Shown: positions 1 through 64,000 of the stretch, piece after piece | Position numbering within the stretch: position 1 is the stretch's first letter | Layout of the letters: each line of letters begins with the position of its first letter | Assembly (NCBI RefSeq): GCF_054482595.1 | Contig: NZ_CM137008.1 | DNA: 64,000 bases | Strand: one strand, 5' to 3' | Notes under the pieces: generated by a model | What the model was told of the DNA's origin: nothing | Seen by the model: the letters and a program-made list of their open reading frames with translations, nothing else | Databases searched by the model: none | Program-made: the position numbers and the translations under genes

Positions 1-732
1 TGGATCGCGCTTTTCACTTATATGGTGATGAGTGCGGTGATGCGTTCTCCACACGCCAGTGGTTTAAATCAAACCTTGCAGCACTACACTACTGAACATA
101 ACTCTATTGCTGATACTTTTAATTTGTCTGTGTGGCCGTTGGTTGCCGTTTTGCTGGTGATAACGCTCTGGGTGGTGATGAAAGAGTTGAAGAAGCCAAA
201 ACTCAAAGTCGCGACCTTACCGCCGCGCCGAACCGGGATCGCTCATATTCTGTTTGAAAAACGCTGGCATCCCTTTGTCACTGCTGTACTCATCGGTTTG
301 ATTGCGCTTTTAGCCTGGCCCCTGAGTGAAGCAACCGGACGCATGTTTGGGTTAGGAATCACTTCCCCAACGGCCAATATTCTGCAATTTCTGGTCGCGG
401 GTGACGTGAAATACATTAACTGGGGCGTTTTCCTGGTGTTAGGGATCTTCGTGGGGTCATTTATTGCAGCCAAAGGGAGCCGTGAGTTCCGCGTTCGCGC
501 AGCTGATGCACAAACAACATTACGTAGCGGGTTAGGTGGTGTACTGATGGGCTTCGGTGCCAGTATTGCAGGTGGTTGCTCTATCGGTAATGGACTGGTT
601 ATGACTGCAATGATGACCTGGCAGGGCTGGGTTGGCCTTGTATTTATGATTCTCGGTGTCTGGACTGCGTCCTGGCTTGTGTATGTTCGACCGCAGCGTA
701 AGGCGCGACTGGCGACTGCTGCGGCAAATTAA
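1..732 (+). CDS. yeeE: YeeE/TsuA-type thiosulfate/sulfur transporter, C-terminal part (5' end outside window)
   Basis: ORF 22..732 in frame from position 1; multi-TM protein with GGCSIG motif; followed by yeeD as in E. coli. Confidence 0.8.
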   Translation, partial: WIALFTYMVMSAVMRSPHASGLNQTLQHYTTEHNSIADTFNLSVWPLVAVLLVITLWVVMKELKKPKLKVATLPPRRTGIAHILFEKRWHPFVTAVLIGLIALLAWPLSEATGRMFGLGITSPTANILQFLVAGDVKYINWGVFLVLGIFVGSFIAAKGSREFRVRAADAQTTLRSGLGGVLMGFGASIAGGCSIGNGLVMTAMMTWQGWVGLVFMILGVWTASWLVYVRPQRKARLATAAAN

Positions 733-745
733 GTAAGGTGTAAAG

Positions 746-973
746 ATGGCGATTAAAAAGCTGGATGTGGTGACGCAGGTCTGTCCGTTTCCACTCATAG
801 AAGCAAAAGCAGCACTGGCAGAAATGACCAGCGGCGATGAGTTGGTAATTGAGTTTGATTGCACCCAGGCAACAGAAGCAATCCCACAATGGGCGGCAGA
901 AGAAGGACATGCCATCACCGATTATCAGCAGATTGGCGATGCTGCGTGGAGCATCACCGTTCAAAAAGCCTGA
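746..973 (+). CDS. yeeD: TusA-like sulfurtransferase YeeD
   Basis: 75 aa, CPFP motif (VCPFPLIEAK) typical of TusA family; adjacent to yeeE. Confidence 0.85.
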   Translation: MAIKKLDVVTQVCPFPLIEAKAALAEMTSGDELVIEFDCTQATEAIPQWAAEEGHAITDYQQIGDAAWSITVQKA

Positions 974-984
974 CCCAACATTGT

Positions 985-1008
985 CCTCCGCCGTATCAGC
1001 GGCGGAGG
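985..1008. terminator. Hairpin between convergent yeeD and sbcB, putative bidirectional terminator
   Basis: Inverted repeat cctccgccg / cggcggagg with 6-nt loop between two convergent stop codons. Confidence 0.5.
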
Positions 1009-1015
1009 CTTCAAA

Positions 1016-2443
1016 CTAGACAATCTCTTCCGCGTACTGCCAAAGCGCTTTTAACAGCGCCACTTTTTCTTTATCGTCGGCATACTGCTGCGCCAGCATC
1101 TGAATCTCTTCTGCATAGCCTTGTAAAAACTCGGGTGTGAATACCTGGCGGCGGTGCTCCAGCCAGCGTTGCTGCTCGGCATAATCCAGCGTCCCCGGGA
1201 AGTTGCGCGCCCGATAATTGAACAACAGCTTTTCAATCCGTTTATCGACAAAAGTGATATCCAGTGCCGGTAAATTACGCGGCTCGGTTTCCAGCACAAT
1301 TTTCATTGCTGCACGATCGGCGTCACTGAAAAAGCCGTTATAAAGCTGTGCATCCACGTTATCTGAAGGCGTAAACGGTTCGGCTTCCGCGAATATCGCC
1401 ACCACTTTTTCGCGCACTTGCGGATTTTCACGCAGAATTTTCAGGTTATCGAGGCAATGCTGACGATTAATTCCCAGTCGGTCGGCATCTTCCGGGCGTA
1501 GCGTATTCGCCTGGGCCAGCACCGGACATTTATTGATGTGCACCAGCTTAACCGGAACGGCGGCGTTATCGCCAAGATCGGTTTTTGCGGTATATAAACG
1601 CTCGCGCAATGTGTCGCTATCCAGTTCCAGTAATGGCGAAATGTCTCCTGCCAAATCCACCATAATTACGGCATTGCGATTTTCAGGATGCCACGCCAGC
1701 GGTGCCACCCAGCTGGTGTTGCCGCGCCATGCCCCAAACATTCCGGAAACGTGCACCAGGGGTTTCATCTGCGGAACATCAATCAACGCCATCAGTTTGT
1801 GTTTATTACGATGGGTAAAGAGATAATCAAACAGGCGTGGCTGACGCGTTTTTACCAGCTTTGCCATCGCAATAGTGGCGTACACATCAGCCATCGCATC
1901 GTGGGCGTTGCTATGTTCAATACCATTCGCTTTGGTTAAATGCTCAAGGCGAAAGCTCGGTAGACCGTCATCATTTTCAGGCCAGTTTATTCCTTCCGGG
2001 CGCAGGGCATAACAGGCACGCATAACATCCAGTAAATCCCAGCGCGAGTTATCATGCTGCCAGCTCCAGGCGTAAGGATCGTAGAAATTACGATAAAAAA
2101 CGTTGCGTGTGACTTCGTCGTCGAAACGCACATTGTTGTAGCCCAGAATACAGGTCTTCGGTACGGTAAAAAGCGAGTGAATACGGGCGGCAAACGCGGC
2201 TTCGTTTTCTCCTTTCGACCGTGCTTCCTGCGGGGTAATACCGGTAATTAATACTGCTCCAGGCTGGGGTAAATAGTCATCAGCGGGCTTGCAGTAAAAG
2301 ACTTCGGGTTCGCCGATGACATTGAATTCGCTATCGGTGCGAATGGCTGCGAACTGTGCAGGGCGATCTAACGCGGGGTGCGTGCCAAAGGTTTCGTAAT
2401 CGTGAAACAAAAAGGTAGATTGTTGCTTACCGTCATTCATCAT
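1016..2443 (-). CDS. sbcB: Exodeoxyribonuclease I
   Basis: 475 aa from internal start MMNDGKQQSTFLFHDYETFG (track ORF 1016..2515 has 24 extra N-terminal codons); exonuclease I sequence recognised. Confidence 0.93.
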   Translation of the reverse strand: MMNDGKQQSTFLFHDYETFGTHPALDRPAQFAAIRTDSEFNVIGEPEVFYCKPADDYLPQPGAVLITGITPQEARSKGENEAAFAARIHSLFTVPKTCILGYNNVRFDDEVTRNVFYRNFYDPYAWSWQHDNSRWDLLDVMRACYALRPEGINWPENDDGLPSFRLEHLTKANGIEHSNAHDAMADVYATIAMAKLVKTRQPRLFDYLFTHRNKHKLMALIDVPQMKPLVHVSGMFGAWRGNTSWVAPLAWHPENRNAVIMVDLAGDISPLLELDSDTLRERLYTAKTDLGDNAAVPVKLVHINKCPVLAQANTLRPEDADRLGINRQHCLDNLKILRENPQVREKVVAIFAEAEPFTPSDNVDAQLYNGFFSDADRAAMKIVLETEPRNLPALDITFVDKRIEKLLFNYRARNFPGTLDYAEQQRWLEHRRQVFTPEFLQGYAEEIQMLAQQYADDKEKVALLKALWQYAEEIV

Positions 2444-2645
2444 TAGGTTAAATCCGTTATTTCTGCTGTCTGCCAGAGTATCAAATATCACCGTGCTAAT
2501 CAGCTTTAGCGCCACAATTTGGCAGCGAGTGGCAACAGATCATGTCAGATAAAAATGAGAGGGTAGTCACATTTTCTTGCACTTTATTCCAGCCAGTTCA
2601 TAAGTATTTCCGTAAAAAGAACAGCTATTTGAAACTCCTGAGGGT

Positions 2646-3818
2646 TTGCTGTTGAAACGCCGTCTTATTATTGCTGCTTCTTTGTTCGTTTTTAACTTAT
2701 CGTCTGGTTTTGCGGCGGAAAACATTCCTTTTTCACCTCAGCCTCCAGAGATTCATGCCGGGTCCTGGGTATTGATGGATTACACCACCGGTCAGATCCT
2801 CACCGCGGGTAATGAGCATCAACAGCGCAATCCCGCCAGCCTGACAAAGCTGATGACGGGTTATGTCGTGGATCGCGCTATCGATAGTCATCGCATTACG
2901 CCAGACGATATTGTCACCGTGGGGCGCGATGCGTGGGCGAAAGATAATCCGGTGTTTGTCGGTTCTTCACTGATGTTTTTGAAAGAGGGCGATCGCGTAT
3001 CGGTACGTGATTTAAGCCGTGGTTTAATTGTGGATTCCGGAAATGACGCTTGTGTTGCTCTGGCTGACTATATTGCCGGTGGGCAACGGCAGTTTGTTGA
3101 AATGATGAACAACTATGCCGAGAAGCTGCATCTCAAGGATACGCATTTTGAAACAGTGCATGGTCTGGATGCACCTGGCCAGCATAGCTCGGCTTATGAT
3201 TTAGCTGTGCTTTCTCGCGCTATCATCCACGGCGAGCCCGAGTTTTATCATATGTACAGTGAGAAAAGCCTCACCTGGAACGGTATCACTCAGCAAAACC
3301 GTAACGGGTTATTGTGGGATAAAACCATGAATGTTGACGGCCTGAAAACGGGTCATACTTCTGGTGCCGGGTTTAATCTCATTGCTTCGGCTGTAGATGG
3401 GCAGCGTCGTCTCATTGCAGTGGTAATGGGGGCTGACAGTGCAAAAGGTCGTGAGGAAGAGGCAAGAAAATTACTGCGTTGGGGGCAACAAAACTTTACT
3501 ACGGTGCAAATTTTGCACCGTGGGAAAAAGGTCGGAACGGAACGCATCTGGTATGGCGATAAAGAAAATATCGCCCTGGGAACGGAACAAGAGTTCTGGA
3601 TGGTGCTACCGAAAGCCGAAATTCCACATATCAAAGCCAAATATACCCTTGATGGTAAAGAACTCACCGCGCCAATTAGCGCCCATCAGCGGGTAGGGGA
3701 AATTGAACTTTATGACCGTGATAAACAGGTGGCGCACTGGCCGCTGGTTACCCTGGAATCTGTCGGGGAAGGCAGCATGTTTTCCCGGCTGAGTGATTAT
3801 TTCCACCATAAGGCCTGA
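2646..3818 (+). CDS. dacD: D-alanyl-D-alanine carboxypeptidase (PBP6b)
   Basis: 390 aa, signal peptide, SxxK (ASLTKLM), SGN and KTG motifs; synteny sbcB-dacD-sbmC. Confidence 0.9.
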   Translation: MLLKRRLIIAASLFVFNLSSGFAAENIPFSPQPPEIHAGSWVLMDYTTGQILTAGNEHQQRNPASLTKLMTGYVVDRAIDSHRITPDDIVTVGRDAWAKDNPVFVGSSLMFLKEGDRVSVRDLSRGLIVDSGNDACVALADYIAGGQRQFVEMMNNYAEKLHLKDTHFETVHGLDAPGQHSSAYDLAVLSRAIIHGEPEFYHMYSEKSLTWNGITQQNRNGLLWDKTMNVDGLKTGHTSGAGFNLIASAVDGQRRLIAVVMGADSAKGREEEARKLLRWGQQNFTTVQILHRGKKVGTERIWYGDKENIALGTEQEFWMVLPKAEIPHIKAKYTLDGKELTAPISAHQRVGEIELYDRDKQVAHWPLVTLESVGEGSMFSRLSDYFHHKA

Positions 3819-3936
3819 CCTTTCTTTTGCAGCAGACTGGCAGGAGTGCGAGTCTGCTCGCATAATCAACACTCATTCCTTGTGGTTTTAATATTGCAAC
3901 TATACTGTATATAAAAACAGTGTTAGTGGAGGCGTC

Positions 3937-4410
3937 ATGAACTACGAGATTAAGCAGGAAGATAAACGTACCGTTGCAGGTTTCCATCTTGTTGGCCCGT
4001 GGGAGCAGACGGTAAAGAAAGGTTTTGAGCAGTTGATGATGTGGATAGATAGCAAAAATATTGTGCCGAAGGAGTGGGTTGCTGTCTATTACGACAATCC
4101 GGATGAAACACCCGCCGAAAAATTACGCTGCGACACCGTCGTGACGGTACCGAATAACTTTACGCTCCCCGAAAACAGTGAGGGCGTCATTCTGACAGAA
4201 ATTTCAGGTGGTCAGTATGCGGTGGCGGTGGCTCGTGTAGTCGGTGATGATTTTGCTAAACCCTGGTATCAGTTCTTTAATAGCCTCTTGCAGGACAGTG
4301 CCTATGAAATGTTACCAAAGCCCTGCTTCGAGGTTTACTTGAACAATGGCGCGGAAGATGGGTACTGGGATATCGAAATGTATGTTGCGGTGCAGCCAAA
4401 ACATCACTAA
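3937..4410 (+). CDS. sbmC: DNA gyrase inhibitor SbmC/GyrI
   Basis: 157 aa, recognised SbmC sequence; synteny. Confidence 0.9.
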
Positions 4411-4607
4411 TTCATCTCAGGGCGGTGTGTTGACGCGAAGACCACTCTTTTTTTGAAAGTGAAAAGAGTAAGATGCGCCTTTCAATTTTTTCGCTCCTGC
4501 CGGGAAATTACACTGTTCCCGGTTTGTCCGTCGGATAATTCAGAGGCGCGCCTTCTGGCCGACAGATGAGTTATGAGCGCTTTTAATCTTCATTACGGAG
4601 TTTCTGT

Positions 4608-5666
4608 GTGCGTGCCGATAAGTCATTAAGCCCGTTTGAAATCCGGGTATACCGCCATTACCGCATTGTGCATGGTACTCGGGTCGCGCTGGCATTCCTG
4701 CTCACTTTTCTCATTATCCGCCTGTTTACTATCCCGGAAAGCACCTGGCCGCTGGTCACCATGGTGGTGATTATGGGGCCAATCTCGTTCTGGGGGAACG
4801 TTGTCCCTCGTGCCTTCGAACGTATTGGCGGTACGGTGTTGGGTTCGATTTTAGGTCTTATCGCTCTGCAACTGGAGTTAATTTCGTTACCGCTGATGTT
4901 AGTCTGGTGCGCGGCGGCGATGTTTCTTTGCGGTTGGCTGGCGCTGGGCAAGAAACCGTATCAAGGATTATTGATTGGGGTGACGCTGGCAATTGTTGTG
5001 GGTTCCCCGACAGGTGAAATTGATACGGCGTTATGGCGAAGCGGCGATGTGATCCTCGGCTCTTTACTGGCAATGTTGTTTACCGGTATCTGGCCACAAC
5101 GCGCGTTCATCCACTGGCGCATTCAACTGGCGAAAAGTCTGACCGAGTATAATCGGGTCTATCAATCGGCATTCTCACCGAACTTACTCGAACGCCCACG
5201 TCTGGAAAGCCATCTACAAAAACTGCTGACCGATGCCGTGAAAATGCGTGGGCTGATTGCGCCCGCCAGCAAAGAAACCCGTATTCCAAAATCGATATAT
5301 GAAGGTATCCAGACCATTAATCGCAATCTGGTTTGTATGCTGGAGTTGCAAATCAATGCATACTGGGCCACGCGCCCCAGCCATTTCGTGTTATTGAACG
5401 CGCAAAAACTTCGTGATACCCAGCACATGATGCAGCAAATACTGCTGAGCCTTGTTCATGCGCTGTACGAAGGTAATCCGCAGCCGGTTTTTGCCAATAC
5501 GGAAAAATTGAACGATGCTGTGGAAGAGCTGCGTCAGTTGCTGAATAACCACCATGACCTGAAGGTTGTGGAAACACCAATCTATGGTTATGTGTGGCTG
5601 AACATGGAAACGGCACATCAGCTTGAGTTGCTATCGAGTCTGATTTGCCGGGCCTTGCGCAAATAA
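4608..5666 (+). CDS. yeeA: Inner membrane protein YeeA (FUSC-like)
   Basis: 352 aa, GTG start, N-terminal TM helices; synteny with sbmC and yeeX. Confidence 0.85.
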   Translation: MRADKSLSPFEIRVYRHYRIVHGTRVALAFLLTFLIIRLFTIPESTWPLVTMVVIMGPISFWGNVVPRAFERIGGTVLGSILGLIALQLELISLPLMLVWCAAAMFLCGWLALGKKPYQGLLIGVTLAIVVGSPTGEIDTALWRSGDVILGSLLAMLFTGIWPQRAFIHWRIQLAKSLTEYNRVYQSAFSPNLLERPRLESHLQKLLTDAVKMRGLIAPASKETRIPKSIYEGIQTINRNLVCMLELQINAYWATRPSHFVLLNAQKLRDTQHMMQQILLSLVHALYEGNPQPVFANTEKLNDAVEELRQLLNNHHDLKVVETPIYGYVWLNMETAHQLELLSSLICRALRK

Positions 5667-5837
5667 TTCCTGAACTTCAGAATCATCTTGCTGCTGCTTC
5701 GATTCAGCAAGGATAAAGGGTATGATAGTGAAAAGGGATAAAAGCATTGTCATCTGCGGCAGCTATGAGTAATGTTGGCCCTAACGAATAGCGGTTGCTT
5801 AAACGAATCCGACTCTCACATTATCAGGGGTATAAAA

Positions 5838-6167
5838 ATGGAAACTACCAAGCCTTCATTCCAGGACGTACTGGAATTTGTTCGTCTGTTCCGTCGTAAG
5901 AACAAACTGCAACGTGAAATTCAGGACGTTGAGAAAAAGATCCGTGACAACCAGAAGCGCGTCCTGTTGCTGGACAACCTGAGCGATTACATCAAGCCAG
6001 GGATGAGCGTTGAAGCAATCCAGGGCATCATCGCCAGCATGAAAGGTGACTATGAAGATCGCGTTGACGATTACATCATCAAAAATGCCGAGCTCTCCAA
6101 AGAACGCCGCGATATCTCCAAAAAGCTGAAAGCTATGGGCGAAATGAAAAACGGCGAAGCGAAGTAA
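5838..6167 (+). CDS. yeeX: UPF0265 protein YeeX
   Basis: 109 aa from internal ATG ([14 protein letters not shown]...), track ORF 5772..6167 is N-terminally extended. Confidence 0.85.
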
Positions 6168-6184
6168 TTCCTGTTTTATTCAAT

Positions 6185-6205
6185 GAGGGTTGCCCGGCAA
6201 CCCTC
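6185..6205. other. Hairpin downstream of yeeX (possible terminator)
   Basis: Perfect inverted repeat gagggttgcc / ggcaaccctc; no clear T-tract. Confidence 0.35.
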
Positions 6206-6267
6206 AGTGCTCATTGATTCTTATCTGTGTATCACCGTCATCATTCTCATCTGAGAACCTATCGAAA

Positions 6268-6480
6268 TTAGCGACAGCCTTCTTCTGTATGCAGCAAGGC
6301 AAAAACTTCTGTAACTCCATTGTTATTAACCGCACTGGTTACTAACACGTTGTGCGCTCCAGCTTCCCGTAACCAACATTTCACCAAAGATGTTTGTTCC
6401 ATACTGGCTAAATCTGCTTTGGTTACTACTCCAATGACCGGGTGATTCATGGCCCGGTAGGGCGTTTTTACCTCTAATTC
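6268..6480 (-). pseudogene. EutP/PduV-type GTPase C-terminal fragment (yoeF-like remnant)
   Basis: C-terminal part of track ORF 6268..6624 (...NHPVIGVVTKADLA...) resembles EutP/PduV C-terminus; no N-terminal G-domain present. Confidence 0.4.
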
Positions 6481-6690
6481 CTGCTTCAGCGCTGAGATTC
6501 CTGCTTGTTGCCGGAAAAGCAGGCACCTGCCGTCTGAACGGTATCGATCCGGAAGCGTATCTGCGCCATATTCTGAGCATACTGCCGGAATGGCCCTCCA
6601 ACCGTGTTGACGAACTCCTGCCATGGAACGTAGTTCTCACCAATAAATAAGCGTCAATACGGTGCTCCGTTGACGCTTACTTTAATCCGT
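6480..6690 (+). mobile_element. IS66-family remnant: 3' end of transposase (TnpC) plus terminal inverted repeat
   Basis: Translation ...CRLNGIDPEAYLRHILSILPEWPSNRVDELLPWNVVLTNK* is a typical IS66 TnpC C-terminus; followed by hairpin-like terminal sequence ending cgcttac. Confidence 0.6.
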
Positions 6691-7064
6691 TTTCTGAGCT
6701 TAGATTTTTCTGTTCCTACCCAGACCGTGGATTTGGAATTCATTTTTTGTCAGGTCAATGCTAATCGTTAAAACGGCCATAACGCACCTCCACTGGAAGG
6801 TTTATCAGTAATATCCTACCGTTGCTTCATGGTCGGGGCGTCCATTCCATTATTATCGGTTTTCCTTTCTGTTTATAAATGAAAACGCCAGCTGTATTCA
6901 GGCTGGCGTCAGGGGAAATGAAGCCTGTTGAGTGAGATTCACCGGTTCTGGTGCAGAAGCTGCAGATGGCGCAGGGTAAGGACATCTTCTCTTGCCTGCT
7001 TAATACAGGACAACAGTGCTGTTTCTGTGGTTAATGGCACTATACCCTGCATCACTGCATTGTC

Positions 7065-7259
7065 TTACAGCAACTGGTGAGGGCTGGCATAAGTTGCCGG
7101 TGTTTCGGTAGAGTCACGGTCATCCACCACGCGGAGTGAATAACCGTTTTCAGCGGCCTTATTAATCAGTTCAGTGATATTAACACCATCAATGTCAACG
7201 ACAATGTGCCCCATATCCAGCGCCTGTACGTTAACGCTGTCGGCTTCCAGTGTCATCAT
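7065..7259 (-). CDS. yeeW: YeeW-like small protein of CP4-44-type islands
   Basis: 64 aa ORF immediately downstream of toxin gene, as in CP4-44. Confidence 0.55.
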   Translation of the reverse strand: MMTLEADSVNVQALDMGHIVVDIDGVNITELINKAAENGYSLRVVDDRDSTETPATYASPHQLL

Positions 7260-7629
7260 TTCGCCTCCGGATACTTACCCAGGGTAATGTTATTTACCGT
7301 TCTGTAATTGTCGCGGGTCATCAGGCCGGTCGCCCTGCGAGCCCGGAGGATATCGATGCTGTTTATTAACTGAGAGCGGGTACAGGCGCTGAATCCCGGC
7401 TGGTCGGTAGCACCAGCGCGTATTTTTCCACGAGAAAGTTCACCGCATCACACAGTGAAATGCCTGCCTCAATATGCTGCTCAATCACACGTTCATCGGC
7501 AAAAGGTGTGTCATTCTGTGTGAGGCCATAGTGCTGGTCCAGCAGTCGGGACAGCAGTATCTGCCAGATTTCAACAGGAGACGGGCGAGAACTGGCCGCC
7601 TGCCCGGGTAATACAGGTAATGTTTTCAT
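7256..7629 (-). pseudogene. cbtA: CbtA/YeeV-family type IV toxin, frameshifted
   Basis: Track ORF 7366..7629 matches CbtA for residues 1-73 then diverges; canonical C-terminus ([17 protein letters not shown]...YPEAK) is encoded in another frame, consistent with a 1-nt deletion. Confidence 0.7.
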
Positions 7630-7717
7630 ACTGAAGATTTTCCTGATATGCAGATATAAAAATGGAAAAGTGGCGTGGTGAAAACACCAGGCCGTAGCAG
7701 AAGGCTATTCTGGAGAG

Positions 7718-8086
7718 TTAATTTTTCATTTCGGGCGTCGGATAAACAGCCAGATAAACGTAACCACAACTGCTGAGGGTATCGGCTTTGCAGGTCAGCC
7801 CTTTTGCATACAGCGTGACGGTATGCTGATGGCGGGGATTCAGTTCACCGCTGGTGAGCATGAGTTCCAGTTGTTTCATCAGCAGCGGAAAGGCCTGGTC
7901 CAGGTGGTACGCATCTGCATCGCTGAACAGGCCTCTGATACCGGCGCGGTCGGCAAGGTAATGCAACCGGTTACCCTCCTGCACCAGACGTGCCCCGAAA
8001 CAGGGCGTCACGGTGCAGGGCAGCCCCCACCAGGGGCGGTCGTGATTGTCGTCGGGAAGTGTTGTCCCGGGGAGTGTGTCTGACAC
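7718..8086 (-). CDS. cbeA: CbeA/YeeU-family antitoxin
   Basis: 122 aa, recognised YeeU/CbeA sequence, directly upstream of cbtA. Confidence 0.85.
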   Translation of the reverse strand: MSDTLPGTTLPDDNHDRPWWGLPCTVTPCFGARLVQEGNRLHYLADRAGIRGLFSDADAYHLDQAFPLLMKQLELMLTSGELNPRHQHTVTLYAKGLTCKADTLSSCGYVYLAVYPTPEMKN

Positions 8087-8159
8087 GATAAAATCCTTAC
8101 AGAAAATCGGCTAAGAATGGTCCGGTAGTGGCGATAATTCTGCTCATCAGAATTCCCAC

Positions 8160-8381
8160 TCAGTTCAGGGTGACGCTCATCAGCCGGACATACGGACCAA
8201 AACTGTCCTTACGGCGTTCAGCAAACACGGCCAGCACACCGGGAATATCCTGCACTTCACGACCGGTATACGCTTCAGCACTGCCGTGCCAGCGGTATTT
8301 ACCGGTACAGAACGGAAAAAGACGGGATGTCGGATGTTGTTGGTGAATACGCATGGCTTCACCACGGGTGATAATTTTCAT
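8160..8381 (-). CDS. yeeT: DUF987 protein YeeT
   Basis: 73 aa, conserved island backbone gene upstream of antitoxin. Confidence 0.8.
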   Translation of the reverse strand: MKIITRGEAMRIHQQHPTSRLFPFCTGKYRWHGSAEAYTGREVQDIPGVLAVFAERRKDSFGPYVRLMSVTLN

Positions 8382-8443
8382 AATGGGATACCTCTGAAGA
8401 CAGAAGATAAAAGTGAAAACAGGTGTGATGTGGTTGTGAAGGG

Positions 8444-8935
8444 TTAAAGCAGACCATGTTCGGCAAAGGAGAAAACCTGGTTGCCACCGACTATCAGATG
8501 GTCCGGCACCCGGATATCCACCAGGCCCAGTGCCTGTACCAGACGTTCGGTGATAAGCCGGTCTGCCTTACTGGGTGTGACTTCACCGGACGGGTGATTG
8601 TGTGCCAGTACCACGGCAGCGGCATTGTGGTACAGGGCGCGTTTAATCACTTCCCGGGGATGGACTTCCGTGCGGTTGATGGTGCCGGTGAAGAGGGTTT
8701 CACCGGCAATCAGCTGATTCTGGTTGTTCAGATACAGCACCCGGAATTCTTCACGCTCCAGTCCCGCCATGTTCAGAATCAGCCATTCCCGTGCTGCACG
8801 GGTGGAGGTGAAGGCCACGCCGGGTTCATGAAGATGGCGGTCCAGGGTTTTCAGGGCCCGTTGAATGAGGCTGCGCTCGCCGGGCGTCATCTCTCCGGGC
8901 AGAAAGGAAAGTTGTTGCATTGTGCTTCTCTCCAT
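8444..8935 (-). CDS. yeeS: RadC-like JAB-domain protein (YeeS family)
   Basis: HNHPSG JAMM motif; alternative start at Met6 (MQQLSFLPGEM). Confidence 0.85.
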   Translation of the reverse strand: MERSTMQQLSFLPGEMTPGERSLIQRALKTLDRHLHEPGVAFTSTRAAREWLILNMAGLEREEFRVLYLNNQNQLIAGETLFTGTINRTEVHPREVIKRALYHNAAAVVLAHNHPSGEVTPSKADRLITERLVQALGLVDIRVPDHLIVGGNQVFSFAEHGLL

Positions 8936-9415
8936 TCAGTCGATGATGCGCATAATGGCGCTGCATTCCGGATGCTGCAGGGCGTAATCCCGCAACCGGT
9001 AATAATGGACCGTCATGGCATAATTCTCCGTACGACAGGCATGATGACTGTACGTCATCAGACAGGCGGCAATACCGGCGGCTTCCGGGCTCATTTCTGC
9101 GCGGTTACCGTTCATGGCATTGAACAGTACCCATGTTTCGTCATCATCGTCATCCGGTTCGGGTGCCATAAATGCCCCGCCGTTGTTCAGGGTGTACAGA
9201 TTCCAGATACCACCGCAGTAGTCTTCGCACAGACGGTCCATCCAGCCGAAGACACGGGGCTCCAGGGTCACCCACTGTGGAATGAGGCCAAAATGCTGCG
9301 GCCAGAAGCTGATGCGCTGTTCATCAGGGACGAGGCTGGCAACCAACTGAGGCGGATTATTCTCTGGTGTTGTAGCTGAATAAATTGTGGGGGTATTCTG
9401 AGAAACGGTTTTCAT
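8936..9415 (-). CDS. Antirestriction protein (ArdB/KlcA-like)
   Basis: 159 aa with acidic stretch EPDDDDDETW; position between DUF932 and radC typical of CP4-type islands. Confidence 0.7.
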   Translation of the reverse strand: MKTVSQNTPTIYSATTPENNPPQLVASLVPDEQRISFWPQHFGLIPQWVTLEPRVFGWMDRLCEDYCGGIWNLYTLNNGGAFMAPEPDDDDDETWVLFNAMNGNRAEMSPEAAGIAACLMTYSHHACRTENYAMTVHYYRLRDYALQHPECSAIMRIID

Positions 9416-9496
9416 GAGATAACTCCTTAAATAACAAATAAATGTGTGTTTTTCAGGAACGAAAGCTGAATGATTCCCTCACTCAGGGAAACGGCA

Positions 9497-10315
9497 TCAG
9501 CGCAGGCTCTCCAGCATCGTTTCTGCCATCACCCACAATGCGCGATTGAGCTTAATGTCGGTATCAATGCTGTGAATGGCCCGGGTATGGATACGTTTTC
9601 CTTTTGCACTGCGACCGGAAATCCCGCCTTTCAGCATATTCTCCTGGATGGTCTGATATGCGCTCCACAGGTCCTTACCGTAATCCTCCCGGCGTCGCGG
9701 CGTCAGAATGTCGGCGGTGGTGACGGGCTGATGTTCGTCACCATAACGGTAAGTCAGTGCCGCCTGTGCCAGCGCCTGGCGTGCCGGTGGCGGCAGGACC
9801 AGCGACTGCATGGCATCACGCTTCTCCTCTATCCGGTCAAACACGCCCACCACCTCGTAAGCCCCTTCGATAACTTTCTCCACTACATTTCCCCGGTGTG
9901 GAACACGCACTTCCCCCAGAGACTGGCCACAGACGCACCCGTTCTGGCAGACGAACCTGAAGTAACCCGGCAGCATCTGGTAGCTGGAGGTACCGTCATG
10001 AGAGTTGAGCAGAATAATTTCAGGGACATGTTCTCCGTTTATCTCTCCGGCCCGCCGCAGACGCAGCATGTGTTTTGTGTATCCCCGGCGGCCCGGGTCG
10101 CGCACACGGGTCTGGCAGGCGAAGAACGGCTGAAAGCCTTCCCGCTGCAGATTTTCCAGGACGGTAATGGTGGGAATGTACGCATACCGTTCACTGCGGG
10201 AGGTATGCCGGTCTTCCCCAAAAATACTGGGTACATAGTGCATCAGTTCTTCGTGTGTCAGCGGACGGTCACGGCGTATCTGGTTTACATGACCAAAACG
10301 ACTTGCTAATCGCAT
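9497..10315 (-). CDS. DUF932-family protein (YfjQ/YafZ-like)
   Basis: 272 aa; conserved island backbone gene upstream of antirestriction gene. Confidence 0.7.
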   Translation of the reverse strand: MRLASRFGHVNQIRRDRPLTHEELMHYVPSIFGEDRHTSRSERYAYIPTITVLENLQREGFQPFFACQTRVRDPGRRGYTKHMLRLRRAGEINGEHVPEIILLNSHDGTSSYQMLPGYFRFVCQNGCVCGQSLGEVRVPHRGNVVEKVIEGAYEVVGVFDRIEEKRDAMQSLVLPPPARQALAQAALTYRYGDEHQPVTTADILTPRRREDYGKDLWSAYQTIQENMLKGGISGRSAKGKRIHTRAIHSIDTDIKLNRALWVMAETMLESLR

Positions 10316-10351
10316 GATTTGCTCCTTATGAATGAGTTAGCGGTATAAATG

Positions 10352-10381
10352 AAAAAGCTGCGTCTCCCGGAGAAGACGCGG
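10352..10381 (-). terminator. Rho-independent terminator ending the cargo region
   Basis: Hairpin gcgtct(loop)agacgc followed on minus strand by T-run; downstream of secreted-protein gene. Confidence 0.5.
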
Positions 10382-10525
10382 CCTGACGGGTGAAATGAAT
10401 AAGGTTTATTGTCTGAGAGGCCTTTCACTGGCGAGCCACGCATTAAGCGGCTTTCCGGTAACAATGGCTGGGGCTGTATTTACCTTTGATATTAATAATG
10501 TGCAGAGAAACGCATGGTTTACTCC

Positions 10526-10936
10526 TTAGATTTTAAGTTTGTCCTGGGCTACAACGACAGGTTTTCCGGATGTGTCGATGACTCCTACCGTCGGTACGCC
10601 ATTTTTGATTTCGAAGAACGGTTTGTTGCTACCTGAGCACAGTTGATTGTCCCCGTATTCAATCATTTGTGCTTTCCCGGTTTTCAGGTTAACTACCGAG
10701 ACAGTGTAGTCGTAGCACCAGGCACCACCACGTTCAAGCACGAAAACATAGCTGTTATCTTTATAGTTGAACTGATTCTTTGTCTGGCAATTCATACCGT
10801 CAATCTCAGTACAGGAAAACGCTTCTGTAGTATTAACGTATTTGATGTTATTTGGCAGTTTTACTTGTTTCGCAGTAGCGAAGACAGAGAACAGAATAGT
10901 TACAGCAACGAGTAAAGTTTTGATAAAAGTTTTCAT
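10526..10936 (-). CDS. Small secreted protein of unknown function (4 Cys)
   Basis: 136 aa, N-terminal signal peptide MKTFIKTLLVAVTILFSVFATA, four cysteines. Confidence 0.6.
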   Translation of the reverse strand: MKTFIKTLLVAVTILFSVFATAKQVKLPNNIKYVNTTEAFSCTEIDGMNCQTKNQFNYKDNSYVFVLERGGAWCYDYTVSVVNLKTGKAQMIEYGDNQLCSGSNKPFFEIKNGVPTVGVIDTSGKPVVVAQDKLKI

Positions 10937-10951
10937 GATAGACTCCTTAAA

Positions 10952-11440
10952 TTAGTTAACCGCAGCTACGTAGTTTTTCACCAGATACGCGAATTCATGC
11001 ACGCCAATTTCACCGAACCAAACCAGGTAGGCCGGGTCATCTAAACCAAAGTAACGGTAGCCAACAACTTCATGGGTTTTTGGGTTATAGAGTGTTACGA
11101 TAAAGTCCCAGCCGCAGGTATTGGCTTTGCAACCGTCGCCCTGGAGCCAGACTGTACCGTTAATGTTTACTGGCGTGATACCTCCACCAGGGCCATCCAT
11201 ATAGCCGCCTTTACCGAACATGCCGCTCAGTCCGACCGGTTTTAATGCTTTGTCGATAGCGGCTTTGTAGGTAGCGTCACCTTCGTACAACTCGTACGTT
11301 GATGGACACGCTCCAGGTTGTTCAGCCCAGGCTTCCGGGTTACAACTAAGTGCTTGTTTTACGGTAGCCGCTTCTGCGTTAAAGTTAAAGCCCGTGAACA
11401 GAACCGCCAGAAATAACATAAGGGTATGTAAACGTTTCAT
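10952..11440 (-). CDS. Secreted protein, possibly Ivy-like (C-K-x3-C loop)
   Basis: Internal start MKRLHTLMLFLAVLFTGFNFNAEA (signal peptide); motif GCKANTCGW resembles Ivy CKPHDCG loop but lacks His; track ORF 10952..11743 is N-terminally extended. Confidence 0.5.
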   Translation of the reverse strand: MKRLHTLMLFLAVLFTGFNFNAEAATVKQALSCNPEAWAEQPGACPSTYELYEGDATYKAAIDKALKPVGLSGMFGKGGYMDGPGGGITPVNINGTVWLQGDGCKANTCGWDFIVTLYNPKTHEVVGYRYFGLDDPAYLVWFGEIGVHEFAYLVKNYVAAVN

Positions 11441-11728
11441 TGTAAATATTCTTCCGTTGTAAATGGCGCTGGAAAATTTCTCATCAGTGAAACCTTCCGG
11501 AAGTTTCCCCCCCTTGTATGATGTATATCGCCAGTATTTTATTTCATCCCGGCTGTAATTTTTATATTCCCCGGCACGTGCAATAACGCTGACCAGAGAT
11601 ATAAGGCTCATTAATAACTTTACAGGTAATTTCATAATTAAATTTCCAGTGAGTGAATTGACAGGTGAGGGGTAAAACTTTCTCTCAGGTAATATATATC
11701 TGAAAATATTTTCAATAACACCAGACAG

Positions 11729-11755
11729 GAAAAACACCACCACAGGCGGTGGCGT
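11729..11755 (-). terminator. Putative Rho-independent terminator after patatin gene
   Basis: Stem ccacc / ggtgg with 6-nt loop followed on minus strand by tgttttt. Confidence 0.45.
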
Positions 11756-11770
11756 TTCTTTGGGGCGTCT

Positions 11771-12841
11771 TTATTTAATCCGGGCCATCGCGTTTCTCAG
11801 TGCCAAATCTGCCTCTTCCGTTATATCCAGGCTTTTCTGCAATACCGCCTCTGACCGGGTCAGTGCCTGACGTGCTGCCAGCGGTTTCCGGATATGCTCC
11901 ATCGCCAGCATCGTGTCTTCATAGCCCTGCTGACGCCAGGCGTCGGTATGTGCCGATGTAAAACTGAGCAGACCGCCGCTGTTGCCACCATCACCTGCAT
12001 ATTTCAGCCTTTTCCGGGGACGGATCTCAAGGATTGTGGTGTCCGGAAAAGCCTGGCGATCCCATAAAGAACCGTCACTCAGATGCGTCACAATCACCAT
12101 ATTGCATCCGGCATCGACCAGAGGCGTCACAGGGGTATTTCCCTGCATATTTCGCCATCCTCCCATACCACCATCACCGAACATTGTCCCCTGAACCTCA
12201 CGGGGACGGAACAGCAGGGGCAGCGCGGCTGACGCAAGCAGAGCCTCTTTCTGCTGTCCGCGGGGCAGGCTCTGGATATGCTGAAAAACGGCGTTTTTCG
12301 TGGTTCCGACACCCAGTTCAGCACGAATGCAGTCAATAATATCCTGCATGCCCCCTTCTGTGGGGTACAGCGACACATACAGCGGTAGCCCGTCTGCCAG
12401 AGCATCAGTATCAAGATAATGATCCATCAGCGCTGTCAGGGGCTCATCTGACAACAACGGCTGAGCCATCAGATTGTCAAACCCGTTGATTGTCGATATA
12501 TGGCGAAGAAGCGTCGTAAGCAGTGCTCCTGCACGTCCGGGGATCTGGCAGAGGTTCATTGCCTGGAACAATTTTTTCAGCAATGAAAAGTAAACCAATC
12601 TGTTTACCGACAGCACCTGATTATTCCCCAGATGATCCCAGAGCGCCTCCAGGCGTACGGCAGCTTCTGACAGATCGGGAGAGGCCGCGATAATGGCACC
12701 ATTGAATGCGCCAATGCTGGCCCCTGAAACCATGCTGATCTGTGTACCACACTCTGCCAGTGCCTTAACCACTCCCGCCTGATAAGCGCCCACCGCCCCG
12801 CCACCGGACAGCACCAGCCCCGTTTTCATTTCTGTACTCAT
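11771..12841 (-). CDS. Patatin-like phospholipase
   Basis: GGGAVGAYQAG oxyanion-hole motif, GASIG (GxSxG) nucleophile, DGG motif (FGDGGMGG); start overlaps upstream stop (ATGA). Confidence 0.85.
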   Translation of the reverse strand: MSTEMKTGLVLSGGGAVGAYQAGVVKALAECGTQISMVSGASIGAFNGAIIAASPDLSEAAVRLEALWDHLGNNQVLSVNRLVYFSLLKKLFQAMNLCQIPGRAGALLTTLLRHISTINGFDNLMAQPLLSDEPLTALMDHYLDTDALADGLPLYVSLYPTEGGMQDIIDCIRAELGVGTTKNAVFQHIQSLPRGQQKEALLASAALPLLFRPREVQGTMFGDGGMGGWRNMQGNTPVTPLVDAGCNMVIVTHLSDGSLWDRQAFPDTTILEIRPRKRLKYAGDGGNSGGLLSFTSAHTDAWRQQGYEDTMLAMEHIRKPLAARQALTRSEAVLQKSLDITEEADLALRNAMARIK

Positions 12842-13743
12842 GCAGCCCCCTTCTGAAATATTTCATCGACCATACTTTCAGAGAGGCGTTCTGCAGAGCA
12901 GAGGCGAGGCATGCGAACCGGTAAGTGTTCTGCAGCCTGCGTGGTTGACCAGATCACCGGATGCTGCTCTTCACTGCACCAGTCTCCCAGCCAGTTAATC
13001 GCGTCATGCCACTCGTTATCTGCCTGCTCCCGGCCCTGACCACCAAGCCAGTCCAGAGTGTTCAGACGCACGGTTGCACTACCGCCACTCTCCTGTGCCA
13101 TCTGCGTTAATGCTTTATGTCTGAGAATATCCAGTAGCTGGTTAACCTGGCCTGTTTCGCCCTGACGTATCACATCACCAAACGCGCCCCAGCGAAGCTC
13201 TTCAAGTGCCACATAACAACGTCCGGCAGGGGAAAATGACGCATATCGCCCGGCGCTCCACCATGAGAATATCTGCTCAAGATGTAACTGCGCCCGCTGA
13301 ACCTGGTCAACACGGTGGAGTTTTTCTTCAAGATGATTCAGTTTATGGTGAACCTGATCGGCCAGGGTGAGTAACTGCTCCCGCGTATCTGCGGAATAAT
13401 GCGCCAGCCTGGCTGTATCACTGACCAGTGAACTGACCCTGTCGTTTACCCGGGTAATCGCGTAGTTTGTGGTGGCAAGTGACGTTGTCATCTCCGTCAG
13501 CCAGCGCAGGGACGCCTCAACGCCCTGTGCAAGCGACGCATTGATGGCATTCTGCCGTGCAGCGCCTTCGCCGGTCAGCCCCTCTTTTAAACGCCGGAAG
13601 AACGTGCGCTCTCCGGCCGTGCGGATATGCTCCTGTGCAACATCGATTCCGTTTGCGAAATCAACCACAAATTTTTCAGGAAGACAGGTGAGTACCTGAC
13701 ATACCCGGTTATCAGCAATTTGTTGAATAAATGGTGAAGTCAC
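12838..13743 (-). CDS. Hypothetical coiled-coil protein, middle gene of operon
   Basis: 301 aa, helical/heptad-rich, no recognised domain; ATGA overlaps with both neighbours. Confidence 0.7.
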   Translation of the reverse strand: MTSPFIQQIADNRVCQVLTCLPEKFVVDFANGIDVAQEHIRTAGERTFFRRLKEGLTGEGAARQNAINASLAQGVEASLRWLTEMTTSLATTNYAITRVNDRVSSLVSDTARLAHYSADTREQLLTLADQVHHKLNHLEEKLHRVDQVQRAQLHLEQIFSWWSAGRYASFSPAGRCYVALEELRWGAFGDVIRQGETGQVNQLLDILRHKALTQMAQESGGSATVRLNTLDWLGGQGREQADNEWHDAINWLGDWCSEEQHPVIWSTTQAAEHLPVRMPRLCSAERLSESMVDEIFQKGAA

Positions 13744-16136
13744 AGCATTGTCTCCAGCTCTTCCCTCAGCGCCTTACTGTCAGTAATGAGCTCAGGAACC
13801 CTTTCATTTAATGCCTGAAGTCGCCCGGTAAGTCGTTCCTGCGCCTGCTGATCGCGTTTATGATCCTCAGAGCTCTGAATCAGCGTGTTACGCAGTTGTT
13901 CAACTTTCTCCCTGAATGCGCAGAAAAAGGCATCGATTTCCTGGCGGACGGGCTGGTTAATATCCTGCTCAATGGATGCCTGCAGCTCCCCGAAATATGC
14001 CCGGGTCAGTGACATAACTTCCTCTCTGACCTTGTTGATATTGATCACGCTGCGACTCACATCCTCGTCATAGTTTTCCCAGCCCAGGTCACTGGTGCCA
14101 AACCATCGACAAACGGTTCCCCATACGCCACTCTGCCGACGGCGACGGGTGACGGTCTCCGTTCTTTCCTCCATAAGCGCACTCAGATTTATTTTTACCG
14201 CGAGCCGGGTCTGTAACTGGCTGACTGCCGGAAAACTGATTTTTACGGTAAAGCCCTCATCCTCCAGGCGGGCATTGATGCGACCGGCAATGTTTTCTGT
14301 GGCGTACAGGGCCGTGCCACGAAAACCTGTTTCAATCCCGCTGACGATTTTCTCCAGCTCAGGCCGGAACTGTGCTTCAGCCTCACGGTGCAGGCTGGTC
14401 ACGGTCGATTCGATTTGCGTCATCAGTTCAAGGGCTTCCCTGCGATCACTGAATTTTATTTCGGGGCTGTCCGGGGCAAAATCTCGTTTCCTGTAATCCT
14501 CCCGGCCCTGGTTGTTGATACCGGACCATTGAGAAATTTTCCCCCATAATCCGGACTGAGACCTTCGTTGTTCTGCGTCTTCTTCCTCCAGCATTTGCTG
14601 TTCTTTGCGTTTACCGCTTCTGAAATAGTCATTCAGCTCCTCTTCCAGTGAGGTGCAGACCCCCGTCAGTAATTCCCGGGTTTTAGTATCGATCTCCTCC
14701 ATGGCCATTCTGACATCAGTGGTCATCTGCTCCTGACAGTCCGCGATTTCCCGGATATCCGCAAGCAGGCTGGTGATATGCGACTGCAGTGACTGAATGC
14801 TTTGCTGTAGCCCCTGATGGCGTAACAACAGGTATTCACTGATATTTTCTGCATTCTGCATCAGTTTTGCGGCGGCAGAGTCAACCGCCAGTGCCGCAGC
14901 TCTGGAATGTGAGCTCTGTATGACTTCCGTTATCAGTTGATCGATAAGTGAGCCTTCCCACAGGTCTGTCGCCCCTTCAGTTGCCAGTTCACTGTCTTTA
15001 CAGACGTATTCTTTTTTCATGCAACCGAAGGCACCTCTGATAAAATCATCGACCCAGGCTTCATCAACAGGAAGGGTTCCGTTTTTCCGTAACTCATGAA
15101 GCGCACGGTTAGCCAGGTATGCCTGGCGTGAGGATCCGGGATAAACGCGGGAGGCGGGCAGCACATCGCTGTTCAGCATTGCCGGAACTTTCTGGCGTAC
15201 GGCATCTGCCCCATCGCCATTGCGGTCTTTCTCATCAAATTTATTGACCAGTACAAACAGGCGGCCGGCTGATACGTCAGCAATGGCATTAAGCTCTTTA
15301 CGGACGTCTTCATCCGCTTTTGAGTTCATCTGGGTGTAATCCATCACAGCCAGAACCGCAGAGGCTTTCTGCAGTTGATCCCGCATCATCACTTCCATCT
15401 GCGGTTGTCCGGCCTCATTAGGGCCGGGGGTATCCAGCAGTGTGAGTGTTCCCTGGCATGCATCCATCCCCACCAGATGGCTGAATTCCACGTCGATCAC
15501 CGGCAGTTTCTGCACTTCTGCGTATTCATCAAAAGGAAATTCAGTCCCCATTGCCGCAGCAAGACGAACCAGATCGTTTAACGATGCCAGTCCGGTAAAG
15601 ATTTCCTCCTCCCCGTGGTATTCATTTTTGAGCCAGCCATCATCCGTCAGAATATCCAGCAGTTCGCGGGTATCCCCGGTTTGCTGCAGGGTCTGTGCGA
15701 CCTGCTGTCCTGCCGGGGTGGCGAGTTTTTCCTGCAGTGTGATTAATAAATTGCGGACAGGCTGAATATGTTCCAGATGGAGAACCGGCTCAGTTTTTCC
15801 GGGAACGTGGCGGATGAGCGTCGGTACAGAGGTCATGGGGCGGTTACGGTTAGGCAGAATTTCCTGCCCCACAATGGCATTGATGGTGGTTGATTTGCCT
15901 GCTTTCATCGTGCCGACAACAGCCAGCACCATCTCCCTGCGGGCGGTTTTGATTTGTTCGCCCTCCAGCTCCTCAATTCTTTTCAGTGCTTTCTGTTTAT
16001 CAAAAAGCAGTCTGTTTTCGTTCTTACTGTCAGATAACACATCTGGCTCCTCAACCATTTGCCGGAGCAGATTAATGTTCAGTTGCAAAAGTCGGTCGGC
16101 TTCATCACAAAGCAGGGCGATGTTCTTTTCGTGCAT
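13740..16136 (-). CDS. Dynamin-like GTPase (bacterial dynamin family)
   Basis: 798 aa; G1 GTMKAGKST, G3 DTPG, G4 NKFD, long helical C-terminal region. Confidence 0.85.
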   Translation of the reverse strand: MHEKNIALLCDEADRLLQLNINLLRQMVEEPDVLSDSKNENRLLFDKQKALKRIEELEGEQIKTARREMVLAVVGTMKAGKSTTINAIVGQEILPNRNRPMTSVPTLIRHVPGKTEPVLHLEHIQPVRNLLITLQEKLATPAGQQVAQTLQQTGDTRELLDILTDDGWLKNEYHGEEEIFTGLASLNDLVRLAAAMGTEFPFDEYAEVQKLPVIDVEFSHLVGMDACQGTLTLLDTPGPNEAGQPQMEVMMRDQLQKASAVLAVMDYTQMNSKADEDVRKELNAIADVSAGRLFVLVNKFDEKDRNGDGADAVRQKVPAMLNSDVLPASRVYPGSSRQAYLANRALHELRKNGTLPVDEAWVDDFIRGAFGCMKKEYVCKDSELATEGATDLWEGSLIDQLITEVIQSSHSRAAALAVDSAAAKLMQNAENISEYLLLRHQGLQQSIQSLQSHITSLLADIREIADCQEQMTTDVRMAMEEIDTKTRELLTGVCTSLEEELNDYFRSGKRKEQQMLEEEDAEQRRSQSGLWGKISQWSGINNQGREDYRKRDFAPDSPEIKFSDRREALELMTQIESTVTSLHREAEAQFRPELEKIVSGIETGFRGTALYATENIAGRINARLEDEGFTVKISFPAVSQLQTRLAVKINLSALMEERTETVTRRRRQSGVWGTVCRWFGTSDLGWENYDEDVSRSVININKVREEVMSLTRAYFGELQASIEQDINQPVRQEIDAFFCAFREKVEQLRNTLIQSSEDHKRDQQAQERLTGRLQALNERVPELITDSKALREELETML

Positions 16137-16189
16137 TATTTAACCTTCCTAAGACGCATTTTCATGACAACCACGGAGGAGGTCATTCA

Positions 16190-16270
16190 CTACAAACGAT
16201 CGTTTATAACGATCGATATGATAGTAACGATCGATGTATTCTATTAACTTGAGAAACACAACGCAAGGGG
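16190..16270 (-). promoter_or_regulatory. Sigma70-like promoter followed by three clustered GATC sites (agn43-type Dam/OxyR switch candidate)
   Basis: On minus strand: -35 TTGCGT, 17-bp spacer, -10 TAGAAT, then GATC at about 16229, 16211 and 16198 within 35 bp; RBS aggaagg before dynamin ATG. Confidence 0.55.
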
Positions 16271-16353
16271 ACAACCCGGGTATGGCTGCGTTTGCATAGT
16301 GTTTTCATGGAGTTAAAAATCTGTAACAACAGCCTGGTACATCACCACCGGGT

Positions 16354-17265
16354 TCAGAAGAAAATCCAGTTCCATACCGCGCGGGCAACAGAGACCACCG
16401 AGTCACGGACGGCGCGCAGAACCGTGCGTGCAACAGAGGCAATGCAGACGCTCTCCGCCGTGTCAAATATCCGGTCCACCGCACCGGTAAACTGTTCACG
16501 GGCCTGAGACCGGACAGACTCCGTGCGCAGCTCGTCCTGCAGGCGGGTCATCAGGGGACTGGCGGCATGGTCGGGAAGTGCTGTCATGAGCGCACTGACC
16601 AGCGTATCCAGTTCCCAGCCGGTGCGGGCCGATACGGCAACAACCCGATGTACGGGCCGGAACAGACGGAATACCGCCTCCGTTTTTTCGCGAATGTTCT
16701 GTGCCTGTGCGGGAGAAGGCTGAATACCGGCCATATCCCATTCATGGCAGGGCTCCGTTTTATCGGCCTGCATCACCACAAACAGTACCCGCTGATGTCC
16801 CCGGTGCAGGATGTGTCGCCAGAAATACTCATCCACAGACAGGGCACGGTCATCGGCTTTAATCAGCCACAGTACCAGGTCCAGTTCGGGCAGAATGTCA
16901 CGGTACAGGGCTTCATACTCTGCATCCCTGTCCCGGCTCTCGCCCACCCCGGGCAGGTCAGTGATAACCATGCTGTGACCATGGCCATTCAGACGGAAGC
17001 GCTGCACTTCCCGGGTGCCGGCGTGAACATCACTGACCGGGGTGACCTCCCCCTGAAACAGCGCATTACAGAGTGAGGATTTACCGGCCCCGCTTTTCCC
17101 CATAATGCCAATCACGGGTTCGTGACTGGTGAGTTTGCGCAGATGTTCCAGGATGTGACGGGAAAGTGAGTAAGGCAGGGAGGAGAGCGGTTTTTCGATT
17201 GCCTCAATGGCATCAGACGGATTCATACATGTATTCCCGGTGAAAAAAGACAAAACCCCGCGCAC
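16354..17265 (-). CDS. yeeP: YfjP/YeeP-family GTPase
   Basis: P-loop GIMGKSGAGKSS, DLPG, recognised YfjP/YeeP-like sequence; alternative start at MNPSD (17226). Confidence 0.8.
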   Translation of the reverse strand: MRGVLSFFTGNTCMNPSDAIEAIEKPLSSLPYSLSRHILEHLRKLTSHEPVIGIMGKSGAGKSSLCNALFQGEVTPVSDVHAGTREVQRFRLNGHGHSMVITDLPGVGESRDRDAEYEALYRDILPELDLVLWLIKADDRALSVDEYFWRHILHRGHQRVLFVVMQADKTEPCHEWDMAGIQPSPAQAQNIREKTEAVFRLFRPVHRVVAVSARTGWELDTLVSALMTALPDHAASPLMTRLQDELRTESVRSQAREQFTGAVDRIFDTAESVCIASVARTVLRAVRDSVVSVARAVWNWIFF

Positions 17266-17309
17266 CGGAAAGGTGGCGGGGGATTCACGGAAATAATATC
17301 TGTCTGAAA

Positions 17310-18473
17310 TTATCTGGAATCGATTTGGCTGTTCTGCCTGGTTGCCACCAAATCATGGTACGCCTGCTCAATCATTTCATTCAGCAGTTTTTTTGGGAGG
17401 ACACCACGACTTCGGGCAATACTTTCAAGCTGTTTGTGGATTTTTCCGGACAGTTTCAGAGGGACGGAACCATCAGCACGTTCATCACGCCTTTTTTGTT
17501 GCTCCCGGGCACTTTTCAGCTCATCAAGAAGAATCGCTTTATGCTGAATCCTGGGGGCCTGGAAGGAGACCTGCGTAAACTTCGCTCTGTTCCGTCTGGG
17601 ATTACTTTCCAGTAAAAACTGTACCTGTTGCTCATTCCAGCCCTCCCAGTTATCAAACGTGGCGCAGGCAAACCAGTATTTCTGCTCCGGGGTAAGGGGA
17701 TTCAGCGGGGTTCCCACACACCGGACCTGCATGGCGTTCCATAACCAGTCACACTGTTCACTGTCCCTGCTGTCCACCCACGAAAAGGGGGAGGGGTAAT
17801 CATTGTTTATGCTGGCCCATTCAGAGAATACTGAGTTGATAATCGTCCTCGTAGCCTCTGGTCCGGATTTCAGCAGGTAACTGGAGCAGAACCATATAAT
17901 TTCACGGTAGATTTTATCCGGATGCACGGTGCGCATCGGCTTTTCTCTGGGACCGGCAATCTTCGGTTGCGATGGAAACCCCGTGGCAAACCGCAGATGT
18001 TCCGGGGGCATTCCTGAACGTTTTTCAGGAATGGGTGTGAGTCCTGCGTTTCTGGTCTTTTCCGCTTGTCCGGTATTGCCTCCGGCCGGAGTGTTGTCGG
18101 GAGTATCTTCCGGAGGCGAGGTGTTTTCATTAGTTGGGGGAACAACAGCAGAACTGTCCATCTCCGGAATGGGTTGAGGGGCATAATCACTGTGGTAGCC
18201 AGGGGAAAGCGTTAAGTCCCGAAGGGTGACATCAGGTTCCGGGCAGTGAGTGCCACCGGGAGTGAACGGGAGTTGTTGCTTTTGGGAGAAAAATGTATTG
18301 TGAATGCGGGTATACAGCTGGAACAGAAAAAAATAAGATGCCCGTGGTTCTTTTTTTAACCACTGTGTATATTCCTCTATGGCACCGAGCTGTTGTTTGT
18401 GCCGTTTTACAGCATCGATATACGGACAGCTGGTGCAGATATCATCCAGTTCCTTTCCCACAATACACCTCAC
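17310..18473 (-). CDS. Hypothetical protein with Pro/Thr-rich low-complexity linker
   Basis: 387 aa ORF upstream of GTPase on same strand; central stretch PPTNENTSPPEDTPDNTPAGGNTGQ; no recognised domain. Confidence 0.55.
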   Translation of the reverse strand: MRCIVGKELDDICTSCPYIDAVKRHKQQLGAIEEYTQWLKKEPRASYFFLFQLYTRIHNTFFSQKQQLPFTPGGTHCPEPDVTLRDLTLSPGYHSDYAPQPIPEMDSSAVVPPTNENTSPPEDTPDNTPAGGNTGQAEKTRNAGLTPIPEKRSGMPPEHLRFATGFPSQPKIAGPREKPMRTVHPDKIYREIIWFCSSYLLKSGPEATRTIINSVFSEWASINNDYPSPFSWVDSRDSEQCDWLWNAMQVRCVGTPLNPLTPEQKYWFACATFDNWEGWNEQQVQFLLESNPRRNRAKFTQVSFQAPRIQHKAILLDELKSAREQQKRRDERADGSVPLKLSGKIHKQLESIARSRGVLPKKLLNEMIEQAYHDLVATRQNSQIDSR

Positions 18474-19591
18474 CTGCTTTTCTCACATTTGCAGATTTTA
18501 AAAAAGCAAACAAAAACCTCCGTACATGATGTACAGAACAATCTACCAGGTAGTGGCGTCAGAAAACCTCCGGGCCGCCTGCACTTTCCGGAATGCGCCG
18601 GTTATGAAAAACCGGAAATTCAGTCTCTGTTGTAAGATGTACCCTCTGATACTACGTTTTCTCTGTGTATTTAACTCACTGTATTTATTGTCTTTTTAAG
18701 CTTGACTAATATTCTCCGGTCATAGTGTGCCGGATACACATCCCGTAAACTTCTCATTTTTATATAAAAATACCTGCACTCTCTTCAGCGCATCTGTCTC
18801 CTTTAAGTAAAAAATGTTTTTACGTATTGCTGTAAATTCATTTTAAATCAGTATATTACCTTGATATTGCTGTCTCCTGGTTTGATGCGTAATCGTTCTG
18901 CCTTTCTGGATGATTCTGGTGCTTCCGGGTGCATTCTCCTCTGCACATGCAACAGTTCGTCATCGCCACGCTCCCAAAAAGCATATAAAAACGAATCGAA
19001 TTTGATATTTTTTTCAATCGTTTTTCATAGGAATTTCGTAGGGTATTCTCCGCTATAACCTCCATATTTGCTGTCTTTTTCTTCATAAATCGTATGCAAT
19101 GTAGCCTGTCTGTCAAGACCTCTTCTCTGCTGTTGAGGAGACGATCTCATTTTTGGTCTTTTCCGGGAGAGAGGCTGTCAGATGAGCGAGCCGGATATAC
19201 TGTCAGAGGTACACCCCGTAGCAGACCTGTGCTCCCATTTCCGCGATCCGGAACCAACAACACCCTACGGTTAATACCATTTGAAGCGTCAGGTACTGCA
19301 GGAAGTTCCCCCCTGCGCGGACATCGGTTCCTGCCGACATCTCACAATACGGCCAGACTGTCATGCAGTAACACCCGCATGCGGTCTGCGGTTTTAAGCG
19401 CACTCTCCCGTTTTCAGTGCATCGATAATGCGTCATAGTAAGTCTGGGGGAAGTTACGGAATGCCTGTTAAGTGGTGCCGTGGGTGGAGACAGCTTACTT
19501 TTCTACAGCAACTGCAGTCATTCAGGATGATCAGGAGATATTCTGTCAATGTCACGATCCTGCCATTTTCGTACCCGCTAAGATACTTCCG

Positions 19592-21951
<2,360 letters not shown>

Positions 21952-22813
21952 TTTGTGGCCAGTCTTTCTGGCTGGCGGTTCAGGGGATGTTTTCTGGTTA
22001 TCGTGTACCACAAAGCAGGGATATTGCCCCGATAGTCACATTTCAGATTGATCGCGGTCTGAAGATGTGGCACTGAGGTAACGTGCTGGTGTCACTGGTA
22101 TTGCTGAAGTTATGGTTTTTCGGGGTCAGGTGAGCCTGTTGTGTGTATGCTTTTTGTTCAGGTCAGAGGGGGACTGTGTGGACAGCGGCTTTTGTCTCCG
22201 GGCATTCACGCCTGAACGATGAATGCGATTTTCAGCAATATTTGTCTTTGTGACACTCTCTGGTTGAGAAGCTAATGCGCGCCCCTGTTTCCACAGAGAA
22301 TGAGGCTTGCCATCAGCCGAAACATCAGTATTCCACGCCATACAGACGGCGCCTGACCATGTGCTGATGCAGGTAAAATGTTTCACTACAACTGTTCGGG
22401 TTGCTATGCAACGAAACAGCGATTCTCACGATCTTTAACTGCAACGTTTTTCCGCCTGAAAGCTGACTGCCTCCTGCTGAGGTGGGAGGCTATGATTCAG
22501 TGCGTTTATAGTCTCCGGGGTATGCATGTACCGGAGCATACCATTTCTGGTGGATAACAAGCCGGCACATTCAGACTGCAGTGAAGATGGAGGCACCTGG
22601 TTGTGAAGAACGTTTCTGCCCGTGGCTGCTTCGCATCATCAATGGTATTCATACCCGCTCAGAAATGACCGGGTGCTGAAGCCCTCCGTTATCGCGCAGT
22701 ATAATGACGTATATGATCTGTGGACGAGTGAGCGGCGTGCCTGATGTACGCCGCTATTACTGTATTTTACCACAGGGCTGGTTTTCTGCTGCCAGCCCTG
22801 TGGTTCTCAGACA

Positions 22814-23431
22814 TCAACTGTGAGCGGCATCAACCGATGTACGGTATGCCATAAGCACGTACTGATCCATCAGATTTGTCAGTGGTTCACTCTGACCCTG
22901 ACGTGCAATGATCCATTGCTCCAGATCTTTTTCTGATTTGTGTTTCAGGTTTTTCGTCCAGTCGTCAAGGCTGTTTCCGGTCATTAAGTCAAGCCAGCAG
23001 AGCCAGACCAGTTTGAGACGTAACTCCGTGCCGCCAAACTGACGGAAGAGGCTGATCAGTTTGTTTGCCAGAGAATGTTGCTTCAGGCGCTCACATTCAG
23101 ACAGCAGGATCCCTTCCAGCATCGGATGATGAACCAGCAGGTGTTCGCTGGTGCATAAATTCACCACCAGATCATCATCCAGGGACGGGGAGCTCCGTTT
23201 GTCCGGACCATAAATCAGCCGGTGCAGACTCTGGGGAACGATGGCAATCTCCGGTTTTTCGCCATTGAATGACACCCACCCGGGCGTCAGATTATGGAAA
23301 TAGTAGATATTCGGATGACACACGCCCCATGATACGGCGTGCCGGGTGAAGCCGGTCAGCCATTTCTGGTAGTTTTCATGGAGCAGCTCGTAACGGGTCT
23401 GATACTGTTGTTTCATTTTCATATTCCTCAC
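22814..23431 (-). CDS. Hypothetical protein (island backbone, downstream of alpA)
   Basis: 205 aa ORF, GTG start, no recognised domain. Confidence 0.5.
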   Translation of the reverse strand: MRNMKMKQQYQTRYELLHENYQKWLTGFTRHAVSWGVCHPNIYYFHNLTPGWVSFNGEKPEIAIVPQSLHRLIYGPDKRSSPSLDDDLVVNLCTSEHLLVHHPMLEGILLSECERLKQHSLANKLISLFRQFGGTELRLKLVWLCWLDLMTGNSLDDWTKNLKHKSEKDLEQWIIARQGQSEPLTNLMDQYVLMAYRTSVDAAHS

Positions 23432-23509
23432 GGGGGATAACAGGCAGCAGAGCGCCGCCGGCAGGCCGGAGATTGCGTCTGCTGTGGGCGAAGGGTTAGT
23501 GGTTAAAAA

Positions 23510-23716
23510 TTACAGACGGGACTGTGCAATACGCGCCTGCAGCCAGGCTTCCACTTCACTTTTCAGCCAGCGGGAGCTGCGCCCCATTTTGATGGGCGCA
23601 GGAAAGCCCCCATCTTTGATGAGTTTGTCAAACCACTTATCGGTAAGGCCGGTCAGTTGAGTGATAAACGCCATGTCGACCATCTGGTCATCCATCAGCG
23701 AAACTGGGGTAGCCAT
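23510..23716 (-). CDS. alpA: AlpA-family phage transcriptional regulator/excisionase-like protein
   Basis: 68 aa from internal Met (MATPVSLMDDQMVDMAFITQLTGLTDKWF...); track ORF 23510..23920 is N-terminally extended through a poly-G tract. Confidence 0.8.
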   Translation of the reverse strand: MATPVSLMDDQMVDMAFITQLTGLTDKWFDKLIKDGGFPAPIKMGRSSRWLKSEVEAWLQARIAQSRL

Positions 23717-23880
23717 GAGAATGTTCCTCCGGATGTTGTTAAACCAGCCGGTGTGGTCATGAAAACAGCGCGCCACCTTCACCGGCATAACAACCGGGGA
23801 GAAACGTAAAAAATAATCGGGAATGTGGCTGTCCGGAGATAAACGGGGGGATTGCGATGGCAGAGCCGTAGCGGAATCCC

Positions 23881-23894
23881 GGGGGGGGGGGGGG
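23881..23894. repeat. Homopolymeric G tract (about 14 nt) upstream of alpA
   Basis: Run of 14 G on plus strand about 165 bp upstream of the alpA start. Confidence 0.6.
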
Positions 23895-24845
23895 TTGCGA
23901 AAAGATGCTTCCGCACGCACGCGCGATAAAGAGGGGATAGTTTTCGTGAGGACAGGGAGAGAAGCAGGCGTTCTGATAATTGCAGAGTTGTTTTCGGAGG
24001 TGGTTACAGTGAGTCAGCCCGTTCCTGGCGAGCAGGAGACTGATATCACCGATGGGATAAGGTTGTCTGATTGGTATTATAAATATAAGAAGTCATCAGA
24101 GAGTAACGTAAAGGATTTGCCAGAATAACCTAAGAGAGTAAATCTCTCCGGTAACAGAGCGCTGTGAAGCATTCTGTATTAGAGTGCAGATACATGAACG
24201 CTGATGCGTAAAATCAGCAGTGACACGCCAGCTCCCCCTATGCCCATTCCTGTATAAGACATGAACTGAGTGTATTAATGCTTCTGCCCTGAGACTGAGC
24301 CGGTGAGTGAGGGGCTGAGAAATCCCTCTTGACACAGCTCTAACCAGAAATACTTCCCCGGTTGTTGCGGTGCGTCCGGATCCCCGATAACGGAACACTA
24401 AGGCTGTATTGCGGGACACCGGGTAAGTAGCAGCCCGTAAGGCGTTCTGTCAACGCCAGAAAAAATGATTTCCCACACGCGTTATAGACTCACTCCTGTG
24501 GACCTGGAAGCCCGTAACTCTGCGGTTGCCCACTGACTGACGGAACTGACCGCAAATTTTACGAGTGCGTGCTGGGCTTCAGTCTGGTCACCTGAGCGTT
24601 CGGTAACGGAGGCGCGGGCGGTAATAGGCTGATTTTCAGGTATTACCGGCTTACAGCGTGTGGTTGATATTGAGGGGCTGTGAGTTTCGCGTATTTGTCA
24701 GAAACCCAGACGAGTTTTCCTGTATGGGACGAAATAAGGCAGCGGCAATACCTGGAAAAATTTAATATGGTATGAAGGAGAACCTGTCGGTTACGCTTAA
24801 TATACCCGGTACACTGTCAGCTCAGGGGATACATGAACCGTTATC

Positions 24846-25049
24846 TCACCAGCTACACAGTATATACACACTGACGCTGACAGTAGTCAGCAGGACCACA
24901 ATAATCAGTGCCAGCAGTATGGTAACGATACGGTCTGTATTCCGGTAATAGCCGAAGGGGTCGACAGAACCACAATACGGGCAACACACTGTATTATGAG
25001 TAATCGCGTTTCCACAGTCCCTGCACTTCTTTTTGCGTATCACCATCAC
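24846..25049 (-). CDS. Small zinc-ribbon protein with C-terminal TM helix
   Basis: 67 aa: CRDCGN...CPYCGS then hydrophobic IVTILLALIIVVLLTTVSVSVYIL. Confidence 0.4.
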   Translation of the reverse strand: MMVIRKKKCRDCGNAITHNTVCCPYCGSVDPFGYYRNTDRIVTILLALIIVVLLTTVSVSVYILCSW

Positions 25050-25209
25050 TCCCTCCTCACAGCCTTACCCGTAACCGGTTTTTTACATTAAAAAAACAAC
25101 GCTGAAAATTCAACCGTCAGTCCGGAGACGACCGTTCGGGTTATCACAGAGTGCCTGAGACAGTGTCCTGCCGGAGGTCACTTCAGGGACTCTGCGCATT
25201 TTTTACGAC

Positions 25210-25815
25210 GTGGCTATTCCGTATGAACCATACGGAGATTTAACCATGACCTACAAATACAACCCCTTCTGGCAGCAACGTATTCGTGAGACGGTGCGGC
25301 ACGCACTGAATGTTCATCCCCGCCTGACGGCATTGCGGGTTGACCTGCGTTTCCCGGATGTACCGGCAGCAACGGACGCAGCTGTGATATCCCGCTTCAT
25401 CAATGCCCTGAAAGCCCGAATCGACGCTTACCAGAAACGTAAGCATCGGGAAGGTAAACGCGTGCATCCCACAACCCTGCATTACGTCTGGGCCCGGGAG
25501 TTTGGGGAGTGCAAAGGTAAAAAACACTATCACCTGATGCTGCTGGTTAACCGGGATACCTGGTGTCGTGCCGGTGATTACCGTGCTCCGGGATCACTGG
25601 CCGGGATGATTAAACAGGCGTGGTGCAGTGCCCTGGGAGTGGATGTCGGGTGCCATGCCACGCTGGTGCATTTCCCGGCCTGGCCGGCGGTGTGGCTGGA
25701 ACGCGATGATGACACTGGCTTTCAGCAGGTGCTGGAACGTGCTGACTATCTGGCGAAGGAACATACCAAAGCTCACTGCACCGGTGAGCGCAATTTTGGC
25801 TGTAGCCGGAGTTGA
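25210..25815 (+). CDS. YfjJ/YagK-family protein (inovirus Gp2-like)
   Basis: 201 aa resembling YagK/YfjJ family of CP4 islands; alternative start MTYKYNPF at 25246. Confidence 0.65.
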   Translation: MAIPYEPYGDLTMTYKYNPFWQQRIRETVRHALNVHPRLTALRVDLRFPDVPAATDAAVISRFINALKARIDAYQKRKHREGKRVHPTTLHYVWAREFGECKGKKHYHLMLLVNRDTWCRAGDYRAPGSLAGMIKQAWCSALGVDVGCHATLVHFPAWPAVWLERDDDTGFQQVLERADYLAKEHTKAHCTGERNFGCSRS

Positions 25816-26068
25816 GCACGACTGGCGCGCCAATACCCGGCAAACCAAAAGTATGGGTTGTTGTCTGGCGGCAACGATGTATCCACTCGCCCACTGACTG
25901 TTTTTTACGTCAGTGTTCCATTGTGTGACAACCACAGTGCTGTAACAGCAACCAGCCTGCTTTACCCAAACTCCAGTCCAGATTTTAACTGAACCGCCAT
26001 TCACACCCTGACCACGCTGCCCGTACCGGGACGGCTGTTGCCTGCGTGTCGTCTGGCGGCTGAGGAAT

Positions 26069-26476
26069 ATGACTATGTACGCAAAATCCTTTATCGCTCT
26101 TGATGGCAACGGACGTCTGACGGGCGCCCGTACTGCACAGGCCGCACCTTATGCTAACTACACCTGCCACTTGTGTGGCAGTGCACTCAGATACCATCCG
26201 CAATACGACACTGAACTTCCCTGGTTTGAACACACTGACGACAGGCTGACAGAGCACGGTCAACAGTGCCCTTATGTCAGGCCGGAGCGCAGAGAAATAC
26301 AGTTGATTAAACGTCTGCAGCAATTCGTACCGGATGCCTTACCCGTGGTGCGTAAAGCCAGCTGGCACTGCAGACAATGTCACCACGATTATTATGGGGA
26401 GCGGTACTGCACACACTGCCAGACCGGAGGATTCAGTATTCCCCGGACAACTCAGGAGGAAATATGCGAATTCTGA
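26069..26476 (+). CDS. Cys/His zinc-ribbon protein, CoiA-N-terminal-like motif
   Basis: 135 aa; CHLCG...PWFEHTD and WHCRQCHH...CTHCQTG motifs. Confidence 0.5.
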   Translation: MTMYAKSFIALDGNGRLTGARTAQAAPYANYTCHLCGSALRYHPQYDTELPWFEHTDDRLTEHGQQCPYVRPERREIQLIKRLQQFVPDALPVVRKASWHCRQCHHDYYGERYCTHCQTGGFSIPRTTQEEICEF

Positions 26477-26871
26477 ACTGTTATATGGCGAATGACAGCA
26501 AAGGCCATTTTGTTACGGCGAAAGAAGCAGCGAAGCACAACCGCCAGGACGTTTTGTGCTGTGTGTCCTGTGGATGCCCGTTAACACTTCAGCGGGGCAA
26601 TGACGGACAACCACCGTGGTTTGAACATGACCAGATGACTGTCGCTGAGAAAATCCTGCTGCGATGCACCTGGCTTGACCCGGCAGAGAAAGAGGCCCGT
26701 CGTTTGCATCTGCAGGGTATGACGGTTCCGGATTATACGGTGAAGGTGAGAAAGTGGTTTTGTGTGATGTGTGACGAAAATTATGAGGGGGAAAAGTGCT
26801 GCCCGAGTTGTGGTACCGGGGTATACAGCAGGGAGGGGGGGCAGGAGGGCAACTGGAAGGATAGGAACTGA
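26464..26871 (+). CDS. Cys/His zinc-ribbon protein, tandem paralog of preceding gene
   Basis: From internal Met with RBS aggagg; CCVSCGCPL...PPWFEHDQ and WFCVMCDE...CCPSCGTG; overlaps upstream gene by 13 nt. Confidence 0.5.
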   Translation: MRILNCYMANDSKGHFVTAKEAAKHNRQDVLCCVSCGCPLTLQRGNDGQPPWFEHDQMTVAEKILLRCTWLDPAEKEARRLHLQGMTVPDYTVKVRKWFCVMCDENYEGEKCCPSCGTGVYSREGGQEGNWKDRN

Positions 26872-27099
26872 GCGGTTCAGTCGCGGAAATCAGTTGCAGA
26901 GCTGTAATGATATCTCCGGGAGTGCTGCGTTGGTAGGGGCATCCCGGGATAGAGAAATTTTAGCACTTTGCCCTGAATGATTGTAGACGTCCCGAGTACT
27001 CGTACCGGTCTGAGTTATTACAGTTAGATATTCACTTTTTCTCCCGCATACTTCACATCTGTCAACGACGGATGAAAAGTGGTTCTTCCGCAACCTGGG

Positions 27100-28800
27100 T
27101 GGAAGAAAATGGATGAAACTTTCTGGCGAACAAGGATCTAAGCTGTTTTAAGTTATGGGCAACGCAATGCACTCTCTTAAGACACTTCTACAGTTACCTT
27201 GCGGATGGCGATGCAGTCGACAAATTATTAGCTCTGACGGTATAACCCTCCATCTCCACGGAAAACGCAAAACAGCACAATGTCCTGAATGCTTTAAGCG
27301 TAGCGACTCTGTTCATAGTTGTCGTCGGCGCCGGATACAGCATCTACCCTGCTCAGGGCAGACGCTATGGCTTGTATTTTCCGTCCGCCACTGGTACTGC
27401 CGTAACCCGGCTTGTTCACGTAAAATTTTTGCCGAGTCGCTTGCTCCCTTCGCCAGTTCACACCAGCAGTCTTCACAGGCGTTACAAAATTAACAACGTC
27501 AACTGGGATTAATAGCTGGAGGTGAGGCTGGAAAACGGGCTGCAACGGCAGTGGGTCTCCGTTGCAGTGCTGATACTCTTCTTCGCAGGCTTATCAATAC
27601 CCCGGAGACGAAACAGTCAGGCGCGCCTCATGTCGGTATTGATGAGTGGGCGTGGCATCGGGGCCACTGCTGCGGTATGTTAATAGTCAATCCTGATACT
27701 CACCGTCCCCTCGTCCTGCTTCCCGGCCGTGATCAGCGTACGCTGGCGACCTGGTTCAGAAAATATCCGGAAATACAGGTTGTCTCGCGTGATCGCAGTG
27801 GAGTCTATGCGACAGCAGCACGTGAAGGTGCACCTCAGGCCAGACAGGTGGCCGATCGATGGCACCTGCTAAAAAATATTGGTGATGAGCCTGAACGAAT
27901 GATGTACAGACATATGCCTCTGATACGTCTTGTTGTCAGAGAGTTATCACTGAAGAAATCACCTGAGCCAGAAATATCTGTGCCTGTAGCATCGCTCCGT
28001 CGTCTGGAACGCCTTAAACAGCACATCCGCAAAAAACGGCATCAGCGTTGGACAGAGGTTATGGCCCTGCATAACAAGGGATGTAGTTTCAGGGAAATAT
28101 CCCGTATTACAGGCCTGTCGCGAGTGACAGTCAGTCGCTGGGTGGGTTCAGGAACATTCCCTGAAATGTCAACCAGGCCTCCAAAGCGAGGGCTTCTGGA
28201 CCCATGGAGGGAGTGGTTAAAAGAGCAACGAGAATGTGGTAATTATAACTCCGGCCGGATATGGCGGGAAATGGTGGCCAGGGGGGTTACAGGCAGTGAA
28301 ACCATCGTCAGGGATGCTGTTGCCAAATGGCATAAAGGCTGGATCCCACCGGTTACTACTGCCGCAAGACTTCCTTCAGTGTCACGGGTAAGCCGCTGGT
28401 TGATGCCCTGGAGAATAATCAGGGGTGAAGAAAATTATGCTTTCCGATTTATTAGTCTGATGTGTGAAAAAGAACCGGAGTTGAAAATAGCGCAGCAACT
28501 GGTACTCGAGTTCTACCGTATTCTGAAAACCTAAAATAAATCACAGCTAAGCAGCTGGTTCACTCGGGTCCACGAAAGCGGCTCAGCAGAACTTCGGTGC
28601 GTAGCTGCGGGGATGGAAGCTGATGCTGCGGCTATATGTGAGGCAATCAGCAGTCGCTGGAGTACTGGTGTTGTCGAAGGTCATGTAAATCGCCTGAAGG
28701 TGCTGATACGCCAGATGTATGGTCGAGCCGGACTTGAACTACTTAGGCGGAGGGTAATGAGTCCACTGGCATGAAAATCTTCACCTAGGTTGAGGAAGAG
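27100..28800 (+). mobile_element. ISL3-family insertion sequence, degenerate
   Basis: Transposase split over three frames (27155..27493, 27551..28534, C-terminal ...VNRLKVLIRQMYGRAGLELLRRRV ending about 28774). Confidence 0.6.
27155..28774 (+). pseudogene. ISL3-family transposase, frameshifted
   Basis: N-terminal zinc-finger part, DDE core and C-terminal tail lie in different frames. Confidence 0.6.
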
Positions 28801-28817
28801 CCACTTTTGCACTGTTC

Positions 28818-29146
28818 GTGACAGTATGGCCTTTATGTACTCACTTTGTTACCGGTAGCTGGATCATCACTACCGTGCCGCAAATGGTGGTGAACAGCAT
28901 CAATTGTGGAATGAATGTTGCCGAAGCGACCAATGCGCCTCGTTTCCACCATCAGTGGTTGCCGGACGAGCTGCGTGTTGAAAAGGGTTTAGTCCGGATA
29001 CGCTCAAGCTGCTGGAAGCAAAAGGTCAGAAAGTGGCGCTGAATGAGGCGATGGGCAGCACGCAAAGCATTATGGTTGGGTCGGATGGTGAGTTGTACGG
29101 CGCATCCGACTCGCGCTTGGTGGATGATTTAACGGCGGGGTATTAA
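28818..29146 (+). pseudogene. ggt: gamma-glutamyltranspeptidase 3' fragment
   Basis: ...ATNAPRFHHQWLPDELRVEKG then, in another frame, ...GSDGELYGASDSRLVDDLTAGY* matching Ggt C-terminus; about 100 codons only, frameshifted. Confidence 0.7.
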
Positions 29147-29185
29147 TTGACATCCCCCGGCGCAATGTGCCGGGGGATAATGGTT

Positions 29186-30220
29186 TTATGCGGTCAATAA
29201 TCGTCCGGGATTATCGATACAGAGTTTTTTGAGGATCGTTTTATCGACGCCGCGCTCCGCCAGATAGGCCAGAAAAACATCTGGAACAAATCCCCAGCCA
29301 TTACCGCCATTTTTAGCCCACATTTGTTTAAGGAAGACATCGTGGCTGAGAACAAGCTGATCGGCGTATCCCAACTCAATGAGATGAGCGACGGCATCGG
29401 CAGTCTCCTGCACCCCTGGCGCTATTCCCTCTTTCGGGAAGGTAATGTCTAGGCCAATCATGTCGAATTCCAGCCAGACACCTTTATCAAGCATTTTCCG
29501 CTGATACGCCACGTCTTTTCCTGACGGATCCGAGTGTGCGAGAGAGACTTTATTTGGCGAGACGCCCATTTCACCTAACACAATGTCGAGTACTTCATCA
29601 CCGCGACGAAGCCAGCCCGGCATGTGAATATTCATCGCCACATGAGGATTGTTAATCTGTGCCAGCGAGGCAGCCCGCAAGCTGTTATGCTCGGCTTCGG
29701 TAAATGTCGGTGAGACACCTATTTCACCGATCATTCCGGCACGAATATCCGTATCGCCAATCCCTTGATTCAATTCTTTATCGATCGTTGTCGCTAGTTC
29801 ATCAACCGTTTTATGAATTCTCTGGCTTTCAAATTTTTCCAGGTAGGGACCGGAGGAAGCAACAATATTCAGACCTGTTTTTAATGCGACTTCTCGTAAT
29901 GCCTGCGCATCTCGTCCGATAGACTCAGACCCTGTGGCATCAACAATGGTGCGACCACCGAGCGAGATAAAGTTATTAATTTCGAAGATCACATCTTCAA
30001 TAGGTTTGCGGTCCATATTATCAGCGCAGCAATAAGGATCGTGTTTTAATGCCCACTGGATTTCTGCCGTGACTTTTTTATCAACAAGCCGTTGTGAAAA
30101 AGGATAGCAAGGAGCATCCACAACAGAGGAAAGATCGTTGAACAGATGTTCATGAGGAAGTGTTAGCCCCATATCTTCACGGGCGACGGGGCCCGTCACA
30201 GTTTGTAGATAATCTTTCAT
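29186..30220 (-). CDS. Phosphotriesterase-family metal-dependent hydrolase
   Basis: 344 aa, PHEHL motif near N-terminus, PTE/TIM-barrel amidohydrolase features. Confidence 0.75.
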   Translation of the reverse strand: MKDYLQTVTGPVAREDMGLTLPHEHLFNDLSSVVDAPCYPFSQRLVDKKVTAEIQWALKHDPYCCADNMDRKPIEDVIFEINNFISLGGRTIVDATGSESIGRDAQALREVALKTGLNIVASSGPYLEKFESQRIHKTVDELATTIDKELNQGIGDTDIRAGMIGEIGVSPTFTEAEHNSLRAASLAQINNPHVAMNIHMPGWLRRGDEVLDIVLGEMGVSPNKVSLAHSDPSGKDVAYQRKMLDKGVWLEFDMIGLDITFPKEGIAPGVQETADAVAHLIELGYADQLVLSHDVFLKQMWAKNGGNGWGFVPDVFLAYLAERGVDKTILKKLCIDNPGRLLTA

Positions 30221-30222
30221 GA

Positions 30223-31188
30223 TTATACCTCCATTTTCTTCATTGTTTTCGAGGCTCTGTATTCCGGAATAGTGGTAACAATTGCACCGACCAGTGCAAA
30301 CAGTGTTCCGATGATCGTGACCAGATAAACGGTATTGCCCAGCGATGGAATTAATACGTCAATCAATACTGATCCCAGTAACTGGCCCGCCGTTGAAGCA
30401 ACCCCCAGCATCAGTAACCCAAGACCTCTGACCAAAATGGCCATTAAACCGATAGACATTAGTCCAAGCGGGCCGCCAAGATACATCCACCAGACATCTG
30501 GTAATTGAACAGTGACGTGCCCTAATGCGACACGAATAGCTAGCGCTGTGCCTAAAACACAAAATCCAACGATGAAATTCCAGGTGATTGAAACCAGCAT
30601 GGATCCCGTAGCTTCAGCTACTTTTGCATTTCCAGCGGGCTGCCATCCTGCAAGCAAACCAGCTAAGAACGGAAGAATGGCAAGTAAAATGAAAGAGGTA
30701 GAATGCCACTGCGGTGACACAACAAAAATCGTAGCAATAACCGCAAATAATGCACCGATGATGCGATAAGGGGTAAAGTATTTTTTCTCGTCGACACCGA
30801 TACCAAAGCGATCGCAAAGTAAACCAGACAGCAATAGCGCGGAGATCAGTGCGGTCTGAAACGTTGCGACCCCGAGTGCGCTGGCTGATGCGCCTTCAGA
30901 AAATACCACCATCGCTCCACAGAGACCGGCAAACCAGTTCCAGAGAGGAACTTTTCGGTTTTTAATCAGAGAAGGAATTGCCGCAAATTGTTGCCGGGTT
31001 TCTTTTCGCGCCATAATAATAAAAAACATCACGACTAAACCACTGGCAAAGGAGATAACTGCGCATGCATTACCGTCCTGTAACCAGTGACCTAATTGAC
31101 CATTCACCGCTGATTGCATAGGGGAGAGCATACCCGCAAGAATCGTGGCAAGCATCCATAAGGGAGTTGAGTACTTATTCTTTTTCAT
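30223..31188 (-). CDS. DMT-superfamily membrane transporter
   Basis: 321 aa, about 10 predicted TM helices, two-repeat architecture. Confidence 0.65.
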   Translation of the reverse strand: MKKNKYSTPLWMLATILAGMLSPMQSAVNGQLGHWLQDGNACAVISFASGLVVMFFIIMARKETRQQFAAIPSLIKNRKVPLWNWFAGLCGAMVVFSEGASASALGVATFQTALISALLLSGLLCDRFGIGVDEKKYFTPYRIIGALFAVIATIFVVSPQWHSTSFILLAILPFLAGLLAGWQPAGNAKVAEATGSMLVSITWNFIVGFCVLGTALAIRVALGHVTVQLPDVWWMYLGGPLGLMSIGLMAILVRGLGLLMLGVASTAGQLLGSVLIDVLIPSLGNTVYLVTIIGTLFALVGAIVTTIPEYRASKTMKKMEV

Positions 31189-31244
31189 ACATCAATCCTT
31201 CTATTATAGTAAATGGAGTAACTGGTGTTACCCCATTATTATTA

Positions 31245-32003
31245 TTATCTTGCAATATGAGTCAGTATATTTACCCACAACGCGGTATAGAACGGCCAGG
31301 ACATAAACTGCTGTGTACCCCAGTGCGGTGAACAGTCACTCATAAAGCAGGCTATTTTCCCGTTGTGATAGTTACCAAAGACCAGTAATGGATCGTTGTT
31401 TATTGTTAATACCACCTCAGCATTTTCTTTAGCGATCGCCCGGTTATAACCTAGGAAAAAAGGATATTCAGAGAACCCTTTAATAACCGGATGGTCAGGT
31501 TGTGATGGCTGTGCAATAACCCCCTCTGGTTTTTCGACACGATCGTCACCATCTAACATCGTAACCGGGAGCACATCAGCCAGAACTGTATTTTTATAAT
31601 TGGCTTTTGCTTCAATTCCCATGAATGAGAGATAGCCGCCAATCATCAATAACCCACCACCGTTATTCACATATTCTTTAATCAGTTCGAGAGCGTTTGG
31701 TTTTATGCGAAGCTGATAAAAAGTATCATTTTGTAGCAGGAAAGTATTACTACCAATATCACTAATAACGATGGCATCATATTGTTCTAACTGTGCCACA
31801 TCTTCAGGGAAGGCAATTTGTACCGTATGTGCCGGCATATAGGTGACATCTACCTGACTATTTTTCAGACATTGGAGTAACCAGGTCGCACCTTCTTCAT
31901 ATTTACTTGAGGTAAAACTGTCATATCCTTTTGAATGAATCATATGAATATGCCAGGATTCTCCAATAAAGAGCACCTTTAGTGATTTTTTGGTGTTATT
32001 CAT
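31245..32003 (-). CDS. Hypothetical cytoplasmic protein, possibly glutamine amidotransferase-like fold
   Basis: 252 aa; family call is weak, by recalled similarity only. Confidence 0.45.
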   Translation of the reverse strand: MNNTKKSLKVLFIGESWHIHMIHSKGYDSFTSSKYEEGATWLLQCLKNSQVDVTYMPAHTVQIAFPEDVAQLEQYDAIVISDIGSNTFLLQNDTFYQLRIKPNALELIKEYVNNGGGLLMIGGYLSFMGIEAKANYKNTVLADVLPVTMLDGDDRVEKPEGVIAQPSQPDHPVIKGFSEYPFFLGYNRAIAKENAEVVLTINNDPLLVFGNYHNGKIACFMSDCSPHWGTQQFMSWPFYTALWVNILTHIAR

Positions 32004-32016
32004 TCTCTGTCCCTTC

Positions 32017-33231
32017 TTAATGCGTAAAAATAGTTTGCTGATAATGTATACTCTGAATTCGATGTATCACAGATTCATGTTCAGGCATGTCGGAAGCATT
32101 GCTTGTCTCCACCGCCAGGGATGCAAAGGCGCTGGCATAACACAGTGCTGATTCCAGTGATTTTCCTTTCGCAAGTCCTGATGCCAGAGCGCCGTTAAAA
32201 GCATCCCCGGCTCCTGCCGTATTTTTAACGACCGCTGGAAACGCTGGCGAATGAATGAATTTTTTGCCATCAAATGCGAGTGAGCCCTTGCTACCGAGCG
32301 TGATAACCGTGTTTTTTACCCCTTTATTGTGGATAGCTTCTGCAGCTCGTTTAGCTGATTCAAGATCGTGTACGTCTATGCCGGACAGTAAACCAGCTTC
32401 TGTTTCATTGGGGGTGATATAATCAACATCCTGAATAAGTTCGTTGACGATATCATTATAGGGTGCCGGGTTAATAATGACCGGGATACTGTTTTTTTGC
32501 GCCAATGTGATCGCTTGTTGCAGAGCGGTATAATTTGTTTCGAGCTGCAGAAGTATGACATCAGAATTAATAATCGCTTCTTTCTGAATAGTTATTTCAT
32601 CGGACGACATTGTCATGTTGGCACCGGGATAGATCGCAATAACATTATCGCCAGTACCTTCATTAACAAGGATCGTGGCAGTTCCGGTTTGCGTTTCTTT
32701 CGTTTGATAAATTATACTTTTATAAATCTTAGACGAATTCATAAAGTTGATCGCATAATCACTAAAGTGATCTGTACCTACTTTTGTTATGAAATAAACA
32801 TCAGTATCGGCAAAGCTTGCTGCCAGCGCCTGGTTACAACCTTTTCCCCCCGGTGAAAATATAAAATTACTTGCCAGAAGCGATTCTCCGATAGTGGGAA
32901 GCCTCGGCAAATAACTGATGATATCAACATTAAACGAACCAATAACGCATACTTGACTTTTCATAGTTGAGTGGCCTTTTTTTATTCCCTGGGCTGTATC
33001 ATAATTTTCAAGCGCATAAGCGATTTCATTTTTCGCAATAGTATCAAGCGAGTCTAGGACGATAAAAGCACCGCCATGACATCGAGTCAGATAGCCAAGT
33101 CTGGCAAGTTCATTAAGATCTGATCGAATAGTTTCTTTCGTTACATTGAGGCTATTGGACAGATCGGATACTTTTACAGAACCGAATTTACTGAGTCGTT
33201 TCAATATTTCATGATGGCGTTCAAATTTCAT
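32017..33231 (-). CDS. DeoR-type HTH regulator fused to PfkB/ribokinase-family sugar kinase
   Basis: N-terminal DeoR HTH, C-terminal PfkB motifs (GGKGCNQA, ...AGAGDAFNGA). Confidence 0.75.
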   Translation of the reverse strand: MKFERHHEILKRLSKFGSVKVSDLSNSLNVTKETIRSDLNELARLGYLTRCHGGAFIVLDSLDTIAKNEIAYALENYDTAQGIKKGHSTMKSQVCVIGSFNVDIISYLPRLPTIGESLLASNFIFSPGGKGCNQALAASFADTDVYFITKVGTDHFSDYAINFMNSSKIYKSIIYQTKETQTGTATILVNEGTGDNVIAIYPGANMTMSSDEITIQKEAIINSDVILLQLETNYTALQQAITLAQKNSIPVIINPAPYNDIVNELIQDVDYITPNETEAGLLSGIDVHDLESAKRAAEAIHNKGVKNTVITLGSKGSLAFDGKKFIHSPAFPAVVKNTAGAGDAFNGALASGLAKGKSLESALCYASAFASLAVETSNASDMPEHESVIHRIQSIHYQQTIFTH

Positions 33232-33339
33232 GCTTCACCTCACTTCAGTTACGTTAATATCTGTCGATGTATATTGATGTGATAATCACCATAAAGTGGC
33301 GGGGAAAAGCAAAAAAAATCAAAAATAGCCGGAGAAAAG

Positions 33340-33500
33340 GTAAGCGTTAATGGAGAATCATATTGATGCTTATTTATTGGTGAGAACTACGTTCCATGGC
33401 AGGAGTTCATCAATACGGTTGGAAGGTTATTCCGGCAGTACGCTCAGGATATGGCGCAGATACTCTTCCGGATCAATGTCGTTCAGAAGGCAAGTGCCGA
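33340..33500 (-). mobile_element. IS66-family remnant: 3' end of transposase plus terminal IR (second copy, inverted relative to 6480-6690)
   Basis: Minus-strand translation ends ...VVLTNK*; terminal gtaagcg at about 33340; related but not identical to the first copy. Confidence 0.55.
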
Positions 33501-33842
33501 TAAGCCCATACAACAGTGCACTGCGCTCGCCGTCGAAGAACATAAAGTTTTTATTTCCGAGACAGATGGCACAAAGGGCTTTTTCCGCGGCATTATGTCT
33601 GCCTCCGCCTGACCGTCAACACTGTAATAACAGAGTGCGCCCCACTGATTCAGTACACAGCTGAACCATTCTCCCAGTCTGGATTTTTGGACAGCGTGGC
33701 ATTTTTCTCCACCATCCACGCATGCAGTGAGTCCAGTAACAGTTTGCTCTTCCTCTGCCTGACCACAAGATGTTCTGGTTCTGGCATACTGAATTTGGCC
33801 ACCTGAGCATAGGTAATATGCTCACCTTAGAACAACACAGAT

Positions 33843-34600
<758 letters not shown>

Positions 34601-34774
34601 GCAGCGATTTTCCCAGCGTGGTGCGTCTTTTGCATTTTACTGGTTCTGAGTTATCAATTATCTGTTCACTAATGACTACTCTAAAAAGTTGTATCAATTT
34701 AAGTGATATAGGGAGTCTGGAGATTCAGGGGGCCAGCCTAGGAACATTGGTTACATTTTTAGTTTCCAAACATT

Positions 34775-36175
34775 TTATTGTTCGAACTTCGGAGCAATCA
34801 GATTATCCAGATTGAATGTCTTCTCCCATTCTTCCTGTGTGAGTAGCTTACGTTCGACAACCACTATCTGATGGAGGGATTTGCCTGTATGGTATGCTTC
34901 GTGCGCCATTTCAGAACACACCTTATATCCCAGATGTGGCTTCAGGAGAGTCACAATACCGCAGGAATGCATTACCATCTCTGCAGTTCGATCGGAATTA
35001 GCTGTAATGCCATCAATGCATTTAGTTCGGAGTGTGTTACAGGCATTCGTCATCACCTTGAGTGAGGTGAACAGCGCAAAGGTGATGACCGGCTCCATAA
35101 CGTTAAGCTCAAGCTGACCAGCAGATGCCGCCAGCATCACTGTGGTGTCCAGCCCCTGAACCAGGAAGCAAGACTGGTTTGTTACTTCCGGGATAACGGG
35201 GTTAACCTTACCAGGCATAATGGAAGAACCCGGTTGCAATTGAGGCAGGTTAATTTCAGCCAGGCCGCAACGGGGGCCTGAAGCAAGCAGTCGAATGTCA
35301 TTACAAACCTTGGTAAGCTTCACAGAGAGGCTCTTCATGGCCGAACTGAGTGCAACATATGCACCACAGTCGCTTGTGGCAGCGATGAGATCTTCACTGT
35401 TCCTGAAATTAATGCCTGTGATCTGGGCCAGATATTTCACGGCTAAAGCGGGATAATCCGGGTGAGCGGTAACACAGGTACCAATCGCAGTAGCACCAAG
35501 GTTTACAACCCGCAGGTGTTCCTGTGCATTACGGATGACCCGAATTTCATCATTAATTGTAAAACCCCAGCCATGGAACTCCTGGCCGAGAGTCATTGGC
35601 ACTGCATCCTGCAGGTGAGTACGTCCCATCTTGAGCACTGTGCTGAACTCGTCAGCCTTTTTGTAGAATGCTCCTACGAGGTGTTCAACAGCTTCAAGCA
35701 ATACATTGCTTCGCAGCAGTAATGCCAGATGTAATGCTGTCGGATATGTATCATTGGTGGACTGACCAAAATTAGCATGGTCGTTTGGCGAAACGCGTTT
35801 GTAATCCCCTTTAACGCCACCAAGTTTTTCTGCAGCAAGATTGCAAATCACTTCGTTGCAGTTCATATTGGTTGACGTTCCGGCTCCCCCCTGAAGCCAG
35901 TCGGTCACAAACTGTTCCCGGTACTTACCATCAATTAATTGGTCGCAAGCCCAGATTAAAGCATCCGCAACATCAGCAGGAATTGTACCTAACTCCTTAT
36001 TAGCCATCGCAGCTGCTTTTTTCACATAACCGAAGGCAATGATGAAGAAAGGCTCCTGACTCATTGGCATTTCAGTGATATGGAAATTATCTTTTCCACG
36101 AAGTGTCTGAACACCATAATAGCAATCATCCGGAATTTCACGCTCACCAAGGAAATCGCTTTCAATACGAGACAT
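34775..36175 (-). CDS. Aspartate ammonia-lyase family protein (copy 1)
   Basis: 466 aa, fumarate-lyase signature GSSIMPGKVNP; about 99 percent identical to 55677..57077. Confidence 0.85.
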   Translation of the reverse strand: MSRIESDFLGEREIPDDCYYGVQTLRGKDNFHITEMPMSQEPFFIIAFGYVKKAAAMANKELGTIPADVADALIWACDQLIDGKYREQFVTDWLQGGAGTSTNMNCNEVICNLAAEKLGGVKGDYKRVSPNDHANFGQSTNDTYPTALHLALLLRSNVLLEAVEHLVGAFYKKADEFSTVLKMGRTHLQDAVPMTLGQEFHGWGFTINDEIRVIRNAQEHLRVVNLGATAIGTCVTAHPDYPALAVKYLAQITGINFRNSEDLIAATSDCGAYVALSSAMKSLSVKLTKVCNDIRLLASGPRCGLAEINLPQLQPGSSIMPGKVNPVIPEVTNQSCFLVQGLDTTVMLAASAGQLELNVMEPVITFALFTSLKVMTNACNTLRTKCIDGITANSDRTAEMVMHSCGIVTLLKPHLGYKVCSEMAHEAYHTGKSLHQIVVVERKLLTQEEWEKTFNLDNLIAPKFEQ

Positions 36176-36397
36176 AATATTCTAACTCCATTATTTGAAA
36201 ACAATGTGACAATAACAAATTGTTTAACCGGAGCTATGCTCTCGGAATTTGAATTCTTACATCATTGAAATAACATGTGATATCAATCTGTCAGAATTCT
36301 TCTGACAGTCAGTAACTGAATGCAGATTAACTGCCTGACTAATTATCAAATAGTAACTCTGTAACTACTTCCATAAAGAATGAAAATTATGATTCTA

Positions 36398-37696
36398 TCA
36401 GACCATCATTGGTGCAATCACAAACCCAAATGTCACTCCTGCAATAACACCACCCAACCCGGGTAGCATAAATGGGTGATTTAATAAATAATTGCCCACA
36501 CGGGTTGTGCCGGTAGTATCAAATTCCATCGCGGCGAGTGATGTTGGATACGTTGGAAGCACGAATACTCCCGTAACGGCAACATAAGATGCAAGAATTG
36601 CCCAGGTTGGTATGTTGAGTGCTACAGCCAGAGGAATAATTAACGGCGTAGTCGCTCCCTGTGAGTAAAGTAAAGCGCAGGTAAAAAAAAGAACTAATGC
36701 TAAAAGCATCGGATAAGTTTGTAAAATATCACCGGCGATATCTTTGATCTCAGTTAAATGCGCATCAATAAAGGTGGTACCTAAGGTTACAATACCAAGA
36801 ATCACTGCCAGCGAACTCATTCCAGCACGAAATGTGGAGGTCAGAATAATGTCATCAGTAGACATCTTACACAGTATTACCATCAGGCAGGCAGCAGAGA
36901 GCATGCAAATAATAATAATATCGCGCGTTTCCATCGGTTTGCTGATATCAAAACCCGGACGCAATTGGGGGAATGCAGCAAGAATAACAATGGCGATCGT
37001 CGCCAGCATGAATAATCCGACGGAAAGCGTTGCACCAGGTTTGATGCTGTTATTATTCTCGTATTTTTGCACCAGACCTTTTTGCAGACGTTCAAGATAT
37101 ACTTCGTCATCTTGTAATTCACACCCCTGTCGGGAGGCGATAAAAGCAGCAACCATCGCGGCGACAAAAGAGGTGGGAAGGCATACCGACATCACCTGAA
37201 TAAAACTGACGCCATTAACCTCCATAATAGTGAGCATAGCTGCCATTGCGGCACTGATTGGTGAGCCAGAAATTGCAACCTGTGAGGCGACAACTGAGCC
37301 AGCGAGTGTGCGGGAAGGCCGGATACCGGACTCTTTTGCTACTTCAGCAATTACCGGCAGTGTGGAGAAAACAATAAACCCGGTACCGGCCATAATGGTC
37401 ATTAACCAAGTGATAATCGGTGCGATTATGTTGATATATTTTGGGTTACGTCGCATGAAATTACTGGCTAAACGTACCAGATAATCCATCCCACCTGCCG
37501 CCTGTAAGGCTGAAGCTGCCACAACTACGGTCATAATAATCAGGATCACATCGACTGGCGGTGATCCCATAGGCAGACCAAATCCCAGAGTCAGGATCGC
37601 AAGGCCAAGACCGCCGCATAAACCAATGCCGATTCCTCCCTGACGAATACCAAAAAATATTGCGCCAAGTACAACGATAATTTCCAGCCAAACCAT
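36398..37696 (-). CDS. Anaerobic C4-dicarboxylate transporter, DcuA/DcuB family
   Basis: 432 aa polytopic membrane protein with DcuA-like sequence. Confidence 0.8.
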   Translation of the reverse strand: MVWLEIIVVLGAIFFGIRQGGIGIGLCGGLGLAILTLGFGLPMGSPPVDVILIIMTVVVAASALQAAGGMDYLVRLASNFMRRNPKYINIIAPIITWLMTIMAGTGFIVFSTLPVIAEVAKESGIRPSRTLAGSVVASQVAISGSPISAAMAAMLTIMEVNGVSFIQVMSVCLPTSFVAAMVAAFIASRQGCELQDDEVYLERLQKGLVQKYENNNSIKPGATLSVGLFMLATIAIVILAAFPQLRPGFDISKPMETRDIIIICMLSAACLMVILCKMSTDDIILTSTFRAGMSSLAVILGIVTLGTTFIDAHLTEIKDIAGDILQTYPMLLALVLFFTCALLYSQGATTPLIIPLAVALNIPTWAILASYVAVTGVFVLPTYPTSLAAMEFDTTGTTRVGNYLLNHPFMLPGLGGVIAGVTFGFVIAPMMV

Positions 37697-37754
37697 GATG
37701 TTCTCCGTTGTAAATATAATCTTTGTAAAATAACTTTCTGGCTGTGATTTAGAA

Positions 37755-38474
37755 TTATTGAGTTAAATGTTGATCTTTTCCGATACGATTTTCATACCAT
37801 TTTATTCCTGCGCGAACGAGTGAAGCGGTTGAATCAATATAGCGTAAAGGTTGATCTTTAACGGCTTGTGACAGAATAATGGGAATTTCCGTACAACCAA
37901 GAATCAAGATCTCTGCTCCGCGGGAAAATAAATTTTCAGCCTGCTCTTCCATCAATTTTTGCGCATGTGTAACATTTCCCGCTTTAAGTGAATAAATGCT
38001 TTTCATCACATTTTTTTGGCCATCTGCATCCGGGGTGATATAGTTAAACCCTAACGATTCAATTCCTTTCTGGTATAATCCCATATACAGCGTGGCATCA
38101 GTGGCCAGGAGGCCAATTCTAGTTTTACCACAGACGCGAACTTCATCGACCGTAGTATCTATGATACTTAGTATATCAATATGGCAAGCATCTTTTAGTT
38201 CTTTAAACCAATAGTGTGCGGTATTACAGGGAATAACAATACATTCTGCTCCTGCATCTTCCAGTTTATGCATATAGTCACGCATAACGGGTAAAGGCGA
38301 GAGCCCGTTATGCATTAATGCATCGGTACGGTCAGGAATATCCGGGATAGAAGAAATAATTAAAGGTATATGTTCTTGATCTCGTTGTGCTGCTGTAAAG
38401 GTGACAAATTTATTAAATAAGTCGACAGTGGCGGCCGGCCCCATTCCACCGAGCACACCGATTAAACCTTTCAC
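37755..38474 (-). CDS. Aspartate/glutamate racemase family protein
   Basis: 239 aa; two catalytic Cys motifs (IPCNTAH, LGCTE). Confidence 0.8.
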   Translation of the reverse strand: MKGLIGVLGGMGPAATVDLFNKFVTFTAAQRDQEHIPLIISSIPDIPDRTDALMHNGLSPLPVMRDYMHKLEDAGAECIVIPCNTAHYWFKELKDACHIDILSIIDTTVDEVRVCGKTRIGLLATDATLYMGLYQKGIESLGFNYITPDADGQKNVMKSIYSLKAGNVTHAQKLMEEQAENLFSRGAEILILGCTEIPIILSQAVKDQPLRYIDSTASLVRAGIKWYENRIGKDQHLTQ

Positions 38475-38813
38475 AATACTTACCTCTCAGAAAATCAATG
38501 CTCATAAACTTAAAAAACCATTTCTCCTTTTTTAACAGTCTCTAAAGGCTATGAGAAATGCAATGATGTACAATGCAATGCAAGACTTGCATGATGTAGT
38601 TTTGCAATATACATGAACCATATACTATTGTTGCATGAAGACCTATCATAATGATGAAAATAAACGCTTTTGGGAGAAGTGTTAAACTGGTTTAGATACA
38701 GAAAACGAATGGATTATGCATAAAACGAATAACTTAAATATGCTATCTGCATTCATTACCCCGGTTTTCGGGGGGTATACTAACTAAAATTTGATAATAC
38801 TTGGATAATAGAA

Positions 38814-39713
38814 ATGAAAAATATAGAGACCAAATGGTTATATGATTTCCTGACACTGGAAGCCTGTCGCAATTTCTGTCAGGCAGCAAAAGATCGTAAC
38901 CTTTCACAACCAGCATTCAGCAGACGAATAAAAGCGTTAGAGTCAGCTATAGGTGTTGTTTTGTTCGATCGTACAACCTCTCCTTTACAATTAACTGAAG
39001 AGGGTAGGCTTTTTCACTCCCAGACACGCAGTTTAGTGCAACAGCTTGAATGCAATCTGAATGAGTTAGGGGGGGATAATTCATTCAATTTGCCTAATAT
39101 TAAGATTGCAGCTGCGCACTCATTATCCCTCAGCATGCTACCTAAACTTCTGCACTCACTCACCACCTTAGGCGGAGACTTTATCTATCATGTTGAGGCT
39201 ATTGATGTCGTCCAGGCCGTAAATACGTTACGAGAAGGGAAGAGTGACTTTATTATTTCATTTCGAGATGAGGAGTTTATGCAATCGCCATTTTGTTGTA
39301 TAAAACTGTTTGAATCTGAGTTGTATCCGGTATGTGCTGCTGATCAACAGGGAAAACCGATTTTCGATCTTACCAATTCACAGGCTCCTTTGCTCGACTA
39401 TACTCCAACTTCTTATATGGGCAGACTGGTTAATCGTCATTTGGCAGAACAGGGAGGGATAGCCGGACACACAATATTGGTATCTTCAATGAGTGAACTA
39501 CTAAAAAATATGGCACTCAATGGACTTGGTATTGCCTGGCTCCCTCTCTGGTCAATCGCGGATGAACTGAACACAAAACGACTTGTGTGTCCGTGGCCTG
39601 CTAAATGGGCAGTGCCTATTCAGGCTTATATTTATCGTATGGATACTCGGCTGAACAAAACGGCTGAACACTTTTGGACGATTTTACGAAATAACATTAA
39701 AGAGAATAGCTAG
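38814..39713 (+). CDS. LysR-family transcriptional regulator
   Basis: 299 aa; N-terminal HTH (QPAFSRRIKALE); divergent from racemase operon. Confidence 0.85.
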   Translation: MKNIETKWLYDFLTLEACRNFCQAAKDRNLSQPAFSRRIKALESAIGVVLFDRTTSPLQLTEEGRLFHSQTRSLVQQLECNLNELGGDNSFNLPNIKIAAAHSLSLSMLPKLLHSLTTLGGDFIYHVEAIDVVQAVNTLREGKSDFIISFRDEEFMQSPFCCIKLFESELYPVCAADQQGKPIFDLTNSQAPLLDYTPTSYMGRLVNRHLAEQGGIAGHTILVSSMSELLKNMALNGLGIAWLPLWSIADELNTKRLVCPWPAKWAVPIQAYIYRMDTRLNKTAEHFWTILRNNIKENS

Positions 39714-40222
39714 AAACATCGTGGACAGTTTTTGTTGAGCACGACAAATCCACGTTTTTCTGGGGGTGAAGGGGGGGAATTCGTTAAACTGGATGTCTTT
39801 TGCTTTAATCAGTTCATCTCCTTCAGGATAATTCTGGCCATTGAGATCACTTTGAGAGGTATTTTTTTCTCTTTTCACATAGTAAATAATAACATTGTTT
39901 AATTAATAACAGAAAATATACTAAAATCAATAATTGTAATAATAAATTATTTGTTGTCCCAGATAAGTTAAGTGTCATTAAAATGCTGGACAATCCTCGC
40001 GTAACGGTATTTAATGACTACAGCACGTTCCAGGAAAAGCAGTGGAAGCAAATATTGGTCATTATGTCGAAAACACCGGAAACGTACTCTATATTGTGTA
40101 GTCATTTATTCAAATGACAGCGTATAAACAAATTGATCAGAATCACATTTTTTTGTGAAAATCATTGTCGAGAGGCAACATTTCATAGTAAGTGTATCCT
40201 ACAGGTCATGTATAAAACCTAC

Positions 40223-40932
40223 ATCATGTAAACAAACTCATCGAATTGCACCTCCTGTTTGTGGAGGTGCTTTTTTGTGCACAGCTCCCCAGCCAGGCTG
40301 GGGGTTCCGGAAAGCTTTCAGTTTTGAGCCAGTTATTAAAACCTCTTTTGATTTGTTAAAACACCTTGCGGTATGGCAACAGCAAGTGTCAAACAAAAAA
40401 TCAAAAGGGGGACCCAATGGGGAACGAAAAGAGCTAGCGCACCCCGATGGAACTGTAAATATCACATAGTTTTTGCGCCAAAATACCGAAGACAAGTGTT
40501 CTACAGAGAGAAGCGTAGAGCAACAGGCAGTATTTTGAGAAAGCTGTGTGAGTGGAAAAGCGTACGGATTCTTGAAGCTGAGTGCTGTGCAGATCATATC
40601 CATATGCTTGTGGAGATCCCGCCCAAAATGAGCGCATCCGGCTTTATGGGATATCTGAAAGGGAAAAGCAGTCTGATGCTTTACGAGCAGTTTGGTGATT
40701 TGAAATTCAAATACAGGAACAGGGAGTTCTGGTGCAGTGGGTACTAAGTCGATACGGTGGGTAAGAACACGGCGAAGATACAGGATTACATAAAGCACCA
40801 GCTTGAAGAGGATAAAATGGGAGAGCAGTTATCGATTCCCTACCTGGGCAGCGCGTTTATGGACCGTGAGTAACGAAGTTGGATGCAAATGTCAGATCGT
40901 GTGCGCCTGTTAGGGCGCGGCTGGTAAGAGAG
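40223..40932 (+). mobile_element. IS200 (IS200/IS605 family) inserted in dgoT
   Basis: Left-end hairpin cacctcctgtttgtggaggtg; TnpA with HxH motif; dgoT reading frame runs into IS sequence at about 40932. Confidence 0.7.
40373..40870 (+). pseudogene. tnpA: IS200 Y1 transposase TnpA, frameshifted
   Basis: Track ORF 124 aa (WNCKYHIVFAPKYRR...DHIHMLVEIPPK); canonical N-terminus and C-terminus lie in other frames. Confidence 0.65.
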
Positions 40933-41391
40933 CCTTATAGGCGCATGACCAGACGTATAAAAACCAACGGCAGAAGCGCGTTCATGTTCCGGGAACCAGC
41001 TGGTCACCATCCGGTTATTGGTCGGGAAAGCGGGCGCTTCGAAAATACTGGTTATCGCGCGCAGACCAATTAATGACATTAATCCCGTGGCAAAGCCCTG
41101 GAATAACGTCGCCACTGACCAGCCAAATATCGCAATAAAATAAGTCACGCGTGAACCTACGCGATCTAAAAACCAACCGCCGGGGATCTGACATAGCGTA
41201 TAAAGCCAGGCGAAGGCCGAAAATACATAGCCCATTTCCGCTTTGGTAATGCCGAACTCTTCCTGAATATGGGCGGCAGCCACGGCCAGGTTAGCGCGGT
41301 CAACATAACAAATGACCACCGTAATAAAGATCATCACCAGCGTCAGATAACGCCGACGCCCCGGCTTTGCTGCATTAACGGGAATATCCAT
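40933..41391 (-). pseudogene. dgoT: D-galactonate transporter DgoT, 5' fragment truncated by IS200
   Basis: [35 protein letters not shown]... MFS N-terminal region; 3' part of gene absent. Confidence 0.8.
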
Positions 41392-41510
41392 AGCGAGCTT
41401 TCTCCTGATTTTGGGCATAGCGAAGCCGCTCACCATGCCCTGTAATTTACAGAGGGTTATATTTTTGTATTGCTGTTTTAGTGCCCGATGAGGGGCTTAC
41501 GTGGCAGGAA

Positions 41511-42659
41511 TTACCACTCTGCTACGCTGTTATCTTCATGACGCCAGAGCGGATTACGCCAGTCCGGGGCATTTTTACTGAACTCAATAACTTTAGCTTC
41601 GTCGATTTCCACGCCTAAGCCCGGTTTCGTTAGCGGTTTAAAGAAGCCGCCGACCATGCTGAAGTCCTCTTTGTTTTTCACAAAGTCGAGTAACTCCGCG
41701 CCTTTGTTGTAATGAATGCCCATACTTTGTTCCTGAAGTACGGCGTTATAGGAAACAAAGTCGATATGCAGGCAAGCTGCCAGTGCAATCGGTCCGAGCG
41801 GACAGTGCGGCGCAAGGGTCACGTCATAGGCTTCTGCCATTCCGGCAATTTTGTAGCATTCGGTAATACCGCCTGCGTGGGAGAGATCCGGTTGCAGAAT
41901 CGAAATACCACCCGCCTCCAGCACACGTTTAAAATCGAAACGTGAGAACATGCGCTCACCCGCCGCCAGTGGAATATGCGTTTGTGCCGCCAGTTTCGGG
42001 TAGTATTCGGCCTGTTCTGCCAGCACCGGCTCTTCAATAAACAGCGGGCGATACGGTTCCAGTTCTTTAATCAGTACTTTCGCCATCGGCGCGCTGACGC
42101 GACCGTGGAAATCAAGACCAAACTCAATCTGATTGCCAAAAGCTTCACGAATTTGTGCCACGGTGTTGACCGCCGCATCTACCGCGCGGGAGTTATCAAT
42201 TAGCCCCAGTTCTTCACAACCATTCAGTTTGAAGGTATCAAAACCGATTTCGCGCAGGATTTTTATTCCGTCGATAACATTCGCCGGACGATCGCCGCCG
42301 ACCCAACTGTAGGCTTTAATTTTGTCACGCACCAGGCCGCCCATCAGTTGCCAGACCGGCGAATTCAGCACTTTGCCTTTGATATCCCATAACGCCTGGT
42401 CGATCCCGGCAATGGCGCTCATCAGGATTGGACCTCCACGATAAAATCCGGCGCGATACATCACTTGCCATAAGTCATTGATGCGCGATGGATCCTGACC
42501 AATCAAATAGTCACCCAGCTCGTGAACTGCCGCTTCCACCGTACGGGCGCGGCCTTCGATCACGGGCTCGCCCCAGCCGACCACGCCTTCATCGGTTTCA
42601 ATTTTCAGGAACATCCAGCGGGGAGGTAAACGATACGTGGTAATTTTGGTGATTTTCAT
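41511..42659 (-). CDS. dgoD: D-galactonate dehydratase
   Basis: 382 aa enolase-superfamily protein; operon context dgoRKAD. Confidence 0.9.
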
Positions 42660-43273
42660 TGCACTGCCTCTCGATACGCCTTAACAAATGCTGCTGCCTG
42701 CTGCGCGGTGCGTTCTACGGACTGCCCGGCGCGATAGAGATCGCTGCCTAAGCCTGCCCCTGCACAACCTGCGTCTATCCACTGCGCCAGGTTTTCTGGC
42801 GTCACGCCGCCAACGGCAAAGACTGCGATGTCCGGTGGTAATACCGCTTTTAACGCTTTGATGTATTGCGGACCAAAAGCCGATGACGGAAATATTTTCA
42901 GCGCCTGAGCGCCCGCGTCGAGCGCGGTAAAGGCTTCGGTCGCCGTCGCGCAGCCGGGGCAAACGGTCATGCCGTAGCCCACCGCACGGCGGATCACTTC
43001 ACTATGGATATTGGGCGTAACGATGAGCTGGCAGCCCATCCTGGCGAGCACATCGACCTGTTCAGGTTTCAGTACCGTACCTGCGCCAATCAACGCCTTG
43101 TCGCCGTACGCATCAACGATGGCGGGAATGCTCTGCTCCCATTGTGGGGAATTCAGCGGGATTTCAACTGCGTCGAACCCGGCGTCAATCACCGCGCCAA
43201 CATGCACCAGCGCCTCGTCGGGCGTAATGCCGCGCAAAATGGCGATCAGCGGGAGTTTAGTTTGCCACTGCAT
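42656..43273 (-). CDS. dgoA: 2-dehydro-3-deoxy-6-phosphogalactonate aldolase
   Basis: 205 aa KDPG-aldolase family; operon context. Confidence 0.88.
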
Positions 43274-44135
43274 GAGCGATGCTCCTTATACCAGCCTGAA
43301 ATGCCTTGTCGCCCGCCACCACCGCCACGTCGCAACCCATCGCCTGAAAGGCTTGCTGGTAGCGCGCGGTCAGCGATGTTCCGGCGACAAGGGTGATGGC
43401 GTGTTGATGGGTCACATAGTCGCGCATACTGGCAACCTCTGCGCCAATCAACAAACCAGAGAGAAATTCGCTGACCTGTTCGCGGGGAAGCGTTCCCAGC
43501 ACATGCGAGGCGCGAACTTCAAAAAGCTGCGGCAATATGGCGGGCGCATTAAGGCCACGCTCAAGGCCAGCCGCGAAGGCATCGGCAGAGTTTTCCTGCG
43601 GCGGCAAACCTGCGCCAATCAATGAGTGATTTAACAGTAAATGATGTAATTCACCGGTCATTACGGTGCGAAAATCGTTGATTTGCTGGCTATCGGCCTG
43701 CACCCATTTGCAATGGGTTCCGGGCATAACATAAAGAGAGGAAGGAGCCAGAGCACGCGCGCCGATCAATTGTGTTTCTTCGCCGCGCATCACATTGTGG
43801 TTATCGTCATGAGAAACGCATAATCCGGGAATAATCCAGATATTGTCGCCAACCGACGTTAATTGTTCGCCAATAGACGAAAAACGGACAGGAACAGATA
43901 AATACGGCGCAACTTTCCAGCCGACATTGCTGCCAACCATTCCTGCCATTACCACTGGCGTTTTCTCTTCACGCCAGTCGGTCGTGACTTCTGCTAACAC
44001 CGCAGCCGGAGATTTTCCGTTCAGGCGCGTGACGCCTGCTTCTGATTGCCTGCTCTCCAGGCAGTGGTCGCCCTGATAAAGCCAGGCGCGCAGATTGGTC
44101 GATCCCCAGTCAATTGCGATGTAGCGAGCTGTCAT
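43257..44135 (-). CDS. dgoK: 2-dehydro-3-deoxygalactonokinase
   Basis: 292 aa; operon context. Confidence 0.88.
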   Translation of the reverse strand: MTARYIAIDWGSTNLRAWLYQGDHCLESRQSEAGVTRLNGKSPAAVLAEVTTDWREEKTPVVMAGMVGSNVGWKVAPYLSVPVRFSSIGEQLTSVGDNIWIIPGLCVSHDDNHNVMRGEETQLIGARALAPSSLYVMPGTHCKWVQADSQQINDFRTVMTGELHHLLLNHSLIGAGLPPQENSADAFAAGLERGLNAPAILPQLFEVRASHVLGTLPREQVSEFLSGLLIGAEVASMRDYVTHQHAITLVAGTSLTARYQQAFQAMGCDVAVVAGDKAFQAGIRSIAHAVAN

Positions 44136-44821
44136 GTGATTTCCTTTAACCTTCGTGTCGAGCTGGCGATCATGGTAAGCGCCGCCTGCTCTGCCGCATC
44201 GCCGTCCTGATGCCGTATCGCATCGAACAGCGCCTTTTGTTCCTGGAGCGTTTGCGGCATGTTGGCCTCATCACCCATCCAGGTTCGTTCAAATACCGCC
44301 CGCTGCAGCGAACTGATCGCAATGCTAAGTTGCTGTAACACCGGATTATGTACCGACTGCAGCACCGCCTCGTGGTAGCGAATATCCGCTTCGTTAAACG
44401 CTTCGCGGTCCTGATTGTTGGCAATCATCTCGTTCAGCGCCGATTCAATCTGCGCCAGATCGCTGGAAGTCGCGCGCTCTGCTGCCCAACGGGCAATCGC
44501 CGGTTCCACCAGATTTCGCACTTCGCTCATGGCACTGATAAGTCGTGGGTCGTAGTCGTTTTCCAGCACCCATTGCAGTACGTCAGTGTCGAGGTAATTC
44601 CACTGGTTACGCGGTGCCACAAACGCGCCGCGATAACGTTTCATTTCAATCAGCCGCTTCGCCATCAGCGAACGGAACACCTCACGGATGATGTTGCGCG
44701 AGGTTGCGAACTCCTCACAGAGCTCCGCCTCAGCCGGAAGCGGCGAGCCTGGCACGTATTTGCCGTGAACGATCTGTTTACCCAGCGTAATGACGATGCG
44801 ATCGGTTTTATTGAGAGTCAT
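44132..44821 (-). CDS. dgoR: GntR-family regulator of galactonate operon
   Basis: 229 aa, N-terminal GntR HTH, FCD C-terminal domain. Confidence 0.88.
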   Translation of the reverse strand: MTLNKTDRIVITLGKQIVHGKYVPGSPLPAEAELCEEFATSRNIIREVFRSLMAKRLIEMKRYRGAFVAPRNQWNYLDTDVLQWVLENDYDPRLISAMSEVRNLVEPAIARWAAERATSSDLAQIESALNEMIANNQDREAFNEADIRYHEAVLQSVHNPVLQQLSIAISSLQRAVFERTWMGDEANMPQTLQEQKALFDAIRHQDGDAAEQAALTMIASSTRRLKEIT

Positions 44822-45173
44822 GGAGAGTCCTTGTGCTCTGTATGTTCTTCTCTACTTTACCCCGATCGATGCATAACGCGGCAACTTTGTAGTACCAGCG
44901 TGATAACGTTCGCGTTTGCTGTGTGCGTAATGTAGTACAAGCTTATATTGCTGTACTACAATTTAGATCGCAAAAAGAACAATGCATAAAAAAATGACAT
45001 GCGTCGGGCAGAAATGGAAAAGGGATATCAGGCGCTAAACAGGAGGGAAAGAAGAGTATGCTTTCAACGACTTAGTACTCAGACAGCAGCTTTTCCAGCG
45101 TCAGCGATGCGAATGAGGTAGTTCTGATTCATGACCGTTTTTATAATCCGGCTATGATATTTTTACCACATTG

Positions 45174-45506
45174 TCAGCGCGTTAAGGCGTGATGTTTTTG
45201 GCTGACGCTAGCCCAGCTTACTAAGGAGCATTGCCAGCTGCGGGCGGGTAAAGGATACCCCGCCGTCACGTACCGCAAGCCAGATAAATTGCCTTCCTCC
45301 TGGCGCTTGGTGAAAAGACACAGACCATCAGCCCAGAATATTTTAACAGTGTCACCCCGTCGGCCTCGGAAGATAAACAGGTGGCCGAAGAAGGGATTAT
45401 AATTCAGCACATGTTGACCCTGTTTTCCCAGTCCGTTGAAGGATTTACGCATATCAGCTACCCCGGCAATGAGGCAGATACGGGTACCGGATGGTAGTGA
45501 GATCAT
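45174..45506 (-). pseudogene. IS66-family TnpB (orf2) remnant
   Basis: MISLPSGTRICLIAGVADMRKSFNGL...HLFIFRGRRGDTVKIFWADGLCLFTKR matches IS66 orf2; C-terminus divergent/truncated. Confidence 0.65.
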
Positions 45507-45940
45507 CGTCTCCTCCTGGCTAACTCACGGATTAACACCTTGAGCAGCTCTGGTGAAGGATTTTCCAACACATCATGTTACTGAGACGGAACTCAACCTT
45601 ACAGGAACTGACACTGACTGTGTTATGGGGGGAAATGGATAAAGATGGAGCAATAGACATCATCGTATTTTTCTGTTCATTCGGCGTTATCTCAACAGGT
45701 AATAATTTAACGCCAGCGTCAGAAGTAGTCGTTACAGGAAGACGCCGCGAAACAACACAGGTTCAGGAGAATAAGGTAGAGCGTCTATAGTCCTGTTTCC
45801 TCCATCTAGGATGTCTGATGGAAATTCATCAGATACACTAAGGATCCCCATAAAGTATTTTATTGGCACACATCAGACATCCTTTAGGTATCCAGCAAGT
45901 TATTGAACTATTGCGTCGTCTCGTTCAAACTTCTCTTTTA

Positions 45941-47238
<1,298 letters not shown>

Positions 47239-47665
47239 GTATCCTCTGCGATGCCGAAGTCGGGGTTCTACCCTTGAGCTCTTCCTTAAGCATGCCTATT
47301 CTGGATAGCATTACACTGCTTTGAGGGTATCCAGCAACGATAAGAACTGACTAGGGGGTGGAGTTCACCTGCTTCACAATTAGTAAGTTTGCTGTTATTT
47401 AGCTTATTATATGGCTCATCACTGTGACGTTTTTTAGCTAGGAAATGCAATGAAAATTGTGCAGACTAGTCTCTCCGAATCTGTTACTCAGCATCTTGCC
47501 GAGCGCATCCTGTGCGGCGAACTGCCAGCAGGTAGCGTGCTGCCTGGCGAAAATGAACTGGCAACAGTTTCCAGGGGTGGTTGAACTCCGCCTTCGCAAA
47601 ATAAGAGCTTGGCGAAGGATATCGTTACTGTGGCGCAGTTCACGATTTTCACGCTCCAGCGTCTT

Positions 47666-47923
47666 TCAGACGCTGACGTTCAGCGGTGGTGAGTCCACCA
47701 TCACCGCCCCCGGTATCCCACTCATGCTGGTTGTACACCAGACACGCAGAGTCTCCGGTGTACAGCCAATCTTTGGGACGATGGAACAAATTGCTGCCCA
47801 TTGGGAGTCATATTCGCCCTGATTTTCCAGAACCATACGAACTGTCCGTTGACGGACTTCGGGGGAAAAACGAGTATTTTTAGCCATCCTGTTTACCTCT
47901 TTCTCAGGGAATTTAGTCTCCAA
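47666..47923 (-). pseudogene. IS629/IS1203-like OrfA remnant
   Basis: [50 protein letters not shown] matches IS629 OrfA N-terminus, then diverges. Confidence 0.6.
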
Positions 47924-48480
47924 GATTTCCGGGGCGCTTCACTTAGTTATTAATTAAATACCCCCCCGTTTCTTAAGTGGATTTGTTTATTCACATCTCG
48001 TGAATATTAGAACATTATATGATTGTACATCCATATAGAGTTCCGAGGCAGAACGAGAGTGAATCATTGATTGATGCCAACCATAAGGTAATTATCTGGA
48101 AGAGGCCATAGTCTTCCGGAAGATATGAAAATAATATTTTCTTTTGTTCTGCGTCGTGTTATTTTTTCTTTGTCCGTTGGCAAGACGGATAGATAAATAT
48201 TAAAACAAACAGACAAGATTCAGCATAGTTTACCTTCCGTCCCCTGCATCCTGGGGATTTTTTTTACTCAGTGATGGTAATCATACAGCCACAGATAACG
48301 GGAGCGATGTGTATTTTTCGGATCCACAACAGGACTGTTTTGAACAGAGGTATATTTTCCAGCAGTGACTGTCACTGTGGTAGCAAAATAAATATCCTCC
48401 GGCATAGCCGGAGGTTTTTCAAATGGGTGATGCTGCCAACTTACTGATTTAGTGTATGATGGTGTTTTTGAGGTGCTCCA

Positions 48481-48756
48481 GTGGCTTCTGTTTCTATCAG
48501 CTGTCCCTCCTGTTCAGCTACTGACGGGGTGGTGCGTAACGGCAAAAGCACTGCCGGACATCAGCGCTATCTCTGCTCTCACTGCCGTAAAACATGGCAA
48601 CTGCAGTTCACTTACACCGCTTCTCAACCCGGTACGCACCAGAAAATCATTGATATGGCCATGAATGGCGTTGGATGCCGGGCAACCGCCCGCATTATGG
48701 GCGTTGGCCTCAACACGATTTTCCGCCATTTAAAAAACTCAGGCCGCAGTCGGTAA
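48481..48756 (+). CDS. insA: IS1 InsA
   Basis: 91 aa, recognised InsA sequence. Confidence 0.9.
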
Positions 48757-49178
48757 CCTCGCGCATACAGCCGGGCAGTGACGTCATCGTCTGCGCGGAA
48801 ATGGACGAACAGTGGGGATACGTCGGGGCTAAATCGCGCCAGCGCTGGCTGTTTTACGCGTATGACAGGCTCCGGAAGACGGTTGTTGCGCACGTATTCG
48901 GTGAACGCACTATGGCGACGCTGGGGCGTCTTATGAGCCTGCTGTCACCCTTTGACGTGGTGATATGGATGACGGATGGCTGGCCGCTGTATGAATCCCG
49001 CCTGAAGGGAAAGCTGCACGTAATCAGCAAGCGATATACGCAGCGAATTGAGCGGCATAACCTGAATCTGAGGCAGCACCTGGCACGGCTGGGACGGAAG
49101 TCGCTGTCGTTCTCAAAATCGGTGGAGCTGCATGACAAAGTCATCGGGCATTATCTGAACATAAAACACTATCAATAA
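48675..49178 (+). CDS. insB: IS1 InsB (normally expressed as InsAB' by frameshift)
   Basis: 167 aa, recognised InsB sequence. Confidence 0.85.
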
Positions 49179-49549
49179 GTTGGAGTCATTACCCGCTGCA
49201 GGTATAAAATGAAGGTTTTCTGATTTTTCAGGGGCTATTGCAGGCCCCTTTTTACATCATAAATAATGATATCACTTAATGTATTACAAAATGTTATAAC
49301 CAGGGATATTCCCAGAATTTATAATTTCCTCCTGTACTTTTCACCATGACACAGAAACGCTATACATCGCGGTATTTCTGCAGGGTACGGGCTGGATATG
49401 GGTAAGCGTCTCGGTAGAGAGACGGTTAATGAGTCTAAGAATTACTCTTCTTTTAGCTGTGAAATAAGGAGGCGTTAAGAATATTTATTAAATAAAGGCC
49501 CGCTTTTAAAATGGGCCTTAAGGGCAAGACGATGTATAAAATATTTTAT

Positions 49550-50581
49550 CTATTGTTCATAAATTGATACGATAGCTTTACCATCGTTGCCGATAGTTCC
49601 ACGATACATCCCTTCTGTATTGAAACTCATAGTATAATTACCATTCTTATCTAGAACAATGACACCACCACTACCATTAATGTTTTTAACTTCATCAAGC
49701 GCATTTTGAGCTGCTTCTTTCAATGGTGTATTTTTATATTTCACCTGAGCAGCAATATTGTATGCAGTTGAAGTTCTAATAAACATTTCTCCAGTACCTG
49801 TAGCAGAAACAGCAACGGTATTATTATCGGCATAGGTTCCTGCTCCAATTATTGGCGAGTCACCTACGCGTCCGTAACGTTTATTTGTCATACCTCCTGT
49901 TGATGTTCCAGCTGCCAGATTACCATCTTTGTCCAACGCGACTGCTCCAACAGTTCCATATTTATAGTCGTAGTTCTTTGGGGGGAGTAAAAGAGATGCT
50001 GATTTACCATTATGATCAAGGGTTATTTTTTCGTCTTTTAAAGCGTTCTGTAGCTGTTGCCAACGGAAATCAGTTTTGAAATATGCTGGCTCAACCATAA
50101 CTAAGCCTTGCTCTTTTGCAAATAGTTCCGCACCATTAGAGATCATTAATACATGAGGGCTTTTAGTCATAACTGCATAAGCAGCGTTTATAGGGTTTTT
50201 TATGGTCGTCACTCCTGCAACGGCTCCGGCCATTTTGGTTTTTCCATCCATAATTGCAGCATCAAGTTCGTTTTTGCCATCATGAGTAAAGACAGCGCCT
50301 TTTCCAGCATTGAAGAGGGGAGAGTCCTCCATAACATTAATTGCACGCTGAACAGCATCAAGGCTACTTCCTCCACTATTAAGCACAGCATACCCAGCAT
50401 TTAGTGCATCTGTTAACTTTTCTCTGTATTGTTTTTCTTGTTCAGGTGTAATAGTATCTTTTGTTATGGTGCCAGCTCCACCATGAATTACAAGGCGTAT
50501 TGGCGTTTGAGATTCAGCGTGAGCATATCCTATACACAATGCGAAGGCTGCCATTACTGTTATACCTTTTATTTTATTCAT
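49550..50581 (-). CDS. Periplasmic isoaspartyl peptidase / L-asparaginase (Ntn-hydrolase family)
   Basis: Signal peptide MNKIKGITVMAAFALCIGYAHA; Ntn-hydrolase motifs (GTVGAVALD); track ORF has 10 extra N-terminal codons. Confidence 0.8.
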   Translation of the reverse strand: MNKIKGITVMAAFALCIGYAHAESQTPIRLVIHGGAGTITKDTITPEQEKQYREKLTDALNAGYAVLNSGGSSLDAVQRAINVMEDSPLFNAGKGAVFTHDGKNELDAAIMDGKTKMAGAVAGVTTIKNPINAAYAVMTKSPHVLMISNGAELFAKEQGLVMVEPAYFKTDFRWQQLQNALKDEKITLDHNGKSASLLLPPKNYDYKYGTVGAVALDKDGNLAAGTSTGGMTNKRYGRVGDSPIIGAGTYADNNTVAVSATGTGEMFIRTSTAYNIAAQVKYKNTPLKEAAQNALDEVKNINGSGGVIVLDKNGNYTMSFNTEGMYRGTIGNDGKAIVSIYEQ

Positions 50582-50699
50582 AACTCCTCCTTTTGTCTGA
50601 AGTTTATACAATATAAATATTTAAACTTTTTCCATTATGTTTATTTGACTTCTATCAAAAAAAATTATGCTAATTCGATTTTGCAAAATTTAATTGCAC

Positions 50700-52005
50700 G
50701 CAAATAATATGCACATATTTTTTAGTGTAATGAGTGACTTTTATGGATAGGTTCCCGCTGACCTCTATCACCATACTTCCCCCCGCTTTCAGTAGGACAT
50801 CCGTGTCTGACTTTATATCGAGATTTCATGTGGAAGAGATAAATGCCGGACCTTGAGAAAGAAATATAACTCCCCAGTCTCGTTGAACCCTCTTGTTGAT
50901 CCACTTTTCAAGTACGTAACGATCCAAGTTCCGCCTGCCGTCCAAGGCGTTTGGTGAAGCAGCACGGTCCGTCACTGTCAGCCCACAACTTCCGCTCCCA
51001 CGGGCGCGCCACCGCGCTCTTCTTCTCATTCACCTTCTGTTTCAGTTTGCTCTCCACGAACGCCCTGATGTCCTTCAGCAGATGGTCGCCCGCTTTCCGG
51101 CTGCTTACGTAGATGTTGCAGTCGTCTGCGTAGCGGCAGAAGCTGTGTCCACGATGGCGCTTAACTGCTGCGCTATCGCCTGCTGGATAAGCCTGTCCAC
51201 CACCGTCGGGATGCCTAAGGTTCTCACGCCGCCATCCGGCTTCGGGATATCCATCCGGCGTATTGCCCGCGGCTGGTAGTTTCCGTCAATCAATACCTGC
51301 CATACGCTGCGCCAGTTCTTCTTCAGCCACGGTTTCAACTCCGCCACACCTTTGTTTTCCACCACGCGCTGATAAGCCAGCATCAGGTTTTCTCTCGTTA
51401 TCACCGCTTCCATCGTCAGCGGCACTTCCGCTTTCGTTTGCCCACCCGCCGCCGTGCTGATTTCAGCGCCATCATGCAGCCCTGACGGATACTGTCCGTC
51501 TCCTCTGCCGCTGGCCGCAGTTGCCTGCGCGTGTGCTTCATTAATCATCATCGGGTTCGGATGTCCTAATCACAGTTAATCATGTTCGGCCCTTCATGCT
51601 GCCGGTTTTGCAGCACTACTACGGCGTCGGCTGACTTCTGCCGCCCCATCCCGGCGCCTCACGGCACCGGTAGCACACTGGCAGGGCGACAGATCTCCCG
51701 GGGTAATTCACGCGACTTTCCTGCTTATGCCTGTCGGCTTTACGTCACAGCGTTCCGTGTGAGTATCGGGCTTTGGTGATTTGTGCCACCTTACCCTGCT
51801 GCGCCGCCTTAACCGCTTCCTGTTCGTCAGGCCAGCATTTTGCATCCGGCTTCCTTCAGATTTCACCTCGCGATGAACACCCTTGCCTTCCGCTAACACT
51901 TCCCCTCACCGGGTGTGTGGAGGACTTTCACCTCTTAGTCGTTCTTCAGCCACCACAGTTGAAGAACAGCGCCAGTCACGGCGCTACGCGCCATGCCCGG
52001 CGCAC
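50700..52005 (-). mobile_element. Group II intron fragment (5' domains plus truncated intron-encoded protein)
   Basis: Minus-strand GTGCGCC 5' consensus at about 52005; RT-like ORF 51105..51551; 3' part missing. Confidence 0.5.
51105..51551 (-). pseudogene. Group II intron reverse transcriptase/maturase, N-terminal fragment
   Basis: ...TRENLMLAYQRVVENKGVA...RRMDIPKPDGGVRTLGIPTVVDRLIQQA typical RT domains 0-2; truncated. Confidence 0.65.
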
Positions 52006-52196
52006 ATATGCAACGAGCGCCGATGTAAACGGCACCCGTAATATTTTAGCTGCAGGGCACGCCGTACTTGCCTGTAAAGAGATGGTGCAGTCAGGCCTTT
52101 TGTTTAAGCAGGAGCCCACCGAAATGATTCCGGCAATAGCCTGATTAGCAGGAATCCACATCCTTCTGGGCGTGGAGGATGACAATCTAAAACAAG

Positions 52197-53558
52197 TTAA
52201 TAAAAAATACCGATAATCGCAGAGTGAAAAACAAAACCAACTATCAGGGGTAAAGCAGTGCGTTTTACCACTTCGAAGGGAGTTATATTTGCTCCACTGG
52301 AAACCGCTATAACCACGCCAGATACGGGAGACATCGCACGCCCCATATGGGAAGCCTGCTGCATAGGCAGGATCATCGATATGGCATTCACGCCCATGCT
52401 GGCAGCGATTTGTGGTATCAGTTCAACAAAAGCCAGAAATGGCGCATTGCCCGATCCCATAATGACAGCTGCAGCCAGTGTAACCAGAGCAAAAACGATG
52501 CCCATCGCAAAAGGGGGTAACCCAACGTGCTCTGCCATCAAAATTAATTGATCTATCGCGCCAATGCTTTTAATCCCATGAGCAAACACACCTGCGGCCA
52601 CCAGTAAGCCCACCACGCCGGTAAATGCTGTCCCCATTCCTTTCAGGAAATGGGTAAACCCGTCACATACAGCTTTCAGATCACATTTACGGACCCATTC
52701 GATCAGCATGCAAATTGCCATTGAGATAAGAACAATCGTAATGATATTGAGATTAATTCCGGTGACAAAAATCTCCGATGAGCCAACGGCCATCAGGATC
52801 GGTAGCATAGGTAGCAGAGCATAATAAGCCGGCGTACTGCCTGCTTTTATGACCGTTGTCGTACCAATTTCATGAGGTAATGTTCCAGCTTTACGATCAC
52901 AGTGTTTCTGCCAGAAAAAGTGGCTGATACCGACAATCAGAACAGTCGCCAGAGCAGCAGGCCCCTGATGATAGACAACATACTCCACCACATCCATATT
53001 TACCGCTTCAGAGCCTCGTATGGCGTCAATGGCTGTCGGTGTGTACGCCACACCAAGAGAGGTGGCAATTACCCCTGCGGCAGACGCTGCTGACAGCCCG
53101 AGTCCGAGCATAATAGGAAACATGGTTCCCATCAGTAAAACAGCAAGTCCGGTAGCTGAGGGGATAGCCAGTTGAAGAAGACTGGCGAAAAGATAAGAGA
53201 AAAAAAGCAGAACATAGGGGGAACGTAATGTCCGTAATGGCCGGGTTACCACACGGACAACCGCTTCATTCGCACCGATATGGTCCATGTAATGCGCAAA
53301 TCCCATCAGGGTCATAATCATCAGACCGAGATCAGCCGCACGGGTACTGAATAAATTGCGCATGACTTCGAAAGGATCAAGAAAACTAATTCCTGTACCG
53401 GACACGCCCTTCGGTAACACTGTGCCCCAACCGGTAAACCAGGTACAAACCATCAGCGCAAGCCCGGCAATAAAAAGCACGGGTTCTGCACGATATCCTT
53501 TCAGGATTAAGCGAGCAACTATCACGATAACAAGAAGCGCGATAACAACTTTAATCAT
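52197..53558 (-). CDS. DcuC-family anaerobic C4-dicarboxylate transporter
   Basis: 453 aa polytopic membrane protein; DcuC-like C-terminal motif [25 protein letters not shown]. Confidence 0.8.
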
Positions 53559-54811
53559 GACTCACGATTCCCTGTGGTGAACCCATTGAATGTCTCCTGA
53601 ATGATGGCAATAACCACATCACTTGCCGCCCGAAGTGAACGGACTGGAAGATATTCATAGATAGAATGGAAATTATGTGCGCCGGTAAAAATGTTCGGGC
53701 AGGGTAATCCTTTTTGTGAAAGAACAGCGCCATCATATCCTCCACGCATCGCCACCGGTGTCGGAGTAATACCACATCGTTGGTAAGCTCGCAGTGCAAT
53801 GTCGATGGGATAATGCCCCTCTCCCTGCAGACTGTTAAAGACATTGGCGTACCGATCGCTCAGTTGGCAGATCACGCTTCCTTCTCCCCATAATGCACAA
53901 GCACTTTCTGCAAGCTGGCGTACAAATGTCTTCCGGGCGTGATATCCTTCCTCGCTGAAATCTCGTATATCCAGTTTTAGTACAGTTCTGGCACTGTTTC
54001 CCTGTAACTGTTTCACCCAATAATAGCCTTCGCGTCCTTCTGTATATTCAGGCGCTTCTCCTCCTGGCAACATCGAAATGAATTTGTGAGCCATCAAAAG
54101 AGAGTTCTTAAGCTTGCCTTTCGCTGACATAGGGTGTGCAGACTGGCCGGTAAAGATAATTTCTGCATCACCCGCATTCCAGTTTTCGTAAACAAATTCT
54201 CCAATACCGCAGCAATCCAGAGTGTAGCCAAAATCTGCGCCAAACTCTGAAACATCGAAGGCTTTGGCCCCCCGTAACCCCTGCTCTTCATCTGGCACAA
54301 ACCCAACTTTAACTTCTCCATGCCTGATTTCAGGATGAGAAATCAGAAATTGAAGTGCGTTCATTATGGCCGCCAGCGCCGCTTTATCATCGGCCCCCAG
54401 AAGGCTGGTACCATCTGTCACTATAAGATCATCGCCAATATAATTTTTGAGCTCCGGGAATTCACTCTCACGCAAATAAATATTCAGTTCAGGGTTCAGA
54501 CAGAGATCGCCCCCATTATAAGGTAATCGTTGCGCTTTTGTATCGGCTGTCTGTTCGGCACTGGTGTCCAGATGTCCAAAAAAGGAAACGACGGGGATTG
54601 TTTCGTCAGTATTTGCAGGGAGTGTTGCTGTTACGATAGCATTCTCTCTGAGAATAATATCCTCCATACCCAATGCTTCAAGTTCACTCACCAACAATTT
54701 CGCAAGTTTCATCTGACCAGGAGATGAAGGCATGATCCCTTTTGCGCCGTTTTCTCGTGAGGTAGTGGTATTAATTTTTGTATAATTGATAAAGCGTTCG
54801 ACAATATCCAT
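53555..54811 (-). CDS. Peptidase T-like tripeptidase (M20 family)
   Basis: 418 aa; M20 motifs (HLDT, GADDKAA, DEE); 4-nt overlap with dcuC start. Confidence 0.8.
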   Translation of the reverse strand: MDIVERFINYTKINTTTSRENGAKGIMPSSPGQMKLAKLLVSELEALGMEDIILRENAIVTATLPANTDETIPVVSFFGHLDTSAEQTADTKAQRLPYNGGDLCLNPELNIYLRESEFPELKNYIGDDLIVTDGTSLLGADDKAALAAIMNALQFLISHPEIRHGEVKVGFVPDEEQGLRGAKAFDVSEFGADFGYTLDCCGIGEFVYENWNAGDAEIIFTGQSAHPMSAKGKLKNSLLMAHKFISMLPGGEAPEYTEGREGYYWVKQLQGNSARTVLKLDIRDFSEEGYHARKTFVRQLAESACALWGEGSVICQLSDRYANVFNSLQGEGHYPIDIALRAYQRCGITPTPVAMRGGYDGAVLSQKGLPCPNIFTGAHNFHSIYEYLPVRSLRAASDVVIAIIQETFNGFTTGNRES

Positions 54812-55676
54812 TGAGATGCCTTCTTCAACATTTTCCAGATTTTAGGGACAGTTTATTAACACCTTCTGACTCTGAAGAACGTGAATTTATGCTATGTTCA
54901 GGCTGTCATTTTTCCAAGAGAGAAATGATAATTATGAAGAGCCTTTGCATGATTGAACATAAAATACAGACTCCATTACAGTATGGCGTTTTTTTAGCTT
55001 GTGATGATTAATGCCGTTACACCCTGAAAGACGATTTAGTGATCAAATCATCTAAAAATAATTAATCATAATGGATGTTAAAATCCATGATCTAACTCAA
55101 ATTACAAACCATTAAAGCGGAAGATGGAGTGGAAACATTACGTTTTCTACTCTATTCCAAGATTTATCAATTAGAAGTGCAATAACATTCCCGTGTAAAA
55201 ACTCTTATCTTAATAAGAATCACCATGAGTGACTATATCTACAACGCTGGAAAACCTAGCAGAGATATAGGTTTTCTATGGTGGTAAACAGGTTGTTTTT
55301 CTGAAGGATGTGACCAAACCGGGATGCTATTATAAAATAGTTCTACTTAATCATGATTTAAAAAATCAGCATTAATAATAAGTTTGATTGCGGAATTGTT
55401 TTTTTTGATCTTAATCATATTAGTGCAGCGTTATCTGCATATTTCGGGCTTTTACTGGTTATATTTGATTGCTAAATAACCCACTAATTTTAACGTTATA
55501 AAAATGTGCTTGATATCACGTTTTAAGTTTATCTTATTAGTTTAAATATATTCCATTAGATGGTAATGGTTATGTCATCTGGTGATTATAAGTATTCATT
55601 CTTAATGTTGGATAAGTGTTTTATGAAAACAATTTGTTATTGTCACATTGTTTTCGAAAAATGGAGTTAGAAAATT

Positions 55677-57077
55677 ATGTCTCGTATTGAAAGCGATTTC
55701 CTTGGTGAGCGTGAAGTTCCGGATGATTGCTATTATGGTGTTCAGACACTTCGTGGTGAGGATAATTTCCATATTACTGAAATGCCAATGAGTCAGGAGC
55801 CCTTCTTCATCATTGCCTTCGGTTATGTGAAAAAAGCAGCTGCGATGGCTAATAAGGAGTTAGGTACAATTCCTGCTGATGTTGCGGATGCTTTAATCTG
55901 GGCTTGCGACCAATTAATTGATGGTAAGTACCGGGAACAGTTTGTGACCGACTGGCTTCAGGGGGGAGCCGGAACGTCAACCAATATGAACTGCAATGAA
56001 GTGATTTGTAATCTTGCTGCAGAAAAACTTGGTAGCGTTAAAGGGGATTACAAACGCGTTTCGCCAAACGACCATGCTAATTTTGGTCAGTCCACCAATG
56101 ATACATATCCGACAGCATTACATCTGGCATTGCTGCTGCGAAGCAATGTATTGCTTGAAGCTGTTGAACACCTCGTAGGAGCATTCTACAAAAAGGCTGA
56201 CGAGTTCAGCACAGTGCTCAAGATGGGACGTACTCACCTGCAGGATGCAGTGCCAATGACTCTCGGCCAGGAGTTCCATGGCTGGGGTTTTACAATTAAT
56301 GATGAAATTCGGGTCATCCGTAATGCACAGGAACACCTGCGGGTTGTAAACCTTGGTGCTACTGCGATTGGTACCTGTGTTACCGCTCACCCGGATTATC
56401 CCGCTTTAGCCGTGAAATATCTGGCCCAGATCACAGGCATTAATTTCAGGAACAGTGAAGATCTCATCGCTGCCACAAGCGACTGTGGTGCATATGTTGC
56501 ACTCAGTTCGGCCATGAAGAGCCTCTCTGTGAAGCTTACCAAGGTTTGTAATGACATTCGACTGCTTGCTTCAGGCCCCCGTTGCGGCCTGGCTGAAATT
56601 AACCTGCCTCAATTGCAACCGGGTTCTTCCATTATGCCTGGTAAGGTTAACCCCGTTATCCCGGAAGTAACAAACCAGTCTTGCTTTCTGGTTCAGGGGC
56701 TGGACACCACAGTGATGCTGGCGGCATCTGCTGGTCAGCTTGAGCTTAACGTTATGGAGCCGGTCATCACCTTTGCGCTGTTCACCTCACTCAAGGTGAT
56801 GACGAATGCCTGTAACACACTCCGAACTAAATGCATTGATGGCATTACAGCTAATTCCGATCGAACTGCAGAGATGGTAATGCATTCCTGCGGTATTGTG
56901 ACTCTCCTGAAGCCACATCTGGGATATAAGGTGTGTTCTGAAATGGCGCACGAAGCATACCATACAGGCAAATCCCTCCATCAGATAGTGGTTGTCGAAC
57001 GTAAGCTACTCACACAGGAAGAATGGGAGAAGACATTCAATCTGGATAATCTGATTGCTCCGAAGTTCGAACAATAA
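55677..57077 (+). CDS. Aspartate ammonia-lyase family protein (copy 2)
   Basis: 466 aa, differs from copy 1 at 3 residues; GSSIMPGKVNP signature. Confidence 0.85.
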   Translation: MSRIESDFLGEREVPDDCYYGVQTLRGEDNFHITEMPMSQEPFFIIAFGYVKKAAAMANKELGTIPADVADALIWACDQLIDGKYREQFVTDWLQGGAGTSTNMNCNEVICNLAAEKLGSVKGDYKRVSPNDHANFGQSTNDTYPTALHLALLLRSNVLLEAVEHLVGAFYKKADEFSTVLKMGRTHLQDAVPMTLGQEFHGWGFTINDEIRVIRNAQEHLRVVNLGATAIGTCVTAHPDYPALAVKYLAQITGINFRNSEDLIAATSDCGAYVALSSAMKSLSVKLTKVCNDIRLLASGPRCGLAEINLPQLQPGSSIMPGKVNPVIPEVTNQSCFLVQGLDTTVMLAASAGQLELNVMEPVITFALFTSLKVMTNACNTLRTKCIDGITANSDRTAEMVMHSCGIVTLLKPHLGYKVCSEMAHEAYHTGKSLHQIVVVERKLLTQEEWEKTFNLDNLIAPKFEQ

Positions 57078-57232
57078 TTGTTCAGAATCTGTAAGAAGGG
57101 AGATCCGGCAGGGGATGGCGCGAATGAAAACGTATCAGTCCTCTGCCCGGATGTTTGTAAAAATACATTCCATAAGGCCTTTGTTGAGAGGAGCTCAGGG
57201 GTAAAGGTGTCTCACTAATTCGGGAGAGAATC

Positions 57233-58567
57233 ATGGATATTATCACTGTTCTTCAGATAGTGGTTCTGCTGGGGGCAATCTTTTTGGGTGTCCGTATGGG
57301 CGGGATTGGTATTGGTTATGCCGGTGGCATTGGGGTATTGATTCTGGGGCTTTGTCTGGATATGAAGCCTGGTAATATCCCCTGGGATGTGATTCTAATT
57401 ATTGCATCGGTAATTTCTGCTATTTCGGCCATGCAACTGGCGGGAGGACTGGACTATCTCGTTCAGGTCGCTGAACGAATTCTTCGTAAAAATCCAAAAT
57501 ATATTAATTACCTGGCTCCGGTTGTCACTTATGTGCTGACAATCTTTGCCGGTACGGGACATACTGCATTTTCAATGATCCCTGTAATTGTCGAAGTTTC
57601 CAAAGAACAAAACATTAAGCCCTCATGTCCGCTCTCAATTGCGGTTGTATCATCTCAAATTGCAATTACAGCATCACCTGTATCGGCTGCCGTTATCTAT
57701 ATGTCTGGCGTACTGGAAGGCTTTGGGTGGAGTTATCCAGTATTGCTTGGGATATGGTTGTTTACCACATTCGTTGGTTGCATGCTTACCGCATTTATAA
57801 TCAGTCTGATTTCTGACATGAAATTAGACAATGATCCGGTTTACCGGGAGCGTCTTTCCAAAGGACTCGTAAGCGCGCCAGTAAAGAGTGTTAACAAACA
57901 GCTCAAGCCTTATGCCAGACGATCTGTCGCAATTTTCCTTATTGGCGTCATCCTGGTGGTCCTTTACGCTTCGGCCATTAGCCCGACGCTGGGTCTGATT
58001 GATAACGTTGTTGTTAGTCGTGATGCGGCTATTATGAGTCTCATGCTACTGGTTGGCGGATTCATTACCCTTTTCTGTAAAGCAGATATAAACAAGATTG
58101 CGGACTCCTCTGTGTTCAAGTCAGGCATGGTTGCCTGTATCTGTGTACTGGGTGTGGCATGGTTGGGGGACACTTTTGTATCTGGTCATTCAGGAGAAAT
58201 TAAGGAGCTTGCCAGAACTACTGTATCCCAGTATCCAGCTCTTCTGGCTGTGGTATTTTTCCTGGCTGCGATGCTTCTGTATTCACAGGCTGCAACTGCC
58301 AAAGCTATCACTCCGGCTATTGTGACTGCATTGGGTATTACTGCAGCGAATCCGGATGACAGTTACATGCTGGTAGCTTCTTTTGCTGCTGTGTCTGCTT
58401 TATTTGTGTTACCAACTTACCCAACCCTTCTGGGGGCGGTGCAAATGGATGACACAGGAACGACCCGTATTGGTAAGTATGTGTTCAACCATGCTTTCTT
58501 TATTCCGGGTGTACTGGCTATTGCTTTCTCAGTGCTTCTGGGATTTCTTGTGGTGAGTATGTTCTGA
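57233..58567 (+). CDS. Anaerobic C4-dicarboxylate transporter, DcuA/DcuB family (divergent from 36398..37696)
   Basis: 444 aa polytopic membrane protein, DcuA-like. Confidence 0.8.
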   Translation: MDIITVLQIVVLLGAIFLGVRMGGIGIGYAGGIGVLILGLCLDMKPGNIPWDVILIIASVISAISAMQLAGGLDYLVQVAERILRKNPKYINYLAPVVTYVLTIFAGTGHTAFSMIPVIVEVSKEQNIKPSCPLSIAVVSSQIAITASPVSAAVIYMSGVLEGFGWSYPVLLGIWLFTTFVGCMLTAFIISLISDMKLDNDPVYRERLSKGLVSAPVKSVNKQLKPYARRSVAIFLIGVILVVLYASAISPTLGLIDNVVVSRDAAIMSLMLLVGGFITLFCKADINKIADSSVFKSGMVACICVLGVAWLGDTFVSGHSGEIKELARTTVSQYPALLAVVFFLAAMLLYSQAATAKAITPAIVTALGITAANPDDSYMLVASFAAVSALFVLPTYPTLLGAVQMDDTGTTRIGKYVFNHAFFIPGVLAIAFSVLLGFLVVSMF

Positions 58568-59054
58568 TTCTTGACCGAACGTAATTTCAATCTCCTGGCT
58601 ACCCGTCAATACGTATCCACATTGATTGGTAGCCCATTCAATCTTTAAGTATTGAGGTGCGCATTGTTACTTCGTTATAAATATTTTAGTGCAACATTTA
58701 TTATACGATTCTAATCAAAAAACATGATGGACGCTCATTGCTATTCTGAATGGGAGGTAATTAAACATTCTATTTACATTGATGTTTTCTACATCGATAA
58801 GAATATTTTTGATGAATGATGTTATCACGGAATGCGGTGTTTTTTTATCGATAGTTAATGTTGTTCGCCCACCTGTCAAGGAGGGATATTATATCCTGAA
58901 ATATAACAGTTTATCATCTTATTCTGGATGAGTTAATGACAAGTTAAAGAGAATGAATTTATTAAAACATATCATTATTAAGCAAATTTATAAGGCATTA
59001 ACTGTTCTATAGAAAAATACATGGTAAATATATTTCACAGTCCAGGAGGTAGAT

Positions 59055-60101
59055 ATGAATTTCTATAAAAGAACGGCACTTGCCGCACTGGTTATGGGTT
59101 TTAGTGGTGCAGCACTGGCATTACCCAATATCACCATTTTAGCAACCGGCGGGACCATTGCCGGTGGTGGTGACTCCGCAACCAAATCTAACTACACAGC
59201 GGGTAAAGTTGGCGTAGAAAATCTGGTTAATGCGGTGCCGCAACTGAAGGACATTGCGAACGTTAAAGGCGAGCAGGTAGTGAATATCGGCTCCCAGGAC
59301 ATGAACGATAATGTCTGGCTGACACTGGCGAAAAAAATTAACACCGACTGCGATAAAACCGACGGCTTCGTCATTACCCACGGTACCGACACGATGGAAG
59401 AAACCGCTTACTTCCTTGACCTGACGGTGAAATGTGACAAACCGGTGGTGATGGTCGGTGCAATGCGCCCGTCCACGTCCATGAGCGCAGACGGTCCCTT
59501 CAATCTGTATAACGCGGTAGTTACCGCAGCTGATAAAGCCTCCGCTAATCGTGGCGTACTGGTAGTAATGAACGACACTGTTCTGGATGGCCGTGACGTC
59601 ACTAAAACCAACACCACCAACGTAGCGACCTTCAAGTCTGTTAACTACGGCCCTCTGGGTTACATTCACAACGGTAAGATTGACTACCAGCGCACCCCGG
59701 CACGTAAGCACACCAGTGATACGCCGTTCGATGTCTCTAAGCTGAATGAACTGCCGAAAGTCGGCATTGTTTATAACTACGCTAACGCATCCGATCTTCC
59801 GGCTAAAGCACTGGTAGATGCGGGCTATGATGGCATCGTTAGCGCTGGTGTGGGTAACGGTAACCTGTATAAATCCGTGTTTGACACCCTGGCGACCGCC
59901 GCGAAAAACGGCACTGCGGTAGTGCGTTCTTCCCGCGTACCGACGGGAGCAACCACTCAGGATGCCGAAGTGGATGATGCGAAATATGGCTTCGTCGCCT
60001 CTGGCACGTTGAACCCGCAAAAAGCACGTGTTCTGCTGCAACTGGCTCTGACGCAAACCAAAGATCCGCAGCAGATCCAGCAGATATTCAATCAGTACTA
60101 A
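59055..60101 (+). CDS. ansB: Periplasmic L-asparaginase II
   Basis: 348 aa; signal peptide; TGGTIAG motif; recognised AnsB sequence. Confidence 0.95.
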   Translation: MNFYKRTALAALVMGFSGAALALPNITILATGGTIAGGGDSATKSNYTAGKVGVENLVNAVPQLKDIANVKGEQVVNIGSQDMNDNVWLTLAKKINTDCDKTDGFVITHGTDTMEETAYFLDLTVKCDKPVVMVGAMRPSTSMSADGPFNLYNAVVTAADKASANRGVLVVMNDTVLDGRDVTKTNTTNVATFKSVNYGPLGYIHNGKIDYQRTPARKHTSDTPFDVSKLNELPKVGIVYNYANASDLPAKALVDAGYDGIVSAGVGNGNLYKSVFDTLATAAKNGTAVVRSSRVPTGATTQDAEVDDAKYGFVASGTLNPQKARVLLQLALTQTKDPQQIQQIFNQY

Positions 60102-60108
60102 TAACCTC

Positions 60109-60129
60109 GCCCCGGTAACGTGCCGGGGC
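60109..60129 (+). terminator. Rho-independent terminator of ansB
   Basis: Hairpin gccccgg(taacgtg)ccggggc followed by TTTTAT. Confidence 0.6.
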
Positions 60130-60694
60130 TTTTATAGTATTGGTTTTAGGCAGTTTAATGAATAAAGTGACAGACATGAATAATGGGGACCATTTCAATA
60201 CATAATGGTTTTCTTGTACCCATGAAATGTGGTTAATTCCGGATTTATCGGGAGGGGCTTGTTAATGATATCCTGATGCTCATCGTGATGATGAGTAACA
60301 TTCATAAAATGTGCTTATCAAAAACCGTGGAGTATTACTTGGCAGATAGATGAGCGAATTCACAGTTGAATCCAGAGAAATAATATCCTCTGTTCACTGG
60401 TAGACCAATGTTGTTCCAGGACAAATTCATTCACGATAAAATTGCGGAAAAAACGGGCAGGATTGGTAACGAAGCATCCGGGAGAATATACTCTTTCTGA
60501 ACAATGGGGGAGTGCCATGCATCAGTGTAAATGTCAAAAAATCTGAAATCTTCCATATTTACCGCACATAACTATTCCCTGACCATACGTTTATCCTCTT
60601 AATATCCGGAACACACTCTCCAGAAATTATCGCACGATGAGTTTATTGTGATTAAGTAGATGTCATAATTATGGTAGATAAATGATTAAAAGGC

Positions 60695-61420
60695 TTACGG
60701 TTTTTCACTATATTTTTTAATATATGGGTAATATTGATGTCTTATCCAGTAACGATAAGCAGGGCGACCAGTGACACCACAGGAAAAATCAAATGCCAAT
60801 ATATGGCAACTTACCAGCCAGATGATATATTTTCTGCATGAGATTCTGGATATCTTAATACCACTGGCCAGTTCATTGAGTGTGAATTTTTTATGTTGAT
60901 GCTCATCAATCCACCTACAAATAATTCGCAATGTATCTGTTGACAGTCCTTTGGGTAAATGTCTTATTTTTTCTGTGTTCGGAATTATTTTGTGAGTTAA
61001 TAAATCCAGTTCTGATTGATTGAATATCTTCTGACTCTCAAGAAGAGTCTTTTTATGTTTCCATCGTGTAAGCGAATCAACCAAACGTGAGATATGAAAT
61101 GGCTTTATCAGATAATCAGAAACACCATAATGTAATGAATCTTTAATTGTCGCAGAGTCATCAGCAGCAGAAATTACAATAACATCACTTTTGCAATGAA
61201 TGCTATGAAGAAAAGGGAGTAAATCAAGTCCGTTATCTTTATTGATATAAAGATCAAGCAAAATCAAGTCAGCCAGTTTTTTATTTACAGATATAATTTC
61301 TTTCGCCTGACCAAGTGATAACGCTATGCCACAGCATTTAAATGCCGGGGTTTGTTCTACAATGCGACGAATCACATCAGCTACTAATATATCGTCATCA
61401 ACAATTAATACATTGTTCAT
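60695..61420 (-). CDS. Response regulator, CitB/DcuR-like (REC + HTH), orphan
   Basis: 241 aa; N-terminal MNNVLIVDDD receiver domain; no histidine kinase ORF adjacent. Confidence 0.75.
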   Translation of the reverse strand: MNNVLIVDDDILVADVIRRIVEQTPAFKCCGIALSLGQAKEIISVNKKLADLILLDLYINKDNGLDLLPFLHSIHCKSDVIVISAADDSATIKDSLHYGVSDYLIKPFHISRLVDSLTRWKHKKTLLESQKIFNQSELDLLTHKIIPNTEKIRHLPKGLSTDTLRIICRWIDEHQHKKFTLNELASGIKISRISCRKYIIWLVSCHILAFDFSCGVTGRPAYRYWIRHQYYPYIKKYSEKP

Positions 61421-62398
61421 TTTTCCAACCTAGCTTGCCAACGTAATACCTAAATCTATATAAATATTCTATATAGTGATTTAAAAATCAACCCTATTGT
61501 TACTTATGGAATTTAATTAACTTTCCCTGGGTTAGATATACTATTTAATATTTCCCCGTTAAAATAAAATGTGAAATTATTTTTGTTAAAAATTTTAAGA
61601 GGGAAATGGATTAGTTTTTTTTATCATTGGTTCTGTGTCATTAACTTTGGAGTTAGTAACTCTACTTCTAAGAACGTTTTTTGAAAAAACATTGCTTATA
61701 CTAAACATTATAGTAAAAAGAGTGACACCTGATCAACCTACAACAGTGATTACACCAGAGTGTATATCTCTGTATATTTTCTGTGACGAGTACAAAATAT
61801 CAAGTTAACCCACTCAGATCGTACAGCAGAACCTTGTAATTTCCACGCAACTCACTGATTGGAGATACATCTAATTTTTATTTCCATGGCTGAGATTACT
61901 AAGAACGTGTTCTGTTGTATTGTTATCCGTTTTTGTCAAACCATTATCACAGTTCATTCGGATATCTCTGATACTGATCTCCTCAGACCTGCATAATTAC
62001 AACTTCTGTTGGTTCCGCGTCACCAGGTAATCAACACCCAACTGTTGGTTCTGTCCTTGGACGGGAACACATGTTGGCAGGTAACTCCCATCCAGTGAAG
62101 ATAAATTTCTCAAAAGGCAACTACTCAGGCAAGTTCTCCTTTATGTTTATGCCTGATAATATTTTCCAGATCGTATAAGGCGTCGATACGTACAGAAGAC
62201 GTGGCACTCAGACTTACGCATCCCTGCTCTAACTTAACATAGTCTGCTATGATAGCGCTCTCTTTACCAATAAAGCTCGCTTATATATCAAAGATACCTT
62301 ATTAGGATAAACACAGCTAATAACTTGACAGTGATATCACATAGCACTCACACCAGATAAGTTTTCCGGTTGAGTTTTAGTTTTTGAAAGATTTAATG

Positions 62399-63055
62399 CT
62401 ATATTTTCTTTTCCAGTAAATGAACTCGCATTAACTCTGAAGCCATTTGGGCATCGCCTTTTTTGATATACGACAATATCTCTCTCTGTTTTGAAGCAGT
62501 ATCAAGGAAGTATTGACAATCATTATCCGGTAACGACTCTCTTGTTTTCTCAAAATAAGCGATTAACACATCAGAGAAAACCTGCAGAACACGATTACCA
62601 CTGGCCTGAAGCAAGAGCAGGTGAAAATCCCGATCATGTTGATCTGCTATTTGTGGATTGTCTGCATTTTCCTCAATCAATCTCAATTCATTTTCAAGTT
62701 TGGAGAGCATCGCTGGGAAAATTCGGCGTGTTGCCAGTGGAATGATCGCGCACTCAACTAAAATTCTGGCCTCTGTAAATTCCGAGATATCAAACCCAGA
62801 TAGATCAAACTGCATCAACAATTGGTCGTTAATACTACTCTGGCCAACGTTTTTTAACAGACTTCCTCTGCGAGGGGCTCGTTCAAGCATTCCCATTTGG
62901 ACGAGAGTACTAAGTGCCTGACGGACTTTATATCGGGAGGTGTTAAAACGAGTTGCAAGTTCCGTTTCTGTTTCTATACGGCCATCGGCTTTACGATTAG
63001 CTTCATCAAGCAAATAATCTTTAATAGATTCAAATAGTTCTTTTCTTTTATCCAT
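62399..63055 (-). CDS. GntR-family (FadR/FCD subfamily) transcriptional regulator
   Basis: 218 aa; N-terminal GntR HTH ([19 protein letters not shown]). Confidence 0.8.
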
Positions 63056-63262
63056 AATATACTCTGATTACAGCTCCTATCTATTCATAACTATAAATAA
63101 TATATTAAATTATATTTCTTTATATACTATCATAACAAATTTATTTATCATGTTTATTCGCACATTATGTGTAGACTGGCCCCCTGAATCTCCAGACAAC
63201 CAATATCACTTATTTAAGTGATAGTCTTAATACTAGTTTTTAGACTAGTCATTGGAGAGCAG

Positions 63263-63628
63263 ATGATTGATGTCTTAGGACCGGAGAAACGCAGACGGCG
63301 TACTACACAGGAAAAGATCGCTATTGTTCAGCAGAGTTTTGAACCGGGAATGACAGTCTCCCTTGTTGCCCGGCAACACGGTGTGGCAGCCAGCCAGTTA
63401 TTTCTCTGGCGCAAGCAATACCAGGAGGGAAGTCTTACTGCTGTGGCCGCAGGAGAACAGGTCGTTCCTGCCTCTGAACTTGCTGCCGCCATGAAGCAGA
63501 TTAAAGAACTCCAGCGCCTGCTCGGCAAAAAAACGATGGAAAATGAACTCCTTAAAGAAGCCGTTGAATACGGGCGTGCAAAAAAGTGGATAGCGCACGC
63601 GCCCTTATTGCCCGGGGATGGGGAGTAA
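63263..63628 (+). CDS. insC: IS2 OrfA (InsC)
   Basis: 121 aa from [26 protein letters not shown]; recognised IS2 sequence. Confidence 0.88.
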
Positions 63629-64000
63629 GCTTAGTCAGCCGTTGTCTCCGGGTGTCGCGTGCGCAGTTGCACGTCATTCTCAGACGAACCGATGACTGGA
63701 AAGATGGTCGCCGCAGCCGTCACTCAGATGATACGGATGTGCTTCTCCGTATACACCATGTTATCGGAGAGCTGCCCACATATGGTTATCGTCGGGTATG
63801 GGCGCTGCTTCGCAGACAGGCCGAACTTGATGGTATGCCTGCGATCAATGCCAAACGTATTTACCGGATCATGCGCCAGAATGCGCTGTTGCTTGAGCGA
63901 AAACCCGCTGTACCGCCATCGAAACGGGCACATACCGGCAGAGTGGCTGTGAAAGAAAGTAATCAGCGATGGTGCTCTGACGGGTTCGAGTTCCGCTGTG
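63586..64000 (+). CDS. insD: IS2 OrfB (InsD), 5' part; 3' end outside window
   Basis: GTG start, [38 protein letters not shown]...; partial. Confidence 0.75.

Follow-up and report, generated by a model that had tools for sequence, protein, structure and literature searches.

Intact IS66-family elements carry the genes tnpA, tnpB and tnpC between terminal inverted repeats. The reference used here is an intact, plasmid-borne ISEc23 (L007, 1128-3659), which spans 2,532 bp in the order tnpA-tnpB-tnpC, starts with GTAAGCG, ends with CGCTTAC and is flanked by the 8-bp target duplication AAAATACA; a second intact IS66-family copy (L002) likewise has an 8-bp target duplication, CATTCTCT. By the ISfinder convention, elements sharing about 95% nucleotide identity or more belong to the same IS species. 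The K-12 pseudogene yoeD (b4642), at the edge of the cryptic prophage CP4-44, is the ortholog of one of the relics described below, and a literature search returned it solely as a pseudogene. The pdu/cbi cluster has reportedly been lost from most Escherichia coli strains, leaving a remnant beside tmaR/yeeX, as Lawrence and Roth are said to have described in 1996.

We analysed a stretch of 64,000 nucleotides (the window), which is part of an E. coli chromosome and covers a CP4-44-type genomic island region, and scanned 5,426 complete E. coli genomes and a collection of 72,556 plasmids. The gene order runs tsuA, sbcB, dacD, sbmC, yeeA and tmaR, followed by the CP4-44-type island (yeeW, cbtA/cbeA, yeeT, yeeS, antirestriction, DUF932, a dynamin-like cluster and the GTPase gene yeeP), a small metabolic islet and a large variable metabolic island. 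Strain WP4-S18-ESBL-08 is collinear with the window over at least 10.5-64 kb, and ATCC 11775 over positions 1-34740 apart from one IS difference. K-12 is collinear over positions 1-8896 (98.7% identity) and lacks positions 16907-34536 (17.6 kb), its yeeP pseudogene stopping at the 16906 equivalent and being joined directly to the 34537 equivalent, near the right edge of an IS911-like relic.

Several features of the island stand apart from its IS66 content. An intact IS100 of 1,954 bp, with istA/istB and the 5-bp duplication TTTGT, occupies positions 19998-21951; it is absent from ATCC 11775, where an IS150 lies close by, and from strain 165, where that stretch contains an intact IS66-family element instead. 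The cargo at 11771-17226 (minus strand) encodes a patatin-like phospholipase, an RdcB-like protein, a 798-aa dynamin-family protein and a GTPase; PADLOC recognised no defence system in the island cargo, and matches to LeoBC/LeoA (Eleos) were weak (E = 1e-4 to 9e-9).

The IS66 content of the window consists of three pieces of 159, 438 and 677 bp:

6522-6680, plus strand: IS66 fragment A, equivalent to ISEc23 nt 2374-2532 (96.9% identity)
33340-33777, minus strand: IS66 fragment B, equivalent to ISEc23 nt 2081-2532 (452 nt-equivalent, 83.2% identity)
45078-45754, minus strand: IS66 fragment C, equivalent to ISEc23 nt 262-942 (83.9% identity), truncated on both sides

A tblastn search of the whole 64-kb window detected no further IS66-family sequence. 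The alignment to ISEc23, a check proposed by the initial annotation, confirmed kinship to IS66 and placed the truncation points at nt 2374 in A and nt 2081 in B. The same annotation had drawn the limits of all three pieces differently. It had assigned the 3' end of an IS66 transposase gene and a terminal repeat to 6480-6690, of which 6522-6680 is IS66 and the first 42 bases (6480-6521) are not; its diverged second copy at 33340-33500 is real and reaches about 280 bp further, to 33777; and its tnpB remnant at 45174-45506 does encode IS66 TnpB, within a 677-bp piece in which part of tnpA and the beginning of tnpC are preserved as well. The IS66 TnpC C-terminal domain (PF13817, DDE_Tnp_IS66_C) is present in A (E = 7.7e-16) and in B (E = 2.3e-14), which share 86% and 81% amino-acid identity, respectively, with ISEc23 TnpC in tblastn. 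C alone holds tnpA and tnpB sequence, with neither gene represented in A or B. Both A and B end at an IS66 terminus, at 6680 and 33340 respectively, with the sequence ...ACGCTTAC (...CGCTTAC); past this point, the likeness to intact elements ends, as does that of A to B. None of the three fragments includes a left end or a complete gene, and the window contains fragments only, with no complete mobile IS66 having both ends and intact tnpA, tnpB and tnpC. At the species level, A alone belongs to ISEc23 (96.9% over 159 bp), and B and C, at 83.2% and 83.9%, fall below the 95% threshold. All three pieces are already annotated as RefSeq pseudogenes, as a 'transposase domain-containing protein' (A), an 'IS66 family transposase' at 33427-33787 (B) and tnpB at 45208-45506 (C) in the PGAP annotation, and A is in addition a named K-12 pseudogene. 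They are inert relics, none of which can move or act today. The three are very probably separate IS66 relics left by independent events, with the inverted layout of A and B coincidental and no single IS66-driven rearrangement behind them.

Fragment B is an IS66-family right end next to the PfkB metabolic islet and stems from a different element than A, probably an older one. Its terminus is located 108 bp upstream of the islet's PfkB kinase gene, and its reading frame has decayed through a TGG-to-TAA stop and frameshifts. Apart from its own orthologs, we found no intact relative above 83-85% identity in the 5,426 complete E. coli genomes. The element is cut at about nt 2080, where another IS relic abuts it:

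33779-34514, plus strand: IS911-like (IS3-family) relic, the left inverted repeat of which abuts the truncated inner end of B

L010 contains an intact IS3-family element whose left 330 bp match this relic at 90% identity; the left inverted repeat sequence of the relic, TGGCATACTGAATTTGGCCACC, begins at 33782. All examined records with B share its inner end (33777/33778). In total, about 1,950 records contain B, approximately 483 with the IS911-like relic and approximately 1,473 without it (AR_452-type genomes among the latter), at the same breakpoint. Further right, positions 34573-34741 (minus strand) hold a relic that resembles the left end of IS2 (74% similarity); past approximately 34741, ATCC 11775 and AR_452 diverge from the window, so that this IS2-like relic marks the border of the variable metabolic island.

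Fragment C, located further right in the variable metabolic island, comes from the interior of an IS66-family element as divergent as that of B. It comprises tnpA codons 60-141 (the 3' two thirds of the gene), a frameshifted tnpB and the first approximately 54 nt of tnpC, and carries stops and frameshifts, as B does. Matches to TnpA and TnpB were obtained by tblastn, and the open reading frame at 45174-45506 matches the Pfam TnpB_IS66 profile (E = 2.5e-16). No intact relative above approximately 85% identity was detected in the 5,426 E. coli genomes (best 84%) or the 72,556 plasmids.

Among the alternatives to fully separate origins, the one that fares best links B to C: it is possible, although we lean against it, that they belong together as one copy or two copies of a single, now-extinct IS66-family species, which would have arrived with foreign metabolic DNA and later been split by insertions and deletions. 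The two lie on the same minus strand in collinear order, with C (nt 262-942) upstream of B (nt 2081-2532) and zero overlap, but the 11.3 kb between them is occupied by unrelated genes (aspA, dcu, the dgo operon and IS200). Their equal divergence of 83-84% identity from ISEc23, IS682 and ISEc47, and their shared lack of an intact relative above approximately 85% in the E. coli genomes or the plasmid collection, are in keeping with a common species, although we found no intact reference that would establish one. The two co-occur on plasmid pMTY9754_NA1, yet about 1,950 records contain B and only 207 contain C, and B sits in a conserved part of the locus whereas C sits in a variable island missing from ATCC 11775 and AR_452.

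The order of segments at the tmaR-proximal edge of the island, around fragment A, is as follows:

6268-6450, minus strand: 3' remnant of pduV (last 60 codons), a chromosomal gene fused to the island
6451-6521, minus strand: fragment of DUF4942 (about codons 38-62), an island backbone gene
6522-6650, plus strand: tnpC part of fragment A (last 42 codons and stop)
about 6655-6680, plus strand: right terminal inverted repeat of fragment A, ending at the IS66 terminus
6681-6855, minus strand: 5' relic of an IS110-family element (approximately 75 nt of leader and the first 33 codons; start codon at 6780-6778)

Window positions 6200-7400 match K-12 at 98.9% identity over 1,201 bp. Fragment A is 96-99% identical to living ISEc23-type copies, the best matches being plasmid-borne IS66 copies (99.4%). 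The pduV remnant matches positions 86-142 of the 143-position Pfam PduV-EutP profile (E = 2e-11). The adjoining 71 bp (6451-6521), which are neither IS66 nor pduV, are 77.5% identical to the 5' part of a DUF4942 pseudogene in a paralogous island (L015, 2998-3077), and their equivalent in strains FAM21845 and 361 runs on into the remaining DUF4942 5' end. In the same two strains, the equivalent of 6681-6855 is part of a continuous 1.37-kb IS110-family element spanned by a PGAP transposase pseudogene. A paralogous island that lacks the IS110 element, where homology to the window resumes at 6852, sets the limits of that element and identifies 6451-6521 as DUF4942. The pduV–DUF4942 junction has a 5-bp microhomology, TTCAT, and microhomology is absent from the DUF4942–IS66 deletion junction (6521/6522). 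The terminus of A at 6680 corresponds to a clean empty site, ...GGGAACG followed directly by TTTAATCC....

An open reading frame that overlaps A, at 6268-6624 (minus strand), is K-12 yoeF (118 aa). It is a three-part chimera of the antisense tnpC end of IS66, the DUF4942 fragment and the PduV C-terminus; IS66-free strains instead have a 121-aa open reading frame in which the DUF4942 N-terminus is fused in frame to the PduV C-terminus.

Comparison of the locus with related genomes, also suggested by the initial annotation, showed that the species has at least three alleles here. One keeps the pdu operon intact, another has the island with the IS110 element, and in the third the island contains the IS66 relic. 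Of the 5,426 genomes, 3,199 have the window-type allele with both its junctions, K-12, O157:H7, ST131 and ATCC 11775 among them, and an IS66-free allele occupies the same locus in 583. In FAM21845 and 361, which represent the latter, the pduV–DUF4942 junction is identical and the match to the window extends up to 6521 and starts again from 6681; between these points lie the rest of the DUF4942 5' end and the 1.37-kb IS110-family element, and no IS66. The IS110-family element of FAM21845 is also interrupted by an IS100 with its own 5-bp duplication. The IS66-free and A-bearing alleles share this locus-specific junction and its flanks at 97-99% identity. In MS14386 (L014, 6869-14051, from the equivalent of window position 6268), an intact pdu operon (pduV, U, T, S, Q, P, O...) adjoins tmaR, and homology to the window ends at 6450.

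These alleles suggest the following history for A. A CP4-44-type island would have been fused to a truncated pduV, via the 5-bp microhomology, in the E. coli lineage, with an IS110-family element located between the island genes DUF4942 and DUF957. The IS110 transposase gene may next have received an ISEc23-type IS66 at codon 34, the right end of the IS66 facing DUF957. Subsequently, a non-homologous local deletion of approximately 3.7 kb would have removed IS66 nt 1-2373, approximately 1.2 kb of the IS110 element and the first approximately 37 DUF4942 codons, leaving 159 bp of IS66 in what is now the majority allele of E. coli, with yoeD as its K-12 form. This history is shown in part, and in part it is one that we infer, the intermediate with a full-length IS66 belonging to the second part: no genome was found with such an element at the 6680/6681 site. 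Its direction, with the IS110-type allele ancestral and the window-type allele derived, rests on parsimony, and the IS110-type allele could in principle have been rebuilt by gene conversion from a paralogous island.

Since one endpoint of the deletion lies inside IS66, the element suffered the deletion and was not its cause. Similarly, the loss of pdu is joined to DUF4942 and not to IS66, which is therefore not implicated in that loss. The proposal of the initial annotation that IS66 mediated rearrangement or deletion in the history of this region thus holds insofar as deletions shaped the fragments, but the roles are reversed, with IS66 the target of these events.

A paralogous island carries an ISEc23 copy at its end (L009) that we considered as a candidate for the same insertion as A, the initial blastn match between the two reaching 14 bp past the terminus. 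The terminus of the L009 copy abuts the equivalent of window position 6849, a different site, and we therefore rejected both this candidate and the idea that several island copies had inherited A. The L009 copy is an independent, recent insertion (99.5% identical to ISEc23).

A could instead have been truncated already when the island arrived, the deletion having taken place in a donor or at another locus. Related islands do reside at several loci, with IS66-family insertions near the same end (L009 and L010), and exchange between island copies is plausible. We nevertheless regard this as unlikely: both alleles share the pduV–DUF4942 junction and its flanks at 97-99% identity, for which a change in place is the simplest account, and the IS66 of L009 is an independent insertion at a different site. 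Truncation of A in place, by the local deletion, is thus the reading that we retain.

Several other ISs lie in or against the 3' ends of IS66-family elements. ISEc45, of the IS110 family, occupies the same tnpC position (ISEc23 nt ~2329-2337) in an ISEc23 copy (L009, 2494-3944) and in the fragment B of strain EC-107 (L018, 3193-5965); ISEc12 (IS21 family) has inserted inside the right inverted repeat of A in strain 1450 (L017, 5268-8100), at about window position 6667; and both the window and L010 have an IS911-like element bordering IS66 tnpC. We tentatively raise the idea, which we consider doubtful, that IS66-family 3' ends are preferred landing sites for other ISs, so that their relics could seed IS graveyards at island borders. 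The family of ISEc45 includes sequence-specific (bridge-RNA-guided) members, and its position could reflect a programmed target inside IS66. The ISEc45 of EC-107 comes with a conversion tract, however, and may be a copy of a single insertion.

We now turn to the relationship between A and B. The initial annotation was correct that these are right-end fragments in inverted orientation about 26.6 kb apart, as their termini face each other at a distance of 26,659 bp. Within the window, 6522-6683 aligns with 33498-33337 of the opposite strand at 87.7% identity across 162 bp (E = 8e-55), and an ungapped comparison gives 88.05% over 159 bp, the longest stretch without a mismatch being 41 bp. The two truncation points are internal to IS66 sequence and not at its ends, and the 8 bp outside the termini differ, TTTAATCC at A and CTTTTCTC at B.

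The two fragments had also been taken to bracket the whole CP4-44-like island. The backbone continues outside both: DUF4942 lies to the left of A, and beyond B on the right, positions 34537-34727 share homology with an interior part of K-12 CP4-44. Since the island extends beyond A as well as B, the two do not delimit it. A and B are moreover distributed independently, K-12 having A and lacking B.

With its 41-bp identical run, the A/B pair is physically capable of recombination. We searched for the product with an inversion-junction query composed of positions 6400-6680 followed by the reverse complement of 33100-33339, counting as a hit any match with at least 80% coverage; none of the 5,426 genomes contains the junction. 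The best partial matches led to a mosaic copy of B in EC-107, in which the approximately 100 bp adjacent to ISEc45 are ISEc23-like and the terminus is B-like. This mosaic is a conversion tract from an ISEc23::ISEc45 copy and not an A/B exchange; homologous exchange between IS66 copies thus does occur at B, though not between A and B.

Taken as a single proposition, the view that one IS66 element left A and B as relics of two inverted copies, whose transposition or recombination inverted, delivered or trimmed the 26.6-kb segment of island and islet, is very improbable and largely refuted: the opposite orientation with both right termini facing the segment, the 88% identity with its exact run and the gene conversion at B in EC-107 would fit it, but A is 97-99% ISEc23-like and B only 83% identical to any intact element, both truncations fall inside the IS, the 3.7-kb local deletion seen against the IS66-free allele accounts for that of A, and the differing flanks, the K-12 pattern, the missing inversion junction and the backbone outside both fragments all speak against it. 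A link to an IS66-driven rearrangement of the segment is not supported. Independent IS66 relics in a coincidentally inverted layout therefore remain our favoured interpretation.

The window contains a far better substrate for inversion than the IS66 pair, namely an inverted duplication of the aspartate ammonia-lyase gene (34775-36225, minus strand, and 55627-57077, plus strand; 1,451 bp, 99.0% identity), which brackets 19.4 kb. Most of 33027-54592 also occurs, at approximately 99.5% identity, on four large E. coli plasmids, of which pMTY9754_NA1 (L011, IncFIB/IncI) is an example; the shared part encompasses fragments B and C, aspA, dcu, the dgo operon, pepT and dcuC, and the pMTY9754_NA1 version has an intact dgoT, no IS200 and an IS1 nearby. 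Rfam models gave no match at or beside the IS66 pieces. Elsewhere, they identified group II intron domains beside a 148-aa maturase open reading frame (51589-51877, minus strand), STnc490 at a degenerate IS200 (40284-40407, plus strand) and an isrC-like RNA inside ISEc31 (46049-46171, plus strand).

The overall import of these findings is small, as they concern ordinary, passive IS relics at an IS-rich island border. What our analysis adds is the recognition that yoeD comprises the final 159 bp of an ISEc23-type element, which lies nested within an IS110-family relic, and a corrected tmaR-proximal island edge consisting of a pduV remnant, a DUF4942 fragment, an IS66 right end and an IS110 relic. 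The junctions, together with the IS66-free and pdu-intact alleles, provide handy typing markers for this hypervariable locus. The locus also offers a caution, in that two similar IS relics should not be read as a functional pair.

Compared with known systems, the layout of A and B shares with composite transposons, and with inversions between inverted ISs, the presence of two related IS sequences in inverted orientation flanking a gene-bearing segment. A composite transposon would require the same IS twice, with usable ends on each copy, plus a source of transposase, whereas A and B are 88% identical, belong to different species with different flanks and retain a single right end each, in a window without an intact IS66 transposase. 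Relative to ISEc23, A amounts to 6% of the element, including the right inverted repeat; B and C align collinearly with it but, at 83-84% identity, would count as a different IS species. As in the reported loss of pdu/cbi, a pduV remnant (6268-6450) adjoins the island here, and some E. coli strains keep the whole operon; the pduV breakpoint of the window meets DUF4942 by a 5-bp microhomology and not the IS66 fragment. Fragment A finds its direct counterpart in K-12 yoeD, which lies in the same place, between yeeW and tmaR, and differs from it in nothing material.

Follow-up and report, generated by a model that had tools for sequence, protein, structure and literature searches.

A frameshifted cbtA allele beside an intact cbeA gene at the tmaR/yeeA-proximal end of a CP4-44-type island in Escherichia coli

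RESULTS AND DISCUSSION

Genes at the cbeA-cbtA locus

The DNA analyzed, called "the window" here, is a stretch of 64,000 nucleotides from contig NZ_CM137008.1 of RefSeq assembly GCF_054482595.1, and positions refer to this stretch if not indicated otherwise. On its minus strand, yeeS (RadC-like JAB domain, 8444-8935), yeeT (DUF987, 8160-8381), cbeA (yeeU, 7718-8086), cbtA (yeeV, 7256-7629), and yeeW (DUF5983_N, 7065-7259) follow each other as a conserved block, with yeeS and yeeT as the upstream neighbors of the toxin-antitoxin genes. The locus forms the right-hand end of an island beside tmaR and yeeA, which is the position of the cryptic prophage CP4-44 in K-12, and this CP4-44-type synteny, yeeS-yeeT-cbeA-cbtA-yeeW adjoining tmaR and yeeA, was found in the window, in K-12, and in ATCC 11775. 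A block of 1,061 nt is 99.7% identical to its K-12 counterpart, with CbeA being one residue off and YeeW being identical. Two things set the window apart from CP4-44 of K-12. The cbtA gene is without one base in codon 74 and carries in addition an L38Q substitution, which leaves an open reading frame (ORF) of 87 instead of 124 codons. Moreover, yeeS is preceded by antirestriction, DUF932, patatin-like, RdcB-family, and dynamin-family genes in the window but by yeeR and flu in K-12.

The cbeA gene is an intact type IV antitoxin gene with an ORF for 122 aa starting with GTG. The product is 99.2% identical to CbeA of K-12, the sole difference being G108 instead of D108, and matches positions 1-100 of the 101 positions of Pfam family CbeA_antitoxin (PF06154) with 178.5 bits and an E value of 4e-53. 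This intact ORF with a full-length family match is situated 88 nt upstream of cbtA, separated from it by an intergenic spacer (7630-7717, minus strand) that is identical to that of K-12. The RefSeq relatives contain the same CbeA protein, WP_001285585.1.

On the other side of cbtA, yeeW is intact, and its product of 64 aa is 100% identical to YeeW of K-12. The ATG of yeeW overlaps the original stop codon of cbtA (ATGA), and a GGAGG motif of its own is located four bases upstream. Since this ribosome-binding site has been kept, an early stop in cbtA need not affect yeeW. YeeW comprises here the DUF5983 N-terminal domain only and is followed by a DUF957 fragment. DUF5983/ANF00264 ORFs beside cbtA, with a possible programmed frameshift there, were the subject of a paper from 2026 (PMC13294457).

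The lesion in cbtA

With 374 nt, the cbtA pseudogene is 1 nt shorter than expected. In the nucleotide alignment of K-12 cbtA (yeeV) with the window, the 375 positions contain one gap, one mismatch, and no other difference. The gap is a 1-bp deletion between positions 7409 and 7410; the K-12 base missing there is G when read on the gene strand and C on the plus strand. The deletion falls into codon 74, and the frame is lost after residue 73. The mismatch at position 7517 is a T>A change (CTG>CAG on the gene strand, which is the minus strand) and leads to L38Q at a nearly invariant position of the family. The 22-nt deletion junction occurs a single time in the window, with no occurrence expected by chance.

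The remaining ORF (7366-7629, minus strand) extends from an ATG at 7629 over 87 codons to a stop codon at 7366-7368 and encodes residues 1-73 of CbtA plus 14 unrelated out-of-frame residues. The out-of-frame remnant (7256-7408, minus strand) encodes residues 75-124 and ends with the original TGA stop codon (7256-7258), so that the C-terminal 50 residues of CbtA are read in the frame one base over. A tblastn search with K-12 CbtA returned residues 1-73 at 98.6% identity in one frame and residues 75-124 at 100% identity in another, and no CbtA locus elsewhere in the window. The match to Pfam family CbtA_toxin (PF06755), which has a gathering score of 25 bits, was split in the same way at profile positions 73/74 into two pieces that both exceed this score: positions 1-73 with 125.8 bits (E = 1e-36) and, in the other frame, positions 74-112 with 51.1 bits (E = 1.6e-13). 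A single ORF spanning the whole CbtA_toxin domain (profile positions 1-112, about 124 aa) is absent from the window.

An earlier note on this DNA, made from its letters alone, had claimed that the toxin ORF matches CbtA for about 73 residues before it leaves the frame, that the C-terminal region is encoded in another frame, in line with a single-base deletion, and that the antitoxin is full length. The present analysis, which includes the alignment to K-12 yeeV that the note had proposed as a check, agrees with all of this: one G is missing and L38Q comes in addition, the match comprises exactly 73 residues, and the lesion is contained in the interval 7380-7420 that had been suggested for inspection.

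The loss of a single base in codon 74 shifts the frame and leads to a stop 14 codons on, and the sole possible product is an 87-aa protein without the conserved C-terminal 51 residues. Separate expression of the C-terminal half was considered and ruled out because the C-terminal frame offers no ATG, GTG, or TTG start codon except for an internal ATG, which would give 21 aa.

Alternatively, the frameshift may be a regulatory device, with the full-length toxin being restored by a programmed -1 ribosomal frameshift or by transcriptional slippage. A -1 shift anywhere in the overlap of about 27 codons would join both halves, but an in-frame slippery heptamer of the X XXY YYZ type does not occur anywhere in cbtA, and programmed frameshifting or slippage was rejected for this reason. 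A GAA AAA T stretch is present six codons upstream of the deletion; however, intact alleles have these five A's as well, and such a run is too short for efficient transcriptional slippage. In addition, 38 homologs of the family encode one continuous ORF, and two of the substitutions found in carriers of the deletion, D76E and I115T, are downstream of the break and hit conserved residues. Recoding is accordingly hardly conceivable as an explanation.

Scans for promoter and terminator consensus motifs between positions 6000 and 10500 gave results at or near the expectation from shuffled sequences, with no signal attributable to the lesion.

Distribution of the frameshifted allele in E. coli

A 921-nt segment with cbeA, cbtA, and yeeW was found with 100% identity in at least 40 independent complete genomes, comprising all matches listed. 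These came from the type strain ATCC 11775, from APEC O1, and from isolates from humans, poultry, dogs, pigs, and water, and the genomes matching this segment have a median of three such places each. The RefSeq pseudogenes "cbtA, frameshifted" of ATCC 11775 (EAS44_RS10510) and APEC O1 (APECO1_RS11150) are identical to the window over these 921 nt and are placed in the same way with respect to cbeA and yeeW, so that there is no difference within the finding; elsewhere, ATCC 11775 and the window are about 0.8% different over 16 kb.

In a set of 5,426 complete E. coli genomes, the exact 81-nt frameshift junction was the best match in about 1,486 records (about 27%) and the intact 82-nt junction of K-12 in 1,776 records, with the two counts possibly overlapping because the genomes hold several paralogous loci, and with queries so short that any mismatch or gap takes the identity below 99%. 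Carriers of the frameshift include ATCC 11775, APEC O1, O157:H7, O55:H7, and O111:NM. The arrangement cbeA-cbtA-yeeW-DUF957 fragment was present in all 16 fetched carriers with a stretch reaching the flank, and tmaR and yeeA were adjacent in all six carriers with wider flanks (ATCC 11775, APEC O1, O157:H7, O111:NM, MS7163, and GPEC1258). The RefSeq/PGAP label was "cbtA, frameshifted" in every carrier examined. In the protein collection, the 87-aa ORF exists in a Q38 and an L38 version, each on at least 1,000 contigs, and its cluster contains 236 distinct sequences. A search of contigs representing one genome per species for the junction pattern, with or without the G, gave no matches; since the pattern does match the window and also six E. 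coli loci that were fetched, the empty result is not taken as a sign of absence.

Evaluation of this distribution needs to consider the possibility that an error in sequencing or assembly created the frameshift and that the real gene is an intact cbtA of 124 codons. Single-base indels are the most common assembly error, and no other point was in favor of this explanation. The deleted G, however, is flanked by C and T on the gene strand of the K-12 alignment (GGTGC[G]TACC) and is not part of a homopolymer, which rules out the homopolymer error that the earlier note had offered as one of two explanations. The identical allele is present in about 1,486 complete genomes from many groups, and lineage-specific secondary mutations exist, which are possible only for an inherited allele. 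The continuous 124-aa frame, the return of which upon independent sequencing the earlier note had named as evidence against a frameshift, is not restored in well over 1,000 independent assemblies. Because the site is not a homopolymer and the same locus and junction are present in about 1,486 genomes, a sequencing error is excluded for the allele, and an intact gene misread in the window is extremely improbable. The deletion is real and inherited, and as an allele it segregates widely in E. coli. The other explanation offered, an island in decay in which the toxin has really been inactivated, is supported by the identical 921-nt segment, the roughly 1,486 junction records, the PGAP label "frameshifted," and the flanking gene fragments, with the inactivation as such being deduced from the sequence.

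The same tmaR/yeeA-adjacent locus of SaT040 (locus positions 1304-2795) contains an intact cbtA with an R106S substitution, a cbeA gene with a divergent N terminus, and an extra gene for a hypothetical protein of 214 aa between yeeT and cbeA. Since cbtA is intact at this same site, intact and frameshifted alleles, and with them several module variants, share this position in the species.

In a comparison of window positions 4608-8086 with eight loci, the cbeA-cbtA-yeeW block was 0-0.8% diverged across very different serotypes, and the adjoining yeeA was up to 1.8% diverged. The sequences suggest that the block may have been exchanged between lineages by recombination.

Further changes on the frameshift background

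The cbtA genes of 15 carriers contain seven independent point changes, A12T, L38Q, A62V, N64S, V73M, D76E, and I115T. All seven are nonsynonymous in the ancestral frame, and six are located at invariant or nearly invariant columns, in a tally that is small (seven events) and that comes from strains taken from a ranked list and not sampled by phylogeny. A portion of 76% of random single-base changes in cbtA is nonsynonymous, so that seven of seven is unremarkable under neutrality (p of about 0.14); a working protein should be under purifying selection, which would make this outcome very unlikely. L38Q is confined to the window, ATCC 11775, and APEC O1, and the other 12 frameshift carriers have L38 as does K-12. 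With Q38 in only 3 of 15 frameshift carriers, L38Q arose after the deletion.

Other carriers have more severe lesions. A second 1-bp deletion is present near codon 9 of the frameshifted cbtA in T16R (locus 601-976), and in TBU0218_10-1CC (locus 858-2695), IS1203 is inserted into the frameshifted cbtA and most of cbeA is lost. Among the protein variants of the 87-aa ORF are R15H, V19I, and D40N, which change determinant or invariant residues. The carriers examined have gathered further, apparently unconstrained damage in cbtA, as would be expected of a dead toxin gene in neutral decay. The 3' end of the T16R cbtA looks recombined with a paralog.

Among 38 homologs, with identities down to 66%, residues R74, D76, G79, S86, L88, S91-R98, G102, L103, Y109, and G118 are invariant. 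No stretch of the family is more conserved than the C-terminal part that the ORF has lost, and SIDILRAR is the longest invariant run in these 38 homologs.

These observations have to be weighed against a reading in which the truncated 87-aa product is made and is partly active, for instance by binding to FtsZ and/or MreB, which would leave an attenuated but working toxin-antitoxin pair. R15 is needed for the interaction with MreB and F65 for that with FtsZ (Heller et al., PMC5624674). Both are within the retained residues 1-73 and are kept in the 87-aa ORF, but variants of this ORF with R15H, V19I, or D40N exist. In favor of this reading, the window does not differ from K-12 in the start codon of cbtA, the cbeA-cbtA spacer, or the upstream operon. 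All seven point changes are nonsynonymous nevertheless, and five of them are in codons 1-73, four at conserved positions (L38, A62, N64, and V73). C-terminal truncations of YeeV reportedly still caused cell elongation in the work of Tan et al. from 2011; the part missing here, on the other hand, includes SIDILRAR, the longest invariant run. In an AlphaFold model of the repaired CbtA, the only moderately confident fold is formed by three helices, in residues 18-69 and with pLDDT values of 70-86, that are wholly upstream of the break, in a model that is weak overall (mean pLDDT of 59) and gives a weak hint on the domain layout only; no solved CbtA structure was found, the best E value in the PDB being 0.11. 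Finally, the allele is very common, with about 27% of the complete genomes, but the second deletion and the IS1203 insertion are secondary inactivations. Partial activity of the truncated product is unlikely in view of these data.

The deletion may also be a selected allele. Selection may have favored loss of the C terminus, with recombination carrying it across phylogroups; alternatively, the N-terminal helical domain of 73 residues may be a milder binder of FtsZ/MreB that is checked by CbeA. If true, this would explain the presence of a broken allele in about a quarter of the genomes together with an antitoxin ORF that is almost always intact, but such selection appears quite improbable.

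None of the 15 aligned carriers has a damaged cbeA ORF. The gene differs among carriers by four nonsynonymous changes (R17H, P23S, L62P in O157:H7, and M76V) versus one synonymous change, and cbeA may be drifting, too, without selective retention.

A probably degenerate type IV toxin-antitoxin module

At a probability of roughly 0.88, what is left at this end of the CP4-44-type island, next to tmaR and yeeA, is a type IV toxin-antitoxin module that has degenerated, with a dead cbtA and an intact cbeA. A functional type IV module should have intact genes for the toxin and for the antitoxin, and here the toxin gene is frameshifted and a RefSeq pseudogene. The CbtA toxin is probably non-functional, because the C-terminal part is conserved in the family and cannot be made separately, because there is no slippery heptamer, and because damage kept accumulating.

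In this degenerate module, cbeA would persist as an orphan antitoxin ORF that is presumably costless to keep. [quoted passage not shown] Because of this cross-neutralization and of the median of three places per genome, an orphan CbeA could buffer paralogous toxins, that is, neutralize CbtA-family toxins from other loci of the same genome; drift without function is just as conceivable. CbeA was described as acting on the targets of the toxin and not on the toxin itself (PMC5371832; PMC3827094), so it could in principle act without the cognate toxin. With four nonsynonymous changes to one synonymous change in cbeA among carriers, retention for cross-protection is no better supported than simple persistence of a gene "not yet hit"; both explain the intact cbeA equally well.

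The paralogous pairs ykfI-yafW on CP4-6 and ypjF-yfjZ on CP4-57 resemble cbeA-cbtA in containing the same two Pfam families, in residing on the same kind of island, and in cross-neutralization. They differ in being separate loci with toxins that are 58-62% identical to CbtA, and neither is present in the window.

Decay of chromosomal toxin-antitoxin systems with the toxin being hit first was described for ccdO157 and for the hok-sok copies of K-12 (PMC2654758). As in the case of cbtA, the toxin was disabled by a small mutation or an insertion sequence (IS), the partner was left behind, and the outcome is polymorphic in the species (PMC2654758). The difference is in the type of the systems, type II and type I for ccdO157 and hok-sok, respectively, and type IV for cbeA-cbtA.

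The allele is already known as a frameshifted pseudogene annotated by RefSeq in many genomes and is an ordinary feature of these. A paper discussing this particular cbtA allele was not found in the literature searched. A genome-wide association study on microcin J25 resistance links a "specific sequence of cbtA" to this trait, with the variant not being identified in the text.

For annotation, this would mean that cbtA should be listed here as a pseudogene and should not be "repaired" as an assembly error, which has little importance beyond annotation hygiene. Carriers such as ATCC 11775, APEC O1, and O157:H7 differ from K-12 at the cbeA-cbtA locus, and this difference is relevant to any transfer of results obtained with CbtA and CbeA of K-12 to pathogenic lineages. 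Being so frequent, the allele is a convenient natural case in which the decay of a type IV toxin-antitoxin module can be studied.

The surrounding island

The region between yeeW and tmaR (6268-7031) is a worn island end that carries three gene remnants, the DUF957 fragment (6939-7031), a transposase fragment (6513-6650), and a remnant of an EutP/PduV-family gene (6268-6450). All three were mapped from the PGAP annotation of ATCC 11775, with positions 1-16120 of the ATCC 11775 locus being collinear with positions 16120-1 of the window. In a close relative, the island interior contains many further pseudogenes and IS fragments. Because of these and of the remnants at the yeeW-tmaR end, "decaying island" is a fair label.

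Rfam searches of the window identified the small RNA isrC at 46049-46171 (plus strand, 150 bits), STnc490 at 40284-40407 (plus strand, 122 bits), and group II intron domains at 51589-51877 (minus strand, 140 and 72 bits). These matches indicate that the island beside yeeA is far larger than CP4-44 of K-12 and differently composed. According to the collinear annotation of ATCC 11775, genes for a patatin-like phospholipase, an RdcB-family protein, and a dynamin-family protein are adjacent to each other on the minus strand at 11771-16136.

Follow-up and report, generated by a model that had tools for sequence, protein, structure and literature searches.

A phage-derived gene pair encoding a divergent Ivy relative and a second predicted periplasmic protein on an Escherichia coli island

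We analyzed a window of 64,000 nt from contig NZ_CM137008.1 (RefSeq assembly GCF_054482595.1), in which two neighbouring minus-strand genes, here called ORF-B and ORF-A, lie downstream of a dynamin/RdcB/patatin operon (Table 1). An earlier sequence-only reading had placed both genes at the same positions, which we confirmed, and had assigned 163 aa to ORF-B, which needs correction, since the 163 codons include the stop and the protein has 162 residues. Signal peptides had been proposed for both proteins, and inspection agreed, with a basic n-region, a hydrophobic core and an A-x-A site in each. The N-terminus of ORF-B consists of MKRLHTLMLFLAVLFTGFNFNAEA followed by ATV (MKR, the hydrophobic core, then AEA/A), and that of ORF-A consists of MKTFIKTLLVAVTILFSVFATA followed by KQV. 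Both were judged by inspection to be of the Sec/signal peptidase I type, and neither N-terminus contains a lipobox. An N-terminal signal sequence is present in all 22 aligned relatives of ORF-B, and in distant homologues the conserved domain begins directly after it. The even number of cysteines in both proteins, alongside the signal peptides, may also be counted in favour of export.

Table 1. Features of the gene pair and its borders in the analyzed window
Feature	Coordinates	Strand	Description
Terminator-like hairpin + U-run	11730..11759	-	between patatin stop (11771) and cassette; -19.4 kcal/mol, z -4.1; conserved in L009
sec180 remnant	11441..11635	-	~65 first codons of a third secreted-protein gene; in-frame fusion to ORF-B via ~0.7-kb deletion
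ORF-B	10952..11440	-	162-aa precursor, divergent Ivy-family predicted periplasmic protein; mature ~138 aa; Cys33, Cys45, Cys104, Cys109
ORF-B signal peptide	11369..11440	-	codons 1-24, MKRLHTLMLFLAVLFTGFNFNAEA; cleavage predicted after AEA (inspection)
Predicted disulfide-closed loop C104-K-A-N-T-C109	11114..11131	-	putative counterpart of Ivy CKPHDC (HMMER and hhalign alignment)
ORF-A ribosome-binding site AAGGAG	10943..10948	-	6 nt before ORF-A ATG, 3 nt after ORF-B stop; read from sequence
ORF-A	10526..10936	-	136-aa precursor, small all-beta predicted periplasmic protein; 4 Cys (C42, C50, C74, C100); phrog_8968
sec129 remnant (phrog_5248)	10492..10525	-	ribosome-binding site plus ATGCGTTTC.TCTGC, homology then ends; right-hand break of the cassette
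Terminator-like hairpin + U-run	10355..10384	-	between cassette and DUF932 gene; -18.3 kcal/mol, z -4.1

The RefSeq/PGAP annotation gives ORF-B as a 227-aa protein starting at 11635. Our comparison revealed that the start at 11440, as chosen in the earlier reading, is the ancestral one, and that the additional 65 codons belong to the remnant of another gene. These codons align with the N-terminus of an intact 180-aa protein in allele L009 (49% identity over 63 aa, E 4e-17), and the DNA alignment with the same allele shows the deletion behind the fusion; the 227-aa call thus arises because the sec180 remnant is fused in frame to ORF-B. Diverged ORF-B homologues are 160-161 aa long and carry no N-terminal extension. 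On the opposite side of the pair, alignment showed that L012 and L019 contain a complete 129-aa sec129 gene after ORF-A. Between the two genes, the position of AAGGAG within the tight gap indicates that they are co-transcribed. The same tight spacing was found in L006, L012 and L019, and the adjacency with a ribosome-binding site in the gap recurs in phage-like genomes as well as at two integration sites occupied by E. coli islands.

The pair is present at >=80% query coverage in 2247 of 5426 complete E. coli genomes, and the carriers include gut and pathogenic strains, among them O157, O145 and ExPEC. Roughly 40% of complete E. coli genomes carry both genes under the label 'hypothetical protein', with the start of one of them misplaced. 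Between diverged alleles, dN/dS of the pair ranges from 0.08 to 0.35 (0.08-0.22 for ORF-A) at dS of up to 2.3. Based on these ratios, on the distribution and on the match of ORF-A to phrog_8968 described below, ORF-B and ORF-A are real genes under purifying selection and not chance ORFs. Decay of the cassette was also observed: ORF-A is missing from islands with the CKAHAC loop allele, and ISEc12 splits ORF-B in an O25:H4 strain. Such insertions and losses, together with the truncation of both cassette ends, where one neighbouring gene is now joined to ORF-B and only a few codons are left of another, would fit functionless, decaying phage DNA whose ORFs are still open, as would the lack of any sigma-70-like promoter in a minus-strand scan upstream of the pair. 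We consider this very unlikely in view of the purifying selection over deep divergence, the intact state of both genes in most of the ~2250 genomes and the plating phenotype of phage T7 on knock-down (see below).

With respect to ORF-B, direct searches with the window protein missed the curated models: Pfam gave no match even at E<=10, and the NCBIfam Ivy model NF007443 scored 12.5 bits (E 0.098), below its cut-off of 180. A PDB sequence search with the single window sequences of ORF-B and ORF-A yielded nothing usable either. Homology to characterised Ivy proteins was nevertheless significant when relatives were included. These were recruited by hmmsearch with an E. coli-only ORF-B profile from 1.84 billion proteins (E 1e-21 to 1e-4). 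The A5 profile, containing ORF-B and its relatives, matched four Ivy chain sets in the PDB and no others, with the loop in register (1gpq/1xs0, E 1.4e-13; 4ps6, 1.4e-9; 1uuz, 1.8e-9), and hhalign to K-12 Ivy gave 97% (E 1e-10). Pfam Ivy (PF08816) was matched by 18 of the 22 family members. In addition, tblastn aligned window ORF-B over 96% of its length with a Klebsiella plasmid gene (33.7% identity, E 4e-11) whose PGAP name is 'Ivy family c-type lysozyme inhibitor'. An AF2 model of moderate quality, with a pLDDT of 68 overall, 62 in the loop and below 50 in the last 30 residues, has the fold of Ivy. Together, homology and fold establish ORF-B as a divergent relative of Ivy, in line with the resemblance first noted by eye.

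This relation is distant, as the identity of ORF-B to Ivy (YkfE) of E. coli and Ivyp1 of P. aeruginosa (PDB 1gpq, 1xs0, 1uuz; PF08816) is only ~15-18%. ORF-B has an additional conserved cysteine pair, C33/C45, with a C-P-Y motif, which K-12 Ivy lacks. Furthermore, unlike YkfE and Ivyp1, it is located on a mobile island, derives from a phage and is partnered by a second secreted protein. The sequence-only reading had also pointed to an Ivy-like cysteine loop without histidine, and G-CKANTC-GW is indeed present within GDGCKANTCGWD. In three independent alignments (HMMER, hhalign), C104-x4-C109-G stands in register with C-KPHD-C-G of Ivy, and no column other than C104 and C109 is invariant among the 22 family members. 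Where Ivy has CKPHDC, ORF-B of the window has CKANTC; further E. coli alleles are CKANAC, CKSNAC, CKSDAC and CKAHAC, and in distant relatives the loop is mostly C-[EKQ]-x-H-N-C. The window allele departs from the CKPHDC consensus with its central His, as His, Pro and Asp are all missing. The Ivy family thereby comes to include loops that lack the canonical His, and to reach into mobile elements and phages.

ORF-A matched phrog_8968 over the full length of the profile (E 2.6e-45; residues 1-131 on positions 1-133 of 135). A reciprocal tblastn paired it with gp084 (SPN3US_0182) of phage SPN3US at 37% identity (E 2e-13), and further tblastn matches were found in SPN3US-like phages. The AF2 model (pLDDT 64) contains seven strands, and a Pfam search gave nothing usable. 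MliC/PliC inhibitors had been considered earlier as possible relatives; ORF-A has no MliC-, PliC-, PliG- or PliI-like features in sequence or fold, and belongs instead to phrog_8968. A match to the NCBIfam 'BLB8/JUQZ-1 family' (E 0.022; 15 bits, cut-off 40) was rejected because its score falls short of the threshold and the alignment begins at residue 1, covering the signal peptide. We also considered ORF-A as a counterpart of the C-terminal domain of 314-aa Ivy fusions, in the manner of a Rosetta-stone link; neither BLASTP nor hhalign supported a direct relation. The chain that is left runs through sec129: the fusion domain is phrog_5248, which is the sec129 family, and sec129 is weakly related to the ORF-A family (E 8e-4; hhalign 77%). 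Ivy-like domains fused to a phrog_5248 domain occur in P0088, P0090, P0129 and a Klebsiella protein.

The origin of the cassette became apparent from comparison with SPN3US, where gp086-gp080 show the same gene order and gene sizes, with 30-59% identity. The proteins gp086-gp083 (SPN3US_0180-0183) and their relatives in Erwinia, Escherichia and Proteus jumbo phages share this order and are small secreted proteins containing cysteines, and the remnants flanking the pair correspond to the gp086-like and gp083-like genes. The pair is therefore the intact middle of an SPN3US-like jumbo-phage cluster of secreted proteins, truncated on both sides. It was captured by a CP4-type island, where the patatin operon and the DUF932 gene now flank it. 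The slot beside gp084 differs between lineages: SPN3US has gp085 (phrog_17072; also phrog_8968, E 2.9e-8), a paralogue of the ORF-A family, whereas an Ivy-like gene occupies this slot in the L012/L019 lineage only. As an Ivy-like protein, gp085 was rejected (hhalign 0.6%). Neither tblastn with ORF-B against 50,697 phage records nor a search of PHROGs with it returned anything usable. Through adjacency and gene fusion, the jumbo-phage secreted families phrog_8968, 5248, 17072 and 9424 may now be tied to the inhibition of peptidoglycan hydrolases. The gp086-gp083 cluster proteins and their relatives belong to phage families without assigned function.

The earlier reading had linked the pair to the lipase/dynamin cargo. 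Co-occurrence was judged from E. coli genomes together with plasmid, phage and contig records. Within E. coli islands the adjacency is constant: patatin always immediately precedes the pair, whichever of two integration sites or of the diverged alleles is considered, and a block of RdcB, patatin and the pair is covered to >=80% in 1777 genomes. In a study of Kapi1 lysogens, RNA-seq found 'five genes', not named in its text, of one such island to be the most up-regulated (PMC12922286). These observations would suit a pair that serves the dynamin/RdcB/patatin operon as an accessory or immunity module and, for example, shields the producer's envelope from the phospholipase or aids delivery of that enzyme. 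In other genomes, however, the pair occurs without the operon: dynamin, RdcB and patatin are absent from L012-L014 and L019, the SPN3US-like, phage-like genomes among the carriers, and CP4-like islands with Ivy-fusion relatives lack all three as well. ORF-A has been lost where the operon was kept, and the operon where the pair was kept. Patatin has no signal peptide, in contrast to the predicted periplasmic pair, and stable hairpins with U-runs bracket the pair, one of them separating it from patatin. Between islands, dS of the pair is 0.4-0.9 compared with 0.03-0.10 for patatin/RdcB, from several-fold to >20-fold higher, and the two therefore have separate histories. The pair is evolutionarily separate from the adjoining patatin/RdcB genes and much older in its history; functional dependency on the operon is unsupported, a module serving it is most unlikely, and the pair should not be taken as part of a putative dynamin/patatin defence operon.

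A phenotype is available from E. coli O121, in which CRISPRi knock-down of an Ivy-like protein (AlphaFold) with a CKANTC loop, 'Hypo_04657', significantly improved plaquing of T7 (bioRxiv 10.1101/2024.04.20.590424). Based on the shared loop and species, together with the Ivy-like model, 'Hypo_04657' and ORF-B are almost certainly the same gene; a literature search for the CKANTC string found no further paper. The preprint divides the protein into two domains, with a helical part called 'transmembrane', a view compatible with the over-long 227-aa annotation, though it places the helices at the C-terminus. It names T7 lysozyme as putative target and includes no homology statistics, ORF-A, cassette or phage origin. 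Since CRISPRi is polar, the phenotype cannot be pinned on ORF-B rather than ORF-A. The identification of ORF-B as a phage-derived Ivy relative provides a concrete biochemical hypothesis for this published, unexplained T7 resistance.

On balance, we regard the pair as probably a domesticated, phage-derived periplasmic inhibitor cassette directed against a peptidoglycan glycosidase. ORF-B would leave the cytoplasm via the Sec pathway to give a periplasmic mature protein of ~138 aa with the Ivy fold, whose C104-KANT-C109 loop, by homology with Ivy, would plug the active-site cleft of its target, either a lytic transglycosylase or a muramidase of the lysozyme type. ORF-A would be co-transcribed and exported. 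Its phage family is repeatedly tied to Ivy-like domains by adjacency and by a fused paralogue, and its periplasmic target is most likely that of ORF-B or a related one. In this explanation we infer what ORF-A does, which enzyme is the target and that it is inhibited. At present the pair would most likely serve to blunt wall-degrading enzymes that reach the cell from outside, chiefly those of infecting phages, and not to assist dynamin, RdcB and patatin.

Two roles known from Ivy itself have to be weighed against this. As a second Ivy, ORF-B could guard E. coli from vertebrate C-type lysozyme in gut or tissues, as proposed for the canonical protein; the fold and loop position agree, the gene is widespread in the gut and pathogenic strains listed above, and sister alleles (CKAHAC) retain the His. 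According to PMC4262234, though, the CKPHDC loop is strictly conserved and essential in lysozyme-inhibiting Ivy, and the dominant allele has lost its His, Pro and Asp. As the window allele lacks them too, inhibition of lysozyme by ORF-B is not to be assumed. E. coli also has a chromosomal ivy already, the source is a virulent-type jumbo-phage cluster, where defence against host lysozyme hardly makes sense, and the sole recorded phenotype concerns phage T7; we judge this role unlikely. Ivy proteins also inhibit lytic transglycosylases, as two articles report, with MltB inhibited in vitro by Ivyp1 and Ivyp2 and MltA/B weakly by E. coli Ivy (PMC10139938; PMC10746161). Taken with the annotation of K-12 Ivy as a periplasmic chaperone, this would allow ORF-B, with ORF-A, a housekeeping role like that proposed for Ivy, as a regulator of the cell's own lytic transglycosylases or an envelope-stress chaperone. 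It appears quite improbable for genes that are accessory, mobile, often decayed and of phage origin, with a deep allele divergence unlike that of housekeeping regulators.

Within the favoured reading of an inhibitor cassette, a more specific possibility is put forward tentatively, namely that the pair acts in the periplasm as a superinfection-exclusion module domesticated from a jumbo phage. Ivy-like ORF-B, helped by or in parallel to ORF-A, might inhibit a virion-borne wall-degrading enzyme (in T7, the lytic-transglycosylase domain of gp16, an activity of importance at low temperature or in stationary phase) and hinder genome entry, and the H/N/D polymorphism at the loop tip might tune alleles to different phage enzymes. 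T4 Spackle (gp61.3), a small, phage-encoded protein with a signal peptide, inhibits gp5, the tail lysozyme of T4, in the periplasm and acts for its own encoding phage. It may be a functional analogue in that it blocks a wall-degrading enzyme brought by incoming phages, whereas the pair resides on a bacterial island. If the target were a phage entry enzyme, the pair would represent a periplasmic entry-stage defence, a rarely described kind. Neither ORF-B nor ORF-A matched a defence-system family in PADLOC-DB v2 at E<=0.01, and a Spackle-like entry defence in ~40% of E. coli would be invisible to current defence-system catalogues.

Distant Ivy-like genes were found in varied neighbourhoods with no conserved partner enzyme; P0092, for example, adjoins EAL and SrfB genes. 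P0141 is a standalone copy of the C-terminal phrog_5248 domain of the fusions and adjoins IrmA and a membrane protein gene.

Sequence inspection confirmed two adjacent minus-strand genes with signal peptides, the Ivy-like ORF-B and its neighbor ORF-A; of the lengths given in the sequence-only reading, 136 aa for ORF-A stands, while the 163 aa for ORF-B is actually 162 aa. A 15-nt gap containing an AAGGAG site separates the ORF-B stop from ORF-A. By inspection, both proteins have Sec signal peptides of the textbook type ending in A-x-A, and each mature protein contains four cysteines. Window positions 10300-11800 are 100% identical to the E. coli type strain ATCC 11775 and to numerous further strains, and 2247 of the 5426 complete E. 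coli genomes carry the pair at ≥80% coverage. Between diverged alleles, dN/dS was 0.12-0.35 for ORF-B and 0.08-0.22 for ORF-A, with dS up to 2.3, and ORF-A matched the phage protein family phrog_8968 (PHROGs, E 2.6e-45). ORF-A and ORF-B are real genes under purifying selection; an alternative reading is that the pair is without function.

Coordinates of the cassette, its surroundings and related loci (window positions unless another locus is named)
Feature	Location	Strand	Remark
YeeP/YkfA-like GTPase gene	16354-17265	-	first in minus-strand order
Dynamin-family gene, CrfC/RdcA paralogue	13740-16136	-	
RdcB-family gene	12838-13743	-	
Patatin-like phospholipase gene	11771-12841	-	
Hairpin and U-run, patatin/cassette	11730-11759		z about -4.1, stable fold
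ORF-B	ATG at 11440 to stop at 10952	-	162 aa; first of two small genes between patatin and DUF932 genes
ORF-A	10526-10936	-	136 aa; second of the two
Hairpin and U-run, cassette/DUF932	10355-10384		z about -4.1, stable fold
DUF932 gene	9497-10315	-	opens usual CP4-type backbone
Antirestriction, RadC/YeeS, YeeT, CbeA, CbtA		-	CP4-type backbone beyond DUF932
Ivy-phrog_5248 fusion gene	L016 5872-6945		Klebsiella IncFIB plasmid
Ivy-phrog_5248 fusion gene	L005 3795-4745		
SPN3US_0180-0183 (gp086-gp083)	NC_027402.1 165783-167492 (L020)		phrog_9424, 17072, 8968, 5248

Direct searches with ORF-B were almost blind to Ivy: there was no match in Pfam, the NCBIfam Ivy model gave only 12.5 bits (E 0.098), and a profile from E. 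coli sequences alone reached the Ivy structures 1gpq/1xs0 at E 1.1, nonetheless with CK..xC-G exactly in register with CKPHDC-G. HMMER with the E. coli profile, run on 1.84 billion proteins, brought in about 30 relatives of single- or multi-domain architecture (E 1e-21 to 1e-4), and 18 of 22 aligned family members match Pfam Ivy by themselves. In the PDB the joint profile matched only Ivy, in four chain sets (E 1.4e-13 to 1.8e-9), hhalign against K-12 Ivy gave a probability of 97% (E 1e-10), and the window ORF-B, compared across 96% of its length, shares 33.7% identity (E 4e-11) with Klebsiella plasmid genes carrying the PGAP name 'Ivy family c-type lysozyme inhibitor'. Homology is significant by profile and by pairwise comparison, and the Ivy interpretation is supported, with ORF-B as a divergent new member of a known family. 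From its sequence, ORF-B is predicted to be exported, to adopt the Ivy fold and to carry a Cys-closed loop where the inhibitory loop of Ivy lies.

The loop, GDG-CKANTC-GWD in the window, contains the sole invariant columns of the family alignment, C104 and C109, within a consensus C-[EKQ]-x-H-N-C-G. Its tip is polymorphic within E. coli (CKANTC, CKANAC, CKSNAC, CKSDAC, CKAHAC), so the description of an Ivy loop lacking the His is right only for the window allele, CKANTC, which is also the commonest, and sister alleles (CKAHAC) retain the His. The CKPHDC loop is described as indispensable for inhibition, with strict conservation across 30 Ivy proteins (PMC4262234).

The start at 11440, as read from sequence alone, is ancestral, because more diverged homologues are 160-161 aa long and have the MKRLH signal peptide as their start. 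The RefSeq call of 227 aa starts at 11635 (WP_001361977.1; L001 15653-16336). Its extra 65 N-terminal residues (window 11441-11635, minus strand) carry a second signal peptide and align at 49% identity (E 4e-17) with the N-terminus of a 180-aa secreted protein that is intact in a different E. coli allele (L009), where its gene separates patatin from the Ivy-like gene. DNA alignment revealed that a deletion of ~0.7 kb, which also took out a further small gene, sec131, joined the first ~65 codons of the 180-aa gene in frame to ORF-B. WP_001361977.1, a widely propagated entry, is therefore chimeric and has two signal peptides in tandem.

A 2024 preprint on E. coli O121 'Hypo_04657' had already superposed an AlphaFold model on Ivy 1XS0 and set 'CKANTC' against 'CKPHDC', so the Ivy resemblance is not new; knock-down by CRISPRi significantly improved T7 plaquing, and an inhibitor of phage lysozyme was proposed (bioRxiv 10.1101/2024.04.20.590424). 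In the literature searched, no other paper contained the string CKANTC. The extra helical 'transmembrane' domain of the preprint fits the mis-extended annotation, yet it was placed there at the C-terminus. Our additions are the homology statistics, corrected start, loop polymorphism, partner family and jumbo-phage origin.

The operon upstream of the pair (11771-16136, minus strand) is an island-borne paralogue of chromosomal rdcA-rdcB (yjdA-yjcZ) with an added patatin-like phospholipase; PADLOC gave weak LeoBC and phospholipase-effector matches and nothing stronger. In an RNA-seq study of E. coli MP1 lysogenized by Kapi1, the genes of such operons were the most up-regulated, and phage defence was suggested (PMC12922286). 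A functional link of the pair to this lipase/dynamin cargo had been proposed. Within E. coli islands the adjacency is indeed constant, including a different integration site (tRNA-Ile, ETEC6335) and 83%-identical alleles; the pair also occurs in operon-free metagenome contigs and an Enterobacter replicon. The histories differ: between islands, dS is 0.03-0.10 for RdcB and patatin vs 0.4-0.9 for ORF-B and ORF-A, and nucleotide identity falls abruptly ~40 bp beyond the patatin terminator hairpin. Because, in addition, either pair or operon can be lost while the other stays, Ivy-like fusions occur in CP4-like backbones wholly without dynamin or patatin, and the patatin has no signal peptide, we rejected the pair as an accessory or immunity module dedicated to the operon; it is cargo in the same location. 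In strain PK5074 (L015), IS3 and IS1 elements replace the operon and the pair is intact; in O25:H4 strain 18044, ISEc12 (IS21-family) splits the Ivy-like gene (L007 9425-12688), with ORF-A and operon intact.

The intact order sec131, Ivy-like gene, ORF-A, sec129 was found in metagenome contigs (L012-L014) and in NZ_CP134650 (L019), a 222-kb 'plasmid' of Enterobacter ludwigii. Two further small genes and one encoding an SMC domain come next, and these surroundings contain neither dynamin nor RdcB nor patatin genes. ORF-A, sec131 and sec129 belong to phrog_8968, phrog_9424 and phrog_5248, respectively, and by tblastn ORF-A and sec129 homologues adjoin each other in SPN3US-like jumbo phages of Salmonella, Erwinia, Escherichia and Proteus. 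From gp086 to gp080 of SPN3US, gene order and sizes are as in L012/L019, with 30-59% protein identity. In the window, the ORF-A stop is immediately followed by a ribosome-binding site and ATGCGTTTC.TCTGC, the start of sec129, where similarity stops. Since gene order, sizes and families match the SPN3US cluster, the E. coli cassette is a fragment, truncated on both sides, of a cluster that encodes small secreted proteins in jumbo phages. The slot beside gp084 is filled in SPN3US by gp085, a paralogue of the ORF-A family (phrog_8968, E 2.9e-8) that on comparison was rejected as Ivy-like, whereas the Ivy-like gene fills it in the L012/L019 lineage.

In the SPN3US group, four genes for small signal-peptide proteins (gp086, gp085, gp084, gp083) follow one another, and at least three of the proteins are distant paralogues with a four-Cys pattern; nothing on SPN3US_0180-0183 was found in the literature searched. 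NZ_CP134650.1 ('plasmid unnamed1', 222,441 bp; cassette locus 7398-14116) shares at least eight syntenic genes with SPN3US, including the SMC-domain gene, at 30-59% protein identity, and probably represents the genome of a jumbo phage that was entered as a plasmid, the comparison covering ~7 kb. In CKAHAC-allele islands (L008-L011 7640-8001, 8483-8851), sec131 has been frameshifted into a pseudogene and ORF-A is missing; which parts of the ancestral phage cluster were retained therefore varies with lineage, with the Ivy-like gene as common survivor.

The AF2 model of ORF-A is all-beta with seven strands (pLDDT 64). The MliC/PliC comparison suggested earlier showed no resemblance, and likeness to MliC, PliC, PliG or PliI was rejected. 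ORF-A is linked to Ivy-like domains through genomics: its tight adjacency to ORF-B is kept in three contexts, and Ivy-like and phrog_5248 domains are fused in P0088, P0090, P0129 and a Klebsiella plasmid protein. The phrog_5248 member sec129 is a weak relative of ORF-A (PHROGs E 8e-4; hhalign 77%); direct comparison of ORF-A with the fusion C-terminal domain by BLASTP and hhalign was negative. ORF-A is predicted to be the co-transcribed exported partner of ORF-B.

The fusions P0088, P0090 and P0129 (about 282-316 aa) and those at L016 and L005 pair an Ivy-like domain with a C-terminal phrog_5248-type four-Cys domain, have loops including CEAHNC, CEANNC and CEQGNC, and lie on plasmids and islands in CP4-like backbones (GTPase, DUF932 or WYL, RadC, CbtA/CbeA, DUF905). 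Their C-terminal domain also stands alone as 154-225-aa secreted proteins in Providencia, Proteus, Morganella and Salmonella. The metagenomic P0122 (439 aa) joins an N-terminal Ivy-like domain (loop CKAHDC; NCBIfam Ivy E 1.2e-11) with a caspase-like one ('caspase, EACC1-associated type', E 2.8e-16), a combination not expected of a fold known from lysozyme inhibitors.

Ivy proteins are described as inhibiting both C-type lysozyme and lytic transglycosylases (PMC10139938, PMC10746161), and ORF-B could alternatively target endogenous lytic transglycosylases or vertebrate lysozyme. The origin from a phage, the T7 phenotype and the missing residues that define lysozyme-inhibiting Ivy point instead to an enzyme of an infecting phage, in the manner of T4 Spackle; the ORF-B loop would insert into the cleft of a peptidoglycan glycosidase. 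Since CRISPRi is polar, ORF-A could contribute to the T7 phenotype. The T7 gp3.5 'lysozyme' is an amidase, and the lytic-transglycosylase domain that acts at entry belongs to gp16; gp16 would be the more natural candidate target of an Ivy-type inhibitor.

Follow-up and report, generated by a model that had tools for sequence, protein, structure and literature searches.

Among the closest described systems is RdcA/RdcB (YjdA-CrfC/YjcZ), a GTPase pair of E. coli that activates the diguanylate cyclase DgcE (PMC6510439). RdcA dimerises and binds RdcB, and DgcE is activated only when RdcA is in its hydrolysis-competent, GTP-free state (PMC6510439). The three-gene operon analysed here (the trio) resembles this pair in that a YjcZ-family gene overlaps the end of the preceding gene, which encodes a dynamin-like GTPase of about 750-800 aa. 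The homology is full-length, the G-motifs are common to both (RdcA K82 and T103 correspond to K81 and T102 in gene 1), and the GTPase is soluble in both. Unlike RdcA/RdcB, the trio always has a patatin gene attached as its third member, its proteins form a separate clade, and it is found on mobile elements, whereas the core pair resides at the yjdN-proP locus. Furthermore, no link of the trio to DgcE or the flagellar regulon was found.

Eleos, or 'Dynamins' (LeoA + LeoBC; Millman et al. 2022, cited in PMC12922286), is a defence system that shares with the trio a dynamin-like GTPase, an island location and a link, proposed or shown, to phage defence. Its dynamin-like proteins number two or three in tandem, with neither a lipase nor a YjcZ protein, whereas the trio has a single dynamin. 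The sequence-only reading was right to keep the two apart: a LeoBC hit at 8.6e-5 over 61 residues is the only PADLOC match, no second dynamin is present, the PADLOC LeoA model has no match in the trio, and a fold search with gene 1 places the LeoA structure no higher than 36th.

The remaining comparisons concern single components. CapV of CBASS is likewise an intracellular patatin-like phospholipase, likely a killing or arrest effector that is inactive until signalled. However, the trio includes neither a CD-NTase nor a domain for cyclic-nucleotide sensing, and its control would lie in a protein GTPase switch and not in a nucleotide second messenger. Legionella VipD, a patatin-like phospholipase A1 that is allosterically activated by binding the GTP-bound GTPase Rab5, is a precedent for a patatin-fold lipase that depends on a GTPase, a dependence that in the trio would be analogous. 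VipD is secreted as an effector and activated by a small GTPase of the host, whereas the trio lipase is co-encoded with a large dynamin-like GTPase and would act in the producer cell. Gene 1 shares the G domain and long helical stalk of BDLP, SynDLP, IniA and DynA, which are its best structural matches, but differs from them in its obligatory pairing with a YjcZ protein and a lipase.

The sequence-only reading took the composition of the operon to be undescribed. This does not hold, as genes 1 and 2 are members of the experimentally studied RdcA/RdcB family (PMC6510439), and all three genes are already named in RefSeq. A 2026 RNA-seq paper, in which induction of the 'dynamin-RdcB-phospholipase' operon in Kapi1 lysogens of E. 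coli MP1 ranks among the strongest, had already picked it out as a putative defence system (PMC12922286). The PADLOC 2023 (v2) models include none for this trio, and the literature searched yielded no functional study or phenotype of it, defence included. As a candidate for phage defence the trio is good, though not entirely new.

Operon layout and control sequences

The three minus-strand open reading frames have the lengths first reported for them (Table 1). Both junctions are 4-nt overlaps; the ATGA claimed for both is present between the middle and patatin genes, but the dynamin/middle junction reads GTGA because the middle gene has a GTG start. A Shine-Dalgarno-like purine run precedes each of the three starts.

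Table 1. Coordinates of the operon and its candidate control sequences in the window, the whole 64-kb stretch of DNA that was analysed.
Feature	Position	Strand	Basis
Gene 1, 798-aa bacterial dynamin-like GTPase, RdcA/YjdA/CrfC paralogue	13740..16136	-	ORF + Pfam Dynamin_N
Gene 2, 301-aa YjcZ/RdcB-family all-helical partner protein, GTG start	12838..13743	-	Pfam YjcZ
Gene 3, 356-aa cytoplasmic patatin-like phospholipase	11771..12841	-	ORF + Pfam Patatin
Sigma-70-like promoter match TTAATA, 18-nt spacer, TATCAT (putative)	16218..16247	-	9/12 consensus match
Palindromic AACGATCG(T/A)T motif x3, overlapping -10 region; possible operator	16194..16235	.	motif search
Terminator-like hairpin, 7 bp, 5 G-C pairs, + T-run	11735..11751	-	hairpin scan

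Candidates exist for both the promoter and the terminator that the sequence-only reading assigned to the operon, but these are consensus matches only. The 217-nt gap upstream of gene 1 holds a single sigma-70-like match, which is putative; sites of this 9/12 grade are no more frequent than chance in the region (5 found in the scanned stretch, 6.1 expected). The terminator-like hairpin lies 20 nt past the patatin stop codon and may be leaky; a five-gene co-induced cluster is described in E. coli strain MP1 (PMC12922286). The AACGATCG(T/A)T motif has 5 strand-wise matches in the window against 0.25 expected, a count reached in 0 of 100 shuffles. It is kept upstream of the trio in E. albertii and is absent from this position in all genera examined other than Escherichia. 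The triple palindrome over the -10 region is a possible operator.

The three proteins and their relatives

Gene 1 has the intact GTPase motifs first reported for it (G1 G75-TMKAGKS-T83, G3 D235-TPG and G4 N298-KFD), to which motif inspection adds T102 as G2, and it matches Pfam Dynamin_N (1.6e-17). G1-G4 are unchanged across an alignment of 48 family members. Identity to K-12 RdcA is 33% over 744 aa, and the score against the NCBIfam CrfC model (556 bits) falls under the equivalog cutoff of 1146 bits. Gene 2, said earlier to have no recognisable domain, in fact matches Pfam YjcZ (PF13990) from end to end (3.2e-70, residues 26-296), is 30% identical to K-12 RdcB, and has an AF2 model with a pLDDT of 79.6 and a pTM of 0.82.

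This full-length homology, together with the RefSeq title of gene 2 ('diguanylate cyclase regulator RdcB family'), could mean that the trio is a second RdcA/RdcB-type input to c-di-GMP or another signalling pathway. The pair would bind a MASE1-type membrane sensor in the way that RdcA docks on DgcE, with the patatin as an accessory or modulatory enzyme. Such a role is decidedly improbable, given the identity of just 30-33%, the separate clade and the sub-cutoff score. E. coli, a host of the trio, also has the core rdcAB pair, and the trio extends in Beta- and Gammaproteobacteria far beyond Enterobacteriaceae, the sole hosts of the sampled core pairs. Moreover, the invariant partner of genes 1 and 2 is a lipase and not a cyclase.

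The AF2 model of gene 1 (pLDDT 78) predicts a BDLP-type fold, with BDLP 2j69 (2e-12), SynDLP, IniA and mitofusins as its top Foldseek matches. In place of a hydrophobic paddle or TM anchor, neither of which was found in a hydrophobicity scan, the modelled stalk tip carries a beta-hairpin and Trp-rich loops, in which W684-G-W686 and Y689 are partly conserved among the 48 family members. To call gene 1 a membrane-remodelling GTPase, as was done from sequence, is an assumption: the predicted fold comes without a hydrophobic segment, and the paralogue RdcA is reported to be a soluble regulator (PMC6510439).

The trio may instead have a role in membrane stress or repair, or in vesiculation, and not in immunity. 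In such a module the dynamin would tether or remodel damaged inner membrane, while lysolipids and fatty acids released by the patatin aid fusion, fission or vesicle release. The Trp-rich tip could contact membrane, B. subtilis DynA and ETEC LeoABC are reported to tether or remodel in the summary given by PMC12922286, several trio loci lie in ordinary chromosomal surroundings, and the trio is highly prevalent and intact in E. coli. We consider this role unlikely. Besides the missing paddle and TM segment, RdcA, the nearest characterised relative, is described as soluble and regulatory, and spread on islands and plasmids beside WYL and defence genes is unusual for homeostasis.

Gene 3 retains the intact GxSxG and DGG motifs first noted (G40-A-S42-I-G and D223-GG) and an oxyanion-type motif, G13GGAVG, and matches Pfam Patatin (7.4e-24). 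The GGGxxG oxyanion motif, GAS42xG and D223GG are kept in 29 orthologues. Against the NCBIfam CBASS_lipase model it scores 18 bits, with a cutoff of 200 bits. Sequence prediction gives no signal peptide or TM segment in any of the three proteins, and the lipase therefore acts within the producer cell. Export as a virulence or antibacterial lipase of the ExoU, VipD, PlpD or Tle type, with the upstream genes as chaperones or secretion adaptors, is accordingly very hard to credit. PlpD, VipD and ExoU are indeed the nearest solved sequence relatives, and the islands bearing the cassette are termed 'pathogenicity islands' in some strains (PMC12922286, PMC13182975). However, the similarity to these lipases is confined to the N-terminal catalytic part, neither an autotransporter domain nor adjoining secretion-system genes occur at the loci examined, and some hosts, among them Gallionella, Allochromatium and Methylomonas, live free in the environment.

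Conservation, mobility and neighbours

The trio is a conserved, co-inherited unit whose catalytic residues are kept. Of 5426 complete E. coli genomes, 2444 match it at a query coverage of at least 80%, and a single genome can have as many as 5 matching places. The conserved synteny that the sequence-only reading proposed to look for exists: the same gene order is kept in about 34 further distinct loci of Gamma- and Betaproteobacteria from other genera, mostly with -1, -4 or -8 overlaps, which places the arrangement far above chance. Hosts include Escherichia, Pantoea, Erwinia, Budvicia, Pectobacterium, Yersinia, Klebsiella, Morganella, Pseudomonas, Chromatiaceae, Methylomonas, Gallionella and Comamonadaceae. 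A patatin gene lies directly 3' of the YjcZ gene in every window-clade locus (about 34, counting distinct loci with downstream DNA available). By contrast, none occurs within 10 kb of about 50 core rdcAB loci of Enterobacteriaceae, which form a clade of their own in the tree. The catalytic residues of GTPase and lipase are both invariant in the family alignments, and the three proteins co-evolve, their pairwise distance matrices correlating at r = 0.84-0.86, whereas permutations reach no more than 0.23. Effector swapping is a common form of modularity in many defence families; among the loci sampled, the patatin was never replaced by another effector.

The island slot inferred earlier is borne out by the identical strain XH990, in which the order at the cobU...yeeA site is yeeP-like GTPase, trio, two hypotheticals, DUF932, antirestriction, yeeS/radC, yeeT and cbeA/cbtA; the equivalent slot in K-12 reads yeeP(pseudo)-isrC-flu-yeeR-yeeS. 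The trio is mobile cargo, as proposed. It occurs at differing positions on CP4-like islands, on integrase islands (one with DUF927), as an insertion between ileS and lspA in Allochromatium, and on IS-flanked plasmid segments, including an IncFII copy; none of the loci examined is on a phage. HTH-WYL-WCX regulators adjoin it at 10 loci. At about 5 of 10 non-enterobacterial loci examined, in a small survey whose counts stand without a formal background control, its immediate neighbours include defence genes, known or candidate (JukA; MADS-like genes; a type I R-M system; PDC-S24/Fic; Uma2 + Fic). In Yersinia (ars genes), Klebsiella and Methylomonas and at loci L013, L003 and L005 the neighbours are ordinary and show neither a defence nor an MGE context.

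This setting also bears on the trio as an addiction or stabilisation module, in which the lipase would be a latent toxin checked by the GTPase/partner pair and freed on loss of the island or plasmid, with post-segregational killing as in toxin-antitoxin systems. Trios of Enterobacterales are counted as always on or beside MGEs, near CbtA/CbeA toxin-antitoxin genes, some are on plasmids, and an intracellular lipase is joined to tightly coupled upstream genes. Such a module is improbable, however, since a regulator built of an 800-aa GTPase and a 300-aa partner would be far more elaborate than the antitoxins that are known. The Yersinia, Klebsiella and Methylomonas loci lack MGE context, and the mechanism largely overlaps an abortive-infection one.

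A proposed GTPase switch for the lipase

In our judgement the odds are about even that the GTPase of the trio acts as a nucleotide-state switch and thereby gates the intracellular phospholipase, the purpose probably being defence of the abortive-infection type. The full-length homology of genes 1 and 2 to RdcA/RdcB counts in its favour, as do the strict linkage to the patatin, the invariant catalytic residues and correlated distance matrices, the predicted intracellular site of the lipase, the VipD precedent and the induction of the operon in Kapi1 lysogens. Within this three-gene module, which is self-contained and moves horizontally, gene 1 and its YjcZ/RdcB-like partner would form a complex acting as the switch; both their binding and the nucleotide-dependent control of a client enzyme are taken by analogy from the paralogues (PMC6510439). 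The client would be the co-translated cytoplasmic patatin in place of DgcE. A contact between the GTPase/adaptor and the lipase is predicted; the structure models here are of single chains, and a search for natural YjcZ-patatin fusions that would back physical contact found none. At rest the lipase would be inactive or held off the membrane. A trigger, possibly a collapsing GTP pool or the disturbance of membrane or DNA in phage infection or other MGE-related stress, would alter the state or oligomerisation of the GTPase, and the lipase would then be activated or delivered to the inner membrane. Phospholipid hydrolysis would lead to arrest or death of the cell, an outcome like that of the CBASS lipase CapV.

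Defence as the outcome is consistent with the mobility and patchiness of the trio, which fit defence cargo, and the WYL regulators and defence neighbours in other genera offer new, circumstantial support. Against it, close to half of E. coli genomes have the operon intact, some of them more than once, which would also suit an accessory role that is non-lethal and akin to housekeeping. The ordinary surroundings of several loci and the lack of effector swapping among those sampled likewise count against it.

The core rdcAB pair itself may be a derived, effector-less form of the trio, since in the sampled genomes the trio spans Beta- and Gammaproteobacteria and the pair is confined to Enterobacteriaceae. 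Basal pairs in Cedecea point the same way, as they keep a degenerate WYL-type regulator upstream.

Operon layout and encoded proteins

The 4.4-kb cassette comprises three genes, which encode a dynamin-like GTPase (gene 1), a YjcZ/RdcB-family protein (gene 2) and a patatin-like lipase (gene 3). ORF analysis recovers all three on the minus strand at the lengths assigned to them in the earlier sequence-only reading of this DNA. Each of the two junctions is a 4-nt overlap, and a purine-rich Shine-Dalgarno-like run lies ahead of every start codon. The overlap between gene 2 and gene 3 is ATGA, as had been described for both junctions, whereas that between gene 1 and gene 2 is GTGA because gene 2 starts with GTG. 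The operon had also been credited with its own promoter and terminator; what can be retained is a putative promoter, the sole promoter-like site 5′ of gene 1, and a terminator-like hairpin, both of them consensus matches only. The palindromic motif AACGATCG(T/A)T overlaps the -10 element of this site and has five strand-wise matches in the 64-kb window, compared with 0.25 expected. The repeats look like a candidate operator for some repressor, and might be tied to the induction of the trio reported in lysogens of the phage Kapi1. They are kept in E. albertii and missing upstream of the trio in other genera, and were thus ruled out as a conserved trio feature, being Escherichia-specific.

Features of the operon and its surroundings in the window
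Feature	Position	Strand	Remark
Gene 1, dynamin-like GTPase, 798 aa	13740-16136	-	ORF analysis
Gene 2, YjcZ/RdcB-family protein, 301 aa	12838-13743	-	ORF analysis; GTG start
Gene 3, patatin-like lipase, 356 aa	11771-12841	-	ORF analysis
Sigma-70-like promoter match, 9/12 consensus	16247-16218		Consensus match only; about 6 such sites predicted by chance in the stretch
Palindromic motif AACGATCG(T/A)T, three copies	16194-16235		Overlap -10 of promoter-like site 5′ of gene 1
Hairpin, 7 bp, plus T-run (terminator-like)	11751-11735		Consensus match only
Longer signal-peptide gene, 228 aa	10952-11638	-	Directly 3′ of lipase gene
Shorter signal-peptide gene	10526-10936	-	Downstream of lipase gene
yeeP-like GTPase	16354-17229	-	Intact here (pseudogene in K-12)
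Orphan island gene, 383-aa ORF	17313-18461	-	Annotated hypothetical; upstream of yeeP-like GTPase

Gene 1 carries a Dynamin_N domain (Pfam, 1.6e-17), and the GTPase motifs reported as intact are present as G1 (G75TMKAGKST83), G2 (T102), G3 (D235TPG) and G4 (N298KFD), all invariant in 48 family sequences. Structure prediction, suggested as a check in the sequence-only reading, gives a dynamin-like fold: the AF2 model built from family alignments (pLDDT 78, pTM 0.64) shows a G domain and a long helical stalk, and its best Foldseek matches are BDLP (2e-12), then SynDLP and IniA, with mitofusins also found (prob 1.00 for all four), and LeoA in 36th place. The G1-G4 motifs, G domain, helical neck and trunk of BDLP-fold proteins are all matched, which places gene 1 firmly, by its predicted fold, among bacterial dynamin-like proteins and mitofusins. 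The modelled stalk tip (residues 528-565 and 627-700) consists of a beta-hairpin and conserved Trp/Gly loops rich in Trp, in which W684, G685, W686 and Y689 are nearly invariant in the family, and gene 1, screened for a membrane-binding paddle or TM element, has no hydrophobic 19-mer above a Kyte-Doolittle value of 1.2. A membrane repair or vesiculation module is a rival explanation of the trio to be weighed beside this fold.

Gene 3 is a member of the patatin-like phospholipases (Patatin, PF01734, 7.4e-24), as judged from its domain match and the presence of all three family motifs, namely the Gly-rich oxyanion segment G13GGAVG, the nucleophile motif G40AS42IG and the aspartate motif D223GG. 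The GxSxG and DGG motifs had been read as intact, and all three are conserved in 29 orthologues. Another rival explanation takes the product for an exported lipase; no TM-like hydrophobic segment or signal peptide was found in any of the three trio proteins.

Gene 2 had been described as a helical protein with no recognisable domain, which is contradicted by an end-to-end match to Pfam YjcZ (PF13990, 3.2e-70). A search with its profile recovers no more than 492 clusters (50% identity) from 1.84 billion representatives, and these are almost all stand-alone proteins of about 300 aa. Fusions of the Rosetta-stone type, YjcZ-patatin or YjcZ-dynamin, were rejected, as the longer matches either are chimeras created by deletions or frameshifts in E. 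coli or have unrelated N-termini. Many E. coli assemblies encode such chimeric or truncated products, for instance a dynamin N-terminus joined to a YjcZ C-terminus or YjcZ joined to patatin (P0003, P0012, P0016, P0020, P0055, P0056 and P0167), so that operons altered by an internal deletion or a frameshift cannot be called rare in the population.

Relation to RdcA/RdcB and to described defence systems

The link to the K-12 pair RdcA/RdcB, missed in the sequence-only reading, is the main key to a mechanism. Gene 1 is homologous to RdcA (b4109) over its full length, with 33% identity over 744 aa (BLASTP, E 9e-121), and an overlapping YjcZ-family gene lies directly downstream, its product sharing 30% identity with K-12 RdcB (b4110). 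Residues 1-797 of gene 1 align to the CrfC/RdcA equivalog model NF007368 of NCBIfam (E 1e-166) at a score of 556 bits, which does not reach the equivalog cutoff of 1146 bits; gene 1 is therefore an RdcA paralogue, not an orthologue. The K-12 rdcAB genes form a two-gene operon between yjdM and proP, whereas the trio has three genes in a CP4-44 slot. The K-12 system belongs to the FlhDC/FliA regulon and activates the diguanylate cyclase DgcE through binding of its MASE1 domain. RdcA, a dynamin-like GTPase, is soluble, forms dimers and binds RdcB, and the MASE1 domain of DgcE is its docking site (PMC6510439). Only RdcA able to hydrolyse GTP activates DgcE, and the authors of that work propose that RdcA senses a fall in the GTP pool (PMC6510439). 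By this kinship, the trio could also be a second c-di-GMP-type input, a rival to the reading in which the lipase is the client.

The trio is distinct from the dynamin-based defence system Eleos (LeoA and LeoBC), as had been held: Eleos has at least two tandem dynamin-like genes and the trio operon has one, while gene 1 matches LeoBC over residues 29-89 only (61 residues, 8.6e-5) and has no LeoA match in PADLOC. CapV-type CBASS combines a CD-NTase with a cyclic-nucleotide-activated patatin. Neither component is found here: no nucleotidyltransferase is encoded by the operon or by its annotated neighbours, and gene 3 scores 18.3 bits against the NCBIfam CBASS_lipase model, with a cutoff of 200 bits. 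PADLOC v2.0.0 holds no model of the trio and returns only the weak LeoBC match and one to a generic phospholipase effector model (1e-4), and no named system covers the trio in PADLOC, NCBIfam or Pfam, where matches are at family level only.

Homologous operons of dynamin family, RdcB family and phospholipase genes have been described on two islands of E. coli MP1, where they are among the genes most strongly induced in Kapi1 lysogens (PMC12922286, BMC Genomics 2026). Their authors regard them as putative defence systems and found no literature linking phospholipases to bacterial dynamins (PMC12922286), while a second paper merely lists the trio genes on an island (PMC13182975). Neither contains experiments on the trio, and a full-text literature search with partial coverage of subscription journals returned no functional test and only PMC12922286 as a paper that treats the trio as a unit. 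The claim of an undescribed system thus holds in so far as PADLOC has no model and no functional test was found, and fails in that a characterised family covers two of the parts, RefSeq has names for all three genes and the operon had been flagged in print. The interpretation as a defence or membrane-remodelling system is partly supported: the cassette is a genuine, conserved system with a circumstantial defence association, and is not wholly undescribed.

Conservation, neighbourhood and proposed mechanism

A scan of one genome per species yielded 78 loci, which were sorted by tblastn and ORF analysis. The lipase is present in 26 distinct loci and in 8 more reached by protein look-ups (about 34 in all), always in the order dynamin, YjcZ, patatin and mostly with overlaps of -1, -4 or -8. 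Trio hosts include E. albertii, Pantoea, Erwinia, Budvicia, Pectobacterium, Yersinia, Klebsiella, Morganella and at least eight Pseudomonas, as well as Thiodictyon, Allochromatium, Methylomonas, Gallionella, Macromonas, Aquaspirillum, Comamonadaceae, Paenacidovorax, Yanghanlia and others. The remaining loci, about 50 and all in Enterobacteriaceae, hold the pair only, have no patatin within 10 kb and are rdcAB orthologues. Trio and pair form separate clades in a neighbour-joining tree of gene 2, the sole apparent exception being a locus whose contig breaks off within the lipase gene. Within the trio class, the catalytic motifs of GTPase and lipase are invariant, and pairwise distances in one protein of the trio track those in the others (matrix correlations of r = 0.84-0.86, compared with at most 0.23 after label permutation). 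The conserved co-occurrence that had been named as a check is therefore borne out, and order, motifs and correlated distances together make the trio one evolutionary unit and, by inference, one functional unit. The only interrupted first junction seen is in L081 (Methylomonas koyamae, 9617-9916), and also in L082, where an extra 99-aa ORF with no Pfam match lies between the dynamin and YjcZ genes. Two metagenome-assembled genomes labelled Gammaproteobacteria and Syntrophomonadaceae (L016 and L017) give identical YjcZ and patatin match statistics and apparently contain the same locus, most likely through a binning artefact.

The surroundings of the cassette vary widely. It lies in CP4-like islands at differing positions in E. 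coli, Budvicia, Pectobacterium and Morganella, in an integrase/DUF927 island in P. aestuarii, between ileS and lspA with Uma2 and Fic genes in Allochromatium, and in unremarkable surroundings in Yersinia, Klebsiella and Methylomonas. It occurs in 44 plasmid records, among them an IncFII K. pneumoniae plasmid with the cassette between IS1 and IS30. A tblastn search of 50,697 phage records gave no match, and the cassette is therefore not phage-borne. An addiction module of mobile elements is a rival explanation to be set beside this mobility.

In 10 of about 34 trio loci the gene directly upstream, whether co-directional or divergent, encodes an HTH-WYL-WCX regulator, a type to which CapW of CBASS and BrxR of BREX belong; the window itself has no WYL regulator. 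A PADLOC scan of the 30 nearest ORFs at nine non-enterobacterial loci found defence-type genes in four of them: L014 has a JukA homologue 48 nt downstream, L015 a MADS-like gene, L020 the methylase and S subunit of a type I R-M system, and L033 PDC-S24/Fic with a DEDDh/PDC-S48-like gene. Three of the nine gave no match. An RTasPolA match in L018 was discounted as a probable housekeeping PolA. Counted over 10 non-enterobacterial loci, about 5 have defence-type neighbours; the sample is small and without a formal background control, and the neighbourhood is suggestive of defence through guilt by association.

On the best-supported reading, genes 1 and 2 would act as an RdcA/RdcB-like nucleotide-state switch, with the co-translated cytoplasmic patatin as client in place of DgcE. 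A trigger would shift GTP occupancy or oligomerisation and so license the lipase onto the inner membrane, and its attack there would bring about cell arrest or death, the abortive-infection logic also seen with CapV. VipD is a patatin lipase that is switched on by binding a GTPase. The analysis itself establishes homology, fold, motifs, synteny, co-evolution, mobility and neighbourhood. Complex formation between the products of genes 1 and 2 and nucleotide-dependent control of a client are borrowed by analogy from the paralogue, and we infer that this client is the lipase, what the trigger would be, and that defence results. It is possible, and proposed here tentatively, that the trio forms a new abortive-infection or anti-phage class in which the GTPase and an RdcB-like adaptor read guanine-nucleotide or membrane state and unleash the patatin on the cell's own inner membrane, with housekeeping RdcA/RdcB as a domesticated, effector-less descendant.

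With one genome sampled per species, trio loci turn up across Beta- and Gammaproteobacteria, and the lipase-less pair only in Enterobacteriaceae. In the GTPase tree under midpoint rooting, the pair clade is monophyletic and the trio class is not. The most basal pairs (L024-L029, from Cedecea and Enterobacter spp.) sit at yjdN as in K-12 and keep a 238-aa HTH and WCX gene directly upstream (e.g., 6788-7501 in L027), a degenerate WYL-type regulator. Because of this host range, tree and regulator, the data fit a descent of core RdcAB from a mobile, WYL-regulated trio by loss of the lipase.

The function of RdcA/CrfC is debated, having been proposed as that of a c-di-GMP regulator and of a replication-fork factor. 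If the mechanism holds, the protein would be kin to a conflict system and have become domesticated, which hints at its ancestral client and signal. Bacterial dynamin-like proteins would gain a concrete biochemical job, that of licensing a lipase according to GTP state, and the defence or abortive-infection architecture in which they do so would be one that escapes current detection tools such as PADLOC 2023. Since close to half of complete E. coli genomes contain the cassette, this would also be relevant to phage-therapy host range. With three genes and a cultivable host, the trio is easy to test.

Island site in E. coli

A stretch of 4.65 kb has a 100% identical counterpart in E. coli XH990, where cobU is followed by IS debris, a hypothetical gene, the yeeP-like GTPase family protein, dynamin, RdcB family, patatin-like phospholipase, two hypotheticals, DUF932, antirestriction, yeeS, yeeT, cbeA, cbtA, yeeW, yeeA and sbmC. 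K-12, which lacks the trio, holds yeeP(pseudogene)-isrC-flu-yeeR-yeeS in the same CP4-44 slot, which bears out the description of the site as a variable cargo slot. Of 5426 complete E. coli genomes, 2444 contain at least 80% of the stretch, at up to five matching places per genome. Carriers of the trio include the E. coli type strain, O157 lineages, and Klebsiella and Enterobacter plasmids.

The two genes downstream of the lipase gene both encode an N-terminal signal-peptide-like segment, and the longer a second, internal one. Neither has an NCBIfam or PADLOC match, nor the 228-aa product a Pfam match. The two genes adjoin the lipase gene in 1857 E. coli genomes, yet are also found apart from it, and were not found near the trio outside Escherichia. 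The yeeP-like GTPase has weak PADLOC matches to LeoBC (33 bits, 8.7e-9) and LeoA (19 bits, 1.9e-4); it is part of the backbone of CP4-like islands, also in Budvicia, Pectobacterium and Morganella, and elsewhere is not tied to the trio. All three were rejected as parts of the system, being absent beside the trio outside Escherichia and the CP4-like islands, and separable within E. coli. The orphan island gene has no match in Pfam, NCBIfam or PADLOC.

The mutation table of an evolution study of E. coli ATCC 25922 lists 122, 75 and 10 "mutations" in crfC, rssA and yeeP, which are implausibly high counts (PMC7696260). They probably reflect read mis-mapping among multi-copy island paralogues of the operon, not selection.

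Follow-up and report, generated by a model that had tools for sequence, protein, structure and literature searches.

Phase variation governed by Dam and OxyR is represented in the E. coli literature by the Ag43 adhesin family, to which a 2026 review adds Salmonella gtr and other papers add opvAB. All of these described switches (Ag43, gtr and opvAB) alter the cell surface. In the best-known case, agn43 (flu), a single OxyR repressor site carries three GATC sites; OxyR no longer binds once these sites are methylated and, when bound, keeps Dam from acting on them, dam mutants are locked OFF and oxyR mutants locked ON, and the rate of switching is about 10^-3 per generation (PMC2909390, PMC3764049, PMC4872104). 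The agn43 region has also been used to drive a heterologous gene fusion, and switching was kept (PMC4872104). Similarly, Salmonella gtr and opvAB rely on competition between OxyR and Dam at GATC-containing OxyR half-sites and show heritable ON and OFF states (PMC2909390, PMC4856963). Their layouts are different: upstream of its promoter, gtr has three OxyR half-sites together with four GATCs arranged as two pairs, and alternative occupancy is activating or repressing (PMC2909390), whereas opvAB has four sites.

Here, we analyzed a stretch of 64,000 nucleotides from contig NZ_CM137008.1 of the RefSeq assembly GCF_054482595.1 (hereafter the window), in which a region of the agn43 design precedes an operon encoding a dynamin-family GTPase, an RdcB/YjcZ-family protein and a patatin-like phospholipase. 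A first-pass annotation had described this region as an agn43-like Dam/OxyR switch; our comparisons address its homology, its conservation and its cargo, and how probable it is that the switch works.

Genomic Setting

The window comes from a CP4-44-like island at the tmaR/yeeA locus and is 100% identical to E. coli WP4-S18-ESBL-08. At the equivalent place in K-12 CP4-44, yeeP is followed by the flu regulatory region and then by flu. In alignment, the 3' end of the GTPase gene in the window is near-identical to that of K-12 yeeP and to those of the GTPase genes that precede cah/Ag43. The region under study directly follows this orthologous yeeP-like GTPase gene at the tmaR/yeeA locus, and its proposed equivalence in position to the K-12 CP4-44 flu switch is thereby borne out. 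There is no terminator between the GTPase gene and the switch, and thus read-through may add a non-switching component to expression of the operon. The coordinates of all features are collected in Table 1.

Table 1. Features of the putative switch region and its operon (positions in the window; type A denotes loci with the switch directly upstream of the dynamin gene)
Feature	Position	Strand	Remarks
yeeP-like GTPase gene	16354..17265	-	Extent from the open reading frame list; RefSeq CDS 16354-17226, 'GTPase family protein'; NCBIfam small-GTPase models match
Intergenic region	16137-16353	-	Between the GTPase stop (16354) and the dynamin ATG (16136), two minus-strand genes
-35 TTGCGT	16261-16266	-	Identical to the cah/Ag43-type -35 at the aligned position; variable in 1 of 26 haplotypes
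-10 TAGAAT	16238-16243	-	17-nt spacer from the -35; no change in 26 of 26 type-A haplotypes
Predicted OxyR operator ATCGATCGTTACTATCATATCGATCGTTATAAACGAT	16199-16235		About -3 to +34; 37 bp
Predicted transcription start	16232	-	G of GATC-I, 6 nt after the -10; from homology
GATC-I (Dam target)	16229-16232		Starts 6 nt after the -10; aligns with GATC-I of flu/cah
GATC-II (Dam target)	16211-16214		Aligned with flu/cah
GATC-III (Dam target)	16198-16201		Aligned with flu/cah; TATC (lost) in 1 of 42 metagenome loci
Predicted 95-nt 5' leader	16137..16231	-	SD AGGAAGG at 16144-16150; complementary CCTCCTCC at 16175-16182
Dynamin-family GTPase (CrfC/RdcA paralogue), 798 aa	13740..16136	-	First gene; RefSeq 'dynamin family protein'; P-loop GTMKAGKS intact
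RdcB/YjcZ-family protein	12838..13743	-	RefSeq name; start overlaps dynamin stop
Patatin-like phospholipase	11771..12841	-	RefSeq name; start overlaps RdcB stop; weak patatin matches in NCBIfam and PADLOC
Terminator-like hairpin and T run	11735..11751	-	Likely operon end, after the patatin gene

Homology to the agn43 and cah Regulatory Regions

Alignment to the K-12 flu upstream region, which the first-pass annotation had proposed as a check, gave 68% identity from the -35 to about +50. Core identity was 72% with O157-type cah and 65% with the Citrobacter braakii counterpart, and the flu and cah alignments scored 8-10 standard deviations above shuffled controls. The likeness to flu, to the O157-type cah locus and to another Ag43 allele follows one pattern, in which the near-identical 3' end of the GTPase gene gives way to divergent sequence; the alignment is regained at the -35 and lasts until about +50. 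Within this core, the TAGAAT -10 is unchanged across K-12 flu, cah, other Ag43 alleles and Citrobacter, and the order of the GATC sites is the same as in flu and cah, with spacings of 18 and 13 bp here versus 19 and 13 bp in the Ag43 types examined. The closest relative of the version in the window is the cah type, with which it shares the TTGCGT -35 and the segment GTTTrTAGTG...AATGrCCT after GATC-III.

A BLAST search with the 97-bp core hit 6385 places in 3658 genomes. Near-full-length matches occurred in about 1984 genomes, essentially those with the dynamin junction, and the matches of approximately 80% identity that were sampled all lay upstream of Ag43/Cah genes (4 of 4). Taken together, the alignment, the synteny, the identical -10, the GATC order and the OxyR-consensus match described below substantiate the proposed flu/agn43 regulatory architecture, and the minus strand of 16137-16353 is, as judged from its sequence, truly homologous to the agn43/cah regulatory region.

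The locus shares with agn43 and cah its slot after a yeeP-type GTPase gene, a TAGAAT -10 with a 17-nt spacer and a -35 of the cah type, as well as three GATCs that begin 6 nt after the -10 and fall within one OxyR-consensus operator. It differs from them in its cargo, which is a cytoplasmic dynamin/RdcB/patatin operon instead of an autotransporter adhesin; in its leader, which has 95 nt and is unrelated past about +50, whereas those of flu and cah have about 220-260 nt; in the distance between GATC-I and GATC-II (18 bp versus 19 bp); and in its match to the OxyR consensus (16/20 versus 13-14/20). The long flu leader and the Ag43-family autotransporter gene that characterize an Ag43/Cah locus are absent here, and the dynamin gene follows the predicted 95-nt leader.

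Modules with a clearly homologous switch region were found in islands of Citrobacter braakii and C. amalonaticus (L023 and L034), where an orthologous GTPase (61% identity) is likewise followed by TAATAGAAT and three GATCs. These modules have the Ag43-type GATC spacing, an OxyR match of 14/20 and a DUF932 gene after the cargo, and their cargo differs in consisting of two small signal-peptide proteins with no NCBIfam match. No description of these Citrobacter GTPase-switch-cargo modules was found in the searchable literature. As the cargo differs both in E. coli and in Citrobacter, the GTPase-plus-switch unit behaves as a slot with exchangeable cargo.

Promoter, GATC Sites and Predicted OxyR Operator

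A sigma-70 promoter, TTGCGT-17-TAGAAT, lies on the minus strand with its -10 immediately before the first GATC, and both hexamers align with those of cah and flu. The hexamers and spacer are thus as first annotated, but the description of the promoter as good is not justified: TTGCGT agrees with TTGACA at only 3 of 6 positions, the promoter as a whole matches the consensus at 8 of 12, and a generic promoter scan left it uncalled, below threshold. It is credible because it is the positional homologue of the agn43/cah promoter. The same scan did call TTAATA-18-TATCAT, which overlaps the promoter and lies within the operator, and flagged the inverted repeat of GATC-II and GATC-III as a weak terminator-like hairpin; both calls were set aside as side effects of the dyad symmetry of the operator. 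Between the switch and the dynamin ATG, the scan found neither a convincing terminator nor, apart from the operator, anything promoter-like.

The transcription start is predicted from homology. The IsrC/flu leader RNA of K-12 is annotated as starting at the G of the first GATC. Wallecha et al. are said to have mapped the agn43 start, in 2002, to this same G, in agreement with the IsrC annotation.

The three Dam targets reported just after the -10, within about 35 bp, were confirmed, and their span is 35 bp (16198-16232). All three take the form CGATCG. An 11-bp direct repeat, ATCGATCGTTA, whose copies are 18 bp apart, contains GATC-I and GATC-II, and GATC-II and GATC-III form an 8-bp inverted repeat. 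The earlier claim that the sites are embedded in repeated units with ATAG/CTAT half-sites therefore stands in part: a direct repeat is present, but AACGATCG occurs at GATC-III only, and the core holds a single ATAG, inside the -10, and a single CTAT. The remaining OxyR quarter-sites are ATCG/CGAT and contain the GATCs.

Compared with the OxyR (Toledano) consensus ATAGnTnnnAnCTAT-N7-ATAGnTnnnAnCTAT, the 37-mer that forms the predicted operator matches at 16 of 20 positions, and no other site in the 64-kb window, whichever strand is read, exceeds 14; K-12 flu in the same register scores 14/20, below the 16/20 found here. GATC-I, GATC-II and GATC-III fall in quarter-sites 1, 3 and 4 of the operator, respectively. 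By sequence, three Dam targets thus lie in a single OxyR-consensus site at repressor position. This is the agn43 design, with one repressor-position operator and three GATCs after the -10, in contrast to the four sites of opvAB. A switch of the gtr/opvAB type, with several OxyR sites and paired upstream GATCs, was considered and rejected, as the locus has a single operator downstream of the -10.

In the leader, a predicted fold pairs the SD with an upstream CCUCC tract (z = -2.15), and a hairpin that sequesters the SD is thus possible according to this model. Beyond about +50, alignment of the leader found no match in flu, in cah or in their downstream intergenic regions and flanks. An Rfam search assigned the leader to no RNA family; its sole match, to IS102/IsrC, was sub-threshold (19.6 bits, E 0.85) and confined to the operator.

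Distribution and Origin of the Junction

Of 5426 complete E. coli genomes, 2470 carry the dynamin gene. The arrangement seen in the window, with the switch directly upstream of the dynamin gene (type A), accounts for about 1971 of the 5426 (approximately 36%), and its carriers include ST131, IAI39, SE15 and some O157 strains. A second arrangement (type B), found in approximately 500 genomes, mostly O157:H7, has the gene order GTPase, switch, cah, dynamin, RdcB, and its likeness to the window ends 11 nt before the dynamin ATG. In the 110-bp spacer between cah and the dynamin gene of the O157 type, no promoter-like or terminator-like site was found; a GC-rich hairpin follows K-12 flu and another Ag43 allele, unlike cah. 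Co-transcription with cah is therefore the simplest reading of the O157-type spacer, and in these strains the dynamin operon is probably controlled, through cah, by the same kind of switch.

The first-pass annotation had spoken of a switch that was retained upstream of a new operon. An agn43-type switch is indeed present, but the deletion of Ag43 that this wording implies is not established, as the divergence between the type-A and cah-type sequences extends to 11 nt before the ATG. A simple and recent deletion of cah is unsupported because the 3' part of the type-A leader, past about +50, matches nothing in flu, cah, their downstream intergenic regions or flanks, and this origin was rejected. 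Type-A junctions differ among strains in their upstream genes, which include a TonB-receptor fragment, a type I restriction-modification gene and a regulator. GATC-18-GATC-13-GATC sites are also present at other Enterobacterales loci.

Conservation of the Switch

Loci were fetched with an invariant 28-nt leader bait, which makes their retrieval independent of the switch. Among the metagenome contigs that carry this bait, the switch was present in 42 of 42 and the three GATCs were kept in 41 of 42. Nearly all of the about 1971 type-A genomes also keep the three GATCs. A natural 18-bp deletion between the direct repeats (NCTC9699), which removes GATC-I and the CTAT, was found in only 4 complete genomes.

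Constraint was assessed in the metagenome loci together with RefSeq examples, amounting to 49 sequences and 26 haplotypes that are related by descent. The whole intergenic region is 92-100% conserved. Substitutions were observed at 3 of 36 functional positions (-35, -10, GATC and OxyR-consensus) versus 40 of 153 other intergenic positions (Fisher p=0.026), and within the operator at 2 of 23 specified or GATC positions versus 6 of 14 unspecified ones (p=0.035). These tests are modest, with p about 0.03 and related haplotypes, and suggest that purifying selection acts on the promoter, GATC and OxyR positions.

The Dynamin, RdcB and Patatin Cargo

The statement that the switch precedes a different cargo proved accurate, as the predicted start lies 95 nt before the dynamin/RdcB/patatin operon and not before Ag43. 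The overlaps of stop and start codons indicate that the three cargo genes are a translationally coupled operon. The patatin-like protein has the motifs GGGAVG, GASIG (GxSxG) and DGG. The dynamin aligns end to end with the NCBIfam CrfC model, but its score of 556 bits does not reach the equivalog cut-off (1146), and it is therefore a CrfC/RdcA paralogue and not an equivalog; membership of the CrfC/RdcA-RdcB pair was rejected on the same ground. The cargo genes nevertheless come from the same families as K-12 rdcA(crfC/yjdA)-rdcB(yjcZ), a pair that is not known to be accompanied by a patatin gene.

As regards known defence systems, PADLOC v2 did not recognize the cassette as one of them and returned only marginal LeoBC and phospholipase effector matches. 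Eleos (LeoA/LeoBC) was considered and rejected: the LeoBC match of the dynamin is marginal (E 8.6e-5, 19.8 bits, approximately 60 residues), and the RdcB-like protein has no match in PADLOC.

Relatives of the island dynamin are either at least 85% identical or no more than about 41% identical, and no homologues of intermediate divergence were found. The relatives of approximately 40% identity that were looked up all keep the order dynamin-YjcZ-patatin, with PF13990 YjcZ in the middle position (4 of 4). Their neighbours are a WYL/WCX regulator, MazE/PIN genes, an NgoFVII-like nuclease or transposase fragments. From its recurrence in these settings, the dynamin-YjcZ-patatin triad is an old and mobile three-gene cassette. 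No GATC cluster and no OxyR-like site was found upstream of the distant cassettes checked, and the coupling to a switch of the Dam/OxyR type is therefore specific to the E. coli island slot.

Proposed Mode of Switching and Alternative Explanations

By analogy with agn43, we propose that transcription of the operon would start at the G of GATC-I, at approximately 16232. When the GATCs are unmethylated, an OxyR tetramer would bind from about -3 to +34, block RNA polymerase and shield the GATCs from Dam, which would correspond to the OFF state. If Dam were to methylate the sites first, in the window of time after replication, OxyR could not bind and the operon would be transcribed (ON). Both states would tend to be re-established after replication, giving heritable ON and OFF states with rare switching, and in a clonal population only a fraction of the cells would express the dynamin/RdcB/patatin cassette. 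We consider it probable that a working phase-variable switch of the agn43 type precedes the dynamin operon. Since the region is a true relative of the agn43 switch, heritable switching of this operon is probable in about one third of E. coli strains. Quantitative differences from agn43 are possible, given the OxyR match, the 1-bp difference in spacing, the short leader, the SD hairpin and read-through from the GTPase gene.

The competing readings differ in how much of this they deny. A chance cluster of GATCs next to promoter-like hexamers, unrelated to agn43, would deny all of it. The window contains 185 GATCs, and a triple within 31-40 bp arises in 67% of random placements; GATC density was accordingly rejected as evidence, a triple within 40 bp being expected that often, and a promoter below the scan threshold would also suit a chance origin. 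The case beyond chance rests on homology and not on GATC clustering, and the flu and cah alignments, the synteny and an OxyR-consensus match that is the best in 64 kb refute this reading, to which we give practically no credence. A less radical proposal is that the region is an evolutionary leftover, a relic of rearrangement that is not bistable, with an operon that is expressed constitutively, kept silent or dependent on read-through from the GTPase gene. A history of rearrangement is plausible, as cah lies between switch and operon in O157-type strains, the -35 is weak, and, with the whole intergenic region so well conserved, recent spread could account for part of the conservation of the sites. 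However, substitutions avoid the promoter, GATC and OxyR positions in comparison both with the rest of the intergenic region and with the unspecified operator positions, and the three GATCs persist in the loci retrieved independently of the switch as well as in nearly all type-A genomes. The junction is, moreover, no simple recent cah deletion, and no alternative promoter-like site was seen outside the operator, which together make a leftover unlikely.

Finally, OxyR and Dam might regulate the operon without heritable phase variation, by graded or condition-responsive repression, as in phage Mu mom, which is controlled by Dam and OxyR without known phase variation (PMC2909390). The operator matches the consensus better than that of flu (16 versus 14 of 20) and the GATC-I/GATC-II spacing is 1 bp shorter, which could skew the competition between OxyR and Dam; the short spacing or the stronger match could bias or even abolish bistability. 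Against this stands the fact that the locus has every element reported for the agn43 switch, arranged as in agn43, namely one repressor site that overlaps the start and has three GATCs inside it, and we regard the loss of bistability as rather improbable.

Implications

The kind of switch described here is known, and what the sequence comparisons add is a second, non-surface class of cargo and an indication of modularity. In the literature, whose full text is incompletely searchable, we found no link of the dynamin/RdcB/patatin operon to phase variation, Dam or OxyR, and the cassette itself came up only once, in a descriptive list for an O118 genomic island. Similarly, methylome studies (ST131 EC958, PMC4659465; O111; SMALR) and a gut-microbiome phase-variation preprint deal with agn43 only or give no per-site data; the EC958 study, whose lineage carries the locus, contains no list of individual sites.

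If the switch upstream of the dynamin operon works, a cytoplasmic, membrane-acting three-gene system would be expressed in a subpopulation only, in roughly 36% of sequenced E. coli, and this would explain a silent or noisy operon if bulk experiments were to show one. The function of the cassette could then be sought with genotypes that are locked ON (oxyR or GATC mutants) or locked OFF (dam). In addition, the agn43 switch would be a reusable module with exchangeable cargo, of which Citrobacter also holds another example. More tentatively, and at rather less than even chances, CP4-type islands may carry a portable slot composed of a YeeP GTPase and a Dam/OxyR switch, in which about one third of E. 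coli hold an epigenetically switched candidate abortive-infection or membrane-attacking defence cassette, which is widely conserved and elsewhere neighbours WYL regulators as well as toxin-antitoxin and restriction-like genes; if so, the switch would serve bet-hedging of a costly intracellular system and not of a surface antigen. Thus, a working switch at this locus could mean that a third of E. coli strains hedge their bets epigenetically in the expression of an intracellular system that is possibly related to defence.

Cargo of the switch in related loci

The loci of Citrobacter braakii and C. amalonaticus represent the same slot as that of the E. coli island with a different cargo: downstream of an ortholog of the YeeP-like GTPase (61% identity) comes a homologous switch with TAATAGAAT and three GATCs, which matches the OxyR consensus at 14 of 20 positions. 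Behind this switch lie the genes of two small proteins with signal peptides (154 aa and 157 aa), for which NCBIfam gave no match, and a DUF932 gene. In O157-type strains (about 500 genomes), the gene order is GTPase, switch, cah, dynamin and RdcB. A GC hairpin lies downstream of flu in K-12 and of another Ag43 allele, whereas O157-type cah is not followed by a terminator-like site before dynamin. Because the cah-dynamin spacer of E. coli strain 123 contains neither a promoter-like nor a terminator-like site, the dynamin operon of O157-type strains may, judging from sequence, be co-transcribed with cah under the control of the same kind of switch.

Comparison features and further elements of the window
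Feature	Sequence	Position	Strand	Detail
cah-dynamin spacer	L004, E. coli strain 123, O157-like	9268-9379		110 bp
Switch match	L023, Citrobacter braakii	5108-5129	minus	TAATAGAAT + three GATCs
Switch match	L034, C. amalonaticus	957-978		TAATAGAAT + three GATCs
Predicted leader RNA	window	16144-16182	minus	
18-bp deletion	L045, E. coli NCTC9699	about 1599		equivalent to window 16218-16235
GATC-18-GATC-13-GATC site	L007, Rahnella bruchi			
GATC-18-GATC-13-GATC site	L044, Ewingella americana			
GATC-18-GATC-13-GATC sites	L010 and L042, Citrobacter youngae, C. portucalensis			
GATC-18-GATC-13-GATC site	L011, Serratia grimesii			
Tandem TATCGATCGTTTC array	L029, Edwardsiella piscicida	2147-2200		13-bp unit
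Two hypothetical genes	window	10526-11743	minus	RefSeq 227 aa, 136 aa
IS100 (istA/istB) insertion	window	20084-21885	plus	

Natural alleles, leader RNA and other GATC-rich sites

Natural variation was also observed within the switch. A deletion between two ATCGATCGTTA direct repeats in NCTC9699, an allele found in only four complete genomes, removes GATC-I and a CTAT quarter-site and leaves two GATCs, and in one metagenome contig GATC-III is changed to TATC; both variants are candidate phase-biased or phase-locked alleles. In addition, the predicted fold of the putative leader RNA of the dynamin operon (MFE -25.7 kcal/mol, z = -2.15) pairs the Shine-Dalgarno AGGAAGG with a CCUCCUCC tract upstream of it, and in this model the pairing could dampen translation of dynamin.

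Elsewhere in Enterobacterales, GATC-18-GATC-13-GATC sites matching 12-15 of the 20 OxyR consensus positions were found at five loci in unrelated contexts, and these may be further Dam/OxyR switches. The Edwardsiella piscicida array, directly after a terminator-like hairpin, comprises at least four copies of its unit, each with a GATC.

Island context and distant cassettes

The two hypothetical genes, whose products had no match in PADLOC or NCBIfam, are flanked by the patatin terminator on one side and by the DUF932/antirestriction/yeeS/yeeT/cbeA-cbtA block on the other. Upstream of the GTPase gene, the island is interrupted by IS100 and many transposase fragments, and beyond about 28000 metabolic genes (dgo, aspartase, dcu transporters, hypT) and IS remnants are interleaved as a mosaic over the rest of the window.

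The dynamin-YjcZ-patatin cassette is absent from the PADLOC v2 systems. Its gene order is kept in distant relatives on metagenome or genome contigs (L098, L099, L101, L102-L104), whose dynamins are about 40% identical. The neighbours there are a WYL/WCX regulator with MazE/PIN genes, an NgoFVII-like nuclease, a second dynamin gene or transposase fragments, and the surroundings of these distant cassettes are defence-island-like.

Follow-up and report, generated by a model that had tools for sequence, protein, structure and literature searches.

A hypermutable G tract upstream of an alpA-like gene in a decaying P4-type island of Escherichia coli

We found that a run of 14 G residues upstream of an alpA-like regulator gene belongs to an allelic series whose members and broad spread of lengths identify the run as a lineage-specific, hypermutable mononucleotide repeat. 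It was read in the window, a stretch of 64,000 nucleotides of an E. coli chromosome (GCF_054482595.1, contig NZ_CM137008.1). On balance, we lean towards reading the tract as a neutral or nearly neutral hypermutable microsatellite, which sits upstream of the alpA promoter in a decaying P4-type island at the CP4-44 position. The features of the window to which the text refers are as follows.

23881–23894, plus strand: G14 homopolymer, a hypervariable mononucleotide repeat (direct read, run scan, allelic series in other E. coli)
23854–23859, plus strand: neighbouring G6 run (G7 in one assembly, 50EVA)
23510–23716, minus strand: alpA-like gene, 68 aa, AlpA/excisionase-type HTH (Pfam PF05930, RefSeq annotation, intact in paralogs)
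22814–23431, minus strand: 205-aa ORF for a conserved hypothetical protein, downstream of alpA and co-oriented with it
23806–23813, minus strand: TTTTTTAC motif, conserved 89–100 nt upstream of the ATG in most Enterobacterales alpA-like genes
23717–23805, minus strand: putative alpA 5′ UTR with a predicted long hairpin, z = −2.3
23823–24128, plus strand: 101-aa ORF spanning the tract, judged spurious (no Pfam match, frame unconserved)
24453–24587, plus strand: Hha/YmoA-family gene remnant with an internal stop, intact in some paralogous islands

Direct reading of the plus strand gave exactly 14 G at 23881–23894, with C at 23880 and T at 23895 on either side, confirming the tract of about 14 nt that a preliminary description of this DNA had reported. 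Since the alpA-like gene lies on the minus strand, its sense strand carries the tract as C14, and the 165 nt given earlier between the tract and the gene is the correct distance to the A of the alpA ATG (23716). A scan of all runs of at least 7 nt showed that no other homopolymer in the window exceeds 8 nt, the runner-up G or C runs being 7 nt long. G or C runs of more than about 8–9 nt are very rare in E. coli, and the earlier impression that tracts of this length are rare in enterobacterial chromosomes was borne out for this species: from base composition, about 1e-4 runs of G14 or longer are expected per 64-kb window, and simple arithmetic gives about 0.02 per 5-Mb genome, both strands counted. 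The identical G14 allele was found in several independent complete E. coli assemblies (TUM1880, ECCRA-119, J-8, and APEC E18006). By itself, G14 should be unable to fold into an intramolecular quadruplex of the canonical three-tetrad kind. Searches of the literature on this tract, or on alpA plus a homopolymer, returned nothing relevant, and the tract is a fresh example of a known repeat type.

To place the tract in its genomic context, we used the annotation of strain TUM1880, with which a test kilobase of the window was 100% identical and in which the window corresponds to 1,952–2,016 kb. The island is about 75 kb long and occupies the CP4-44 position, between tmaR/yeeW/cbtA/cbeA/yeeT and cobUST. 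It carries a P4-type backbone (RadC/JAB, antirestriction, DUF932, GTPase, YagK/YfjJ 'inovirus Gp2', and CbtA/CbeA) and is riddled with IS elements (ISEc12, IS66, IS100, ISL3, IS1, and IS3) and pseudogenes. In TUM1880, the annotation shows no integrase from yeeW/cbtA to cobUST, leaving the alpA-like gene without a tyrosine integrase as partner in the element, and the window contains no tRNA gene. The cargo includes patatin/RdcB/dynamin-like genes, a second dgoRKAD set, and two aspartate ammonia-lyase/Dcu transporter sets; fragmented reverse-transcriptase genes lie at about 50.9–51.6 kb of the window, and clbP/thioesterase remnants of a colibactin island lie just outside it. On the tract side of alpA, about 1.1 kb of unannotated DNA holds only the remnant of the Hha/YmoA-family gene, whose product, a nucleoid-associated regulator, is intact (49 aa) in the paralogous islands of ST131 and O2:K2:H1 strains.

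The identity proposed earlier for the neighbouring gene also stood: its product matched the Pfam family Phage_AlpA (PF05930) with 25.2 bits against a gathering cut-off of 21, and RefSeq labels it a helix-turn-helix or AlpA family regulator. The match to the excisionase model TIGR01764 was weak and below cut-off. In passing the Pfam AlpA threshold and in lying in a P4-type island backbone, the gene resembles the small AlpA and P4 Vis-type HTH regulators and excisionases of P4-like islands and PICIs (PMC11773190), from which it differs in having no adjacent integrase and in its distant relation to K-12 AlpA (33% identity over 30 residues). Proteins of the AlpA family serve E. coli mobile elements as master activators or as excisionases, and cross-talk from one element to another occurs (PMC11773190). 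Every paralog retains an intact ORF, and in four of five comparisons there are at least as many synonymous as non-synonymous codon changes. Directly downstream, the 205-aa ORF gave no Pfam or NCBIfam match and is present and intact in all the paralogous islands examined. The region upstream of K-12 CP4-57 alpA differs (43 bp) and was uninformative for the comparison.

We compared the site across other E. coli genomes and metagenome contigs, in which the flanks are invariant (…GGAATCCC[ ]TTGCGAAAAG…). Distant paralogous islands (85–91% identity) carry the allele GGGTGGTTG. In close relatives, both short or interrupted alleles (G6TTG, G7TG, G7TTG, GGAG6TG, and G9TG) and long, pure or nearly pure alleles (G10, G13, G14, G14TG, and G20) were found, so that the region varies from 9 to 20 nt between flanks that are at least 97% identical, as is expected of a hypermutable repeat. 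This series, running from 9-nt interrupted forms to G20, supports the earlier suggestion of a slipped-strand hotspot. The long run is not kept across the paralogous islands, which have GGGTGGTTG or G6TTG, and no C or G run occurs at the equivalent position in 80 alpA loci from other Enterobacterales; judging from the sequences compared, the long run is derived and lineage-specific. The existence of both a pure (G14) and an interrupted (G14TG) long allele points to more than one expansion of the run.

The close lineage without an insertion element is present in 930 of 5426 complete genomes, 172 of which carry a long allele. From a spread sample of 60 of these 172 genomes, we obtained the following region lengths: 11 nt in 7 genomes, 12 in 14, 13 in 7, 14 in 8, 15 in 7, 16 in 10, 17 in 3, 18 in 2, and 19 in 2. 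No periodicity of 3 nt or of 10–11 nt (helical) was seen in this sample, and such a broad, continuous spread is the mark of a slippage-prone microsatellite. A flank-anchored pattern scan of metagenomes gave 14 matches, mostly the short G6TTG with one G10 and one G9TG, too few for a usable length distribution.

The preliminary description had also raised the possibility of a sequencing or assembly artefact, in which the true tract would be short and invariant, and to this we give very little credence. Homopolymers are error-prone in long-read data, and the long alleles are rare in the metagenome assemblies (the two just named). The assembly with the longest tract, 50EVA (G20), reads the G6 at 23854–23859, 21 nt from the tract, as G7; it either miscounts this neighbour or differs there, which hints at homopolymer errors in that assembly. 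Individual tract lengths may be wrong by 1–2 nt in some assemblies through homopolymer miscalls, and such errors in long-read assemblies could account for some of the spread in length. However, the G14 allele was reproduced in independent assemblies, the range of 11–19 nt in many assemblies is larger than typical miscalls, and G7TG, G9TG, G14TG, and GGAG6TG are base substitutions rather than miscounted lengths. Because of these substitution-type intermediates and the full range of lengths, miscalls are insufficient as an explanation.

The microsatellite reading accounts for this series in simple steps. T>G substitutions would have removed the T's that interrupt the ancestral GGGTGGTTG (G6TTG, G7TG, and G9TG), and once the pure run exceeded about 8–9 nt, replication slippage would let its length drift freely, so that strains which are otherwise almost identical now carry from about 10 to about 20 G. 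Length changes at such a site would most likely be neutral or nearly so; at most, they would alter the distance or the helical phase between upstream DNA and the alpA promoter. Several considerations weigh against neutrality. An upstream activator or nucleoid-protein site with tract-dependent spacing is possible, the operon may still matter, since alpA and the ORF behind it are both intact and under mild constraint, and the persistence of long tracts in 172 genomes could reflect selection for mutability.

To locate the tract relative to the alpA promoter, we compared the upstream DNA with that of the 80 Enterobacterales loci, L037–L116, in which the corresponding stretch lies at about 1900–2006. 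It was unrelated except for a short block, and with the closest relative outside E. coli (L037) the window shares only the 128 nt that adjoin the ATG. In 48 of the 80 loci, a T(4-8)AC run was found upstream of the AlpA match, in most of them at a distance of 89–100 nt to the ATG and with a structured leader after it; the version in the window is TTTTTTAC at 23813–23806, 97 nt from the ATG. We infer that this motif marks the −10/start region of alpA, with a possible −10 element TATTTT at 23815–23810 and a transcription start near 23803. With the T6-8AC motif as the start region, the tract would lie about 75–90 bp upstream of the start, and the earlier placement of the tract in the leader was not upheld: the conserved leader starts about 97 nt ahead of the ATG, the tract lies farther out, and it is probably not part of the alpA mRNA leader. 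Comparison of the paralogous islands showed 97–100% identity over 23767–23826, which covers the adjacent promoter and leader, and 73–92% over 23827–23886, the block that reaches the tract. No sigma-70-like −35/−10 pair brackets the tract on either strand, and a role as the spacer between such hexamers was rejected. The tract was found inside none of the functional elements considered, as the ORF across it is unconserved, bracketing hexamers are absent, and the segment is variable. The alpA promoter has no recognisable −35 element and is therefore probably activator-dependent.

In the predicted fold of the 97-nt alpA leader, the 5′ segment GUUUCUCC pairs with the Shine-Dalgarno sequence GGAGGAAC (23730–23723; z = −2.3). 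Analogous Shine-Dalgarno-sequestering folds were predicted for six of nine leaders from other genera, despite differing sequences, and the pairing sequences are clade-specific in Enterobacterales (CCGG-type, CCTTCC/GGAAGG-type, and GATATCCC-type). RNAalifold gave no consensus structure for 20 mixed alpA leaders, because the clades were out of register in the alignment, and per-sequence folds were used for this reason. The exact 29-nt leader pattern had no match in species-representative genomes. An Rfam scan of 21800–26500 on both strands (E ≤ 1) found no match, so that the T-run with its Shine-Dalgarno-sequestering leader, as modelled, may be an undescribed cis-regulatory leader.

A different reading would place the tract inside the message. 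The poly-C would then be transcribed in a long alpA leader from a far-upstream promoter, such as TTTACG-19-TATATT at 24112–24082, and would act in the RNA as a C-rich site for Rho loading, by base-pairing to the Shine-Dalgarno sequence or to G-rich segments, or by way of transcriptional slippage. This weak minus-strand promoter-like site and the good conservation of E. coli paralogs for about 100 nt past the tract are consistent with it, but the site has a 19-nt spacer and failed a standard promoter scan, and the 231-nt extended leader folds no better than shuffled sequences (z = 0.08), with the C-run unpaired. In addition, the T-run, about 95 nt ahead of the ATG, is where leaders in other genera start, and an ISEc20 insertion at the site, described below, is tolerated. 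We regard transcription of the tract in this manner as very improbable.

On the other strand, the tract supplies GGGG codons to the plus-strand ORF 23823–24128 and could in principle act as a frameshift switch. With G14 this ORF is open for 101 aa, and RefSeq annotates similar hypothetical ORFs in some strains. However, it matched no Pfam family, and in-frame tract lengths were not enriched in the 60-genome sample. The ORF was rejected as coding, its frame being broken by indels in three of four paralogs (L006, L008, and L009), and to a frameshift switch we attach next to no weight.

In some other genomes, the alignment extended only up to the tract, and there we found ISEc20, an element of the IS110 family (1.45 kb), inside this G-run. 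The junction reads …CCC-G6-TG[CCCCTATT…AAAGTAAC]G5-TGCGAAAAG. Of 5426 complete E. coli genomes, 826 have exactly this junction (UTI89, SE15, EC958, and ST131 strains among them), and they make up most of those with a full ISEc20; most of the 826 insertions may share one ancestral event. The loci used for the ISEc20 comparison were L010 (1601–3059), L032–L035 (1193–2660), L036, L117, L118, and L121. Four independent sites of ISEc20 are all of the form 'G-run + T', with a G-run at both flanks; apart from the present one, they lie in dgcE, in a gene for a fimbrial usher, and in an ETEC island. The empty site was recovered in the case of dgcE (TTG6TCTGG), and with the element in place it reads TTG6-TG[IS]C-G6TCTGG. 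No empty site was found for the ETEC4077 copy, no Rfam or bridge-RNA match for ISEc20 and its flanks, and nothing relevant in the literature on its target. These sequences suggest that ISEc20 targets and recombines within G-runs, and the junction here together with 'G-run + T' at the other sites makes the G-run upstream of alpA a natural ISEc20 target. Tolerance of the element here in 826 genomes with alpA intact argues that the operon can do without continuity of the DNA at the tract. In strain 2013C-3264 (L121, 100–115), the G6 run of dgcE reads G7 and the annotation records a frameshift; either dgcE holds another G-run prone to slippage, which inactivates a diguanylate cyclase, or the assembly is in error.

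The long run might instead be a by-product of ISEc20, whose unequal resolution or loss would leave an enlarged run that then drifts by slippage. The exact coincidence of the site in 826 genomes, the G-runs on both sides at the four sites, and the change in dgcE on occupation fit this proposal, as does a long allele, that of L030, in which one T follows G13, as at the right border of the IS-bearing alleles. The window allele and most long alleles, on the other hand, retain the TTGCG border of the IS-free ancestral alleles, and the window contains no ISEc20 sequence. The IS-free stepwise series (G6TTG, G7TG, G9TG, G10 ... G14, and G14TG) suffices without the element, and an origin through ISEc20 is in our view quite improbable.

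It is possible that tract length regulates alpA expression, and known systems offer a standard for comparison. Promoter-associated tracts include the poly-C tracts of fim2/fim3 in Bordetella pertussis and the poly-G/C spacers of porA/opc in Neisseria meningitidis, which lie between or beside −35/−10 elements or activator sites, are maintained across strains, and have lengths tied to measured expression. For sabA of Helicobacter pylori, a poly-T 'rheostat' tract upstream of the −35 has been reported (PMC4081817). Like the tracts of fim2/fim3, porA/opc, and sabA, the present one is a long non-coding mononucleotide run upstream of a gene, with strain-to-strain length differences consistent with slipped-strand mispairing. 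Unlike the known phase-variation tracts, it is set back from the inferred start by about 75–90 bp, the segment around it is poorly conserved, and the paralogs do without it. With neutral intergenic microsatellites of E. coli, it shares a non-coding site, birth by point mutations that remove interruptions, length-dependent instability, and a continuous length distribution in the population, whereas it is much longer than is usual for them. As at the target sites of IS110-family elements (for example, the IS621 type), the same G-run is a recurrent and precise insertion site of ISEc20; the window allele differs in having no IS, and the tie is at the level of a common sequence preference. Overall, the tract behaves as any mononucleotide microsatellite, and its likeness to contingency tracts is confined to position and mutability.

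A contingency locus would work by slippage that shifts the spacing or phase of an upstream site (an activator, UP-like, or nucleoid-protein site) relative to the activator-dependent alpA promoter, so that cells would inherit a high or a low AlpA state that can revert; as a promoter element, the tract would be of the phase or rheostat type. A run of this size can slip at a high rate, strains that are nearly identical differ widely in its length, and it lies upstream of a promoter without a recognisable −35. The role of AlpA-family proteins as master activators and excisionases with cross-talk in E. coli (PMC11773190) and the sabA precedent (PMC4081817) are likewise favourable to it. Against it, neither the paralogous islands nor the other genera compared have the tract, it occupies the least conserved upstream segment, and its lengths show no periodicity. 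The island is degraded and without an integrase, and ISEc20 in 826 genomes cuts off the upstream DNA while alpA remains intact. We therefore consider a contingency locus unlikely. In a bolder form, the G-run would be a contingency element that sets the level of an AlpA-family protein able to act in trans on the several related CP4-type islands and satellites of one cell; being also the favoured insertion site of ISEc20, the run would through its length tune the capture of this element as well. We hold this to be a long shot. If true, it would be a rare promoter-type simple-sequence switch of E. coli that controls the activity of mobile elements. Any effect of the tract on an AlpA-family regulator would couple stochastic switching to mobile-element control, which is unlikely on present evidence.

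The conserved leader architecture of Enterobacterales alpA-like genes may be more useful than the tract itself, as may the apparent preference of ISEc20 for 'G-run + T', with this site as its main home in E. coli. For assembly and typing, the locus calls for practical caution as well. Descriptions of E. coli usually credit the species with almost no simple-sequence contingency loci, and against that background the run is an unusually clear natural example: at G10–G20, polymorphic in well over a hundred complete genomes, it would illustrate the birth of a microsatellite through the loss of interruptions, followed by slippage drift.
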